Source: a virus
Lineage: Duplodnaviria; Heunggongvirae; Uroviricota; Caudoviricetes
Virus record (IMG/VR): IMGVR_UViG_2606217174_000014
Direction: 5' to 3' (one strand)
Length of the DNA stretch: 18,324 nucleotides
Shown here: one piece after another, positions 1-18,324 of the stretch
Layout of the letters: each line of letters opens with the position of its first letter
Position numbering within the stretch: the first letter of the stretch is position 1
Notes under the pieces: model-generated
Told to the model about the DNA's origin: nothing
Databases searched by the model: none
The model's input: the letters and a program-made list of their open reading frames with translations, nothing else
Made by a program: the position numbers and the translations under genes

Positions 1-276
1 TTACCGACTGCGGCCTGAGTTTTTTAAGTGACGTAAAATCGTGTTGAGGCCAACGCCCATAATGCGGGCAGTTGCCCGGCATCCAACGCCATTCATGGCC
101 ATATCAATGATTTTCTGGTGCGTACCGGGTTGAGAAGCGGTGTAAGTGAACTGCAGTTGCCATGTTTTACGGCAGTGAGAGCAGAGATAGCGCTGATGTC
201 CGGCGGTGCTTTTGCCGTTACGCACCACCCCGTCAGTAGCTGAACAGGAGGGACAGCTGATAGAAACAGAAGCCAC
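1..276 (-). CDS. insA: IS1 transposition repressor InsA
   Basis: 91-aa translation [40 protein letters not shown]... matches IS1 InsA as I recall it, with zinc-finger cysteines and an HTH. Confidence 0.92.
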
Positions 277-331
277 TGGAGCACCTCAAAAACACCATCA
301 TACACTAAATCAGTAAGTTGGCAGCATCACC
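1..331 (-). mobile_element. IS1 insertion sequence, partial (window opens inside the element; terminal inverted repeat at 309-331)
   Basis: The minus strand encodes full-length InsA ending at position 1, the A6C frameshift motif (plus-strand gttttttaa at 18-26) sits at the window edge, and 309-331 is the reverse complement of the IS1 end GGTGATGCTGCCAACTTACTGAT. The rest of the element (insB) lies off-window. Confidence 0.9.
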
Positions 332-357
332 ATAACTTTTAGTAAATAATTGGCGTA

Positions 358-741
358 TTAATTAGAGTTATTAACAACGATATCCATCTCTAACCGGATA
401 TCTAATGCCATTAACATCCCTTCAATTATGCCCTCAGCCTTCTGTAACCTTTTCCCGATATAACCATCAGAGCAGCAATGCTTACCTGCCAGTGACATGA
501 ATGTCATACCGACTACATAATAATCTACTAATAAATCGTGCAAATCGCTGTTGTTCTTTTTCAGACGGGCCATGCACCCGCAAATGATCATCGCGTCATC
601 GTCACAACATTGCGGGCGAGATTTTACTTTTGAAGTAATTAATCCCTTAAAACCGGCGGCAATGGACGACCAGGTCACATCTTCATGATTATTAGCCGCC
701 CACGCTCCCCAACGCTCAAGAACCATCTGAATATCACGCAT
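358..741 (-). CDS. quuD: Late-gene antiterminator Q (DLP12 QuuD-like family, not lambda Q)
   Basis: ORF 358..756; the likely start is the internal [14 protein letters not shown]... at 741, which has a GGAG Shine-Dalgarno 6 nt upstream. Cys-rich, and positioned immediately after rusA-ylcG as in DLP12. Confidence 0.8.
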
Positions 742-826
742 CAACTTACTCCACAAAAATCAGACCAGAACGCCAATTACAAGCAAAAATCAACGAAACA
801 GTATTAGTTGATTGTTATCTCTGACT

Positions 827-964
827 TCATACTCCTGCTCCTGTCAGGGTTTTGGCGTAATTCTTCAGTATTCGGTAATCGGTCAAAACAGAACCGGGGA
901 AACGATATAAGCGCAGACGCCCCCAGCGGTGGCGAAGACGTTCTGCCATATAAAACTCAAACAT
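827..964 (-). CDS. ylcG: Small DLP12-type protein YlcG (45 aa)
   Basis: Manual translation [45 protein letters not shown]; the start codon overlaps the rusA stop (ATGA). Below the ORF-track length cut-off. Confidence 0.6.
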   Translation of the reverse strand: MFEFYMAERLRHRWGRLRLYRFPGSVLTDYRILKNYAKTLTGAGV

Positions 965-1326
965 CATTCATTCCCCATTTCGGTGATGGTCAGTTCCAGC
1001 CTCCCACCTTTGGTAACAGGCATCTTCACAACGCGGTAATCAACGACCTGAGCATCATCCAGCCAGAAACCTGCTTTAGTGAGTGCGTCAAAAGCGGCTT
1101 TTTGCAGATTATCCAGGTCACGGCGACGGCGATCCGGCATGTGGCACTCAATGCGGATTTTCACAGGCATAGCCAGGCCGATATCCAGCATTGCGTTTTT
1201 AATGATTCGGGCGACGTTATCGCGGTATGCCTGCCCCTCTGCGCTGACGTGCGTGCGCCCGCGATTATGGCGGTAATAGCGATTATTGCTCGGAGGCCAG
1301 GGTAATGTGATGCTGTAGGTATTCAC
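964..1326 (-). CDS. rusA: Holliday junction resolvase RusA
   Basis: 120-aa translation [37 protein letters not shown]... matches E. coli RusA. Confidence 0.92.
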
Positions 1327-1613
1327 GCCTTAATAACCCCCTCTTTCAGCCAGATAACCTGTGTTCTCGCCATACCTTCCAGCGCGCATTCTTTTGCATA
1401 TGCAGCATCGACAAAATGTGTGCGGCGGTCGATTTCGTCGTGGCAGGCAGAACATGCAATGGTGGCAATCAGGTCTGGCGGTTTGGTACCGGTGCCGCAC
1501 AATCCAGTCAGCCGGATATGTGCCAGTACAGACGTTTCAGGGTTGCCATTACATACGCCAGGGATTCTTACCTGGCATTCCCGACTACGCGCTGCTTTTC
1601 TCAAATCAGCCAT
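1323..1613 (-). CDS. ybcO: YbcO-like nin-region protein (Cys-rich, putative nuclease)
   Basis: ORF 1323..1652; the probable start is the internal [23 protein letters not shown]... at 1613, which overlaps the ninE stop (ATGGCTGA). Confidence 0.75.
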
Positions 1614-1776
1614 GATTCCTCCTTGCTGCCAGTCGCAACCATTTTTTATCAACCAGGCTGGCGGTATATCCGAGCAGTGTTGGTATTTCGGAAGGCTTCA
1701 GCTCCGGTTTACGCTTACGACGATCTGGTACTCTGTAGATGTGTCCGTTCATGACACGAATAAGCGGTGTAGCCAT
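1606..1776 (-). CDS. ninE: NinE (56 aa)
   Basis: Manual translation [56 protein letters not shown]; the start overlaps the ybcN stop (TAATG). Not in the ORF track because it is under 60 aa. Confidence 0.7.
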   Translation of the reverse strand: MATPLIRVMNGHIYRVPDRRKRKPELKPSEIPTLLGYTASLVDKKWLRLAARRNHG

Positions 1777-2231
1777 TACGCCTCCTGCTTGTCGCGGAGC
1801 AGCTGGAACTCGCAGCTCTGCGGAATAGTCAGGTGGCAGCCAATATTCACCGCCCAGGCTTCAACCTTACACAGGAAGACATACATCTCTCCGGTATCAA
1901 GATCGGAGGTATGGCGTAACGACTGGATAGTGGTGATATCACCGGTTACAACATCAACCAGGTCTTTGGTTTCATAACCGAGATATGTGTGTTTGAGAGC
2001 ATCTTTTACCCAAGCTGGAGTAGCGAACGTTTTACCCCTGCTGATGAGGTATTCACTGATTTCGCTGTACCACATGTGGCTGAGTGCATTCTGGGAAAGA
2101 CTGCGTTTCTCACGCCACGGTTTAAGCACCATGCGAAAGCATTTGCCCTCCTCCAGATAAGGCTGGATCTGCCGACCGATAGCGGTGAAGTTACCGCGAT
2201 GTAATTTGATGCCATCTTGTGGGAGATTCAC
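1776..2231 (-). CDS. ybcN: YbcN-like nin-region DNA-binding protein
   Basis: 151-aa translation (M)[20 protein letters not shown]... with a GTG start preceded by a GGAGG Shine-Dalgarno; matches the DLP12 YbcN gene order. Confidence 0.8.
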
Positions 2232-2329
2232 GCTTCACCTCCGCAGAGGTCAAACGCTGGATACAATATATCGCAGGTGCATTTCTGCATCTGTGGAGGG
2301 AGAAGAGAGTTTGGATTGTGTGTGCGCAT
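2228..2329 (-). CDS. ylcH: Small protein YlcH-like (33 aa)
   Basis: Manual translation [33 protein letters not shown]; GGGGA Shine-Dalgarno; the stop overlaps the ybcN GTG start. Family assignment is by position only. Confidence 0.45.
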
Positions 2330-2418
2330 AAACGTCCCCGTTTAGCGCAGAAGTCACCGGAGTTGTTCAGGCTCCGATGACATGATTATGGCGAGTTGAT
2401 TATCGCAAATCAAAGGTT

Positions 2419-2775
2419 TTAATTGTGCTTTATTCCTTCAAGCGTTGCCTTCATACCAACCAAAGAAATGTTTAGCTCTCCAACTTTCTCAGGGCTATAT
2501 AATTCAGAATGAAGCCAATATTCTGATTTATCTAAACATCTTTTAGCCAGCTCTCGATCAAAGTCTACGACTTGGGAAGACGCTTCATACCAAAGCCTAT
2601 AAAGTTTTTCTTCTTCGTTTGGGTTATTAGGCTCACCACGTTTTAATTTTTCAGTATATAAAATTGTTGAATAAATCGCAGGAGTTAATCCAGTGATTGC
2701 CCTCTGCCGCAGATCGGATTTGTTTGTTATCCACCCCAACAGACGATCTCCCATCCATGTGATAATTGTATCCAT
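2419..2775 (-). CDS. Hypothetical protein, 118 aa, AT-rich orphan (moron-like)
   Basis: Clean ORF with an upstream AAGGG; composition is markedly more AT-rich than the flanking nin genes; no family recognised. Confidence 0.6.
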   Translation of the reverse strand: MDTIITWMGDRLLGWITNKSDLRQRAITGLTPAIYSTILYTEKLKRGEPNNPNEEEKLYRLWYEASSQVVDFDRELAKRCLDKSEYWLHSELYSPEKVGELNISLVGMKATLEGIKHN

Positions 2776-3236
2776 GCTTTAGCCCTTCTTAGTAAATAGT
2801 GTGTAGGGCGACTGAAGGACCGAGTTTATGCTTTTTCGCATTGCTTTCAGTTAGTACACCGGTATCGCACCGGAAACAATCCTACGGCAAATTGGTTGTC
2901 TGACCTCTCGGTTTTTCGTGCATTAACCGATACCCACTACAGTCTCGGCGAAAGCTGCACACCCCCAGGGTGTACTGGTAGCACTCGGCACAGCCTAGCA
3001 CGCCACTTTCTTCTCACTATCCAGTCTAATTTTATCCCCTAGTCAGACACTCAGATGTAGTGCTCCGCAGCGGCATGCGGGGGAATACAAAAACTCGGAC
3101 AAAATTGGGCCCTCCTTTTTGAATCACTCGCGGGGATGTAGTTATTAATACATGGAAAAAGATCTGTTTTCAAATCCAACATTATATGGTTTCAATACCA
3201 CGGGGTGGCTATGTGTTTCTCATTGTTAATTGGAAT

Positions 3237-3560
3237 CTACTGTAATCGATCCGAACGTAAATGCGGCAAAACTCGACTCCACTTATCATCCTGCCACGGC
3301 CGGAATTTTACATGTGCCGTTTCTCTGGCAAGGATTGCCTGTGCCTTATTGAGTATCTGGGGATATTCTTGCTCGATAGAAGTGAAGCGACCAGCTTCAC
3401 GATGCTCCGCAACCTGAAGAAGAGGAGTAACGTTCTGGTAGGTAATTAACATCACATTCCCTGCTCGCCATAACCAGGCGAGTGTGCAAAGTTCGTTATC
3501 AGTGAATTGTTTTGTGATTGGGTATTGTTGAACTGCTAGAACGAGAACGCCAGCATCCAT
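3237..3560 (-). CDS. Hypothetical protein (107 aa, or ~72 aa from the internal start MLITYQNV...)
   Basis: ORF in the ybcK-downstream region. The first ATG has a weak Shine-Dalgarno; the internal ATG has AGGGA upstream. No family recognised. Confidence 0.3.
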   Translation of the reverse strand: MDAGVLVLAVQQYPITKQFTDNELCTLAWLWRAGNVMLITYQNVTPLLQVAEHREAGRFTSIEQEYPQILNKAQAILARETAHVKFRPWQDDKWSRVLPHLRSDRLQ

Positions 3561-3671
3561 TGGCAGTCTCTATAGTAAAACCATAGCTCAGGACGCTTCG
3601 TTCAGGATAGATAATTTTAATGTACTTACCTAACTTTCTTACTATAGCACGGTTGAAAAAGTGATTATTAC

Positions 3672-5198
3672 TCAAAAATAAACCTCACCATCAACCATAT
3701 ATTTGAGAGTACTTATCGCCTGCTGGGCGGATATTGTTTTCATTAAAGGATAGTGTTTAAAAACAATGCCATTCATAAAATAGATATCACAGGTTTTATT
3801 ATCTGTATTGATTATGATTTTTTCGAATGTTTTATAGGCAAGTGTACGACATAGCTCTCGCCCATTTTTACTGGTTAAGTCAATAGCATGAAAATCACCA
3901 AGTGAACTCACCGCTTTACTCTTCAAAGTTTTTAATGATACAGAAGCCCTTCGTAATTCCTTATCTAATACTCTGATTTTTTCTGCTATAGCGGTAACTT
4001 CAGGCGCAACAGATAATGCAGCAATTAAATTATTAATTTTCATCTGGAGCTCAATAATTTTCAACTCTAAAGTTTCATTAGCATCTTTCTTGTTTTCAAC
4101 TGGTTGGATTTTACTACAATTAAAAAGCAACTCATTAATGATATTATAATCAACCAAATCTCTCTTTATTGATGGCCTGTCACATCGATGCAGTCTTCTC
4201 ATCGGACAAACATAATAGCCATGCAAACTTCTAGATACCGCATGAACAATCATGGTATTACCACAAGCCTCGCACTTCATAACTGTTCGAAGTAGATTTA
4301 TCAACATAGGATTTTTGCTACTATTGCTAATACCAAAAGGTGCCAACCGAATTTCCTGTACAGCGTAAAACAAATCATCTGATATGACTCTGGGATAATA
4401 GCCAGCGATTTCACTTATTCCTTTACCTCTTGCACGATATGAAGGTACGCATATACCTATCAGAGCTTTATTCGCTAATAATTTTTCAATTACAGAAGGT
4501 CCCCATGCACTTTCTTTTCCTGAGAAATTCTTTACAGCATGATCATTTAAATACTTGGCTATTGCATTCAATGAGCGCCTTTCCATCCTGAGTTTAAAAA
4601 TTAGCTCAATAGTTTTCACCCTGTCGGGGTCTGGAACAAAAGCCGTTCTTTTGTCATCTAAGGAGAGCCATCTCGGACAAGACGCCGTCATAATCGTACC
4701 TGATTCCAGTGCATCCTGCCGTTTTTTCTTCCATGATAATTTAACCCGACTTGACTTTATCTCGCTTTCTTCATTTGCCCTTTGTGCTATAAGTATGGCT
4801 TTTATTAATGAATATGGCTCATTCAAAGAGTCAATATTATAGACTGTATTGTCGCAAAGAGTTATAACATCAATACCGTGATTCAAAATCAATTTCAGAC
4901 GTTCAATCGCTTCACCGACTTTTTCTCTTGAAAGTCTGTCCAGACTTTCAACTAACAATGTAGTTCCTGGCAATATATAACCATGCTCTATAGCATCTAA
5001 AAATTCCGAAAAAGCTCCTGATTGTGCATGCTTTCCTTTGAATGCACTTAATCCTAAATCTTCATATGTTATGGTATCAAGATAATAATCACTATTTACC
5101 TTTAACCATTCAGCAATAAGTCTTCTCTGTCGGTTTAATGAGTCGCCAGACATCTGACCTGGTGATGAAAATCGCATATATGCTATGGCTTTTTTCAT
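3672..5198 (-). CDS. ybcK: Large serine recombinase (DLP12 YbcK-like)
   Basis: 508 aa. N-terminal resolvase catalytic motif (AYMRFSSPGQ with the serine nucleophile, then SLNRQ), followed by a recombinase domain, Cys clusters (CEACGN...C...C) and a C-terminal coiled-coil region. AGGTG Shine-Dalgarno. Confidence 0.85.
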   Translation of the reverse strand: MKKAIAYMRFSSPGQMSGDSLNRQRRLIAEWLKVNSDYYLDTITYEDLGLSAFKGKHAQSGAFSEFLDAIEHGYILPGTTLLVESLDRLSREKVGEAIERLKLILNHGIDVITLCDNTVYNIDSLNEPYSLIKAILIAQRANEESEIKSSRVKLSWKKKRQDALESGTIMTASCPRWLSLDDKRTAFVPDPDRVKTIELIFKLRMERRSLNAIAKYLNDHAVKNFSGKESAWGPSVIEKLLANKALIGICVPSYRARGKGISEIAGYYPRVISDDLFYAVQEIRLAPFGISNSSKNPMLINLLRTVMKCEACGNTMIVHAVSRSLHGYYVCPMRRLHRCDRPSIKRDLVDYNIINELLFNCSKIQPVENKKDANETLELKIIELQMKINNLIAALSVAPEVTAIAEKIRVLDKELRRASVSLKTLKSKAVSSLGDFHAIDLTSKNGRELCRTLAYKTFEKIIINTDNKTCDIYFMNGIVFKHYPLMKTISAQQAISTLKYMVDGEVYF

Positions 5199-5453
5199 GG
5201 TGACACCTGCTAACGTATGCTTTTATAAACCTTAGTGGTGGGATATAATTTTGTTTAATTTTTATTTAAAAAGACAATTAAGGTCACATTATCTTGAATA
5301 TACAACAATAATCGTATTGCAATTTTCTTACGCCATAATCTTGAAAGCACAAAAGAATACATAAAAAAATAAAGACATTAACAAAAAGCATAAAACGAGG
5401 CTCATATAAATATAAGAGCCTCCATATTTTAGTCGTTTAGAAACAAATTATTT

Positions 5454-5786
5454 TTAATGTGGTGTGCTTCGTGACAATAAATTAATAACCAACACACCGG
5501 CACAAATCAACATCATGCCTATAATGGCTGGCAGGTCCAGCCGTTGGCCGAAAAGTCCCCATGACAGTAAGCTAATCAGGACAATACCGACTCCTGACCA
5601 GATAGCATAAGCAATCCCTGTAGGAATATAAGCCAGCGTCTGAGCTAATAACCAGAATGATGCACAATAACAAATAATTGTACCAACAGATGGCCATAAC
5701 CGTGTAAAACCTTCTGAAAACTTCATTAAGGTTGTACCAATGACCTCTGCAAGTATTGCACCACCAAGATAAATATAAGGGTTCAT
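5454..5786 (-). CDS. emrE: SMR-family multidrug efflux transporter EmrE
   Basis: ORF 5454..5840; the internal start MNPYIYLGGAILAEVIGTTLMKFSEGFTRLWPSVG... gives a 110-aa four-helix SMR protein matching EmrE. Confidence 0.9.
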   Translation of the reverse strand: MNPYIYLGGAILAEVIGTTLMKFSEGFTRLWPSVGTIICYCASFWLLAQTLAYIPTGIAYAIWSGVGIVLISLLSWGLFGQRLDLPAIIGMMLICAGVLVINLLSRSTPH

Positions 5787-5853
5787 AGAATATTCTTTCC
5801 TGTTCAAACTGGAGAGAATTGTACTACAGTTTGAACTCAACTCACCTGTTTCA

Positions 5854-6156
5854 TCATTGTGTACCCATTGATGTTCTTTTATATACCCTCAATACCCGTT
5901 TCATCGCGGCACTCTGGCGACACTCCTTAAAAATCAGATTCGTGCTCACCTTTCCTTCCCGTTCTTCTCTGGTAGCAAACCGGTAATACACCGTTCGCCA
6001 GACCTTACCTTCGATAGCCAGAAGACCTGCCCGTGCCATTTTAGCCGCAGCCTGATTTATGCTGGTTACCGTTGCGCCTGTTACCGCGGCAACGTCCTGC
6101 GCACAGAATTTCTTATGAGTCCCCAGGTAATGAATAATTGCCTCTTTGCCCGTCAT
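5854..6156 (-). CDS. ren: Ren-like protein
   Basis: MTGKEAIIHYLGTH...ATVTSINQAAAKMARAG...VWRTVYYRFATREEREGK... matches lambda Ren as recalled; the C-terminus diverges. The start overlaps the end of P (ATGA). Confidence 0.8.
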   Translation of the reverse strand: MTGKEAIIHYLGTHKKFCAQDVAAVTGATVTSINQAAAKMARAGLLAIEGKVWRTVYYRFATREEREGKVSTNLIFKECRQSAAMKRVLRVYKRTSMGTQ

Positions 6157-6853
6157 ACCCTTGCTCCTTTCAGCCCAAACTTAGCTTTGATTTCTGCGAT
6201 CTTCGCCAGAGCCTGTGCACGATTTAGAGGTCTACCGCCCATGACAGGAAGTTGTTTTACTGGTTCAGGTATAGCCTCACCACGGTTAATTCGTGCGGTC
6301 ATACAGGACAGTTCATCGGCAGCCTTGCGCCGTAATTCCGCGTCAGTCACGCATTGGCCCGCATGTTCTGATACAGGTTGGTAACCAGCCAGTAGTGCGC
6401 GTTTGATTTCCACGGATAAGACTCTGCATCCGGATACAGCCCGCGCTTCCGGCAATACTCGTAAACCATATCAACCAGCTCGCTGGCGTTTGGCAGCCCG
6501 GCGGTAACGGATGCTTCTTCCCGGCACCAGGCGACAAACTGCCCGGGTGATGGCAGGAATGGTCGATTCTGCCGACGGGCTACGCGCATTCCAGCGTTAA
6601 CCTGTTCCATTGTGGTGATCCCGTTTTCCCGAAAAGCCAGCACCCACTGGCGGCGGATTTCGTTCAGTTCATTCTGGTCACGGTTAGCCAGGCTCGCCGG
6701 GAAAGTTGCCAGTAACTGGCTGAACACACCGTTGATGATCTGCGCTACCTGCTGTACCTGCGGCTTTTCGTCGTACTGTTCCGGCATGTTGTTGGCGATC
6801 CGACGCATCTGCTCACGGTCAAAGTTAACCATCTGTGCGGCGATGTTTTTCAT
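6153..6853 (-). pseudogene. P: Replication protein P (DnaB loader), disrupted by a 1-nt frameshift near 6347
   Basis: The 168-aa ORF 6347..6853 (MKNIAAQMVNFDREQMRRIANN...NMRANA*) and the 100-aa ORF 6153..6455 (...VTDAELRRKAADEL...KIAEIKAKFGLKGARV) together form one lambda-P-like protein but sit in different frames. Confidence 0.8.
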
Positions 6854-7779
6854 AAATCCACCCCGTAAATCCAGTCAGTGTTTGTCAGGTCGAGTTTTGG
6901 TTTGCTGGCTATCATGCCTGCCTGTTGCTTGTTACGGTTGATTTCGAGTTGGGTCCACTTGTCGCGGAGTTTGGCCGGACTTAGCACGTTACCGGACCAG
7001 AAGTTGTCCTGGCATGCCCAGCGGAAAAGCACGCACATGTCGCGGTGGTTACGTCCGTCACGTTCACGCATCAGGCGGATATCGTTAGCCCACCCTGCAA
7101 AATTCGGTTTTCTGGCTGATGGTGCGATGGTCTTCACCATGTCAAACATCCACTCTGCGGCGGTCAGGTCTTCTGCTGTCCCCCACTTGCTGCCGCTCTG
7201 AATTGCAGCATCTGGTTTCACCACAGGAAGATCGTTTTCTGGTTGGTCAGAGGATTCGCCAGAATTCTCGGACGAAAAAGGTTTTATATTGTCTTTTGTT
7301 AGTTTGTCTTTTGTGTTTACCTGATTCGGGTAAACGCCTTTACCTGATTTGGGTAAACTTTTCTTACCTGATTCAGGTAAATTTACCTCTTTCAGGTAAA
7401 CTTTATTTTTCTTACCTGATTCGGGTAATGTTGACCATTCACTGACCACATTATTAATACCGATATTCCGCCCGCTCTGAATCAAAATCCCACGCTTTAC
7501 CAGAACACTTTTTGCAGCAGAACACTTGTGCGGTAATATCCCGGTCAATCCGGACAGTTGCTCGTTGCTCACCCAATCCAGTTTTTTATTAAAGCCATAT
7601 GTTTTGCGCATGACAGCCAGGAAGACCAGAAGCTGGTGCTGTGTTAATCCGGCCAGCATCACAGCTTCCAGCAACTCATTTGCAATGCGCGTATAACCAT
7701 CATCGAGATCTGCCACGCGCGGCTCCTTTTGTGCCGCATCCGGCACTGGAAAATTGAATATCTCAGCAGTGTTTGCCAT
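6850..7779 (-). CDS. O: Replication initiator O
   Basis: ORF 6850..7869; the probable start is MANTAEIFNF... at 7779 (compare lambda O MTNTAKILNF). ADLDDGY and LLVFLAVMRKTYG motifs; the gene contains the iterons. Confidence 0.85.
   Translation of the reverse strand: MANTAEIFNFPVPDAAQKEPRVADLDDGYTRIANELLEAVMLAGLTQHQLLVFLAVMRKTYGFNKKLDWVSNEQLSGLTGILPHKCSAAKSVLVKRGILIQSGRNIGINNVVSEWSTLPESGKKNKVYLKEVNLPESGKKSLPKSGKGVYPNQVNTKDKLTKDNIKPFSSENSGESSDQPENDLPVVKPDAAIQSGSKWGTAEDLTAAEWMFDMVKTIAPSARKPNFAGWANDIRLMRERDGRNHRDMCVLFRWACQDNFWSGNVLSPAKLRDKWTQLEINRNKQQAGMIASKPKLDLTNTDWIYGVDL
7318..7430. repeat. Replication origin iterons (five ~18-bp direct repeats, tacctgattcgggtaaac-like) inside the O gene
   Basis: Repeats at about 7318, 7341, 7366, 7384 and 7413, with an AT-rich tract (7261-7310) on the O-distal side, as at ori-lambda. 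Confidence 0.8.
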
Positions 7780-7865
7780 AATTCCTCCCGCAATGAGTGT
7801 GTTACGATTTGCACCTGAAAGTCGGTTCTGTTCCAGCAGACCGGCTTTCGCCATTTCTGAACCTG

Positions 7866-8405
7866 TCATATCGCCCCCAGCATGGTAGTAACCATCGCCA
7901 TCAATGGACCAGCCAGATCTGGGTCCACACGAAACATCGATACAATACCTTCACTAATTTCCTTCAGTTTCTGGTGGCGTGGTGCGTTGAGAATGACAGC
8001 CTGTTTTGCCTCACTGAGTTCCTTTTCCATTTCAGCCAACCTGGCCATGAAGCTATCCTGCTCAACCAGGTAACCGCGATATTCCAGCGGTAGTACCGCC
8101 AGAATTGCCGGGGTCAGTTCACGCACGTTATTTCGGTATTTTTCAGAATCGAATTTGTTATCGAGGAAGCGGAACAGCTTCTGGCGTGCACGGCTGACAT
8201 CATCAGGGAAATCGATGGTGCCGCCGCCCTGCTCCCGATACTCATTCACAATGAGTGTGGCAACGACATCCTGATTATCTACAGCCGACCAGGCGCGGAC
8301 GGCATCACGGATTTTTTCGTGGCCTGGCACCTGTTTTGTTTGAGAACGATTTATCACCGCAGTCGGGCTAAATCCGCTAGTCTGTTGGTATGGAAGTGGT
8401 TGCAT
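7866..8405 (-). CDS. Early regulatory protein in the cII position (YdaT-like, 179 aa)
   Basis: Clean ORF with an AAGGAG Shine-Dalgarno immediately downstream of cro. Family assignment is from position and general resemblance only. Confidence 0.6.
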   Translation of the reverse strand: MQPLPYQQTSGFSPTAVINRSQTKQVPGHEKIRDAVRAWSAVDNQDVVATLIVNEYREQGGGTIDFPDDVSRARQKLFRFLDNKFDSEKYRNNVRELTPAILAVLPLEYRGYLVEQDSFMARLAEMEKELSEAKQAVILNAPRHQKLKEISEGIVSMFRVDPDLAGPLMAMVTTMLGAI

Positions 8406-8474
8406 AATTGACTCCTTTAGTTTGAATTGACTGTTAAGTTGATTGCTTATTGTTAAAGAGCGTGAAATGGAAAT

Positions 8475-8705
8475 TTAAGCTGCGTTCTTTTCGGTGTGTG
8501 GAAACAACTTCGGAAGATCCGGGCGAATCTGGTATGCCTTCACTACTCCACCAGTAGCCGTAACAATGCTGCCGACATGTTCAGGGGATACCTTTGCTTT
8601 GTTGTGAAGCCACTTATAGACGGCCTGCTGTGAAACTTCGCAAGCAGCGCCCAGTTTCTTTTGTGAACCAACGATATTGATCGCTGTTTTGATAGCTGGG
8701 TTCAT
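8475..8705 (-). CDS. cro: Cro-like HTH repressor (YdaS family)
   Basis: 76 aa, HTH ...AACEVSQQAVYKWLHN..., C-terminal TGG.V....IRPDL pattern, GGAGG Shine-Dalgarno, divergent from cI. Confidence 0.8.
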   Translation of the reverse strand: MNPAIKTAINIVGSQKKLGAACEVSQQAVYKWLHNKAKVSPEHVGSIVTATGGVVKAYQIRPDLPKLFPHTEKNAA

Positions 8706-8809
8706 AACAACCTCCGTGGTTAATTTGAATCAAGATTAAAACTATGGTTGTTTTTAGTCAACAACCATTTTCGTTTGATGGAATAAAACCTTGGTTGTAC
8801 ATTTGGACT
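8706..8809. promoter_or_regulatory. oR/pR/pRM divergent immunity control region
   Basis: Palindrome ATGGTTGTT-n7-AACAACCAT (8744-8768) plus further GGTTG/CAACC motifs. Minus-strand pR: -35 TTGACT (8761..8756) and -10 TAATCT (8738..8733). Plus-strand pRM-like promoter: -35 TTGATG (8775-8780), 17-bp spacer, -10 TACATT (8798-8803), placing the transcript start at the A of the cI ATG. Confidence 0.6.
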
Positions 8810-9499
8810 ATGAAAACAACACTCTCAGAAAGACTTAAAGAAGCCAGATTAGCGCGAGGCCTTACACAAAAGGCGCTTGGGGATTTGGTCGGGGTTAGCC
8901 AGGCTGCTATTCAGAAAATCGAAACAGGGAAAGCTAATCAAACAACTAAAATCGTGGAGATCGCGAACGCTTTGGGTGTGCGCGCAGAATGGTTATCTTC
9001 TGGCGTTGGAAATATGTCAGACAGTACAGTGCAACCAATACAATCAACTGTCAGCCATTCCAAATACTTCAAGATTGACGTTCTTGATATAGAAGTCAGT
9101 GCTGGGCCGGGAGTCATCAACCGTGAGTTTGTAGAAGTTCTACGCTCGGTTGAGTACTCGTTTGACGATGCTCGTCACATGTTCGATGGTAGGAAGGCGG
9201 AAAATATCCGCATCATTAACGTGCGTGGTGACAGCATGTCAGGAACGATCGAACCAGGTGATCTGCTGTTCGTTGATATCACAGTTAAATCTTTCGACGG
9301 TGATGGTATCTATGCGTTTCTGTACGACGACACAGCCCATGTAAAGCGCCTGCAAATGATGAAGGATAAGCTGCTGGTCATCTCTGATAACAAAAGCTAC
9401 TCACCGTGGGACCCGATCGAGAAAGACGAGATGAACCGGGTGTTCATCTTCGGTAAGGTTATTGGGAGCATGCCGCAGACATATAGGAAGCATGGGTAG
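8810..9499 (+). CDS. cI: CI-type prophage repressor (HTH plus LexA/S24-like autocleavage domain)
   Basis: MKTTLSERLKEARLARGLTQKALGDLVGVSQAAIQKIETGK... followed by a C-terminal region with GDSM (catalytic Ser) and a downstream Lys. ORF-track start 8744 rejected because it would overlap the operators. Confidence 0.85.
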   Translation: MKTTLSERLKEARLARGLTQKALGDLVGVSQAAIQKIETGKANQTTKIVEIANALGVRAEWLSSGVGNMSDSTVQPIQSTVSHSKYFKIDVLDIEVSAGPGVINREFVEVLRSVEYSFDDARHMFDGRKAENIRIINVRGDSMSGTIEPGDLLFVDITVKSFDGDGIYAFLYDDTAHVKRLQMMKDKLLVISDNKSYSPWDPIEKDEMNRVFIFGKVIGSMPQTYRKHG

Positions 9500-9620
9500 T
9501 ACCAATTAAAAATTATCAACTGGGCATTGTGCTCATTCAGTAAAGAACTAATTCCTATCTTTGCTCTAGGTAGTAATATTAAGCCACCGCAATAATATCT
9601 TTACCTAACGGCGTAAGAAT

Positions 9621-9647
9621 CCCGGTCACCGTGCCGGGTTTTCTTTT
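9621..9647 (+). terminator. Rho-independent terminator downstream of cI
   Basis: CCCGG-tcaccgtg-CCGGG stem-loop followed by TTTTCTTTT. Confidence 0.65.
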
Positions 9648-9740
9648 GCCCTCCCCTCATCACACACACCGTTAAAAAAACCACCATAACCTCGCTTCAG
9701 TTATCGCTATGTGATTCAAGTCACAAAATAAATCCATCCT

Positions 9741-9817
9741 AAATACAACCAGTTATATCTAAAACAACCAATAAAACAACTTTTGTTGTTGACGATAAAA
9801 CAACTATAGTTTTAAAT
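9741..9817 (+). promoter_or_regulatory. oL/pL region
   Basis: Repeated AACAAC half-sites including the perfect palindrome AACAAC-tttt-GTTGTT (9775-9790), which overlaps the -35 TTGACG (9789-9794); 17-bp spacer; -10 TTAAAT (9812-9817). The 19-bp core aaaacaac[t/c]atagttttaa is shared with pR. Confidence 0.6.
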
Positions 9818-9890
9818 AAGTTCATCGCAACAACACAACGATACGGCAACTACCTGATTCACCGTTGCGATGACCGCTTAGATCCGCAGT

Positions 9891-10301
9891 TTGAATTTCA
9901 GCAGGCTTCGGGGAGTGCGAGGGGTGAAACGGACGCGTGAACGTCGGTGTGACCAGCTGAAATTAACTCAACATTTCATACCTCAGTCGCTTCAACGAGG
10001 CGGCTTAGTTATGACAACCGGCGGCCATCCACCGCCTGAATATGCGCAGAAGTCTCTATATGTTCAGCAGCCCAGCTTACGGGCAGGAGTTTTTATGGTT
10101 CATCAACATTACGGAACACAGACCGTTAATCGCGGCGCGGTCATGCCAGGAATGCTGGTCAAACACAAAGATGGTACCTGGACTGCATCAGCTAATTTAC
10201 GCGGACGGCTTTATCTGCATCGCGGCATCGAGCGCACTTATACCAGTGATTTGCTCGTGGAAGTTTTTCTCGACGGACGCGGTAACGGCCTGAATCACTA
10301 A
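9891..10301 (+). CDS. Hypothetical protein in the N position (136 aa from 9891, or 96 aa from the ATG at 10011)
   Basis: First ORF downstream of pL. The N-terminus carries an Arg-rich stretch (RLRGVRGVKRTRERR) resembling the arginine-rich motifs of lambdoid N proteins. The 10011 start has a GAGG Shine-Dalgarno; the 9891 start has none. Confidence 0.4.
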   Translation: MNFSRLRGVRGVKRTRERRCDQLKLTQHFIPQSLQRGGLVMTTGGHPPPEYAQKSLYVQQPSLRAGVFMVHQHYGTQTVNRGAVMPGMLVKHKDGTWTASANLRGRLYLHRGIERTYTSDLLVEVFLDGRGNGLNH

Positions 10302-10377
10302 CCCCCCTTTCCTGTTTTCCTAATCAGCCTGGCATTTCGCGGGCGATATTTTCACAGCCATTTTCAGGAGTTCAGCC

Positions 10378-10674
10378 ATGAACGCTTATTACATTCAGGA
10401 TCGTCTTGAGGCTCAGAGCTGGGCGCGTCACTACCAGCAGCTCGCCCGTGAAGAGAAAGAGGCAGAACTGGCAGACGACATGGAAAAAAGCCTGCCCCAG
10501 CACCTGTTTGAATCGCTATGCATCGATCATTTGCAACGCCACGGGGCCAGCAAAAAAGCCATTACCCGTGCGTTTGATGACGATGTTGAGTTTCAGGAGC
10601 GCATGGCAGAACACATCCGGTACATGGTTGAAACCATTGCTCACCACCAGGTTGATATTGATTCAGAGGTATAA
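10378..10674 (+). CDS. gam: Gam, RecBCD inhibitor (98-aa GamS form)
   Basis: [37 protein letters not shown]... matches lambda Gam. Confidence 0.92.
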
Positions 10675-10679
10675 AACGG

Positions 10680-11465
10680 ATGAGTACAGCACTCGCAACG
10701 CTGGCTGGGAAGCTGGCTGAACGTGTCGGCATGGATTCTGTCGACCCACAGGAACTGATCACCACTCTTCGCCAGACGGCATTTAAAGGTGATGCCAGCG
10801 ATGCGCAGTTCATCGCATTGTTGATCGTCGCCAACCAGTACGGCCTTAATCCGTGGACGAAAGAAATTTACGCCTTCCCTGACAAGCAGAACGGCATCGT
10901 TCCGGTGGTGGGCGTTGATGGCTGGTCCCGTATCATCAATGAAAACCAGCAGTTTGATGGCATGGACTTTGAGCAGGACAATGAATCATGTACATGCCGG
11001 ATTTACCGCAAGGACCGTAATCATCCGATCTGCGTTACCGAGTGGATGGATGAATGCCGCCGCGAACCATTCAAAACCCGCGAAGGCAGAGAAATCACGG
11101 GGCCGTGGCAGTCGCATCCCAAACGGATGTTACGGCATAAAGCCATGATTCAGTGTGCCCGTCTCGCCTTCGGATTTGCTGGTATCTATGACAAGGATGA
11201 AGCCGAGCGCATTGTCGAAAATACCGCATACACTGCAGAACGTCAGCCGGAACGCGACATCACTCCGGTTAACGATGAAACCATGCAGGAGATTAACACT
11301 CTGCTGATCGCCCTGGATAAAACATGGGATGACGACTTATTGCCGCTCTGTTCCCAGATATTTCGCCGCGACATTCGCGCATCGTCAGAACTGACACAGG
11401 CCGAAGCAGTGAAAGCTCTTGGATTCCTGAAACAGAAAGCCACTGAGCAGAAGGTGGCAGCATGA
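10680..11465 (+). CDS. bet: Bet (Red-beta single-strand annealing protein)
   Basis: 261-aa translation [38 protein letters not shown]... matches lambda Bet. Confidence 0.95.
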
Positions 11466-12142
11466 CACCGGACATTATCCTGCAGCGTACCGGGATCGAC
11501 GTGAGAGCTGTCGAACAGGGGGATGATGCATGGCACAAATTACGGCTCGGCGTCATCACCGCTTCAGAAGTTCACAACGTGATAGCAAAGCCCCGCTCAG
11601 GAAAGAAGTGGCCTGACATGAAAATGTCCTACTTCCACACCCTGCTGGCTGAGGTTTGCACCGGTGTGGCTCCGGAAGTTAATGCTAAGGCGCTGGCCTG
11701 GGGAAAACAGTACGAGAACGACGCCAGAACCCTGTTTGAATTCACTTCCGGCGTGAATATTACTGAATCCCCGATCATCTATCGCGACGAAAATATGCGC
11801 ACCGCCTGCTCTCCCGATGGTTTATGCAGTGACGGCAACGGCCTTGAACTGAAATGCCCGTTTACCTCCCGGGATTTCATGAAATTCCGGCTCGGTGGTT
11901 TCGAGGCAATAAAATCGGCTTACATGGCCCAGGTGCAGTACAGCATGTGGGTGACGCGAAAAGATGCCTGGTACTTTGCCAACTATGACCCGCGCATGAA
12001 GCGTGAAGGCCTGCATTATGTCGTGATTGAGCGGAATGAAAAGTACATGGCGAGTTTTGACGAGATGGTGCCGGAGTTCATCGAAAAAATGGACGAGGCA
12101 CTGGCTGAAATTGGTTTTGTATTTGGGGAGCAATGGCGATGA
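11462..12142 (+). CDS. exo: Exo (lambda exonuclease, Red-alpha)
   Basis: 226-aa translation [40 protein letters not shown]... matches lambda Exo; the start overlaps the bet stop. Confidence 0.95.
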
Positions 12143-12321
12143 CGCATCCTCACGATAATATCCGGGTAGGCGCGATCACTTTCGTCTACTCCGTTACAAA
12201 GCGAGGCTGGGGATTTCCCAGCCTTTCTGTTATCCAAAATCCACTGAAAGCCCAGCGGCTGGCTGAGGAGATAAATAATAAACGAGGGGCTGTATGCACA
12301 AAGCATCTCCCGTTGAGTTAA
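12133..12321 (+). CDS. Lambda orf60a-like small protein
   Basis: 62 aa, [21 protein letters not shown]...; sits directly downstream of exo as in lambda. Confidence 0.6.
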
Positions 12322-12485
12322 GAACGAGTATCGAGATGGCACATAGCCTCGCTCAAATTGGAGTCAGGTTTGTGCCAATACCAGTAGAAACAGACGAAGA
12401 ATTTCACACGTTAGCCGCATCCCTTTCACAAAAGCTGGAAATGATGGTGGCGAAAGCAGAAGCAGATGAGAGAGACCAGGTATGA
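12294..12485 (+). CDS. Lambda orf63-like small protein
   Basis: 63 aa, [23 protein letters not shown]...; lambda gene order. Confidence 0.6.
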   Translation: MHKASPVELRTSIEMAHSLAQIGVRFVPIPVETDEEFHTLAASLSQKLEMMVAKAEADERDQV

Positions 12486-12565
12486 CAACCACTGAATGCA
12501 TTTTTCTGGCAGCGGGCTTCATATTCTGTGTGCTTATGCTTGCCGACATGGGACTTGTTCAATGA
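12482..12565 (+). CDS. Small hydrophobic peptide (27 aa, MTTTECIFLAAGFIFCVLMLADMGLVQ)
   Basis: ATGA overlaps at both ends (with the orf63 stop and the next gene's start) suggest translational coupling. Likely a single-pass membrane peptide. Confidence 0.4.
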   Translation: MTTTECIFLAAGFIFCVLMLADMGLVQ

Positions 12566-12777
12566 CACCTCAGCAGGAAAACGCCCTTCGCAGCATTGCC
12601 CGTCAGGCTAATTCTGAAATCAAAAAAGCCAGACAGCAGTTTCCGGATAAAAACGTCGATGACATTTGCCGTAGCGTACTGAAGAAGCACCGCGAAACGG
12701 TAACGCTGATGGGATTCACACCGACTCATTTAAGCCTGGCAATCGGCATGTTAAACGGCGTCTTTAAGGAACGATGA
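12562..12777 (+). CDS. Lambda orf61-region small protein (71 aa)
   Basis: MTPQQENALRSIARQANSEIKKARQQFPDKNVDD...; the ORF-track start at 12496 is less likely than the coupled ATG at 12562. Confidence 0.55.
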   Translation: MTPQQENALRSIARQANSEIKKARQQFPDKNVDDICRSVLKKHRETVTLMGFTPTHLSLAIGMLNGVFKER

Positions 12778-12799
12778 ACATGAAAAGCAAAATCATCAG

Positions 12800-12820
12800 G
12801 GAGCTACAGGCTCCTTTTTT
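12800..12820 (+). terminator. Intrinsic terminator-like hairpin inside the pL operon
   Basis: GGAGC-tacag-GCTCC followed by TTTTTT. Confidence 0.55.
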
Positions 12821-12875
12821 ATTATTCGCATTCACCCTCAAGCGTATTAACCAACAATTCAGGGATTAATGGAAG

Positions 12876-13097
12876 ATGGCAGACATCATTGATTCAGCAT
12901 CAGAAATTGAAGAATTACAGCGCAACACAGCAATAAAAATGCGCCGCCTGAACCACCAGGCTATATCTGCCACTCATTGTTGTGAGTGTGGCGATCCGAT
13001 AGATGAACGAAGACGCCTGGTCGTTCAGGGTTGTCGGACTTGTGCAAGTTGCCAGGAAGATCTGGAGCTTATCAGTAAACAGAGAGGTTCGAAGTGA
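12876..13097 (+). CDS. TraR/DksA-family C4 zinc-finger protein (lambda Orf73-like)
   Basis: 73 aa with CCECGD...x17...CRTCASC, the DksA/TraR zinc-finger pattern. Confidence 0.8.
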   Translation: MADIIDSASEIEELQRNTAIKMRRLNHQAISATHCCECGDPIDERRRLVVQGCRTCASCQEDLELISKQRGSK

Positions 13098-13396
13098 GCG
13101 AAATTAACTCTCAGGCACTGCGTGAAGCGGCAGAGCAGGCAATGCATGACGACTGGGGATTTGACGCAGACCTTTTCCATGAATTGGTAACACCATCGAT
13201 TGTGCTGGAACTGCTGGATGAGCGGGAAAGAAACCAGCAATACATCAAACGCCGCGACCAGGAGAACGAGGAAATTGCGCTAACGGTAGGAAAGCTGCGC
13301 GTTGAGCTGGAAGCAGCAAAATCAAAACTCAACGAGCAGCGTGAATATTACGAAGGTGTTATCTCGGATGGAAGTAAGCGTATTGCTGAACTGTAG
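13094..13396 (+). CDS. Ea22-like protein, apparently C-terminally truncated (100 aa)
   Basis: MSEINSQALREAAEQAMHDDWGFDADLFHELV...; the coiled-coil N-terminal part resembles lambda Ea22 as I recall it. It ends at tandem stops (TAGGCCTAG) where foreign AT-rich DNA begins. Confidence 0.55.
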   Translation: MSEINSQALREAAEQAMHDDWGFDADLFHELVTPSIVLELLDERERNQQYIKRRDQENEEIALTVGKLRVELEAAKSKLNEQREYYEGVISDGSKRIAEL

Positions 13397-13646
13397 GCCT
13401 AGGTTGAGTGTACAAGATTTGCATACGTAAGAGCAAAAGACAAGGGAGAATTGATCAGAGTTATTACCTGCCAACCAACGGGATATTACGCTTACGTACC
13501 ATGTAACTAGGAATCCTTGAAGTGGCAGCCTAACTGTGGATACACTGAAATGGCGATTTGGTAACATGTTTCGCACAAGGCTGTTACTACGCTTAGAGAT
13601 AATCAGTCATGATTAAATGCTTTGTAAAAAGTAAAAGGAAATTACA

Positions 13647-14261
13647 ATGAAAAAATCAACACTAATTTTAGGGCTTACGTTAATTGTCTCATCTCAAATA
13701 CCATCGGCAATGGCAAAAAATGAATCAAAACTTTGGGTTGTTGTTGATCGAACGGAAAGACATACCTGCCCTTCAAGTAAATGTGGAGTGGCTGGGAAAC
13801 TATTTTTCAGGGAAGGCGTAGATTTTCTAGAAAAAAAAGGTGAATGGGTTCGTATAACTGAGCCATATTCAGCCTCATGTGTGGGAGGGGAAAGCGAATA
13901 TATTAAAGAAGGTAATAAATCCTGCACAAGAAAAAACGGAATCGTTAATGGCAAGTTTTCAGAATGGGTTAAACTTAGTGATCTTAGCAGTGAAAGGCCA
14001 TCAGATCCTGCTGAAAATGCGAGCAGAAATGATACCTTAATCAAAGGATCTGATGACTACCGTATATACAAAAAAGAGTTTTCTTCGGCAGCTAGGAAGT
14101 TAATAAGTGAAGGTGTCTGCACGGAGAGCGATTTTAAGGAAGTTGGAGGGTGGATGGCATCAAGCAATAAGGGTGAAAACATCTATTTCACATATTGCGG
14201 AGGAATGACGTTGTCGAACAGAATATATCTAGACGTTAAAAGTGGAAAGACTTTTAGATAA
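13647..14261 (+). CDS. Secreted Cys-rich hypothetical protein (204 aa, Sec signal peptide, predicted periplasmic)
   Basis: N-terminal MKKSTLILGLTLIVSSQIPSAMA|KN (AxA cleavage site, no lipobox); the mature part has 8 Cys; AAGGA Shine-Dalgarno; AT-rich. Confidence 0.7.
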   Translation: MKKSTLILGLTLIVSSQIPSAMAKNESKLWVVVDRTERHTCPSSKCGVAGKLFFREGVDFLEKKGEWVRITEPYSASCVGGESEYIKEGNKSCTRKNGIVNGKFSEWVKLSDLSSERPSDPAENASRNDTLIKGSDDYRIYKKEFSSAARKLISEGVCTESDFKEVGGWMASSNKGENIYFTYCGGMTLSNRIYLDVKSGKTFR

Positions 14262-14554
14262 TATGATATTACCAATGACAGCATTAATTTAATGCCTCCA
14301 TAGAATTATCTCTAGGAAGTAAGTATAAGAAAAGTCCGCACAATGAGCTGCTGCGGGCTTTGTGTTATTCGCCATATTTTATGAAGCAAATACGACACTA
14401 TAGATAATTAAGCGTTACTGGTTGTCGATTCCTCACTCATTCCTGCTGATGGCTGTCTTCTTGTATGTGTCATTGAAGGGTAATATCGCGTAAAAAGATA
14501 CCGGAAGTATCCGCGCCGCCATGATTGTCTTTCTCCTGATGCAGGAAAAGCAGA

Positions 14555-14893
14555 ATGACTAAATCAGCAGCAGAGCGCAAAGCCGATCAGAGAGCCAAGC
14601 AAGCATCATCCGGTATGCGTAAGCTGGAGCTTGTACTTGATGCTCAGGAAATTGAAATGCTGGAGCGTAACTGAGCCACGCGCCGCTTCAGGCGTGCGCC
14701 TTACGAGTTTGGTGAGTACATAGCGTTACTGAGCCGCCAGGATGATGCACGTGTGCGCTGGCGTATAAAATCGATTAGCAGAAAACGTTGCCGTAAGTGC
14801 GGCGAGAGAGTTCCTGTTAATTCATGCCCGTGTAATGGTGACTCACAATACTGGGTGACCAAAGGCTGGCACGAAACAAAATTAATGATATAA
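14555..14893 (+). pseudogene. Zinc-ribbon small-protein gene interrupted by an in-frame TGA (39 aa, stop, 72 aa)
   Basis: Manual translation MTKSAAERKADQRAKQASSGMRKLELVLDAQEIEMLERN*ATRRFRRAPYEFGEYIALLSRQDDARVRWRIKSISRKRCRKCGERVPVNSCPCNGDSQYWVTKGWHETKLMI. One continuous frame with a TGA at 14672-14674. Confidence 0.4.
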
Positions 14894-14921
14894 ATCTCTG
14901 TGACATGTCACGGAGGCGGCA

Positions 14922-15350
14922 ATGAAATTAGACCAGCAATATCTAAAAGATCTACTTATCGCATTCGAAAAAACTTATGGCCCTGACACGATGCTTAGTG
15001 AACTAGAGGATAATGGCTTTAATAGATATGACCAAAATTTTATTTTCCATATGCGATTATTATGTGACTACGAATTAATAGTTAGGGTTGATGGAAAACC
15101 TGGGTTCGGTCATATAATGTCCAACGAGTTAGGGGAAGGTGTTGAATATAGTTGGATCGAAGTACCACTGAGGTTGACAGCAAGAGGGCATGATTTTATT
15201 GCTGACTTACGTCAAAAGGAGGTCTGGCAAGCTATAAAAACAAACTTTAAGGATGAGGGGATTAGTACTCTTATGAGTGTTTCAAAATCACTAGCAAAAG
15301 GCTTTGCAAGAAAAAAAATAAAAGATATTACAGGAATAGATATTGAATAA
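14922..15350 (+). CDS. Hypothetical protein, 142 aa, AT-rich orphan
   Basis: GGAGG Shine-Dalgarno 6 nt upstream of the ATG; followed by an intrinsic terminator; no family recognised. Confidence 0.65.
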   Translation: MKLDQQYLKDLLIAFEKTYGPDTMLSELEDNGFNRYDQNFIFHMRLLCDYELIVRVDGKPGFGHIMSNELGEGVEYSWIEVPLRLTARGHDFIADLRQKEVWQAIKTNFKDEGISTLMSVSKSLAKGFARKKIKDITGIDIE

Positions 15351-15396
15351 TTCTTAGCATAAAGCAACTACTGCCTTTGGTGAAAATTATATCTGA

Positions 15397-15419
15397 ACTC
15401 GCTACGGCGAGTTTTTTTT
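15397..15419 (+). terminator. Rho-independent terminator after the 142-aa gene
   Basis: ACTCGC-tacg-GCGAGT followed by TTTTTTTT. Confidence 0.7.
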
Positions 15420-15459
15420 ATGGAGATGATAAATGCACTTCCGAGTCACAGGTGAATAG

Positions 15460-15600
15460 AATGGAGAACCATTCAACAGAGTTATCGAAGCCGAGAACAT
15501 CAGCGACTGCTATGACCACTGGATGCTGTGGGCGCAGATAGCACATGCAGACGTAACCAATATTCGAATTGAAGAACTGAAAGAACACCAAGCCGCCTGA
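15460..15600 (+). pseudogene. 3-prime gene remnant with no start codon (...GEPFNRVIEAENISDCYDHWMLWAQIAHADVTNIRIEELKEHQAA*)
   Basis: Open frame of about 46 codons bounded upstream by TAG, with no in-frame start near its 5-prime end; it ends inside the terminator upstream of xis. Confidence 0.3.
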
Positions 15601-15613
15601 TGGCGGTTTTTTC
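15591..15613 (+). terminator. Terminator-like hairpin upstream of xis
   Basis: CCGCC-tgat-GGCGG followed by TTTTTT. Confidence 0.6.
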
Positions 15614-15639
15614 TTGCGTGTAATTGCGGAGACTTTGCG

Positions 15640-15858
15640 ATGTACTTGACACTTCAGGAGTGGAACGCTCGCCAGCGACGCCCAAGAAGCCTTGAAACAG
15701 TTCGTCGATGGGTGCGCGAATGCAGGATATTCCCTCCTCCGGTTAAGGATGGAAGAGAATATCTGTTCCACGAATCAGCGGTAAAGGTTGACTTAAATCG
15801 ACCAGTAACAGGTAGCCTTTTGAAGAGGATCAGAAATGGGAAGAAGGCGAAGTCATGA
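15640..15858 (+). CDS. xis: Excisionase Xis
   Basis: 72-aa translation MYLTLQEWNARQRRPRSLETVRRWVRECRIFPPPVKDGREYLFHESAVKVDLNRPVTGSLLKRIRNGKKAKS matches lambda Xis. Confidence 0.95.
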   Translation: MYLTLQEWNARQRRPRSLETVRRWVRECRIFPPPVKDGREYLFHESAVKVDLNRPVTGSLLKRIRNGKKAKS

Positions 15859-16906
15859 GCGCCGGGATTTACCCCCTAACCTTTATATAAGAAACAATGG
15901 ATATTACTGCTACAGGGACCCAAGGACGGGTAAAGAGTTTGGATTAGGCCGAGACAGGCGAATCGCAATCACTGAAGCTATACAGGCCAACATTGAGTTA
16001 TTTTCAGGACACAAACACAAGCCTCTGACAGCGAGAATCAACAGTGATAATTCCGTTACGTTACATTCATGGCTTGATCGCTACGAAAAAATCCTGGCCA
16101 GCAGAGGAATCAAGCAGAAGACACTCATAAATTACATGAGCAAAATTAAAGCAATAAGGAGGGGTCTGCCTGATGCTCCACTTGAAGACATCACCACAAA
16201 AGAAATTGCGGCAATGCTCAATGGATACATAGACGAGGGCAAGGCGGCGTCAGCCAAGTTAATCAGATCAACACTGAGCGATGCATTCCGAGAGGCAATA
16301 GCTGAAGGCCATATAACAACAAACCCTGTCGCTGCCACTCGCGCAGCAAAATCAGAGGTAAGGAGATCAAGACTTACGGCTGACGAATACCTGAAAATTT
16401 ATCAAGCAGCAGAATCATCACCATGTTGGCTCAGACTTGCAATGGAACTGGCTGTTGTTACCGGGCAACGAGTTGGTGATTTATGCGAAATGAAGTGGTC
16501 TGATATCGTAGATGGATATCTTTATGTCGAGCAAAGCAAAACAGGCGTAAAAATTGCCATCCCAACAGTATTGCATGTTGATGCTCTCGGAATATCAATG
16601 AAGGAAACACTTGATAAATGCAAAGAGATTCTTGGCGGAGAAACCATAATTGCATCTACTCGTCGCGAACCGCTTTCATCCGGCACAGTATCAAGGTATT
16701 TTATGCGCGCACGAAAAGCATCAGGTCTTTCCTTCGAAGGGGATCCGCCTACCTTTCACGAGTTGCGCAGTTTGTCTGCAAGACTCTATGAGAAGCAGAT
16801 AAGCGATAAGTTTGCTCAACATCTTCTCGGGCATAAGTCGGACACCATGGCATCACAGTATCGTGATGACAGAGGCAGGGAGTGGGACAAAATTGAAATC
16901 AAATAA
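15836..16906 (+). CDS. int: Tyrosine integrase Int (lambda type)
   Basis: 356-aa translation MGRRRSHERRDLPPNLYIRNNGYYCYRDPRTGKEFGLGRDRR... matches lambda Int; overlaps the end of xis. Confidence 0.95.
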   Translation: MGRRRSHERRDLPPNLYIRNNGYYCYRDPRTGKEFGLGRDRRIAITEAIQANIELFSGHKHKPLTARINSDNSVTLHSWLDRYEKILASRGIKQKTLINYMSKIKAIRRGLPDAPLEDITTKEIAAMLNGYIDEGKAASAKLIRSTLSDAFREAIAEGHITTNPVAATRAAKSEVRRSRLTADEYLKIYQAAESSPCWLRLAMELAVVTGQRVGDLCEMKWSDIVDGYLYVEQSKTGVKIAIPTVLHVDALGISMKETLDKCKEILGGETIIASTRREPLSSGTVSRYFMRARKASGLSFEGDPPTFHELRSLSARLYEKQISDKFAQHLLGHKSDTMASQYRDDRGREWDKIEIK

Positions 16907-16994
16907 TGATTTTATTTTGACTGATAGTGACCTGTTCGTTGCAACAAATTGATAAGCAATGCTTTTTTATAATGCCAACTTAGTATAAAAAAGC
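16907..16994. other. attL: P-prime arm plus 15-bp common core (reverse complement of GCTTTTTTATACTAA at 16980-16994) joined to the bacterial arm
   Basis: Plus-strand ttagtataaaaaagc at 16980-16994, followed by aggcttca (attB flank) and the ybhC promoter region. Confidence 0.85.
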
Positions 16995-17040
16995 AGGCTT
17001 CAACGGATTCATTTTTCTATTTCATAGCCCGGAGCAACCT

Positions 17041-18324
17041 GTGAACACATTTTCAGTTTCCCGTCTGGCGCTGGCATTGGCTTTTGGCGTGACGCTGACC
17101 GCCTGTAGCTCAACCCCGCCCGATCAACGTCCTTCTGATCAAACCGCGCCTGGTACCTCTTCTCGCCCGATTCTGTCGGCAAAAGAAGCGCAGAATTTCG
17201 ATGCTCAACACTATTTTGCATCCCTGACACCAGGTGCTGCAGCGTGGAATCCTTCCCCGATTACCCTGCCTGCGCAACCTGACTTTGTTGTCGGCCCGGC
17301 GGGCACTCAAGGTGTAACGCATACCACGATTCAGGCGGCGGTAGATGCGGCAATTATCAAGCGTACCAACAAGCGCCAGTATATTGCCGTGATGCCTGGT
17401 GAGTATCAGGGAACGGTATATGTCCCTGCCGCTCCGGGTGGAATTACTCTGTACGGTACAGGTGAAAAACCGATTGATGTGAAGATTGGGCTTTCCCTTG
17501 ATGGTGGCATGAGCCCTGCCGACTGGCGTCACGACGTCAACCCGCGCGGCAAATATATGCCAGGTAAACCAGCGTGGTATATGTACGATAGCTGCCAGAG
17601 CAAACGCAGCGACAGTATCGGTGTTCTCTGCTCTGCGGTCTTCTGGTCACAAAACAATGGCCTGCAACTGCAAAATCTGACCATCGAAAACACGCTGGGC
17701 GATAGCGTAGATGCAGGTAACCATCCGGCGGTGGCACTGCGTACTGATGGTGACCAGGTACAGATTAACAACGTTAACATTCTCGGTCGTCAGAACACCT
17801 TCTTTGTCACCAACAGCGGTGTGCAGAACCGTCTGGAAACGAATCGTCAGCCGCGTACGCTGGTGACCAACAGCTACATTGAAGGGGATGTGGATATCGT
17901 TTCTGGTCGCGGCGCAGTGGTGTTCGATAACACCGAATTCCGCGTGGTGAACTCACGTACTCAGCAAGAAGCGTATGTGTTTGCACCGGCTACGCTGTCC
18001 AACATTTACTACGGTTTCCTCGCCGTAAACAGCCGTTTCAATGCTTTCGGTGATGGTGTGGCGCAACTGGGCCGCTCGCTGGATGTTGATGCCAATACCA
18101 ACGGTCAGGTGGTGATCCGTGATAGCGCCATCAACGAAGGTTTTAACACGGCTAAACCGTGGGCCGATGCGGTGATCTCTAATCGTCCGTTTGCGGGTAA
18201 TACCGGCAGCGTAGATGATAACGACGAAATACAGCGCAATCTGAATGACACTAACTACAACCGCATGTGGGAATACAATAACCGCGGCGTGGGTAGTAAA
18301 GTGGTTGCAGAGGCGAAGAAGTAA
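17041..18324 (+). CDS. ybhC: Chromosomal YbhC, pectinesterase-family outer-membrane lipoprotein
   Basis: 427 aa from a GTG start with a GGAG Shine-Dalgarno; lipobox LTAC; matches E. coli YbhC, the gene next to attB-lambda. Confidence 0.9.
   Translation: MNTFSVSRLALALAFGVTLTACSSTPPDQRPSDQTAPGTSSRPILSAKEAQNFDAQHYFASLTPGAAAWNPSPITLPAQPDFVVGPAGTQGVTHTTIQAAVDAAIIKRTNKRQYIAVMPGEYQGTVYVPAAPGGITLYGTGEKPIDVKIGLSLDGGMSPADWRHDVNPRGKYMPGKPAWYMYDSCQSKRSDSIGVLCSAVFWSQNNGLQLQNLTIENTLGDSVDAGNHPAVALRTDGDQVQINNVNILGRQNTFFVTNSGVQNRLETNRQPRTLVTNSYIEGDVDIVSGRGAVVFDNTEFRVVNSRTQQEAYVFAPATLSNIYYGFLAVNSRFNAFGDGVAQLGRSLDVDANTNGQVVIRDSAINEGFNTAKPWADAVISNRPFAGNTGSVDDNDEIQRNLNDTNYNRMWEYNNRGVGSKVVAEAKK

What the first reader, a model, noticed from the sequence alone, without database searches (positions are those of the whole stretch)
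2419..2775. 118-aa AT-rich orphan gene inserted into the nin region
A clean ORF with a plausible ribosome-binding site and much lower GC than the adjacent ylcH-ybcN-ninE module, suggesting recent horizontal acquisition. The translation (MDTIITWMGDRLLGWITNKSDLRQRAITGL...) is unfamiliar to me. Small acquired genes in the nin region are frequent accessory functions.
Basis: inference. Interest (0 to 1): 0.45.

Follow-up and report, generated by a model that had tools for sequence, protein, structure and literature searches.

The report
Prophage cargo gene behind unknown RNA
The 118-codon gene is real and is one of several interchangeable accessory genes in lambda-like prophages of enteric bacteria, but the more notable feature is the "empty" stretch just upstream, which is a conserved, roughly 335-base folded RNA gene that matches no catalogued RNA family.

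Summary
The ORF is confirmed at 2419-2775 on the minus strand: 118 aa, Shine-Dalgarno-like AAGAAGGG, 38% GC against 52% for the neighbouring nin genes. Its dN/dS is 0.06-0.29, so it is a real gene.

It is not an orphan. It matches PHROG 12412 end to end, and a profile search finds 351 representative clusters. Most are stand-alone proteins of about 120-135 aa. Some carry the same four-helix domain at the N-terminus of TIR, multi-transmembrane or alpha/beta-hydrolase proteins. Distant stand-alone relatives are integron cassettes. No Pfam, NCBIfam, PADLOC or PDB match names the domain.

It is not linked to the serine recombinase ybcK. In its close family (69% identity or more) it always follows the "ORF-poor" stretch. 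That stretch (about 3137 to 2803, minus strand) is a structured RNA with 82 predicted pairs, 16 of them with compensatory changes, and no Rfam hit. In other phages the same RNA ends in an intrinsic terminator and is followed by unrelated cargo genes. Here the terminator is missing and the ORF follows directly.

Best reading: a swappable prophage cargo gene, co-transcribed with a new RNA, encoding a binding or adaptor domain used in phage-host conflict. The function of both protein and RNA is untested.

The parts
2419..2775 (-). 118-aa ORF (WP_000379700.1; PHROG 12412). Predicted soluble helical bundle with helices at 2-45, 52-69, 74-88, 95-101 and 105-117.
   Evidence: ORF list; RefSeq annotation; PHROG match; dN/dS 0.06-0.29; AlphaFold2 models with pLDDT 79.7 (11-sequence alignment) and 94.9, pTM 0.82 (64-sequence alignment)
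2782..2790 (-). Shine-Dalgarno-like AAGAAGGGC, 6-7 nt upstream of the ATG.
   Evidence: Sequence; coordinates. In the E. coli lineage it can pair with GGUCCUUC at the 3' end of the RNA in a local MFE fold. This pairing is not conserved in other lineages.
2803..3137 (-). Structured non-coding RNA of about 335 nt. It starts AUCCCCGCGAG and its conserved core ends CAGUCGCC at 2807. It contains the invariant 24-mer GAGAGGUCAGACAACCAAUUUGCC at 2909-2886.
   Evidence: Covariance model hit at 2803-3137(-), 382.9 bits, single copy. RNAalifold: 82 pairs, 16 with compensatory changes. Pair counts: 98.3% paired against 34-49% in slid controls. No Rfam hit. No frame is open in all variants, and indels of 1 and 2 nt occur.
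3141..3173 (-). Putative promoter of the RNA: TTGAAA (3173-3168), 17 nt, TATTAA (3150-3145). This is inferred, not called by the tool.
   Evidence: The TTGnnn-17 nt-A/T-rich hexamer geometry is kept in all lineages while the spacer sequence differs (alignments). Coordinates. The consensus scanner did NOT report it.
2415..3632 (.). Block that replaces the ybcL-ybcM cassette of K-12 DLP12. It holds the Ant-like remnant, the RNA and the ORF.
   Evidence: BLAST against K-12: homology stops at window 3633 and resumes at 2414.
3237..3560 (-). 5'-truncated Bro-N/P22AR (Ant/Roi-like) gene, forming the upstream flank. It is full length (202 aa) in phage IdasGreatGrand.
   Evidence: Pfam P22_AR_C, E 1e-15. 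The full-length phage gene has Bro-N plus P22_AR_C. Colinearity of window 382-3547 with the phage.
1776..2329 (-). ylcH-like small ORF (2228-2329) and ybcN (1776-2231), the conserved downstream flank of the variable slot.
   Evidence: RefSeq annotation of the identical segment in strain MB56. A ybcN-like gene lies downstream of the RNA in 48 of the RNA-bearing loci.

Best explanation
The ORF is a genuine, selectively maintained accessory ('moron') gene. It occupies a variable cargo slot of lambdoid prophages of Enterobacterales. The slot lies between a conserved structured RNA gene of about 335 nt and the ylcH-ybcN-ninE module. In most lineages the RNA ends in an intrinsic terminator, and an unrelated cargo gene with its own ribosome-binding site follows. 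In the lineage of this window the terminator is absent and the ORF starts about 30 nt after the RNA. The ORF is therefore most likely made from the same transcript as the RNA, and also from read-through of the early rightward phage transcript. Its product is a small, slightly acidic, soluble helical bundle with no catalytic signature. The same domain is the N-terminal module of proteins whose C-terminal halves are TIR domains, multi-pass membrane segments or alpha/beta-hydrolases, found in defence-island or mobile-element settings. Stand-alone copies are integron cassettes. I therefore infer that it works by binding (a protein partner or a small ligand) as a sensor or adaptor module in phage-bacterium or phage-phage conflict. 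The most likely role is to modulate infection outcome for the lysogen, as superinfection exclusion or defence. Shown: the gene is real; the slot architecture; the RNA structure; the domain fusions. Inferred: co-transcription; the promoter; any role in conflict; the direction of that role.
For: Gene reality: homologues and dN/dS. Slot: K-12 carries ybcL-ybcM at the same place. After the same RNA, other phages carry a 183-aa, a 95-aa plus 162-aa, a 178-191-aa membrane-anchored or a 177-aa protein instead. All of these fall in PHROG families of unknown function or in none. Hairpins followed by U-runs come right after the RNA in those lineages (sequences, folds). No terminator is found between RNA and ORF here. 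All protein-seeded loci of close homologues (69% identity or more) have the RNA directly upstream. In complete E. coli genomes the RNA is found in 159 and the ORF DNA in 160. Fold: pLDDT 94.9. Fusions: TIR_2 (E 4e-18) after the bundle in P0073; transmembrane and hydrolase fusions. The TIR fusion lies beside GmrSD and a TM fusion beside ArdC-N. Integron setting: genes adjacent to integron-type integrases, with a VCR-like attC after the gene.
Against: No experiment and no named homologue supports any function. PADLOC has no model for the domain. About 60 of the 160 E. coli carriers have a decayed copy (66% coverage, 92% identity, truncated to 66 aa) while the RNA stays 98-100% identical. The host therefore often does without the protein. 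Homologues at 42-51% identity sit in a different, early-left phage operon (theta-like gene, X, DUF1233, integrase) without the RNA. That position fits an early lytic (counter-defence or host-takeover) role at least as well as a lysogen-protecting one. The promoter is seen only by eye, and the scanner did not call it. Fold searches return only generic helical bundles.
Confidence: 0.5

Rival explanations
1. Counter-defence decoy. The phage makes an effector-less copy of a domain that host TIR, TM or hydrolase immune proteins use for sensing or self-assembly. The copy poisons or sequesters those proteins early in infection.
For: The domain is the N-terminal module of TIR, TM and hydrolase proteins. 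The gene lies in early operons in the sense orientation, both here and in the early-left operon of other phages, where start and stop codons overlap and no separate promoter is evident. It decays in many resident prophages while neighbouring features persist.
Against: Stand-alone copies are common as bacterial integron cassettes, where a phage counter-defence role makes little sense. No fused homologue was found in E. coli or its relatives in these searches. The alternative cargos in the same slot look toxin- or membrane-protein-like rather than inhibitor-like, but that is a weak reading from motifs only.
Confidence: 0.2
2. The RNA and the ORF form one functional unit. Either the RNA is a long cis-acting sensor or leader that gates transcription read-through or translation of whatever cargo lies downstream, or the protein binds the RNA.
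For: The order RNA, terminator, cargo is constant while the cargo is swapped, as expected for a portable regulatory module. In the close family the RNA-ORF junction is kept across lineages with saturated dS. In the E. coli lineage the 3' end of the RNA can pair with the Shine-Dalgarno region.
Against: Homologues of the protein occur without the RNA, and the RNA occurs without the protein. The RNA is kept nearly unchanged where the ORF has decayed. The Shine-Dalgarno pairing is not conserved in Enterobacter or Obesumbacterium lineages. The protein is slightly acidic by my residue count (18 Asp+Glu against 16 Lys+Arg), which is unlike typical RNA binders. A sensing domain of about 335 nt would be unusually large.
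Confidence: 0.12
3. A passenger with no present function in this prophage. The ORF is still open here, but it is on the way to decay.
For: About 38% of E. coli carriers have a truncated 66-aa version (PHROG 8527).
Against: dN/dS is 0.06-0.29 across lineages and 44 positions are invariant. Intact copies are carried by isolated phages.
Confidence: 0.08
4. A HEPN-like RNase toxin.
For: The top Foldseek PDB hits of the high-confidence model are HEPN toxins.
Against: Those hits are not significant (E 0.3-0.7, TM 0.26-0.34). The family has no conserved Rx4-6H motif: the invariant residues are T37, Y40, W62, K83 and W87. There is no Pfam HEPN hit.
Confidence: 0.03

Closest known systems
Variable anti-phage cargo hotspots of temperate phages and satellites (P2 and P4 hotspots; Rousset et al. 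2022, PMC9122126, seen)
   Same: There is a fixed position in a temperate phage genome where unrelated, AT-rich accessory genes replace one another between conserved flanks.
   Different: The host phage is lambdoid and the slot is in the nin region. One flank is a structured RNA gene rather than a protein gene. None of the cargos here has a demonstrated or even annotated defence function.
Type III toxin-antitoxin loci (ToxIN, CptIN and TenpIN; from general knowledge)
   Same: The gene order is promoter, non-coding RNA, intrinsic terminator, then a small protein gene on the same strand.
   Different: The RNA is a single complex fold, not tandem repeats. One RNA is paired with at least five unrelated proteins. 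The proteins are not ToxN/AbiQ-like. In this window the terminator is absent.
Large structured non-coding RNAs of unknown function, some prophage-borne (GOLLD, ROOL and OLE; bioRxiv 10.1101/2024.12.08.627333 seen)
   Same: It is long, multi-branched and highly conserved, with invariant unpaired stretches, has no known function and sits in a prophage.
   Different: There is no Rfam match at all. It is smaller, at about 335 nt. It is restricted to lambdoid phages of Enterobacterales. It sits at the head of a cargo slot.
Small helical adaptor or effector-associated domains fused to TIR, membrane and hydrolase effectors in bacterial conflict systems (general knowledge; for example the EAD and Death-like domains described by the Aravind group)
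   Same: It is an all-helical domain of about 110 aa, found alone or N-terminal to TIR, multi-TM and alpha/beta-hydrolase modules.
   Different: No Pfam model, including those for such domains, matches any of the 64 members scanned. Homotypic interaction has not been tested.
ybcL-ybcM cassette of E. coli K-12 DLP12
   Same: It occupies the same position between ybcK and ylcH-ybcN.
   Different: The genes are unrelated (a periplasmic protein and an AraC-type regulator), and K-12 has no RNA element there.

Membership tests
PHROG 12412 (phage protein family, function unknown) | Full-length match to the family HMM | tested here: met
   E 4.9e-71, residues 1-118 on profile positions 1-118 of 118
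Any curated protein family (Pfam-A, NCBIfam, PADLOC) | Match at or above the curated threshold | tested here: not met
   No Pfam hit for the protein or for any of 64 family members beyond scattered single weak hits. NCBIfam gives only E 0.11 noise. PADLOC gives none.
HEPN superfamily | Conserved Rx4-6H catalytic motif in a four-helix bundle | tested here: not met
   The fold is helical and HEPN toxins top the Foldseek list, but only at E 0.3-0.7 and TM 0.26-0.34. No conserved R...H pair is among the invariant or near-invariant columns.
Type III toxin-antitoxin system | Antitoxin RNA made of tandem direct repeats | tested here: not met
   Tandem Repeats Finder finds nothing in 2300-3700. The alignment shows a single non-repetitive RNA.
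Type III toxin-antitoxin system | Intrinsic terminator between the RNA and the protein gene | tested here: not met
   Absent in this window. Present in lineages with other cargos.
Type III toxin-antitoxin system | Toxin of the ToxN/AbiQ, CptN or TenpN endoribonuclease families | tested here: not met
   No Pfam or PADLOC match for the ORF or for the alternative cargos
Any Rfam 15 RNA family (for the upstream RNA) | Covariance-model match | tested here: not met
   No match at E<=1 in 2200-3700. Only a 13-nt chance match at E 9.5 when the RNA alone is scanned. Nothing at gathering thresholds in the whole window. ARAGORN finds no tRNA or tmRNA.
Structured functional RNA (generic) | Base pairs kept through compensatory substitutions, beyond the controls | tested here: met
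   16 of 82 pairs have double changes, against 2-4 in slid controls. 98.3% of cells are paired against 34-49%. The covariation score is 0.242 against about 0.05. 0 of 500 shuffles reach the observed values. Invariant G-U pairs fix the strand as minus.
Riboswitch or cis-regulatory leader | Consistent class of downstream genes and a mutually exclusive terminator/antiterminator or Shine-Dalgarno-sequestering fold | tested here: inconclusive
   The downstream genes are unrelated to one another. A terminator follows in most lineages, but I could not show conserved alternative pairing. The Shine-Dalgarno pairing is seen only in the E. coli lineage.
Integron gene cassette | attC recombination site after the gene, in an array next to intI | tested here: not met
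   Here the gene lies in a lambdoid nin region between the RNA and ylcH. Distant homologues do meet the criterion: Vibrio fluvialis L010 has intI, the gene and a VCR-like attC.
Prophage moron or cargo-slot gene | Replaced by unrelated genes at the same position between conserved flanks in related phages, with deviant base composition | tested here: met

The most novel reading that the evidence does not exclude
The RNA of about 335 nt is a new class of phage-borne structured RNA that acts as the common sensing or gating module of a modular system. It would control read-through of its own terminator, or translation, so that interchangeable downstream effector genes are produced only under a particular condition such as infection by another phage. 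The effectors would be the four-helix protein here and, elsewhere, the HEPN-motif, PIN-like and membrane proteins. This would be an RNA-gated abortive-infection or exclusion cassette, with no known counterpart.
Probability: 0.12. Interest if true: 0.85.

Novelty: new variant of a known kind. Interest (0 to 1): 0.6.

Why it matters
Three things would follow if the readings hold. (1) An unannotated structured RNA sits in about 3% of complete E. coli genomes and in isolated phages. Gene callers currently translate through it. Large conserved RNAs with invariant unpaired segments often turn out to be ribozymes, ribonucleoprotein scaffolds or sensors, so this one is a concrete candidate for study in a genetically tractable host and phage. 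(2) It marks a cargo slot in lambdoid phages. That gives a simple way to harvest further candidate conflict genes: whatever lies between the RNA and ybcN. (3) The 118-aa protein defines an unnamed domain shared by phage accessory genes, integron cassettes and TIR, membrane and hydrolase effector proteins. Learning what it binds would annotate several hundred protein clusters at once.

Tried and rejected
- **Curated protein libraries.** Pfam, NCBIfam and PADLOC scans of the ORF found nothing. A Pfam scan of 64 family members also found nothing.
- **Link to the serine recombinase ybcK.** Rejected.
- **The upstream stretch as a coding region on either strand.** Rejected. Frames are not preserved, there are 1- and 2-nt indels, and a candidate 19-codon peptide acquires a stop in one lineage.
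- **tRNA or tmRNA.** None found.
- **Single-sequence folding of the RNA.** Not distinguishable from shuffles (z -0.68). The evidence for structure is comparative only.
- **Consensus promoter scan.** It does not call the promoter I infer, and its terminator scan missed the obvious hairpin plus U-run in L020.
- **Genome-contig scan.** The single scan, with an 18-mer, returned only chance matches, mostly Saccharibacteria (8.8 bits with the model).
- **Third word-indexed protein search.** Run with the fusion-domain alignment, it added little.
- **Literature searches.** Searches for the protein accession, the phage names, RNA sequence strings and topic words found nothing relevant.
- **Possible long-range pairing or pseudoknot.** GUCUGACY (alignment columns 90-97) could pair with GGUCAGAC (columns 233-240). 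It cannot be tested because both strands are invariant. The divergent copy L096 has one mismatch there.

Full report
**Setting.** The window is a DLP12-like lambdoid prophage read right to left. Positions 332-12670 are 99.95% identical to the chromosome of E. coli MB56. RefSeq annotates the matching segment there as quuD, ylcG, rusA, ybcO, ninE, ybcN, a ylcH-like ORF, 'hypothetical protein' WP_000379700.1, a P22AR C-terminal domain protein, ybcK, ylcJ, emrE, replication genes and the immunity region. The window is an IMG/VR contig of the same length, IMGVR_UViG_2617270962_000010 (locus L080).

**The observation.**
- AAGAAGGGC lies 6-7 nt upstream of the ATG.
- GC is 38.1% for the ORF against 51.6% for ybcN-rusA.
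- Full-length homologues at 69-79% identity exist in Enterobacter bugandensis, Obesumbacterium proteus and metagenomes, with 44 invariant positions.
- Nei-Gojobori dN/dS between lineages is 0.06-0.29, with dS at 1.5-2.9 or saturated.

It is a real protein-coding gene.

**What the protein is.** It matches PHROG 12412 end to end (E 5e-71), a family of unknown function. Pfam, NCBIfam and PADLOC have nothing.

An exhaustive profile search finds 351 representative clusters at E<=1e-3. Most are 100-145 aa. By my count, 23 of the best 150 are longer than 180 aa. A 64-sequence alignment has T37, Y40, W62, K83 and W87 invariant, and A26, A33, E55, A65, C80 and I103 nearly so. None of the 64 members hits a Pfam family consistently, and no PDB sequence matches the profile.

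With that alignment AlphaFold2 gives a confident model (pLDDT 94.9, pTM 0.82) of an all-helical bundle. The shallower alignment gave the same topology at pLDDT 79.7. Fold searches return only generic bundles. Foldseek also returns non-significant HEPN hits, and the family lacks an Rx4-6H motif.

The longer relatives are informative:
- In P0073 the bundle is followed by a TIR domain (TIR_2, E 4e-18).
- In P0054 and P0059 it is followed by a region that matches PADLOC candidate PDC-S60.
- In P0082, P0116, P0118, P0122, P0156, P0169, P0066, P0074 and P0107 it is followed by several hydrophobic, transmembrane-like segments.
- In P0159 it is followed by an alpha/beta-hydrolase-like region. In P0115 a hydrolase-like region precedes it.
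- The TIR fusion lies next to a GmrSD restriction gene, and a TM fusion lies next to an ArdC-N gene.

Distant stand-alone relatives of about 130 aa lie immediately beside integron-type integrases in Vibrio fluvialis, Marinobacter and a JGI genome. In Vibrio the gene is followed by a VCR-like attC (TAACAAG...GCGTTAT).

Relatives at 42-51% identity sit in a different phage location, between a DNA polymerase III theta-like gene and a DUF1233 gene next to the integrase, with overlapping start and stop codons.

**The surroundings.** Compared with K-12 DLP12, homology stops just past ybcK (window 3633) and resumes five bases past the ORF's stop codon (2414). A 1.2-kb block therefore stands where K-12 has ybcL-ybcM. 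The block is colinear at 95.5% with phage IdasGreatGrand (window 382-3547). In that phage the upstream gene is a full 202-aa Bro-N/P22AR protein. In the window it is cut down to 107 aa by the AT-rich ybcK-emrE segment.

**The unexpected part.** Aligning the DNA upstream of the ORF from E. coli, Enterobacter and Obesumbacterium shows something odd. About 335 nt with no ORF are more conserved than the gene itself, with invariant runs of up to 24 nt and substitutions clustered in short patches. Conservation starts abruptly at ATCCCCGCGAG (3137) and ends at CAGTCGCC (2807).
- Three independent conserved blocks retrieve the same roughly 65 IMG/VR contigs. A metagenome scan adds 25 loci. Together they give 33 distinct sequences.
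- RNAalifold on 17 distinct copies predicts 82 pairs, 16 of them with compensatory double changes.
- Explicit counting gives 98.3% of cells paired against 34-49% when partners are slid by 1-3 columns. There are 16 pairs with double changes against 2-4 in the slid controls. The covariation score is 0.242 against about 0.05. No shuffle out of 500 reaches the observed values.
- Several invariant G-U pairs fix the strand as that of the ORF.
- Indels of one and two bases, and the lack of any frame open in all copies, exclude a coding explanation.
- A covariance model finds one copy in the window (2803-3137, minus strand, 383 bits). It finds none in K-12 DLP12, the integron loci or the loci of the more distant protein homologues.
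- Rfam 15 has no match even at E<=10, and ARAGORN finds nothing.
- The element is unannotated in all 159 complete E. coli genomes that have it. In the phage record two small 'hypothetical proteins' are drawn across it.
- It is absent from PLSDB plasmids.

Upstream, every lineage keeps TTGnnn, 17 nt, and an A/T-rich hexamer, with unrelated spacer sequences. I read this as a promoter, but the consensus scanner does not call it, so it remains an inference.

**A cargo slot.** The gene after the RNA differs between phages:
- the 118-aa gene, intact in 35 of the loci fetched via the RNA 24-mer or decayed to 66 aa;
- a 95-aa plus a 162-aa protein in E. coli 3426;
- a 183-aa protein containing an RHNLLH motif in Klebsiella phages;
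- a membrane-anchored protein of 178-191 aa;
- a 177-aa protein with a PIN-like N-terminus.

All are PHROG families of unknown function or unmatched. The HEPN-like and PIN-like labels are readings of motifs only. In those lineages the RNA is followed within about 10 nt by a GC-rich hairpin and a U-run (sequences, folds). In the 118-aa lineages that terminator is missing and the ORF starts about 30 nt after the RNA.

The commonest genes downstream of the slot are ybcN, ninE/ybcO, rusA and Q. Upstream are the replication genes. ybcK is present in only 14 loci.

In complete E. coli genomes the RNA (159 genomes) and ORF DNA (160 genomes) go together. However, about 60 genomes have a deleted, 92%-identical remnant of the ORF, while the RNA stays 98-100% identical. 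So the RNA is under its own, stronger constraint, and the protein is dispensable to many hosts.

**Interpretation.** Because the protein family occurs without the RNA and the RNA without the protein, I treat them as separable modules. In this lineage they have become a single transcription unit through loss of the terminator.

For the protein, three facts point to a binding or adaptor role in conflict systems rather than an enzyme:
- it is a small non-catalytic bundle;
- it is repeatedly fused to TIR, membrane and hydrolase modules;
- it occurs on phages, integrons and defence-island neighbourhoods.

I cannot decide between defence of the lysogen and counter-defence by the phage, and I give them roughly 0.3 and 0.2. 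The RNA's function is open. Candidates are an independent trans-acting RNA, a ribonucleoprotein component or a cis-acting gate for the cargo. The last is the most novel reading and is not excluded.

**Limits.** All functional statements are inferences from sequence, predicted structure and context. The RNA alignment holds 17-33 distinct but related sequences from one order of bacteria. The helices that never vary (for example columns 1-14/54-61/99-104) are therefore unsupported either way. Expression was not measured.

Noticed in passing
window 2803-3137 (minus strand): The 'ORF-poor' stretch is a conserved structured RNA of about 335 nt with no Rfam match. It is present in 159 of 5426 complete E. 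coli genomes and unannotated in all of them. It became central to the report.
   Followed up: yes
L002 5594-5725 and 5775-5894 (phage IdasGreatGrand); protein P0009: Gene callers place small 'hypothetical proteins' inside the RNA, or extend the 118-aa ORF upstream through it (the 157-aa version). These are probably annotation artefacts.
   Followed up: partly
window 2807-2835 and 2776-2795: In the E. coli lineage the 3' end of the RNA (GGUCCUUC) can pair with GAAGGGCU, which covers the ORF's Shine-Dalgarno sequence. The pairing would compete with the RNA's closing helices. It is not conserved in other lineages.
   Followed up: partly
alignment A5 columns 90-97 and 233-240 (window about 3048-3041 and 2905-2898): Two invariant segments, GUCUGACY and GGUCAGAC, are perfectly complementary and could form a long-range helix or pseudoknot joining the 5' and 3' domains. 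This cannot be tested by covariation.
   Followed up: partly
alignment A5 columns 297-310 (window about 2841-2828): There is an invariant hairpin, AUGC-GAAAAA-GCAU. From memory, its loop resembles the purine-rich boxB loops bound by lambdoid N proteins. This was not tested.
   Followed up: no
window 3237-3560 against L002 4931-5539: The P22AR-domain ORF is a 5'-truncated Bro-N/P22AR (Ant/Roi-like) gene. It is full length in the phage. In the window the AT-rich ybcK-ylcJ-emrE segment (36-41% GC) abuts it.
   Followed up: partly
window 1-331: An IS1 insA reading frame (91 aa, ends at 276) lies at the window edge next to quuD. Identity with strain MB56 starts only at 332, so an IS1 is inserted here where MB56 continues into the nmpC/ompC-like porin region.
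   Followed up: partly
L028, L030, L022 and about 60 E. coli genomes: Decayed 66-aa versions of the ORF (PHROG 8527; 92% DNA identity with an internal deletion) lie next to an RNA that is 98-99% identical to the window's copy.
   Followed up: partly
L020 3385-3936; L096 (reverse-complement coordinates 3907-4440); L065 9460-10035; L019 3366-3653 and 3831-4319: Alternative cargos follow the same RNA. They are a 183-aa protein with an RHNLLH (Rx4H-like) motif, a 177-aa protein starting MKNIIIDSNAW (PIN-like), a protein of 178-191 aa with an N-terminal hydrophobic helix, and a 95-aa plus 162-aa pair. None has a Pfam or PADLOC match.
   Followed up: partly
L098 300-656; L099 4001-4363: Homologues of the 118-aa protein at 42-51% identity lie in another phage operon, between a DNA polymerase III theta-like gene and DUF1233/integrase, with overlapping stop and start codons.
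   Followed up: partly
L008 6001-7871 (Marinobacter sp. EN3): A distant 127-aa homologue next to an integron-type integrase fragment is followed by a 195-aa unknown protein and an AbiH-domain gene.
   Followed up: no
L084, L090, L091, L092 (Saccharibacteria genomes): The 18-mer GAGAGGTCAGACAACCAA recurs in several Saccharibacteria genomes. The covariance model scores these at only 8.8 bits, so they are probably an unrelated conserved sequence.
   Followed up: partly

Follow-up and report, generated by a model that had tools for sequence, protein, structure and literature searches.

The window (the whole stretch of DNA analyzed, 18,324 nt) carries Q, rusA, ybcO, ninE, ybcN, a 118-aa ORF, a gap, ybcK, and emrE, all on the minus strand and in the order given in the preliminary description. 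The interval 2776–3671, between the 118-aa ORF and ybcK, is not one entity: it is made up of an RNA gene, a truncated antirepressor-like gene, and junction DNA. As had been described, its part at 2776–3236 is poor in ORFs (the longest has at most 48 aa) and moderate in GC content, the conserved core being at 52–53% vs 31–38% in the flanking genes. A blastn ‘distant’ search with the 461-bp gap found the same unannotated gap sequence each time, in 159 of 5426 E. coli genomes, and RefSeq annotates nothing in the gap in any of these 159 complete genomes. The slot is a mosaic accessory position, its cargo varying between prophages. In DLP12 of E. coli K-12 this position, with ybcK on one side and the ylcH-ybcN nin genes on the other, is taken by ybcL-ybcM, the sequence of which is unrelated to the window interval.

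The 107-aa ORF at 3237–3560 (minus strand) exists as reported, but the opinion that it is weak has to be abandoned, as its product matches the P22_AR_C domain (Pfam PF10548, 1.1e-15). RefSeq names this product ‘P22AR C-terminal domain-containing protein’, and it aligns, with 85% identity, with residues 100–202 of a 202-aa Bro-N + P22_AR_C protein of phage IdasGreatGrand. Judged by these matches, the ORF is what remains of an antirepressor-like Bro-N/P22_AR_C gene after truncation at the 5′ end, namely its C-terminal half, with P22_AR_C kept and Bro-N lost; it is not ybcL/ybcM. Blastn and a Pfam search of the 10 longest stop-to-stop frames disclosed no ybcL/ybcM remnant. The proposal that the interval is a decayed ybcL/ybcM pair is thus not supported: there is no K-12-type DNA similarity and no PEBP or AraC signal, and the decayed gene that is present is antirepressor-like. 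An AT-rich junction (3561–3671, no strand assigned; GC 31–37%), in which no feature was found, separates the truncated gene from the stop codon of ybcK. The similarity to IdasGreatGrand stops at approximately 3547, and part of the junction shows 81% identity to unannotated DNA in other lambdoid phages.

The structured RNA core lies at 2806–3137 on the minus strand and comprises 332 nt (5′ AUCCCCGCGAG ... CAGUCGCC(C) 3′). In the core alignments (A1, A2, and A3) it appears as a conserved island, with an identity of 73–84% across approximately eight clades and flanks at the background level of 55–62%, and its length is 330–332 nt in every clade. Both flanks of the RNA are mosaic junctions. E. coli, Klebsiella, Citrobacter, Enterobacter, and Obesumbacterium all have the element in lambdoid nin regions, whether or not ybcK is present; the carriers devoid of ybcK are IdasGreatGrand (L003), Klebsiella phage Kp4856-1 (L004), E. 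coli 3426 (L005), Obesumbacterium (L168), Citrobacter (L175), and the loci L170 and L172. A scan of species-representative genomes gave only eight chance matches, in GC-rich genomes, and a search of a plasmid collection gave no match. As far as these searches reach, the RNA family is confined to Enterobacterales, where lambdoid phages and prophages have it in their accessory (nin) region.

The substitutions in the core show no 3-base periodicity, and there are stops in all frames. The sole conserved small ORF, one of 19 aa (MSEFLYSPACRC...) that follows a conserved AAGGAGG, was considered and rejected: synonymous variation between clades is absent from its first 12 codons, L054/L055 have non-synonymous changes that nevertheless restore pairing, and the L007 sublineage has acquired an in-frame TGA. 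A type I toxin (hok-like) mRNA was excluded, as a hydrophobic ORF is absent.

A pairing model was constructed on 22 sequences. It contains 105 pairs, arranged in two domains with an inter-domain pseudoknot, and 95.2% of its cells were paired, compared with 34–45% in slid controls. Double-sided compensatory changes were seen at 28 pairs vs 4–9 in the slid controls, many of these changes being common by descent, as clade diversity is modest (approximately eight clades, at least 73% identity). The covariation score was 0.232 vs approximately 0.055 in controls, and none of 500 shuffles reached the observed value. The ratio of G·U to A·C in the paired columns was 266:11, and since G·U far exceeds A·C, the minus strand is the RNA strand. 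In the divergent L162 copy, one hairpin is fully rewritten, from GUUCACCC/GGGUGUUC to GAAAGCAC/GUGCUUUC. By this covariation, the RNA is a structure of two domains and approximately 17 helices. The alignment-based folding across homologous prophages thus bears out the preliminary description in its option of a structured non-coding RNA, for which the support is strong and entirely comparative. Single-sequence folding was not more stable than that of dinucleotide shuffles (z about −0.5 to −0.8), and thermodynamics alone therefore lends no support to the structure.

Domain 1 (3031–3140, minus strand; helices 1–5) is closed by AUCCCC/GGGGAU and contains the near-invariant stretch AAGGAGGGCC..AUUUUGUCCGAGUUUUUGUAUUCCCCCGCAUGCC. 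A covariance model of this domain only (R1) gave the window copy 125.7 bits and found a single copy in the window. Domain 2 (2810–3026, minus strand; helices 7–18) is closed by GACUGG/UCAGUC and has a multi-helix junction and the best-covarying hairpins, with three compensatory pairs in the helix 132–137/187–192, five in 167–174/178–185, and six in 193–201/208–217 (model numbering). The two domains are probably joined by a 7-bp pseudoknot on the minus strand, in which GUCUGAC on the domain 1 side (3042–3048) would pair with its perfect 7-nt complement GUCAGAC (2898–2904), located within the invariant block GAGAGGUCAGACAACCAA. The strands are invariant except in the L162/L175 clade, where a C-to-U change is accompanied by a G-to-A change in the partner, so that the pair is kept and an alternative local helix is broken. 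This double change, a single independent event, makes the assignment a tentative one; it is also the reason why a local GGU/ACC helix around the CAGACA loop was replaced by the pseudoknot in the model.

The hairpins highlighted in the preliminary description as several stable ones are, as regards stability, at chance level (single-sequence MFE z = −0.54 and −0.79 vs dinucleotide shuffles), and the two examples given met different fates. CCGGT-atcgc-ACCGG (2860–2874) is a genuine conserved helix, contained in the hairpin at 2854–2879 (minus strand; helix 17), the apical closing pair of which (model pair 274–280) covaries, being U-A in four sequences, A-U in 13, and C-G in five. The lower stem of this hairpin is partly unpaired in the window clade. 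CCGCA-gcggca-TGCGG (3066–3081) could not be upheld, as its fourth pair varies between G, A, and U without compensation and its bases pair elsewhere in the consensus model.

A promoter-like block can be predicted from the sequence at 3145–3173 (minus strand). It consists of TTGAAA (3168–3173), a 17-nt spacer, and TATTAA (3145–3150), and the predicted start is A3137. Other clades have TTGAAA/TTGAAT/TTGTAT, 17 nt, and TTTAAT/TTAAAT at the same positions, with the hexamers conserved and the spacer variable. A strict promoter consensus scan did not call the block, the −10 hexamer having no A as its second or no T as its sixth base, and in L069/L094 a recombination junction has replaced the −35 region. 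Intrinsic terminators such as ACCGCCucauGGCGGUaUUUUUUU are predicted directly after the core in L004, L055, L061, L064, L065, L066, L068, L084, L088, L106, L162, and L175, and are missing in the window, L058, L063, L168, L170, and L172. The terminator of L068 was called by the scan (a 7-bp stem with five G-C pairs and a T7 tail), and the stem sequence differs between members, CCGCC/GGCGG vs CCACC/GGUGG in L055. In the window, a 30-nt linker (2776–2805, minus strand) stands where most clades have the terminator; it separates the RNA 3′ end from the start codon (ATG) of the 118-aa ORF and includes a Shine-Dalgarno-like GAAGGG at 2783–2788. Inspection suggested possible pairings of GUCGCC, at the RNA 3′ end, with GGCGGU of the terminator 3′ arm and, in the window, of GUCCUUC with the Shine-Dalgarno-like GAAGGGC. 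Neither pairing covaries across the clades, and reading the alignments by eye disclosed no conserved alternative pairing that would form an antiterminator or sequester a Shine-Dalgarno motif.

Directly downstream of the RNA, at least five mutually unrelated small proteins are encoded. The RNA abuts partner A, B, C, D, or F, on the same strand and at +30 to +52 nt. Partner A is the 118-aa ORF of the window (2419–2775, minus strand), which belongs to no known family and matches PHROG 12412, where no function is assigned; its AlphaFold2 model (pLDDT 80) is a predicted four-helix bundle with no significant fold match. Partner C has an invariant IRLRHNLLHANKYE block and an RxxxxH motif like that of HEPN proteins such as AbiF. 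Pfam, PADLOC, and NCBIfam gave no match for partners A, B, C, and D, the fold searches of the partners gave nothing significant, and partner F has a PIN-domain-like start, yet no Pfam match. Two of the partners look effector- or toxin-like in their sequences: B (178 aa), which has two TM segments, and C (183 aa), in which the motif RHNLLH is invariant.

The RNA and its partners diverge together. All partner A homologs with at least 69% identity have the RNA directly upstream, including those of 69–79% identity in Obesumbacterium, Enterobacter, and others, and a 51% homolog is without it; the RNA is also kept beside partner B at 56% identity and partner C at 67%. At greater distances, homologs of all three (A, B, and C) exist without the RNA, and these proteins thus do not need it. 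Partners have been swapped behind closely related RNAs: L061 and L088 carry B and L058 carries A, the RNAs being 96–97% identical, and L162 carries B and L175 carries C behind a similar divergent RNA (the similarity was judged by eye only). Partners have also decayed behind an intact RNA, with 66, 60, or 37 aa left of A and 34 aa of B, as one would expect of a cassette in which the RNA is the half that cannot be dispensed with. In L055, the RNA has no cargo gene and is followed by the terminator and then an ordinary DUF1367 nin gene.

No known RNA family was recognized. Rfam 15 (4227 covariance models, including abiF, HEARO, ROOL, GOLLD, riboswitches, sRNAs, ribozymes, RNase P, and tmRNA) gave no matches in the whole window at gathering thresholds, and none in 2650–3750 under permissive conditions (E≤10). 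ARAGORN found no tRNA or tmRNA. A literature search by sequence strings found no mention of the RNA, and a keyword search surfaced svsR, Pas sRNAs, and the motifs of a 50-genome survey, all of which are unrelated to it.

Since the core is a conserved island of fixed length, without codon periodicity and with covariation and a G·U excess, it is to be regarded as an RNA and not as a protein-coding sequence or a DNA site. We consider it highly probable, on these comparative grounds, that 2806–3137 (minus strand) encodes a structured RNA belonging to a new family. That the gap represents a degenerate gene (ybcL/ybcM or some other) or a DNA site, such as a YbcK attachment site or an origin, is disfavored and very improbable. 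It is true that the adjacent 107-aa ORF is a truncated gene and that the interval adjoins ybcK in the window, but the 10 longest stop-to-stop frames carry no protein-family signal, K-12 DNA similarity is lacking, the substitutions are without codon periodicity, and the paired columns covary with a strand-specific G·U excess. The suggestion of an attachment or regulatory site for the serine recombinase is further contradicted by the occurrence of the element without ybcK nearby, in many contexts, and by a conservation that follows the paired RNA columns.

As to how the RNA works, we propose a cassette composed of a promoter, the RNA as the constant half, a terminator in most clades, and a small variable protein. 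Transcription would begin at the promoter-like block approximately 7 nt upstream of AUCCCC and, in most relatives, would end at the strong intrinsic terminator just past the core; in the window lineage, which has no terminator, the transcript would continue into the 118-aa ORF. The RNA might gate its partner either as a leader limiting read-through or translation, or as an antitoxin-like molecule produced in excess. We hold this gating mechanism, taken by itself, at slightly under even confidence, and the statement as a whole, a new RNA family together with its cassette role, to be evenly balanced. Several observations speak against the cassette: the promoter-like block fails the strict consensus scan and has lost its −35 region to a recombination junction in L069/L094; L055 has the RNA without a cargo gene and distant A, B, and C homologs are without the RNA; no conserved alternative pairing was seen by inspection; and the toxicity of the partners is unsupported by Pfam, PADLOC, NCBIfam, or fold searches. 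One RNA for at least five unrelated proteins also argues against a specific RNA–protein neutralization.

The layout has precedents in type III toxin-antitoxin systems (ToxIN, CptIN, and TenpIN) and in abiF/AbiF, where the abiF-motif RNA RCd22 occurs with AbiF (PMC12373285). Like these, the cassette would have a promoter, a non-coding RNA, an intrinsic terminator, and a small protein gene, and is carried on prophages or mobile elements; with such a layout, the RNA would be made in excess over the protein mRNA. The type III gene layout is complete in the partner B and C clades, with the promoter being predicted, and the terminator is absent in the window clade and other partner A clades. The RxxxxH motif of partner C is a likeness to AbiF (HEPN). 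Unlike the type III antitoxins, the present RNA is, in the alignments, a single non-repetitive 332-nt fold with no tandem repeats, and partners A–D have no match to the ToxN/AbiQ, CptN, or TenpN families in Pfam, PADLOC, and NCBIfam. It differs from abiF by the lack of an Rfam abiF match and by partners outside the Abi_2 family, and from both systems in that one RNA family precedes at least five unrelated proteins and some members have no terminator.

The possibility exists that the RNA is a free-standing, trans-acting ‘moron’, that is, a promoter–RNA–terminator unit expressed from the prophage and acting on its own (it might, for instance, serve a host or phage protein as scaffold or decoy, be a ribozyme, or form an assembly of RNA alone, as ROOL and GOLLD do), and that the downstream genes are mere neighbors in a hypervariable accessory slot. 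In lambda, N-modified RNA polymerase transcribes past terminators, and accessory genes of the PR operon require no promoter of their own; a promoter-like block and a strong terminator belonging to the RNA are consistent with an independent unit, as are the mosaic junctions on both flanks and the retention of the RNA where the downstream gene is truncated or absent (the L007 and L011 clades, L084, and L055). The size, the multi-helix junctions, and the invariant loops (CAGACA, AUUUUG, and AUAGUG) are also closer to the large ‘ornate’ RNAs than to short leaders. ROOL and GOLLD are such prophage-associated RNAs, of approximately 580–800 nt, found in Firmicutes and others near tRNA genes (PMC12286853). 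They share with the present RNA a large multi-helix structure, strong covariation, a prophage location, and a transcription unit of their own (here predicted), but there is no sequence or structure match in Rfam, and the RNA described here is smaller (332 nt) and is found in Enterobacterales lambdoid nin regions beside small accessory genes. Against a free-standing RNA, the association with A, B, and C persists over substantial divergence, the partner junction is at a fixed +30 to +52 nt, and at least three RNA clades have no terminator, so that the RNA is predicted to be fused to the transcript of the 118-aa ORF. We regard this explanation as possible, though less likely than not.

It is also conceivable, but quite unlikely in our judgment, that the RNA is a leader sensing a ligand or signal, either riboswitch-like or a processive antiterminator like HK022 put or Bacillus EAR, which would control read-through of its own and the downstream nin terminators and thereby expression of the cargo and possibly of Q. 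In lambda, the nin-region terminators gate Q expression, and the location of the RNA in the nin region fits such a role. The order of promoter, large aptamer-like fold, intrinsic terminator, and gene is that of a classic attenuator; as in putL/putR, EAR, and riboswitch or T-box leaders, a structured RNA precedes an intrinsic terminator in a termination-regulated operon, and invariant core nucleotides of junctions and loops are interspersed with variable, covarying helices. However, by inspection no antiterminator pairing covaries with the differing terminators (CCGCC/GGCGG vs CCACC/GGUGG in L055), and no alternative terminator/antiterminator pairing of the kind found in antitermination and riboswitch leaders was detected. 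The whole fold is kept in the members devoid of a terminator, the length of 332 nt is far above that of put (~70 nt) or EAR (~120 nt), the RNA has its own predicted promoter instead of a site just after PL or PR, and no Rfam riboswitch or leader family matched.

A more far-reaching reading, which we consider rather improbable, is a protein-free sensor or antitoxin module in which one conserved 332-nt fold would sense phage infection or prophage induction and free whichever toxic effector is plugged in behind it. The signal might be a small molecule, a phage protein, or altered transcription, and the effector might be a HEPN-like RNase, a four-helix protein, or a protein of the membrane. If true, lambdoid prophages would have in their nin region an analog, made of RNA alone, of the principle of a ‘conserved sensor plus swappable effector’ known from retrons, CBASS, or Avs.

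Few genetic systems have been studied as much as E. coli and its lambdoid prophages, and the discovery of a large structured RNA is a rare event that has often led to new biochemistry. The local annotation can be corrected, in that the ‘gap’ is an RNA gene and a truncated antirepressor-like gene and not decayed ybcL/ybcM. What is new is the RNA family, as the cassette layout has its precedents in type III toxin-antitoxin systems and abiF. The fixed position of the RNA before interchangeable proteins suggests RNA-gated accessory or exclusion cassettes, an idea that cultivable phages (Turner, IdasGreatGrand, and Kp4856-1) and ordinary E. coli isolates make testable.

When the non-coding gap next to the 118-aa ORF (2776–3236) was compared with Klebsiella phage Kp4856-1 and with another E. 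coli prophage, the identities were 78% and 83%, respectively, with different neighbouring genes in both cases. IMG/VR pattern scans with four independent conserved blocks, one metagenome scan, and searches around homologs of the neighbouring proteins brought together about 90 copies, which fall into about 8 clades, the named hosts including Escherichia, Klebsiella, Citrobacter, Enterobacter, and Obesumbacterium. The fourth IMG/VR pattern gave no copies beyond those of the other patterns, the plasmid collection contained none, and the species-representative genomes yielded chance matches only. The gap sequence was present in 159 of 5426 complete E. coli genomes (sensitive blastn) and unannotated in every one. 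In all clades the conserved unit is 330–332 nt long (2806–3137 in the window, minus strand). Its identity to the window copy is 73–84%, against a background of 55–62% just outside (copies with a shared 118-aa gene excepted), and its GC content is 52–53%, compared with 31–38% in the flanking genes.

All genes of the locus lie on the minus strand in the order Q (358–756), rusA, ybcO, ninE, ybcN (1776–2231), the 118-aa ORF (2419–2775), the gap, ybcK (3672–5198), and emrE, and RefSeq annotates an identical locus of E. coli in the same way. In that annotation, ylcJ, between ybcK and emrE, is a frameshifted pseudogene (L001 6556–6706; window ~5255–5405). An IS1 InsA ORF (1–276, minus strand) adjoins the Q (quuD) end of the prophage, where RefSeq relatives have ompC/nmpC instead. 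The 107-aa ORF at 3237–3560, previously regarded as weak, is indeed present but is no orphan: it matches Pfam P22_AR_C (1e-15), the domain after which RefSeq names its product, and aligns at 85% identity with a 202-aa protein of Escherichia phage IdasGreatGrand (Bro-N + P22_AR_C), over residues 100–202 of the latter. It is thus what remains of an antirepressor-like gene, namely its 3′ half, the 5′ half having been lost at the joint with the emrE–ybcK segment; the similarity to IdasGreatGrand ends near 3547. The stretch 3389–3671, comprising the 5′ part of the truncated gene and the ybcK junction, matches at ~81% unannotated DNA of the lambda-like phages Lambda_4C10, 4A7, D2, and Perceval. The truly non-coding part of the interval is 2776–3236.

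The variable columns of the unit showed no 3-base periodicity, and stops occurred in every frame. A 19-aa frame behind AAGGAGG is open in most clades; it was rejected as a coding sequence, as its first 12 codons have no synonymous variation and are followed or interrupted by no selection for an open frame in one sublineage, where TGA occurs in frame. RNAalifold predicted 82 pairs from 21 sequences, with compensatory changes in 12, and a refined model of 22 sequences, including the divergent L162 locus, contained 105 pairs in 18 helices. In this model 95.2% of the cells were standard pairs, compared with 34–45% in controls with the pairing partners slid by 1–3 columns, and the covariation score was 0.232 (about 0.055 in the controls). 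Pairs changed on both sides numbered 28 (4–9 in the controls), many of these compensatory changes being inherited rather than independent, since the alignment comprises about 8 clades that are ≥73% identical. In 500 column shuffles the observed values were never reached. Several hairpins were rewritten with full compensation, as in L162, where GUUCACCC/GGGUGUUC became GAAAGCAC/GUGCUUUC. The ratio of G·U to A·C cells was 266:11, indicating that the transcribed strand is the minus strand of the window.

The fold model consists of domain 1 (3031–3140) and domain 2 (2810–3026), both on the minus strand. GUCUGAC (3042–3048) and GUCAGAC (2898–2904) form a perfect 7-nt complement between the domains; both strands are invariant except in the L162/L175 clade, where C is replaced by U in one strand and G by A in the other, a double change that breaks a competing local helix. 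As this is a single compensatory event, we tentatively suggest an inter-domain pseudoknot. Two clearly damaged copies were seen: in L047 the RNA is cut by IS21 (IstA transposase ORF; L047 about 3370–4344) at about RNA nt 305, i.e. at the 3′ end, and L165 has point changes within invariant blocks.

Upstream of the RNA, most clades have TTGAAA (or TTGAAT/TTGTAT), 17 nt, and TTTAAT (or TTAAAT); the hexamer blocks are conserved, and the spacer varies in sequence but not in length. In the window the block reads TTGAAA (3168–3173), 17 nt, TATTAA (3145–3150) on the minus strand, which puts the predicted start at about A3137, where the conservation begins. A consensus promoter scanner did not report it, since A at position 2 or T at position 6 is missing from the –10 hexamer. 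The RNA probably has its own promoter, albeit one that is weak by consensus rules. In L069 and L094 a recombination junction at about –20 from the RNA start replaces the –35 hexamer, and transcription of these copies may depend entirely on read-through from the early operon. A further conserved block, ACCATATGTTGTATAG, lies ~25–45 nt upstream of the –35 block in L061, L066, L063, L068, L058, L054, L170, and L172 (window form ACCATATAATGTTGGA, about 3176–3195) and may be an operator or UP-like element. Immediately 3′ of the core, a strong intrinsic terminator is present in most clades, for instance UACCGCCuuguGGCGGUA followed by seven U's, which the scanner detected in L068; in these clades the RNA appears to have a terminator of its own. 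It is absent from the window clade and two others, in which the RNA would run directly into the 118-aa ORF, which begins 30–33 nt later.

The preliminary description had offered three readings of the interval: a decayed ybcL–ybcM pair, a structured non-coding RNA, or a site of the serine recombinase YbcK. The covariation, the G·U excess, and the lack of codon periodicity bear out the RNA, and folding on an alignment of homologous prophages recovered a conserved covarying structure. Nothing in 2776–3236 resembles ybcL or ybcM, no PEBP or AraC signal was found by Pfam in the ten longest stop-to-stop frames of the gap, and the element occurs independently of ybcK. These comparisons show that the interval is neither a ybcL/ybcM remnant nor ybcK-dependent, and it is most improbable that the gap is decayed coding sequence or a DNA-level site. 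The single window sequence folded no better than shuffles (z –0.5 to –0.8), so the stability ascribed to its hairpins is not supported statistically on this basis; of the two that had been singled out, 2860–2874 is a genuine covarying helix, whereas 3066–3081 is unsupported by the model. Rfam 15 gave no match to the RNA even at E≤10, four conserved 16-mers (both strands, DNA and RNA spelling) had no match in full-text literature searches, keyword searches returned only unrelated prophage RNAs (Pas sRNAs and svsR, the latter a 77-nt RNA at the 3′ end of cI), and a recent survey of novel RNA motifs in bacteria listed no phage motif from Enterobacteriaceae. We therefore rate the family as new. 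The comparative results show that the interval holds a structured RNA gene family specific to lambdoid accessory regions.

The gene upstream of the RNA varies (antirepressor remnant, DUF550-type pyrophosphohydrolase, Ead/Ea22-like, and others). Downstream, always on the same strand, the gene for a small protein starts 30–52 nt past the core or terminator; at least five such proteins, unrelated to each other, were seen. Partner A, the 118-aa protein, is a predicted four-helix bundle (pLDDT 80, fold match not significant); B (178 aa) has terminal hydrophobic helices; C (183 aa) has an invariant IRLRHNLLHANKYE and shares the RxxxxH motif of HEPN RNases, although fold searches gave no clear match; and D has 93 aa. 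None of these four matched Pfam, PADLOC, or NCBIfam. Partner F (177 aa; L096 5704–6237, plus strand, and also L165) had no Pfam match; its N-terminus, MKNIIIDSNAWNFLF, recalls the first strand and aspartate of PIN-domain nucleases.

The RNA could be a free-standing, trans-acting molecule with the neighbours as incidental cargo of a hypervariable slot, as exemplified by the prophage-borne ROOL and GOLLD RNAs (PMC12286853). We consider this the main alternative to the cassette reading given below, though a rather doubtful one. Against a functional cassette of RNA and partner, one RNA serves unrelated proteins that are only putative toxins, and more distant partner homologs occur without it (A 51%, B 42–44%, C 39–51% protein identity; absence confirmed by the domain-1 covariance model with filters off). 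Moreover, L055 has no cargo gene, its terminator being followed by the regular nin gene DUF1367. A riboswitch-like or put/EAR-like antitermination leader appears unlikely; no covarying antiterminator was found, which also speaks against gating of the partner.

In favour of a cassette, the junction to the partner is at a fixed position, and RNA and partner co-diverge, the RNA being kept with homologs down to 69% (A), 56% (B), and 67% (C) identity. Partners are also swapped behind nearly identical RNAs: L061 and L088 carry B, and L058, with a 96–97% identical RNA, carries A; similarly, B follows the RNA in L162 and C that in L175, the two divergent RNAs being similar as judged by eye only. Finally, the RNA is retained in the frequent cases where the partner decays: A is shortened to 66, 60, or 37 aa in L007, L011, L013, L017, and L091, and B is cut from 178 to 34 aa in L084, all with intact RNA (98–99% identical to that of the window in the former sublineage). 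The layout has precedents in the abiF-motif RNA RCd22 with AbiF (PMC12373285) and in type III toxin–antitoxin loci. The defining features of both families were looked for; here, there are neither tandem repeats nor ToxN, and neither an abiF motif nor an Abi_2 protein was found. With some reservation, we lean towards a cassette of RNA plus small protein; its constant half, the RNA, would gate the partner, acting as a leader or attenuator or, alternatively, as an antitoxin-like RNA produced in excess.

Follow-up and report, generated by a model that had tools for sequence, protein, structure and literature searches.

The prophage and its replication module

The window, by which we mean the whole stretch of 18,324 nucleotides analysed here, forms part of a prophage inserted next to ybhC, in the lambda attachment site, with int at positions 15836–16906. 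Over ~18 kb it was 99.9% identical to the att-lambda prophages of the E. coli strains VTB97420v and PSS-13, and 98.5% identical to phage Turner (PP925837.1) over the 8 kb compared. All three had the same module as the window, with a YdaT/CII-like gene, O, P, ren, emrE, ybcK and, further on, Q. Unlike the window, they carried an uninterrupted P gene of 702 nt and no IS1 next to Q.

From the replication genes, O (6850–7869, minus strand; PF04492, with a lambda-like C-terminus) was intact, without a single difference from the relatives, and its stop codon overlapped the start of P (ATGA). A repeat search recognized inside O an intact replication origin (7284–7428), made of five palindromic iterons TTACC-N7-GGTAA (7312–7428) and an A+T-rich stretch (7284–7313), all identical to the relatives. 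In these relatives O was annotated from the ATG at 7869 (339 aa), which overlaps the stop of the ydaT-like gene. An internal ATG at 7779–7777 was preceded by a far stronger ribosome-binding site (GGGAGGAA, −10.3 kcal/mol) and we take it to line up with the start of lambda O; the true O may thus have ~309 aa.

P is the helicase loader, which puts the host DnaB at the viral origin. In the window its gene lay 3′ of the iteron-bearing O initiator, as in other members of the family, and both the sequence and the list of open reading frames showed a lambda-type P split by a frameshift (6153–6853, minus strand). The 5′ part (6347–6853, minus strand) had 168 codons, gave a product running from MKNIAAQMVNF to LYQNMRANA, and ended at a premature TGA (6349–6347). 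The 3′ part (6153–6347, minus strand) encoded, in the −1 frame, the 64 residues T170–V233 (from TDAELRRK to FGLKGARV), followed by the stop codon at 6153–6155. Next came a ren-like gene (5854–6156, minus strand; “Ren-like” or “protein ren” in the relatives), whose ATG overlapped the normal P stop (ATGA). Lambda P (NP_040632; PDB 8V9T, 8V9S, 6BBM) belongs to the same Pfam family, PF06992, and has the same position with respect to O and ren and the same ATGA junctions.

At 7866–8705, a YdaS-like (76 aa) and a YdaT-like protein (179 aa) held the cro and cII positions. Their Pfam names are those of “toxins”, and the YdaT-like protein was called CII-like by the annotators of phage Turner. Operator-like palindromes on AAAACAAC…GTTGTTTT were found at two places, at 8736–8779 in the interval from the cro-like to the cI-like gene and, ~1 kb away, at 9739–9815 downstream of the latter gene; we presume them to be oR and oL. 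The ~590-nt gap from cI (ending at 9499) to kil (at ~10090) had no N-like gene call.

The prophage carried the emrE–ybcK cargo known from DLP12, a cryptic prophage of K-12. The order emrE, ylcJ region, ybcK (3672–5840) was that of DLP12, and ybcK encoded an intact serine recombinase of 508 aa. In PSS-13 the ybcK recombinase was split by IS1, and ylcJ was annotated as frameshifted in the relatives. Other strains with the same prophage had scattered annotated frameshifts and internal stops.

The window began with an IS1 end (1–331; PF03400, with a 100% match to IS1A in PSS-13), which adjoined the prophage 26 nt downstream of the stop of quuD, the Q antiterminator gene. At the same place, the relatives had an intergenic region leading to a porin gene and the lysis genes. 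None of the 5,426 complete E. coli genomes contained the junction (331/332), and IS1 next to Q is the clone’s second private lesion. IS1 may simply have inserted here, or it may mark where a deletion ends; the window and the contig of a sibling isolate both ended inside IS1.

A one-base deletion private to one clone

A base-by-base comparison with two relatives and a five-way DNA alignment (window, VTB97420v, phage Turner, lambda and the sibling assembly GCA_000700625.1) placed the lesion between window positions 6348 and 6349, where exactly one base was missing relative to both the closest relatives and lambda. An earlier note on this DNA had proposed that P is frameshifted by a single-nucleotide deletion at about 6347–6350, and the reading frames and the alignments, including the one with lambda P that it had called for, bore this out. 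The note had taken the lost base for a C; in the nearest relatives it is one T of the TT pair in the TTG codon for Leu169 (an A of AA on the plus strand). On the coding strand, these relatives and phage Turner read GCG TTG ACT GAC, versus GCG-TG ACT GAC in the window, and on the plus strand the relatives read GTCAACGC, versus GTCACGC. Within window positions 6330–6370, the one-T allele reads GCGTGACTG. For the same codons lambda has GCG CTT ACT GAT, and peaD of K-12 has GCG CTG GCT GAC.

Apart from this base, the gene was unchanged. Residues 1–168 were those of P from phage Turner and strain VTB97420v, and the 3′ part had no substitution compared with the intact allele. The note was thus right about an intact −1 frame downstream, with a length of 64 residues and not the 70 it had given. 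With the base restored, the protein was identical to P of Turner and VTB97420v, and 98% identical to lambda P. Against the PF06992 model (Phage_lambda_P, gathering cut-off 26 bits), the 168-aa product scored 176.8 bits over model positions 1–131 of 162 and the restored protein 208.2 bits; the second piece gave a weak match to positions 134–162, so that a single family model spans the break. A continuous polypeptide of ~233 aa with domains I–IV is not encoded, the first frame ending after 168 aa and residues 170–233 lying in the other one.

Intact homologues were common. A megablast search with the 701 nt of P gave hits to 152 phage records, with a span of 702 nt in all matches listed. The best was Escherichia phage Turner (99.9%), the gap being the sole difference over P. 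P was matched in 3,564 of the 5,426 complete E. coli genomes, all best matches being 702 nt long and 99.9% identical, and many of these genomes carried more than one copy. An 81-nt query centred on the deletion had no full-length gap-free match among the 3,199 complete E. coli genomes matched; its best full-length matches were all at 98.8%, that is, with one gap. The exact 41-nt junction was found neither in the JGI metagenomes nor in the GTDB representative genomes, and in IMG/VR only in the window itself (IMGVR_UViG_2617270962_000010). No P gene arranged as two open reading frames occurred among the 152 phage records and ~3,200 complete E. coli genomes. Since the homologues are all uninterrupted over 702 nt, a natural two-frame arrangement, which the earlier note had named as a possible refutation, is ruled out for these comparators.

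Exact look-ups of the 168-aa protein returned 56 contigs from many samples, and the truncated form at first seemed widespread. We rejected this, as the Logan/ENA cases inspected were truncations at contig ends. Of these nine contigs, seven were checked at base level, and each broke off 4 nt beyond the anchor, directly ahead of codon 169 with its variable first base; in the remaining two the P gene ended within 2 nt of the contig end. Looking up the 49-aa downstream open reading frame gave the same picture. The contigs probably break before codon 169 at a graph branch between co-resident P alleles, and a “168-aa P” at a contig end mimics the frameshift in exact-match protein look-ups. Among the exact-protein matches inspected, the real deletion was present only in the NCBI sibling assemblies.

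One of these siblings, GCA_000700625.1, had the same deletion on contig JNMU01000040.1. This contig differed from the window at a single position, 12212, and reached 143 nt further into the flanking IS1; GCA_000700625.1 was therefore assembled separately, from a sibling isolate. The exact 168-aa protein was also found in GenBank under KDT79316.1, KDU35976.1 and KDU44310.1, with source names including E. coli 3-373-03_S1_C1 and _S1_C2, that is, at least two isolates of 3-373-03_S1. Across 17,994 aligned bases, the window and the VTB97420v prophage differed by 10 substitutions and the gap in P. Compared with PSS-13, there were 4 substitutions, the gap in P, and one more gap, which was PSS-13’s own annotated frameshift. 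The window and its sibling shared, against the relatives, the P deletion and the substitution at 9712.

These comparisons bear on a sequencing or assembly error, in which the consensus would have dropped one T and the true genome would have an intact P, an escape route that the earlier note had left for the gene. In its favour, the deletion is unique among thousands of genomes, the rest of P has no further decay, and all three carriers trace back to a single project and a single stool sample; a systematic error common to sibling libraries from the same pipeline is conceivable. However, the deletion was reproduced in at least two independently assembled siblings differing at a SNP, three GenBank protein records carry its product, its context is a TT pair and no long homopolymer, and the window has no other indel of its own in 18 kb compared with the relatives. 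We consider an error very unlikely. From the assemblies we conclude that the base was genuinely lost by mutation and that the loss is confined to a single clone.

The positions 9712 and 12212 were the only substitutions separating the window from both close relatives. The first (T for C), common to the sibling, lies ~27 nt before the presumed oL. The second (G for T, in a G run of a DUF1317 gene) was seen in the window alone and may be an error.

Predicted consequences for helicase loading

Lambda P has four domains: I (1–29, the N-terminal lasso), II (~30–119), III (~120–192) and IV (193–233, the C-terminal lasso) (PMC12661323). The C-terminal lasso binds DnaB and is thought to be the first element in stable DnaB binding (PMC12661323), and a P fragment of residues 103–233 is sufficient for robust DnaB binding (PMC6391071). 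Compared with lambda P, the window protein is cut after residue 168, and the last helix of domain III and the lasso 193–233 are detached. The product retains domain I with its N-terminal lasso, the ensemble-assembling domain II and roughly two thirds of domain III; domain IV is lost completely, together with the last part of domain III. The lasso helix (lambda residues ~212–226, with the DnaB contacts A215, K218, I219, I222 and F226) is encoded within 6153–6347, out of frame, and the lasso is no longer attached to the loader.

We propose that the ancestor of the E. coli clone 3-373-03_S1 lost one T from the Leu169 codon, and that translation of P would now end after residue 168. O would still bind the five intact iterons and form its complex with the origin, and DnaB would not be delivered there. 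Once induced, the prophage would fail to initiate replication by itself, except where a lambda-type P was available in trans; another resident lambdoid prophage may provide one. In lambda, insertions and deletions that inactivate P abolish initiation at the origin (Hayes et al., PMC3640518). The loss of helicase loading and the replication defect, both of which the earlier note had also expected, are predicted here from the structure and genetics of lambda P (PMC12661323, PMC6391071, PMC3640518). Overall, we give a probability of about 85% to a recent, genuine loss-of-function frameshift that deprives the prophage of replication initiation of its own, P in trans excepted. Translational coupling between P and ren would probably be lost too, presumably because ribosomes now stop 190 nt upstream.

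P could still be functional if the two frames were joined by −1 ribosomal frameshifting or transcriptional slippage, or if reinitiation produced fragments that reassemble. Correction by slippage, which the earlier note had allowed for, appears unlikely: the 60 nt on each side of the site contained neither an X XXY YYZ slippery heptamer nor a homopolymer of five bases or longer. The two-frame arrangement was likewise not conserved, no homologue being organized as two open reading frames among the phage records and E. coli genomes compared. Reading through the TGA in frame 0 would lead to the next TGA 15 codons on. As for reinitiation, the new stop shares bases with a GTG that lies in the right frame for the 3′ part, and this GTGA resembles the O–P and P–ren ATGA couplings of the same operon. 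However, the 22 nt preceding the GTG pair with the 3′ end of the 16S rRNA at only −2.5 kcal/mol, versus −6.6 to −10.3 kcal/mol for genuine starts nearby. Some reinitiation at the GTG, giving a separate C-terminal peptide of 65 aa, is conceivable. A single-sequence AlphaFold model of the restored P, of low confidence (pLDDT 59.7), put the break in a short loop between two helices (151–167 and 171–190), which would suit a split protein; against this, the break falls inside the compact domain III. Taken together, a P that still works by any of these routes seems highly improbable.

In a related scenario the gene would not be inert despite its lesion. Pieces 1–168 and 169–233, the latter made through the GTGA, would reassemble into a working loader, or the 168-aa product would act as a dominant-negative decoy. 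As a decoy, it would keep the part that joins the loader ensemble, have no grip on DnaB, and so block the replication of incoming lambda-type phages. We regard this scenario as extremely improbable.

The preferred reading remains a loss of function. The gene is disrupted where its orthologues are intact, and the disruption is restricted to one lineage, as in a prophage pseudogene. From its sequence, the window P is a pseudogene of the lambda P helicase loader family and not a functional member of it.

Probable early decay of a phage type viable elsewhere

The VTB97420v prophage was complete for terminase, head, tail and lysis genes, and Turner is an isolated 48-kb virus with the arrangement O-P-ren-emrE-ybcK-Q and an intact P. 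Because the former is complete and the latter was isolated as a virus, the P lesion is an early decay step, and the phage type itself is viable elsewhere.

A decayed lambda-type P is also found in DLP12 of K-12, as peaD, next to ren, emrE, ylcJ and ybcK, with ~95% identity to the window over the shared 312 nt (by column count). PeaD is a 5′-truncated remnant of 312 nt in a heavily deleted prophage at argU, whereas the window P is full length with one frameshift, and its prophage occupies the lambda attachment site. We considered and rejected peaD as an instance of the same lesion, as it is 5′-truncated and retains the missing base.

The frameshift could have been selected, if the loss of P protected the host from P lethality and from replicative killing on prophage derepression, the element being “grounded” and its cargo, for example emrE, being kept. 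Hayes et al. (PMC3640518) found O or P lesions in cells that had survived replicative killing, and showed that P owes its toxicity to the sequestration of DnaB, which would favour such a selection. The P-null survivors (RK−) in that study were selected in engineered, non-excisable lambda fragments; the window lesion is natural and known from its sequence. The clone also had two private disruptive lesions, the P frameshift and IS1 next to Q, and only one private SNP shared with the sibling in ~17 kb. Two disruptive events against one shared private substitution are suggestive of selection, far too little to go further, since two events are too few to separate selection from drift. Moreover, int and xis had no private change compared with the close relatives, and the prophage is not obviously trapped. 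We find a selected loss rather unlikely; it is in any case a refinement of the pseudogene call and not an alternative to it.

With or without selection, it is very probable that this lambdoid prophage, in other respects almost complete, can no longer replicate autonomously in the one clone. Decay of this kind is ordinary for an integrated virus, the gene family and the element type are already well known, and the significance of the finding is local, with no new question opened. We recommend that annotations label P as a pseudogene and the provirus as probably defective. The clone also offers a small natural example of the first steps in prophage decay, with a frameshift in P and IS1 next to Q in a prophage that is otherwise essentially unchanged.

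The prophage type carries emrE and a porin-linked late region. The strain name 3-373-03_S1 also occurs in papers on pipolin mobile elements.

Follow-up and report, generated by a model that had tools for sequence, protein, structure and literature searches.

Morons of lambdoid phages are self-contained accessory genes of deviating GC content, such as bor and lom of lambda. The exo-xis region of lambda is non-essential and modulates the lysis-lysogeny decision, and its Ea22 protein consists of three domains, of which the C-terminal domain (CTD) differs among phages (PMC7093339; PMC10834534). In lambda, this region has the gene order orf60a-orf63-orf61-orf73-ea22-ea8.5-orf55-xis. The window studied here (i.e., the whole 18,324-nt stretch of DNA analyzed) agrees with lambda in the position, strand, and operon of this region, and the flanking genes are ~97.7% identical. 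The order int then ybhC places the prophage at attB-lambda. However, the lambda Ea22 CTD and ea8.5 are absent from the window, which has instead 1992 bp of unrelated DNA containing ORF A, a umuD fragment, ORF B, and ORF C (Table 1). We consider it likely that this block arose by mosaic replacement within the exo-xis region of a lambda-like prophage that is now decaying, and that its three genes are not one system.

Based on BLASTN, homology to lambda extends up to 13393 and resumes at 15386, such that the block spans 13394-15385 and not 13397-15460 as proposed in the preliminary description. The placement in the variable exo-xis region was right, as the difference from lambda falls exactly there. 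The terminator and gene "remnant" that had been taken as the end of the block both belong to the lambda backbone. At the block, 762 bp of lambda DNA are missing, namely the ea22 C-terminal domain and ea8.5, and the event was therefore a substitution. A repeat search found no flanking repeats or transposon-like ends around the block, and for this reason an IS- or transposon-type insertion was rejected. What had been described as a single insertion is in fact a patchwork of five pieces with separate histories: an ea22-family tail, ORF A, the umuD-like fragment, ORF B, and ORF C. The alignment places one recombination point within ea22, following codon 100, and the other in the spacer between ea8.5 and orf55; recombination at these two sites would have swapped the lambda Ea22 CTD and ea8.5 for the 2-kb patchwork. 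The low GC content ascribed to the ~2 kb as a whole holds for the block average (40.3% vs. 50.3% in the left flank), ORF A (38.5%), and ORF C (35.2%), with ORF B (49.6%) as the exception. A scan of the whole window returned no Rfam matches.

Table 1. Features of the block and its flanks (positions in the window).
Feature	Position	Strand	Description
ea22-like gene, N-terminal and coiled-coil part	13094..13396	+	100 codons; ends at TAG 13394-13396
Remnant of a different ea22-family C-terminal domain	13394..13510	+	in frame; two TAGs inside; frame closes at TAG 13508-13510
ORF A	13647..14261	+	204 aa; signal peptide MKKSTLILGLTLIVSSQIPSAMA followed by K; six Cys; intact
Terminator-like hairpin, then UUUGUGUUAUU	14331..14361	+	downstream of ORF A; -15.9 kcal/mol, z -2.0
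umuD-like (peptidase S24) gene fragment	14415..14522 (about)	+	no start codon; TAA inside
ORF B pseudogene	14555..14893	+	112-aa protein; RHH-like N-terminus, Cys-rich zinc ribbon
Promoter-like pair and palindrome	14866..14911	+	-35 CTGGCA 14866-71, 17-nt spacer, -10 TATAAA 14889-94
ORF C	14922..15350	+	142 aa; DUF2513; winged-helix fold and C-terminal helices; intact
Intrinsic terminator, hairpin and T-run	15395..15414	+	-12.9 kcal/mol, z -4.2; within lambda homology
lambda orf55 homologue	15433..15600	+	ATG 15433; TGG-to-TAG at codon 9 (15457-15459)
xis	15640..15858		Pfam Exc 4e-41

At the left boundary, the ea22-like gene shares 97.8% identity with lambda through codon 100 of ea22, and its product matches Pfam Ead_Ea22 (PF13935; 102.8 bits) over the N-terminal 100 residues. 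Ending at the TAG after codon 100, the ORF lacks the C-terminal domain that assignment to the lambda-type Ea22 requires, and PGAP marks the gene as "missing C-terminus" in a near-identical prophage (99.92% over window positions 332-18324). The tandem stops reported here are present, with a second TAG at 13400-13402 (TAGGCCTAG). When read through these stops, the ea22 frame encodes 138 aa, and reconstructed residues 101-129 match phrog_21749 (3e-8) and phrog_20174 (8e-8). The other allele, found in phage Chlobot and in loci L021 and L025, has GAG and TGG at the two TAG codons, yet carries upstream indels and a stop. The continuation of the ea22 frame to its closing TAG was missed in the preliminary description, as were the umuD-like fragment and the palindrome at 14900-14911.

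At the right boundary, the terminator upstream of xis was found as a hairpin with a T-run. The supposed start-less remnant between it and xis is lambda orf55 (homologue NP_597778), which has an ATG start and a premature stop. Codon 9 is TGG in both lambda and Chlobot, and W9* in the window; the intact allele matches phrog_676 (1.7e-39), and PGAP marks the gene as "internal stop" in the near-identical prophage. Both orf55 and ea22 are broken in two different ways among alleles. With nonsense codons in ea22, ORF B, and orf55, the prophage in the window is, judging from its sequence, decaying, and only ORF A and ORF C still encode full-length proteins within the block.

The same block is found in phage Chlobot (PP925838.1; 96.3% identity) and in ~130 of the 5426 complete E. 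coli genomes (at least 80% query coverage). Its gene order is shared at 96-100% identity by Chlobot and RefSeq prophages such as those of TW14425, ATCC 8739, and PK8568, and RefSeq already annotates the block as a hypothetical protein, DUF2513, and pseudogenes. Unlike in the window, ORF B and orf55 are intact in Chlobot, PK8568, and two others; compared to the Chlobot-type allele, the window has the ORF B TGA, G80R, and C99Y changes and orf55 W9*. The block is also found at a different att site next to torS, in heavily truncated prophage remnants, and on plasmids, and several genomes have IS elements within or adjoining it. In other phages and outside Escherichia, ORF A, ORF B, and ORF C travel separately.

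ORF A was described as a signal-peptide, Cys-rich protein, and its coordinates, signal peptide, and six Cys residues are all borne out. The protein matches phrog_8310 over its full length (E 7.2e-135; residues 1-204 on 1-204 of 204). The six Cys are invariant among 79 homologues, and the family comprises at least 862 clusters at 50% identity. Two domains can be recognized, namely an N-terminal SH3b-like domain and a C-terminal alpha/beta domain without a match. For the former, the score against Pfam SH3_3 (PF08239) is 16 bits, below the gathering threshold of 27 that some homologues pass; at the fold level, it superposes on solved SH3b domains. SH3b domains are found as cell-wall-binding domains in lysostaphin, endolysin CBDs, and NlpC/P60 accessory domains. 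Compared to these proteins, ORF A falls below the Pfam threshold, has no catalytic domain, and carries a C-terminal domain for which PDB searches matched no solved structure. Longer ORF A relatives were scanned with Pfam for an informative fused enzyme, but their additional domains were limited to ankyrin, zinc-ribbon, and further SH3b domains. The protein is exported by Sec, is probably disulfide-bonded in the periplasm, and probably binds peptidoglycan through its SH3b domain, as read from the fold alone.

ORF A resembles lambdoid morons in several respects. It is a single gene of low GC content (38.5% vs. ~50%) with its own Shine-Dalgarno sequence and a 3' hairpin, its product is an envelope protein, and the gene occurs alone in unrelated mobile elements. 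The hairpin was found by folding and missed by the consensus scan; in Chlobot, one G-U pair is replaced by G-C through a U-to-C change (-18.6 kcal/mol). Unlike bor and lom, ORF A has no detected promoter and its protein family is unrelated to Bor and Lom. The promoter scan detected no sigma-70 promoter upstream of ORF A, and its independent expression in the lysogen is only putative. Under the mosaic replacement, ORF A would be the piece kept by selection, possibly as a lysogen- or early-expressed envelope protein that acts as a moron-type cell-wall conversion factor.

A conversion or exclusion role of ORF A is possible. In the more specific form of this idea, ORF A alone would be a periplasmic peptidoglycan binder that prevents incoming phages from delivering their genomes or gives protection from muralytic attack. 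The export signal, the six invariant Cys, and the SH3b fold are consistent with this role, and ORF A, with a dN/dS of ~0.17, stayed intact in 11 of the 11 copies inspected, including minimal prophage remnants, while its neighbours decayed. The gene also stands alone in Pseudomonas, where it adjoins an integrase, and in an accessory slot of an Aeromonas prophage, and another lambdoid phage record is annotated with an LprI-family lysozyme inhibitor that would lie under its match to the ea22-int stretch. However, ORF A had no PADLOC match, PDB searches found no resemblance to Sie, Cor, Llp, or lysozyme-inhibitor folds, no promoter was seen, the gene is present in just one of 50,697 phage records, and the function is purely one that we infer. 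We regard this specific role as possible but unlikely.

It is also unlikely that the whole block is neutral debris of a dying prophage in which ORF A and ORF C are intact merely because little time has passed. This explanation accounts for three or four nonsense-broken genes in 2.3 kb, for the IS insertions and truncations that are common in relatives, and for the DUF2513 gene being frameshifted in one genome. Against it, ORF A differs between alleles by nine synonymous and five to six non-synonymous changes (dN/dS 0.14-0.17, based on only 13-15 substitutions per gene) and is intact in every copy. The family and its invariant Cys are furthermore conserved across Pseudomonas, Aeromonas, and metagenomes.

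Between ORF A and ORF B lies a short umuD-like fragment. Its match to Peptidase_S24 (E 0.009) is under the cut-off and covers ~35 residues on profile positions 54-87 of 116, which falls short of the complete domain with a Ser-Lys dyad that defines UmuD and peptidase S24 proteins. The Chlobot record labels this fragment "UmuD-like," and PGAP names it "DNA repair protein, incomplete" in five loci (L021, L027-L029, and L231).

ORF B was described as a zinc-ribbon ORF split by TGA, and this stop is confirmed at codon 40 (14672-14674). Together with G80R and C99Y, the window has three changes that all fall on invariant columns of the family alignment, with the TGA replacing the invariant Cys40. The intact Chlobot allele matches phrog_536 "transcriptional regulator" (7e-48), whose members are full-length proteins of 112-115 aa with C40, C79, C82, C91, C93, and C99; ORF B in the window does not fit this description. 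Read-through or recoding of the TGA was rejected because G80R and C99Y hit invariant residues downstream of the stop. ORF B in the window is a pseudogene of this family, and PGAP marks it as "internal stop" in the near-identical prophage. The N-terminus is RHH-like, as suggested by a sub-threshold NCBIfam match to the YbfE family (weak, E 0.007), the PHROG label, and a sequence pattern read by eye. A Pfam scan of 19 ORF B homologues gave only noise, and alignment profiles of ORF B and ORF C found nothing significant against PDB sequences. In other phages, ORF B usually lies directly upstream of terS or within the nin region.

ORF C is present as reported, but it is not an orphan. The protein scores above the gathering threshold for Pfam DUF2513 (PF10711; 42.7 vs. 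29.6 bits; residues 2-115 on profile 1-100 of 100) and matches phrog_585 (7e-34). DUF2513 is a family without a characterized member. ORF C shares the winged-helix fold with MarR/PadR/TubR-type proteins but differs from them in having no sequence-level relation and in belonging to DUF2513. It may be a small dimeric DNA-binding regulator.

ORF B and ORF C are separated by 28 nt, within which lies a perfect 12-bp palindrome (GTGACATGTCAC). The promoter-like pair ahead of it was found by inspection by eye and was not reported by the promoter scan. ORF C could be transcribed from such a promoter in the 3' end of ORF B and be controlled via the palindrome. The palindrome is exact at the ORF B 3' end in loci of E. 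coli, Cronobacter, Salmonella, and Klebsiella, and in 74 of the 80 ORF B loci that were retrieved independently (all 80 at least 84% identical to the query). It is tightly linked to this 3' end and not to ORF C, and second copies are often found just after terL, which suggests a role unrelated to ORF C. An exact 14-mer scan of viral contigs was uninformative by itself, with roughly hundreds of chance matches expected; because chance matches are abundant, such a scan is informative only once tied to ORF B. Literature searches on DUF2513, the RefSeq protein accessions, and the palindrome found nothing useful.

These patterns bear on whether ORF B and ORF C act together as a two-gene unit, be it toxin-antitoxin-like or a pair of regulators, in which the RHH protein neutralizes or co-regulates the DUF2513 protein via the palindrome. 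The gene order and 28-nt spacing are equal in E. coli and Cronobacter at ~60% protein identity, and the palindrome between the genes is perfectly conserved. However, no ORF C follows ORF B in 52 of the 80 loci (two of which end just past ORF B), Serratia and a Klebsiella phage carry the DUF2513 gene but no intact ORF B, and the palindrome goes with ORF B. The obligate co-occurrence expected of type II toxin-antitoxin systems is not seen, and ORF C is intact in genomes with a dead ORF B, such that the two are not a classical antitoxin-toxin pair. We therefore judge a two-gene unit of this kind improbable. Under the mosaic replacement, ORF B, its linked palindrome, and ORF C would represent a cassette copied from the slot upstream of terS in other temperate phages.

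It is highly improbable that the three genes make up a single module for lysogenic conversion or anti-phage activity. They sit together in the variable exo-xis region and are found together in ~130 E. coli genomes and Chlobot, but this idea is largely refuted by their separate distribution outside Escherichia. Against it are also that ORF B is dead in 7 of 11 copies, with ORF A and ORF C intact, and that the dead umuD fragment lies between ORF A and ORF B. A search against PADLOC-DB v2 defence models with ORF A, intact ORF B, ORF C, and Ea22 gave zero matches at E values up to 0.1. With parts that are separable and ORF B a pseudogene, the defence module put forward in the preliminary description is not supported, nor is a defence role of the block. 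Its statement that the three proteins cannot be named by function stands, as none has a characterized function. As to whether these ORFs are widespread, characterized genes, they belong to established, widespread families (phrog_8310, phrog_536, and phrog_585/DUF2513) that are annotated in RefSeq, but none is characterized. The block is an ordinary variable accessory region composed of established, uncharacterized gene families.

The mosaic replacement offers a caution, in that a low-GC block of unnamed genes resembling a defence island proved to be a patchwork made by recombination, half of it pseudogenes, and already present in RefSeq. It also provides two modest leads, namely a conserved exported SH3b protein that is apparently selected even in minimal prophage remnants, and the perfectly conserved 12-bp palindrome, which accompanies a small DNA-binding protein widespread in phages and often brackets terminase genes. 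A tentative extension, to which we assign a low chance, is that the ORF A family, in which every cluster would pair an SH3b domain with a disulfide-bonded C-terminal domain lacking a solved counterpart, is a lone peptidoglycan-level moron of gamma-proteobacterial prophages and integrative elements, serving in exclusion or as a muralytic shield, and, separately, that the palindrome is a new operator or module-boundary element bracketing terminase genes.

Three minus-strand ORFs (13322-13576, 13694-14044, and 15418-15771) were treated as spurious because they have no PHROG matches. The ORF at 13322-13576 is annotated in the Chlobot record.

BLASTN comparison with phage lambda gave 97.8% identity up to window position 13393, the exact end of ea22 codon 100, and 97.7% identity again from 15386, 41 nt past the stop codon of lambda ea8.5. 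These breaks in homology define a foreign block of 1,992 bp, and at this place lambda instead has 762 bp, missing here, that encode the Ea22 C-terminal domain and ea8.5. A repeat search found no direct or inverted repeats flanking the block. The preliminary description had proposed an AT-rich cargo insertion, but the lambda alignment shows a substitution. The ORFs and stop codons listed in that description are all present. The low GC content holds for the block mean (40.3%, compared with 50.3% in the left flank), ORF A (38.5%), and ORF C (35.2%), but not for ORF B (49.6%). The terminator and gene remnant placed at the end of the block also exist, but both are located in lambda-homologous DNA. 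The setting, based on ORF lists, Pfam matches, and the RefSeq annotation of E. coli TW14425 (99.92% identity to window 332-18324), is the end of a lambdoid prophage.

Genes and sequence features of the prophage end, in window coordinates
Feature	Position	Remark
quuD, rusA, ninE, ybcN, ybcK, emrE-type genes	left part of window	
Replication genes, CI-like S24 repressor	after emrE-type genes, left to right	
kil, gam, bet, exo, orf60a, orf63, orf61-like, orf73 (TraR/DksA), ea22-like, block, orf55, xis, int		+ strand, in this order
Hairpin with T-run	12798-12816	between orf61-like gene and orf73, same strand
Hybrid ea22 frame	13094-13510	
Foreign block	13394-15385	
ORF A	13647-14261	
Hairpin, then U-rich tract	14331-14361	downstream of ORF A
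umuD-like fragment	~14415-14522	weak match to middle of peptidase S24 (E 0.009)
ORF B	14555-14893	
Palindrome GTGACATGTCAC	14900-14911	in 28-nt gap between ORFs B and C
ORF C	14922-15350	
Terminator	15395-15414	
orf55 homolog	15433-15600	phrog_676
ybhC	after int	host gene; marks attB-lambda side

The left junction lies inside a hybrid ea22 gene. Ea22 consists of N-terminal, coiled-coil, and C-terminal domains, the last of which varies between phages (PMC10834534, PMC7093339). When read past TAG codons at 13394 and 13400, the ea22 frame remains open until the TAG at 13508-13510 (138 codons), and the reconstructed tail matches two PHROG families (3e-8 and 8e-8). The allele shared by phage Chlobot, PK8568, and PSJ-12 has GAG and TGG in place of those two stops; this Chlobot-like ea22 allele has two indels (+1 and -4) and, further upstream, a TAG. 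The foreign C-terminal domain has thus been inactivated independently in the two alleles. An intact hybrid was seen in none of the 11 copies inspected. At the right end, the remnant previously described as start-less is the lambda orf55 homolog, which has an ATG at 15433 and is instead interrupted at codon 9 (TGG to TAG; W9*). A different nonsense codon (E19*) was found in NS-NP030 and PSJ-12, and the gene is intact in Chlobot, PK8568, strain 1409, and ATCC 8739.

The three ORFs do not form one system. They occur apart outside Escherichia, ORFs A and B are separated by a dead gene fragment, most copies have a dead ORF B but keep ORFs A and C, and PADLOC returned no defense match. These findings argue against the suggestion that the block is a three-gene conversion, exclusion, or anti-phage module. 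PGAP and the Chlobot record both label the separating fragment an incomplete gene, UmuD-like or for DNA repair; in the window it lacks a start codon and contains a stop, and we read it as a scar of earlier recombination. A toxin-antitoxin pairing of ORFs B and C was also rejected, since intact copies of ORF C exist without ORF B, and no ORF C adjoins ORF B at 52 of 80 loci. The block is a typical mosaic accessory patch of a decaying lambdoid prophage. Its proteins, which had been left unnamed, belong to established families (phrog_8310, phrog_536, and DUF2513/phrog_585), and their functions are indeed uncharacterized.

ORF A encodes a classical signal peptide (AMA|K) behind a good Shine-Dalgarno sequence, has a confident AlphaFold model (pLDDT 89), and is a member of phrog_8310 (7e-135). 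Six cysteines are invariant across 79 homologs from Escherichia, Pseudomonas, Aeromonas, and metagenomes, some of which have lipoprotein signals; a full-library profile search extended the family to 862 clusters (50% identity). In longer relatives the additional parts are ankyrin repeats or further SH3b domains, never an enzyme domain. The gene is solitary and adjoins an integrase in Pseudomonas, and occupies an accessory prophage slot in Aeromonas. No promoter for ORF A passed the promoter scan. In the downstream hairpin, Chlobot differs from the window by one change, from a G-U to a G-C pair. All 11 inspected copies of ORF A are intact, and the window and Chlobot versions differ by nine synonymous and six non-synonymous changes (dN/dS 0.17). 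ORF A is the only piece of the block with a signature of retention. An envelope-level role in conversion or exclusion is possible, though unlikely.

The intact ORF B allele is a full-length match to phrog_536 "transcriptional regulator" (7e-48), with homologs in 394 clusters from Enterobacteriaceae prophages. Pfam scans assigned no family, and a match to the CopG-type YbfE family was sub-threshold. A strand-helix-helix pattern followed by CxxC...CxC suggests a ribbon-helix-helix domain with a zinc ribbon. Because the window copy has TGA at the invariant Cys40 and changes at two more invariant columns (G80R and C99Y), it is a decaying pseudogene. Seven of the 11 copies have TGA as codon 40, and these fall on two allele backgrounds; the other four are intact.

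ORF C matches Pfam DUF2513 above threshold and phrog_585, has 113 homologs in Enterobacterales, and gave a model with pLDDT 92; we found no characterized DUF2513 member in the literature. The Serratia prophages have it in accessory slots near the integrase; in Cronobacter prophages and a Klebsiella phage it lies between the lysis and terminase genes.

The most unexpected detail, which lies outside the preliminary description, is a perfect 12-bp palindrome linked to ORF B. It is found exactly at the ORF B 3' end in E. coli, Cronobacter, Salmonella, and Klebsiella with diverging flanks, and in 74 of 80 ORF B loci that were collected using only protein patterns. A second exact copy is located 2.26-2.45 kb downstream in 37 of the 80 loci. 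In L217, the one locus examined, the two copies flank terS (Terminase_2) and a 491-aa ORF without a Pfam match, a putative large terminase subunit gene (terL) from its position and size. In Serratia loci, which lack ORF B, ~35 nt from the 3' end of that gene remain before DUF2513, together with a palindrome bearing one mismatch. The palindrome belongs with ORF B, and the cassette of ORF B, palindrome, and ORF C probably reached the exo-xis region as a copy from the terS-upstream slot. We found no literature on this palindrome. A promoter-like CTGGCA (-35) and TATAAA (-10) pair with a 17-nt spacer was read by eye upstream of it and was not reported by the promoter scan. The second copy adjoins a GC-rich hairpin; palindrome positions at other loci are L012:7600, L019:6892, L020:4466, and L217:about 6101.

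Public genomes already contain the block in annotated form. Chlobot (PP925838) has the whole interval at 96.3% identity, and at least 80% of it is covered in 130 of 5,426 complete E. coli genomes. ORF A DNA was found in 133 genomes (107 with the Chlobot-like allele and 26 with the window allele), and 11 copies are plasmid-borne. Most copies inspected are at attB-lambda; that of PK8568 is beside torS, and others are in prophage stumps reduced to orf60a-int. PGAP labels the genes, in order, as Ea22-like "missing C-terminus", hypothetical protein, hypothetical "internal stop", DUF2513, and hypothetical "internal stop". A separate 43,337-bp replicon record of E. coli SZQ1 (NZ_CP174001.1) has the block at 99.7-99.9% identity and could represent a phage of this lineage in complete, excised or episomal form. 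A convenient test bed is ATCC 8739 (NC_010468.1, 3141497-3148145), a laboratory strain in common use. It carries the block with IS1 separating ORF A from the ea22 remnant; its ORF A and DUF2513 genes are intact, and ORF B has the same codon 40 TGA as the window.

Window 1-331 departs from the TW14425 prophage and matches an IS1 region at 91%. IS1 thus adjoins the prophage right after quuD, in the place of an ompC/nmpC-like porin gene found in TW14425, which suggests that the prophage is truncated. The ~540 bp between the CI-like repressor end (9499) and the kil start (near 10042) has no annotated gene; at ~9500-10040, no + strand ORF of at least 40 aa and no N, cIII, or ral homologs were seen. 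The immunity region belongs to the YdaS/YdaT type rather than to that of lambda. The hairpin upstream of orf73 is a strong intrinsic-terminator-like structure, and transcription past it into the block would need antitermination. DLP12-type cargo is found at 3672-5840, namely, a ybcK recombinase-family gene, an emrE multidrug efflux gene, and ylcJ (frameshifted in the PGAP call on a near-identical genome), in a prophage integrated at attB-lambda rather than argU.

Follow-up and report, generated by a model that had tools for sequence, protein, structure and literature searches.

What does a small exported protein do when a temperate phage carries its gene as cargo, and how is such a gene expressed? 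The question is raised by nucleotides 13647-14261 of the 18,324-nucleotide stretch of Caudoviricetes DNA analysed here (the window), which the first-pass annotation had described as encoding a secreted, cysteine-rich protein within a cargo block. The window is 99.9% identical to part of Escherichia coli E7476, where a complete lambdoid prophage is inserted beside ybhC. The gene sits in the early-left accessory region. It is bordered on one side by gam/bet/exo, a gene of TraR/DksA type and an ea22-like gene that is truncated, and on the opposite side by DUF2513, xis and int; this placement agrees with the proposed cargo block, and phage Chlobot has the gene at the equivalent position. We conclude that the gene product is an exported phage moron with two unusual features, namely a conserved domain without known fold relatives and a promoter plus leader that come from a plasmid copy-control RNA.

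The open reading frame, called here with the same limits as before, is a real gene. Purifying selection on it is strong, as comparison with the P1-like copy (84% identical) gives a dN/dS of 0.095 and comparison with phage Chlobot one of 0.17. PHROG 8310, a family with no assigned function, matches residues 1-204 of 204 (E 7.2e-135), and an antisense frame at 13694-14044 (-) was discarded as the shadow of the real plus-strand frame. The gene is AT-rich, as had been noticed, with 38.5% GC against 46% for the window and roughly 48-53% for the flanking phage genes, and the Shine-Dalgarno sequence previously called strong, AAGGA, was rated good in our analysis as well. Only 133 of 5426 complete E. 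coli genomes carry the gene, always annotated as "hypothetical protein", so that it must be considered dispensable. The features assigned to the locus are collected in Table 1.

Table 1. Features of the cassette and its immediate surroundings, in window coordinates.
Feature	Position	Strand	Basis and remarks
Mobile cassette	13505..14263	+	84% identity between the lambdoid window and P1/P7-like phage-plasmids (blastn, L013/L014; alignment)
Candidate sigma-70 promoter, TTGAAG-18 nt-TACACT	13517..13546	+	8/12 consensus matches (relaxed scan); homologous to the ColE1-type RNA I promoter
5' leader from the RNA I gene	13553..13634	+	Stem-loop 1 kept, stem-loop 2 shortened, third hairpin/terminator lost
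Shine-Dalgarno AAGGA	13635..13639	+	Spaced 7 nt from the ATG; unpaired in the leader's predicted fold
CDS	13647..14261	+	ATG start, 204 aa plus stop; full-length PHROG 8310 match; dN/dS ~0.1
Predicted Sec type-I signal peptide, residues 1-23	13647..13715	+	n/h/c pattern; predicted cleavage AMA|KN; low pLDDT at residues 1-24; family-wide export signals
SH3b-type beta domain, residues ~28-110	13728..13976	+	C41-x4-C46 loop; ~25-residue insertion clamped by C78/C93
Linker, residues 111-128	13977..14030	+	Near-invariant R117-P118-x-D120-P121; alignment and models
C-terminal alpha+beta domain, residues 129-204	14031..14258	+	Helices 138-154 and 160-166; three strands; C158/C184
Hairpin (~10 bp) plus TTGTGTTATT, possible intrinsic terminator	14331..14369	+	70 nt after the stop codon; RNA fold; common to Chlobot; outside the mobile cassette

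The limits of the mobile unit emerged from the comparison of the lambdoid window with P1/P7-like phage-plasmids of E. fergusonii. The shared segment starts 12 nt before the -35 hexamer, includes 142 bp upstream of the ATG and finishes with the stop codon. Lambdoid fragments on large IncA and other plasmids likewise contain the enterobacterial cassette. Homologues of 60-68% identity, which have no RNA I leader, occur in an Aeromonas prophage, between a Q-like antiterminator and the lysis genes, and in Pseudomonas, where the homologue is the first gene after the tyrosine integrase of a small conserved island (L002, L007-L010, L015, L017, L018). This island also encodes a KilA-N-like regulator, a DUF6971-like protein and a protein of ~337 aa, and in some genomes lies near nadB/rpoE. 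Altogether, mobile elements of five kinds exchange the gene as one unit, and its enterobacterial, Aeromonas and Pseudomonas copies are always single-gene cargo of such elements. Its GC content lies under the local value in the P1-like, Pseudomonas and Aeromonas settings too. Such a deviant GC is a mark of morons, and the earlier reading as a prophage moron is strengthened by the captured promoter that accompanies the gene. Lipoprotein homologues at a greater distance are instead ordinary chromosomal genes, with metW, pheST and rplT as neighbours and without signs of a mobile element.

Several observations concern the surroundings of the cassette. The ead/Ea22-like frame at window 13094-13396 (+) is truncated, and related genomes annotate its C-terminus as missing; as the cassette boundary at 13505 lies ~110 bp past it, the insertion may have removed the remainder of ea22. 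Downstream, 100 bp (window 14418-14517) are ~72% identical to part of a humD/umuD-like S24 peptidase gene (L013 3822-3921). In the P1-like element this gene stands immediately upstream of the cassette, and Chlobot has an intact UmuD-like gene at the place that matches window 14418-14517. From these sequence similarities, lambdoid and P1-like phages may have exchanged the cassette by way of their common umuD-like sequence. The nearby umuD-like remnants prompted a scan for a LexA box near the gene, which found none.

In the P1-like element (L013/L014 4956-6949, -) the cassette adjoins a Tad2-like (anti-Thoeris) gene and a dUTPase gene, in what is an accessory/counter-defence region. A DUF2971 protein is encoded near the family gene in two unrelated mobile contexts, the Aeromonas prophage (L005 5981-6859) and an element from a metagenome (L060 3372-4214) that also encodes a resolvase, a KAP NTPase and a primase of VapE type; this co-occurrence may be coincidental. 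In E. coli SZQ1 (L054, NZ_CP174001.1), a near-identical lambdoid genome was deposited as a circular "plasmid" of 43,337 bp with a 99.8% identical cassette; this suggests an excised or replicating phage form, and hence an active phage. Two short frames at window 14555-14893 (+) correspond to a single gene, which the E7476 and SZQ1 annotations list as a pseudogene interrupted by a stop, and the IncA plasmid pA18-1 has an intact 339-bp gene at the counterpart position. The DUF2513 gene beside xis/int, a further accessory gene, is intact in the window (14922-15350, +; 142 aa, ~36% GC) and frameshifted in E7476. Furthermore, an AT-rich block in the nin region (3500-5800, -; 31-38% GC) holds a large ybcK-like serine recombinase of 508 aa and, if the annotation of E7476 is carried over, emrE for an SMR efflux protein; the block is cargo of the DLP12 type within a lambdoid prophage that is otherwise complete.

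We found that the 5' flank of the gene is ~84% identical, on the gene's strand, to the segment of ColRNAI plasmids that comprises the RNA I promoter and RNA I stem-loops 1 and 2. A plasmid search with the cassette block returned 365 records that match window 13516-13618 at 80-90% identity (E ~7e-20). Escherichia, Enterobacter and Klebsiella lead among the genera overall, the matches listed at 80-90% identity are 3-5 kb Klebsiella pneumoniae plasmids, and both small plasmids inspected were typed as ColRNAI. Moreover, the Rfam RNAI model scored 78.6 bits on one of these plasmids (L055, 1039-1140), starting 7 nt after TACACT and coinciding exactly with the aligned segment on the gene's strand. 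Given the plasmid matches and the mapping of RNAI onto the aligned segment, the upstream flank is an eroded copy of the RNA I promoter and stem-loops 1-2. The same model (RF00106) gave no match on the window even at E<=10, which is consistent with stem-loops that are eroded and partly lost. A SAM-III identity for this region was rejected, as 20 bits against a 45-bit cut-off is a chance score.

The hexamers TTGAAG (13517-13522) and TACACT (13541-13546) show no change among the copies of the window, Chlobot, the P1-like element and the Klebsiella ColRNAI plasmid, in contrast to the variable 18-nt spacer between them. The candidate promoter was absent from the output of a stricter consensus scan, and its activity is predicted from homology; the RNA I promoter of ColE1 is a constitutive sigma-70 promoter. 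The leader retains the RNA I 5' tail GAUUUGG, and where RNA I has its terminator hairpin the cassette has AAAAGTAAAAGGAAATTACA-ATG, the source of the ribosome-binding site. Hence, whereas ColE1 RNA I folds into three stem-loops, the leader described here has no third hairpin/terminator and continues into the site of translation initiation. An RNA II promoter and an origin are both absent. In Citrobacter braakii, a ColRNAI plasmid of 5.3 kb has a homologue of 204 codons that lies ~350 nt downstream from RNA I, a layout that, from its sequence, looks like the ancestral arrangement. We found nothing in the literature on capture of an RNA I promoter by phages. At the other end of the transcript, the possible terminator hairpin was missed by a consensus scan; manual base pairing gives it a loop of 11 nt, and the probable reason is that the scan allows loops of 3-8 nt.

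One might ask whether the leader RNA is functional in its own right, besides or instead of the protein, as an RNA I look-alike that pairs with RNA II of ColE1-type plasmids and lowers their copy number. The RNA I promoter, the 5' tail and stem-loop 1 are all kept, and the loop of the latter, CGCACAA, is identical to the RNA I loop of Klebsiella/Enterobacter ColRNAI plasmids, so that pairing between the mRNA leader and the RNA II of these plasmids might still occur. However, the damage to stem-loops 2 and 3 and the silence of the Rfam model speak against such a role, as do the predicted leader folds, which differ between Chlobot and the P1-like copy, the lack of this leader from the copies of Pseudomonas and Aeromonas, and the strong purifying selection on the protein. 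We consider a regulatory role of the leader very improbable, the least probable of the alternatives weighed here; the leader is no longer an RNA I.

We next consider the protein itself, for which a Sec signal peptide cut at AMA|KN and the lack of a lipobox had been proposed. The N-terminus consists of MKK, STLILGLTLIVSS and QIPSAMA|KN; it has a hydrophobic core of 13 residues and obeys the -3/-1 rule, in line with the proposed signal peptide, and homologues keep the pattern with a differing sequence. We infer export from the n/h/c pattern together with the signal peptides, lipoboxes and long N-terminal extensions found across the family. Sequence inspection found no lipobox, there being no Cys at +1 and none before residue 41, which bears out the earlier assignment as a non-lipoprotein; LPAM_1 scored below cut-off (E 0.18) in the Pfam scan of the protein.

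The count of eight cysteines in the mature protein was wrong, as there are six (C41, C46, C78, C93, C158 and C184), while the proposal that they form disulfides gained ground. All six are invariant in an alignment of 39 homologues, down to 43% identity, and among ~240 relatives they are gained or lost strictly by pair, as 41/46, 78/93 and 158/184. This co-loss argues for three sequential disulfides, of which two would clamp loops added to the SH3b core described below and the third would lie within the C-terminal domain. These sequence data support the view that the protein is an exported, disulfide-bearing, non-lipoprotein prophage cargo.

Structure prediction and a fold search, proposed as checks by the first-pass annotation, placed one half of the protein: the N-terminal domain is of SH3b type and the C-terminal domain has no relative in the fold search. 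The AlphaFold2 model, built on 39 homologues, has a mean pLDDT of 89.4, with residues 30-204 mostly >90. Its N-terminal domain is predicted as an SH3-like beta-barrel that matches solved SH3b domains, such as those of endolysins, lysostaphin and NlpC/P60 endopeptidases (e.g. PDB 9ovi, 3pvq, 4krt, 6rk4 and 3h41). Pfam SH3_3 (PF08239) reached 16 bits over query residues 40-72 (E 0.014), under its 27-bit gathering cut-off; several homologues have a precomputed match to this model, and the homologue P0082 scores 26.7 bits. A PDB search with the family profile gave one weak SH3 match, 2krs. In the same search, matches to de novo TIM-barrel designs held no single significant stretch and were dismissed as a composition artefact, and a C-type lectin match in the PDB sequence search (E 1.1) was attributed to chance. 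On the strength of the model, the N-terminal domain belongs structurally to the SH3b superfamily, despite the failed Pfam sequence cut-off.

In contrast to the SH3b proteins named above, this protein has no catalytic domain and carries two extra disulfide-clamped loops (C41-C46 and C78-C93). The first of these differences bears on the idea that it is a helper of the lytic cycle, made mainly from pL during phage growth and loosening the wall for lysis or progeny release. The gene does lie in the pL early-left operon, co-oriented with exo/bet/gam and xis/int, and SH3b domains are typical of endolysins. On the other hand, besides the lack of a catalytic domain in the protein, the gene stands outside the lysis cassette, brings along a promoter-like element and is also carried by elements without a lytic cycle. 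A lytic helper is therefore improbable in our opinion, if a little less so than a functional leader RNA.

The linker between the two domains is modelled with a pLDDT of 88-98 in the full protein and of 51-58 when the C-terminal part is modelled by itself. Because it is confidently placed only in the presence of SH3b, the RPxDP linker probably packs on this domain, where, according to the model, it might occupy the SH3b groove. The C-terminal domain is predicted by AlphaFold2 to fold into two helices and a three-stranded sheet, and its conserved motifs are SDD, GGW, YFTYCGG and NRIYLD. No model in Pfam, NCBIfam or PADLOC matched this domain. Likewise, the whole protein found no family in NCBIfam, none in PADLOC at E<=0.01 and none in Pfam above threshold.

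The family to which the protein belongs is large, and no member of it is characterised; a literature search with the protein's accession found nothing. Homologues number 79 by word-indexed search and 816 clusters at 50% identity by exhaustive profile search. All nameable hosts are diderms, including Pseudomonas, Aeromonas, Vibrio, Marinobacter, Rhizobium, Betaproteobacteria, Campylobacterota, Acidobacteriota and others. Among the members examined, 71 start with a signal-peptide-like sequence, 22 with a lipobox and 49 with a long N-terminal extension; several of these extensions are a cytoplasmic zinc ribbon followed by a membrane span, and one has ankyrin repeats. The C-terminal domain also follows plain SH3_3 repeats that have no cysteine loops, and occurs alone in proteins of ~100-110 residues made of a signal peptide and the domain. 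A profile search with this domain for enzyme fusions returned only small stand-alone or truncated proteins.

The export and anchor signals of the family, its diderm hosts and the recurrence of the domain place the module outside the cytoplasmic membrane. Judging from these sequence comparisons, the recurrence of the C-terminal domain fits an effector module with interchangeable targeting parts, and suggests that this domain is the working part and SH3b the targeting part. Neighbourhood clustering of 47 loci revealed no conserved gene partner outside the Pseudomonas island, and Pfam and PHROG scans of the neighbour genes yielded just KilA-N-like regulators and DUFs. Since no neighbour gene is conserved across lineages, a dedicated toxin/effector partner is unlikely.

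Considering all the above results, we hold it very probable that the locus is captured-promoter cargo encoding an exported protein with an SH3b domain and a novel domain. Transcription would start at ~13553 from the former RNA I promoter and would be constitutive and repressor-independent, in which case the protein would be made in lysogens. With the RNA I terminator lost, transcription would run into the Shine-Dalgarno sequence and the ATG. The product would leave the cytoplasm through Sec and lose its signal peptide at A23, after which DsbA would form the disulfides C41-C46, C78-C93 and C158-C184. The SH3b domain would then dock the protein on peptidoglycan, a step that, resting on the predicted fold, we give even chances; SH3b domains are able to bind ligands besides peptidoglycan. 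Docked in this way, the protein would present its C-terminal domain to a wall-directed activity.

The C-terminal domain would most likely bind and neutralise, or modulate, such a cell-wall-directed activity. Candidate targets are a lysozyme-like bacteriocin, a type VI amidase or muramidase, the wall-piercing enzyme of an incoming phage, or a host hydrolase, and the outcome would be protection of the carrier cell's envelope, to the benefit of the mobile element. A protective or inhibitory role is favoured by the repeated pick-up of the gene by unrelated mobile elements, by the fact that no partner gene is needed, by the lack of catalytic features, and by the alternation of soluble, lipid-anchored and membrane-anchored forms, as in periplasmic immunity proteins. 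Taken by itself, this role is a tentative assignment, to which we attach a low probability. The explanation as a whole, a self-contained moron cassette for a soluble, two-domain, peptidoglycan-docked protective factor of the periplasm, is our best one, at a likelihood that falls somewhat short of even. Counting against it are the SH3_3 score below cut-off, the 8/12 promoter match and the silence of RNAI on the window, as well as the lack of a toxin/effector neighbour and of a PADLOC or NCBIfam match.

Alternatively, the protein may serve the envelope in general, with no role against attackers, as a spacer or tether or as a regulator of the cell's own wall enzymes, its mobile copies reflecting a modest gain or mere hitch-hiking. 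This would suit a family spread broadly over Proteobacteria, Campylobacterota, Acidobacteriota and other groups, whose lipoprotein and membrane-anchored variants could tether the membrane to the wall and which has no conserved toxin/effector neighbour. The distant lipoprotein homologues amid core genes point in the same direction, although their ordinary chromosomal setting fits a housekeeping role in the envelope as well as a protective one. Against a general role stand the exclusively mobile, single-gene occurrence in enterobacteria, Aeromonas and Pseudomonas, the dispensability implied by the rarity of the gene in E. coli, and the fact that the soluble version cannot tether by itself. We regard a general envelope role as unlikely, yet as the most serious of the alternatives to a protective factor.

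Superinfection exclusion or receptor masking, in which adsorption or DNA entry is blocked as by Cor, Llp and Sie proteins, had headed the list of roles considered at the outset. An exported protein encoded in the accessory region of a prophage would be a natural candidate, the same region of Chlobot carries sieB and ral, and constitutive expression would suit such a function. However, Cor and Llp are outer-membrane lipoproteins, whereas the protein described here has no lipobox; it resembles no PADLOC, Pfam or PHROG family of known function; and its gene is also carried by elements other than phages, namely a ColRNAI plasmid and the Pseudomonas integrase islands. The SH3b fold, moreover, would direct the protein to the wall and not to an outer-membrane receptor. 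As this fold indicates the peptidoglycan layer, an inhibitor or protector is the most compatible of the roles on that list and receptor masking the least; we consider exclusion improbable, only slightly less so than a helper of the lytic cycle.

Comparison with known systems helps to locate the protective factor that we favour. Like the protein described here, whose gene has a deviant GC and candidate transcription signals of its own, the classical lambdoid moron products and exclusion lipoproteins Bor/Iss, Lom, Cor and Llp are exported accessory proteins of temperate phages; the same prophage also carries Lom and Iss. Unlike them, our protein is neither a lipoprotein nor an outer-membrane barrel, is encoded in the early-left and not the late region, and has no relation to them in sequence or fold. 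The lysozyme inhibitors Ivy, MliC/PliC and PliG resemble it as small, disulfide-containing proteins of the periplasm; none of them was matched in Pfam, and the folds differ. The spacing of its C-x4-C loop resembles that of the CKPHDC loop of Ivy, which we note as a lead only. The protein falls outside every known lysozyme-inhibitor, exclusion and defence family searched.

By analogy, its nearest functional counterpart in the Gram-negative envelope is TagV of Serratia marcescens, an SH3b lipoprotein and type VI secretion accessory proposed to bind peptidoglycan (PMC7614798). Compared by description, both have an SH3b domain outside the cytoplasm and, behind it, a small C-terminal part that contains a single disulfide, a predicted one in the protein described here (PMC7614798). 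On the other hand, TagV is a lipoprotein, is encoded in a type VI cluster and has a C-terminal part of ~27 residues (PMC7614798), whereas the protein described here is predicted to be soluble and is encoded by a stand-alone, mobile gene.

Temperate phages encode many exported proteins that are unexplained, and this one comes from a large uncharacterised family and contains a domain without known fold relatives. It has a likely address at the cell wall and unusually clear signs of selection as portable cargo. A bolder and quite unlikely extension, less probable than a general envelope role, is that the C-terminal module defines a family, both new and widespread, of extracytoplasmic proteins that are anchored to the wall and confer immunity to, or inhibit, peptidoglycan-directed weapons such as lysozyme-like bacteriocins, type VI wall effectors and the wall-piercing enzymes of phages. 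They would be traded as single-gene cargo among phages, phage-plasmids, ColE1 plasmids and integrase islands and, in enterobacteria, kept permanently on by a promoter stolen from the ColE1 copy-control RNA, with a leader that perhaps interferes with resident ColE1 plasmids. The locus offers a tidy example of a plasmid copy-control element recycled as promoter and leader for a cargo gene, and the capture of the RNA I promoter predicts that the protein is made in every lysogen. If it does protect the wall against the enzymes of competitors or phages, it would represent a new class among periplasmic immunity and inhibitor proteins.

Follow-up and report, generated by a model that had tools for sequence, protein, structure and literature searches.

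The DNA analysed here, referred to as the window, is a stretch of 18,324 nucleotides (IMG/VR record IMGVR_UViG_2606217174_000014) that represents a lambda-like prophage integrated beside the host gene ybhC. Its plus strand runs in the pL (early leftward) direction and carries a cI-like repressor gene, gam, bet, exo and the exo-xis genes, which here comprise DUF1317, DUF1382, a TraR/DksA-like gene and a truncated ea22-like gene. The subject of this analysis is a 142-codon open reading frame of the DUF2513 family that lies on the same strand between these genes and the xis and int genes (Table 1). Elsewhere in the window, an AT-rich (32-39% GC) minus-strand segment at 3400-5900, beside the replication genes, resembles an independent insertion. 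It encodes a large serine recombinase of 508 aa (3672-5198) and a transporter of the small multidrug resistance family (5454-5840). Rfam gave no match anywhere in the window.

Several other pieces of the cargo block are recognizable upstream. The Ead/Ea22-like gene (13094-13396) has only 100 codons, and RefSeq describes its equivalent as "incomplete, missing C-terminus"; besides ea8.5, the remainder of ea22 seems to have given way to the cargo block. The product of a second AT-rich cargo gene (13647-14261, 38.5% GC) is 204 aa long and has a signal-like N-terminus; it matches phrog_8310 (E 7e-135) and shows weak Pfam hints of SH3-like and lipoprotein-signal domains. This gene is followed by a hairpin at about 14335-14362, and in strain PI12 it is interrupted by an IS3 element. 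The non-coding stretch at 14415-14530, 5' of a gene of the family phrog_536, yields on translation a remnant of a UmuD/S24-peptidase-like C-terminus, and an ORF overlapping this remnant is called "UmuD-like" in the annotation of phage Chlobot.

As the initial annotation had reported, the 142-codon frame is preceded by GGAGG, and its GC content (35.2%) is lower than that of its neighbours, namely the upstream pseudogene (49.6%), xis (48.9%), int (45.2%) and exo (52.1%). The full 142 codons are retained in 40 of the 53 closely related loci, and the initiating methionine is invariant in an alignment of 29 sequences. Compared with homologues of 73-76% protein identity, the gene has a dN of 0.16-0.19 with dS saturated, and compared with close, near-identical E. 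coli alleles its dN/dS is 0.12-0.40. Because dN lies well under a saturated dS and dN/dS is this low, the frame is a genuine gene under purifying selection and not a chance ORF.

Table 1. Coordinates of the DUF2513 gene and of the features around it in the window.
Feature	Position	Strand	Basis or remark
cI-like repressor gene	8744-9499	+	
phrog_536 zinc-ribbon pseudogene, 112 codons	14555-14893	+	translation; phrog_536 E 1.9e-16; RefSeq "internal stop"
DUF2513 cassette, AT-rich, approximate extent	14887-15386	.	megablast edges, alignment, GC 35.2%
Shine-Dalgarno GGAGG	14912-14916	+	5 bases 5' of ATG; read from sequence
DUF2513 coding sequence	14922-15350	+	142 aa, ATG start; ORF list
Stop codon TAA of the DUF2513 gene	15348-15350	+	
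Intrinsic-terminator-like hairpin with T run	15395-15419	+	terminator scan, RNA fold, alignment
lambda orf55 remnant with internal stop codon	15433-15600	+	RefSeq pseudogene in identical locus; lambda alignment; lambda backbone
Second terminator-like hairpin, just 5' of xis	15590-15615	+	terminator scan; identical in lambda; lambda backbone
xis, lambda type	15640-15858	+	ORF list, RefSeq identical locus, lambda record
int, lambda type	15836-16906	+	ORF list, RefSeq identical locus, lambda record
Host gene ybhC	from 17041		after int

The hairpin that follows the gene, GAACTCGC-TACG-GCGAGTTT with its T run, has a stem covering 15395-15414, after which come eight T, the last at 15419; RNA folding agrees with the terminator scan, which returned five sites in the region against 1.8 expected. 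An alignment with lambda and with phage Chlobot found a nearly identical hairpin in lambda, where it lies 3' of ea8.5. Because the match to lambda DNA starts again at about 15386, a few nucleotides 5' of the hairpin, and because lambda's ea8.5 precedes the same hairpin, the hairpin is part of the lambda backbone and was not brought in by the cargo. The similarity continues through the orf55 remnant, the second hairpin (stem 15590-15609) and xis. The gene had been described as the last of the cargo block, with its own terminator, directly upstream of xis. It is indeed the last cargo gene and a terminator-like hairpin does follow it, but that hairpin belongs to the backbone, and the orf55 remnant and the second hairpin intervene before xis. 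The first hairpin may be the named leftward terminator of lambda, tL3; the literature naming tL3 gave no coordinates or sequence that could be matched to it, and in the lambda record J02459 the hairpin after ea8.5 (at about 29.3 kb) bears no annotation.

With megablast, positions 1-287 of the query match phiV10-like phages and positions 787-1041 match lambda. The cassette between them is about 500 bp long, with its left edge where similarity to p55 of phiV10 ends and its right edge where the lambda match begins again. In lambda, ea8.5 and orf55 map between ea22 and xis (PMC8614690), and on this comparison the DUF2513 gene fills the ea8.5 slot of the exo-xis region. Ea8.5 is likewise a small early protein of undefined role, encoded in the same slot and followed by the same hairpin, but the resemblance is positional only: the alignment found no DNA similarity between lambda and the window upstream of about 15386, and the homeodomain/zinc-finger fold described for Ea8.5, a suggested transcription factor (PMC8614690), differs from the winged helix predicted here.

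A profile homology search placed the protein in a catalogued family without known function. Pfam PF10711 (DUF2513) matches residues 2-115 over model positions 1-100 of 100 with 42.7 bits (gathering threshold 29.6 bits), and phrog_585 matches residues 1-135 of the 142 (E 7e-34); the protein has the conserved F-H-M-R-L-L and P-L-R-L-T-x-x-G-H-D-F motifs of both. RefSeq lists the identical protein as WP_000762734.1, a "DUF2513 domain-containing protein". When 1.84 billion representatives were searched with a profile, 1,462 clusters of relatives (50% identity) were found at E up to 0.001, of which 272 are at E up to 1e-10, mostly 130-145 residues in length. Because of these assignments and the number of clusters, the gene cannot be called an orphan of an unrecognized family, as it had been, and its profile matches identify the protein as a full-length member of a large catalogued one. 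PF10711 is present in 111 of 113 homologues, the other two being short fragments. The Pfam model ends at about residue 115; most stand-alone members have the C-terminal helices (residues 99-137) as an extension.

Relatives with 47-77% identity occur throughout the Enterobacterales, and a genome scan also found the family in other Proteobacteria and a few other phyla. Of 5,426 complete E. coli genomes, 183 contain the coding sequence itself, among them that of the common laboratory strain ATCC 8739. Among isolated phages, protein-level matches were found in three of 50,697 records, and the only close copy is in Chlobot. A neighbouring winged-helix family, YjcQ (PF09639), from a Bacillus subtilis prophage-like element, is also scored by some DUF2513 relatives (26.9 bits against a threshold of 23.3 for P0126), and a YjcQ-named viral protein is among the structural matches; the protein studied here itself has no PF09639 match. 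Because YjcQ is likewise uncharacterised, this kinship provides no function. In the literature the term DUF2513 occurs in a single, unrelated paper and no experiment addresses the family; searches for YjcQ found nothing relevant, those for the RefSeq accessions and "phrog_585" found no mention, and those for the names of PADLOC candidates found incidental mentions only.

An AlphaFold model built from the 29-sequence alignment (pLDDT 92.7, pTM 0.82) predicts that the protein is a winged helix-turn-helix with three C-terminal helices: three helices are followed by a four-stranded wing (residues 53-85) and then by helices at residues 87-97, 99-108 and 114-137. The winged-helix domain is acidic (charge -7.2, pI 4.76); the last 45 residues are basic. 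Acidity is a property of the family, the median charge of the N-terminal domain being -6.3 over 72 diverse members. Only M1, Y7, L12, H43, G63, R84, T86 and G89 are near-invariant family-wide. No catalytic or membrane domain of the kind found in effectors was detected, DUF2513 being the sole Pfam match above threshold and the model consisting of the winged helix and its helices. Sequence and profile searches for relatives in the PDB gave chance matches only, and a viral structure library returned only uncharacterised and generic helix-turn-helix proteins.

The settings in which the gene is found are very diverse, and when the nearest genes were compared over 65 lineages (80% identity), none proved to be conserved family-wide. 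The ea8.5 slot of lambda-like prophages is one site. In epsilon15-like Cronobacter prophages the gene is the last of the early operon, with the small terminase gene directly after it, in Pantoea prophages it lies just 5' of the integrase gene, which is on the opposite strand, and in Serratia prophages it is in a nin-like region; these homologues are all within early operons and are separated by short gaps from the gene before them. A Klebsiella phage has it between the lysis cassette and the terminase, Klebsiella IncFIB plasmids of about 110 kb carry it as an isolated gene, and in the Vibrio cholerae superintegron it is a cassette among toxin-antitoxin and acetyltransferase cassettes. We also observed a fragment of the same lambda-like prophage (from the exo-xis genes through DUF2513 to xis and int) inside the E. 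coli plasmid pABWA45_1 (L158) and 15 other large plasmids, the hosts being E. coli, Klebsiella, Enterobacter and Citrobacter.

Among the nearest neighbours of the 65 lineages, defence genes are no more than scattered. In a P2-like element (L122, 1822-4977), a DUF2513 pseudogene with two stops follows replication gene A, and after it come a retron-type reverse transcriptase (PADLOC RT_I-B, E 2e-111) and an AAA_21 ATPase. The retron was rejected as a partner, having been seen in this one locus only, where the DUF2513 copy has two stop codons, and so was a nucleotidyltransferase neighbour, which in the one case located is on the opposite strand and hence a separate module.

A link to defence is seen at the level of the family, in a few distant bacterial relatives. 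About 10 of the best 150 representatives are clearly longer than the rest and carry further domains C-terminal to the DUF2513 module. P0140 joins it to a PF10137 TIR domain (CAP12/Pycsar-type) and matches PDC-S35 and PycTIR in PADLOC, P0239 joins it to a TIR_2 domain and matches PDC-S66 (E 1.8e-57) and a ThsB-like model, and P0203 joins it to a DUF4062-like region and matches PDC-S60 (E 2e-28), while P0212, P0125 and P0208 have AbiTi-like C-termini (AbiTi E 5e-7 to 3e-4). The position in front of effector domains is one usually occupied by sensor domains. PF10137 TIR domains have thousands of relatives with many different N-terminal domains, DUF2513 among them in only about seven clusters, and on this pairing the module behaves as one exchangeable front end out of the many that immune effectors carry. 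In the PycTIR and PDC-S66 matches, the N-terminal part of the PADLOC profile, where DUF2513 sits in these relatives, stays unmatched. The protein studied here resembles only this non-catalytic front end of the sensor-plus-TIR effectors and of AbiTi, and lacks the effector domain.

We suggest, tentatively and with somewhat less than even confidence, that DUF2513 has a role in conflict between mobile elements and their hosts or rival phages, in either direction (defence or counter-defence). Such a role is made plausible by the effector fusions, by the accessory slots that the gene takes up in several phage types, on phage-like plasmids and a small mobilizable plasmid and in the V. cholerae superintegron, and by its AT-rich cargo nature. 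Counting against it, the protein is a stand-alone one without a PADLOC match, the fusions are a small minority of the family and the defence genes among the nearest neighbours are no more than scattered. The initial annotation had guessed at a small defence, anti-defence or exclusion protein; searches of PADLOC-DB 2.0 (no family at E up to 1) and NCBIfam (no model matched), together with the lack of an effector domain, lend this no support from the protein itself, and it is the family-level evidence that points to conflict. A V. cholerae homologue (P0272) likewise has no PADLOC match at E up to 0.01.

The gene is probably read from pL together with the exo-xis genes, under N antitermination, once the phage infects or the prophage is induced. 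We infer this early expression because the gene has the orientation of the early leftward operon, because a consensus scan found no plus-strand promoter-like site in 13400-16000 and because homologues lie in early operons. Translation probably starts from the strong GGAGG ribosome-binding site. The protein most likely acts by binding something, and not by catalysis, because it has no catalytic or membrane domain, and the acidic domain suggests a protein or small-ligand target rather than naked DNA. A free-standing DUF2513 protein could be a recognition module in the conflict proposed above. In a counter-defence variant of the proposal, the module would occupy the target, or poison the assembly, of TIR, AbiTi or DUF4062-like immune proteins, and in an exclusion variant it would work with an unlinked partner. 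A more far-reaching version would make the free-standing proteins a widespread counter-defence family, that is, copies of the TIR- or AbiT-type recognition module that are made early and either absorb the trigger or ligand or co-assemble with the immune proteins and poison them; we consider this distinctly improbable.

A serious rival to the conflict role, possible if rather unlikely, is that the protein is a dimeric winged-helix transcription factor in the style of PadR or MarR that binds phage or host DNA and tunes the choice between lysis and lysogeny or the physiology of the host, as has been proposed for other exo-xis proteins. A winged helix of about this size is most often a DNA-binding regulator, and in PadR and MarR proteins the C-terminal helices after the wing form the dimer interface. 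The predicted structure has just such a winged helix-turn-helix with helices suited to dimerisation, and the conserved R-L-T-x-x-G motif that closes the wing is one that such families typically have. Other circumstances favour a regulator as well: the gene's usual upstream partner, phrog_536, is labelled a transcriptional regulator in PHROGs, and the occupant of the slot in lambda, Ea8.5, is a suggested transcription factor (PMC8614690). The chemistry of the domain fits such a function less well. It is strongly acidic family-wide, and the predicted recognition helix is mainly hydrophobic, with H43 as its sole conserved residue across the family, although R45, R55, K59, R84 and R88 could make a local basic surface despite the acidic net charge. 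PadR, MarR and HxlR regulators have 8-20% sequence identity to the protein; unlike them, it has a four-stranded wing with an insertion besides the acidic domain, and the Pfam MarR and PadR models give no match at E up to 1. Moreover, no conserved neighbour offers itself as a regulated target, and occurrence as a lone cassette across very different elements would be odd for a regulator that needs a matching operator.

The conflict role also has a narrower competitor, which we consider unlikely, namely that the gene is a single-gene defence or superinfection exclusion system expressed from the lysogen to shield the host from other phages. That it is AT-rich cargo with a terminator after it would fit this explanation, as would the homologues at classic accessory sites (the Klebsiella phage and plasmids, the Serratia prophages, the P2-like element and the V. 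cholerae superintegron) and the relatives fused to defence effectors. The protein has neither an effector domain nor a PADLOC match, however, and the gene belongs to an operon kept repressed in the lysogen, with no promoter of its own found by the scan; the retron-adjacent copy, moreover, is a pseudogene.

The gene immediately upstream bears on a further explanation. The initial annotation had drawn attention to an upstream zinc-ribbon gene; the zinc-ribbon protein belongs to the family phrog_536, and the ORF at 14753-14893 is only the C-terminal fragment of a 112-codon gene that is broken by an in-frame TGA at 14672-14674, its codon 40. Its protein has no Pfam match, and the DNA at 14600-14886 is about 90% identical to p55, the last gene of phiV10 and related epsilon15-type phages. 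The TGA is found in about half of the related E. coli phrog_536 loci, the remainder being intact, and the broken allele seems, on this distribution, to be old and widespread and not a one-off mutation. We also observed that the codon-40 TGA, which replaces a cysteine codon of the intact alleles, is common to several distinct E. coli phrog_536 alleles.

Although no neighbour is conserved family-wide, phrog_536 adjoins DUF2513, 27-30 bases upstream, in 7 of the 65 lineages, and lies about 3.7 kb off in an eighth. Within the Enterobacterales it is the usual upstream neighbour, and in phages of this order the adjacency is kept even where the identity of phrog_536 is 47-62%, and because the spacing is kept at such divergence, the two genes tend to travel together. 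The explanation raised by these observations is that DUF2513 and its upstream gene (phrog_536, or a ParE toxin gene on an Aeromonas plasmid) form a two-gene module, either toxin-antitoxin-like or a pair of co-regulators. The Aeromonas case is the 5.9-kb mobilizable plasmid pAV1812-1 (L160, 2534-3405), in which a TraY-domain antitoxin gene, a RelE/ParE toxin gene and DUF2513 follow one another, apparently in one operon, with DUF2513 overlapping the end of the toxin gene by 14 bases. A type II toxin-antitoxin system would, however, consist of two intact, adjacent, co-travelling genes, and here the partner is stopped at codon 40 and is adjacent in only those seven lineages. Because DUF2513 is intact where its partner is broken, in this prophage as in about half of the E. 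coli loci related to it, it is independent of phrog_536, and each gene is also found without the other, phiV10 having phrog_536 alone and most lineages DUF2513 alone. We consider a two-gene module very unlikely. That the gene is non-functional, hitch-hiking DNA or a chance ORF, as the mosaic, pseudogene-rich region (phrog_536, orf55, the umuD-like remnant and the truncated ea22) might suggest, is effectively refuted by the strong purifying selection, the conservation of the 142 codons in related loci, the size of the family and the confident structure prediction.

The gene is an accessory gene of an ordinary kind and is not a new one, its protein and family being catalogued in Pfam, PHROGs and RefSeq. 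The analysis corrects the picture of the locus, in that a cassette of about 500 bp has taken the place of ea8.5 in the exo-xis region, a poorly understood part of lambda-like phages. It also provides a functional lead, a module of a family of about 1,460 clusters that is fused elsewhere to TIR, AbiTi-like and DUF4062-like effectors and that rides on phages, plasmids and integron cassettes. As the gene is present in the isolated phage Chlobot and in E. coli ATCC 8739, this lead would be cheap to test.
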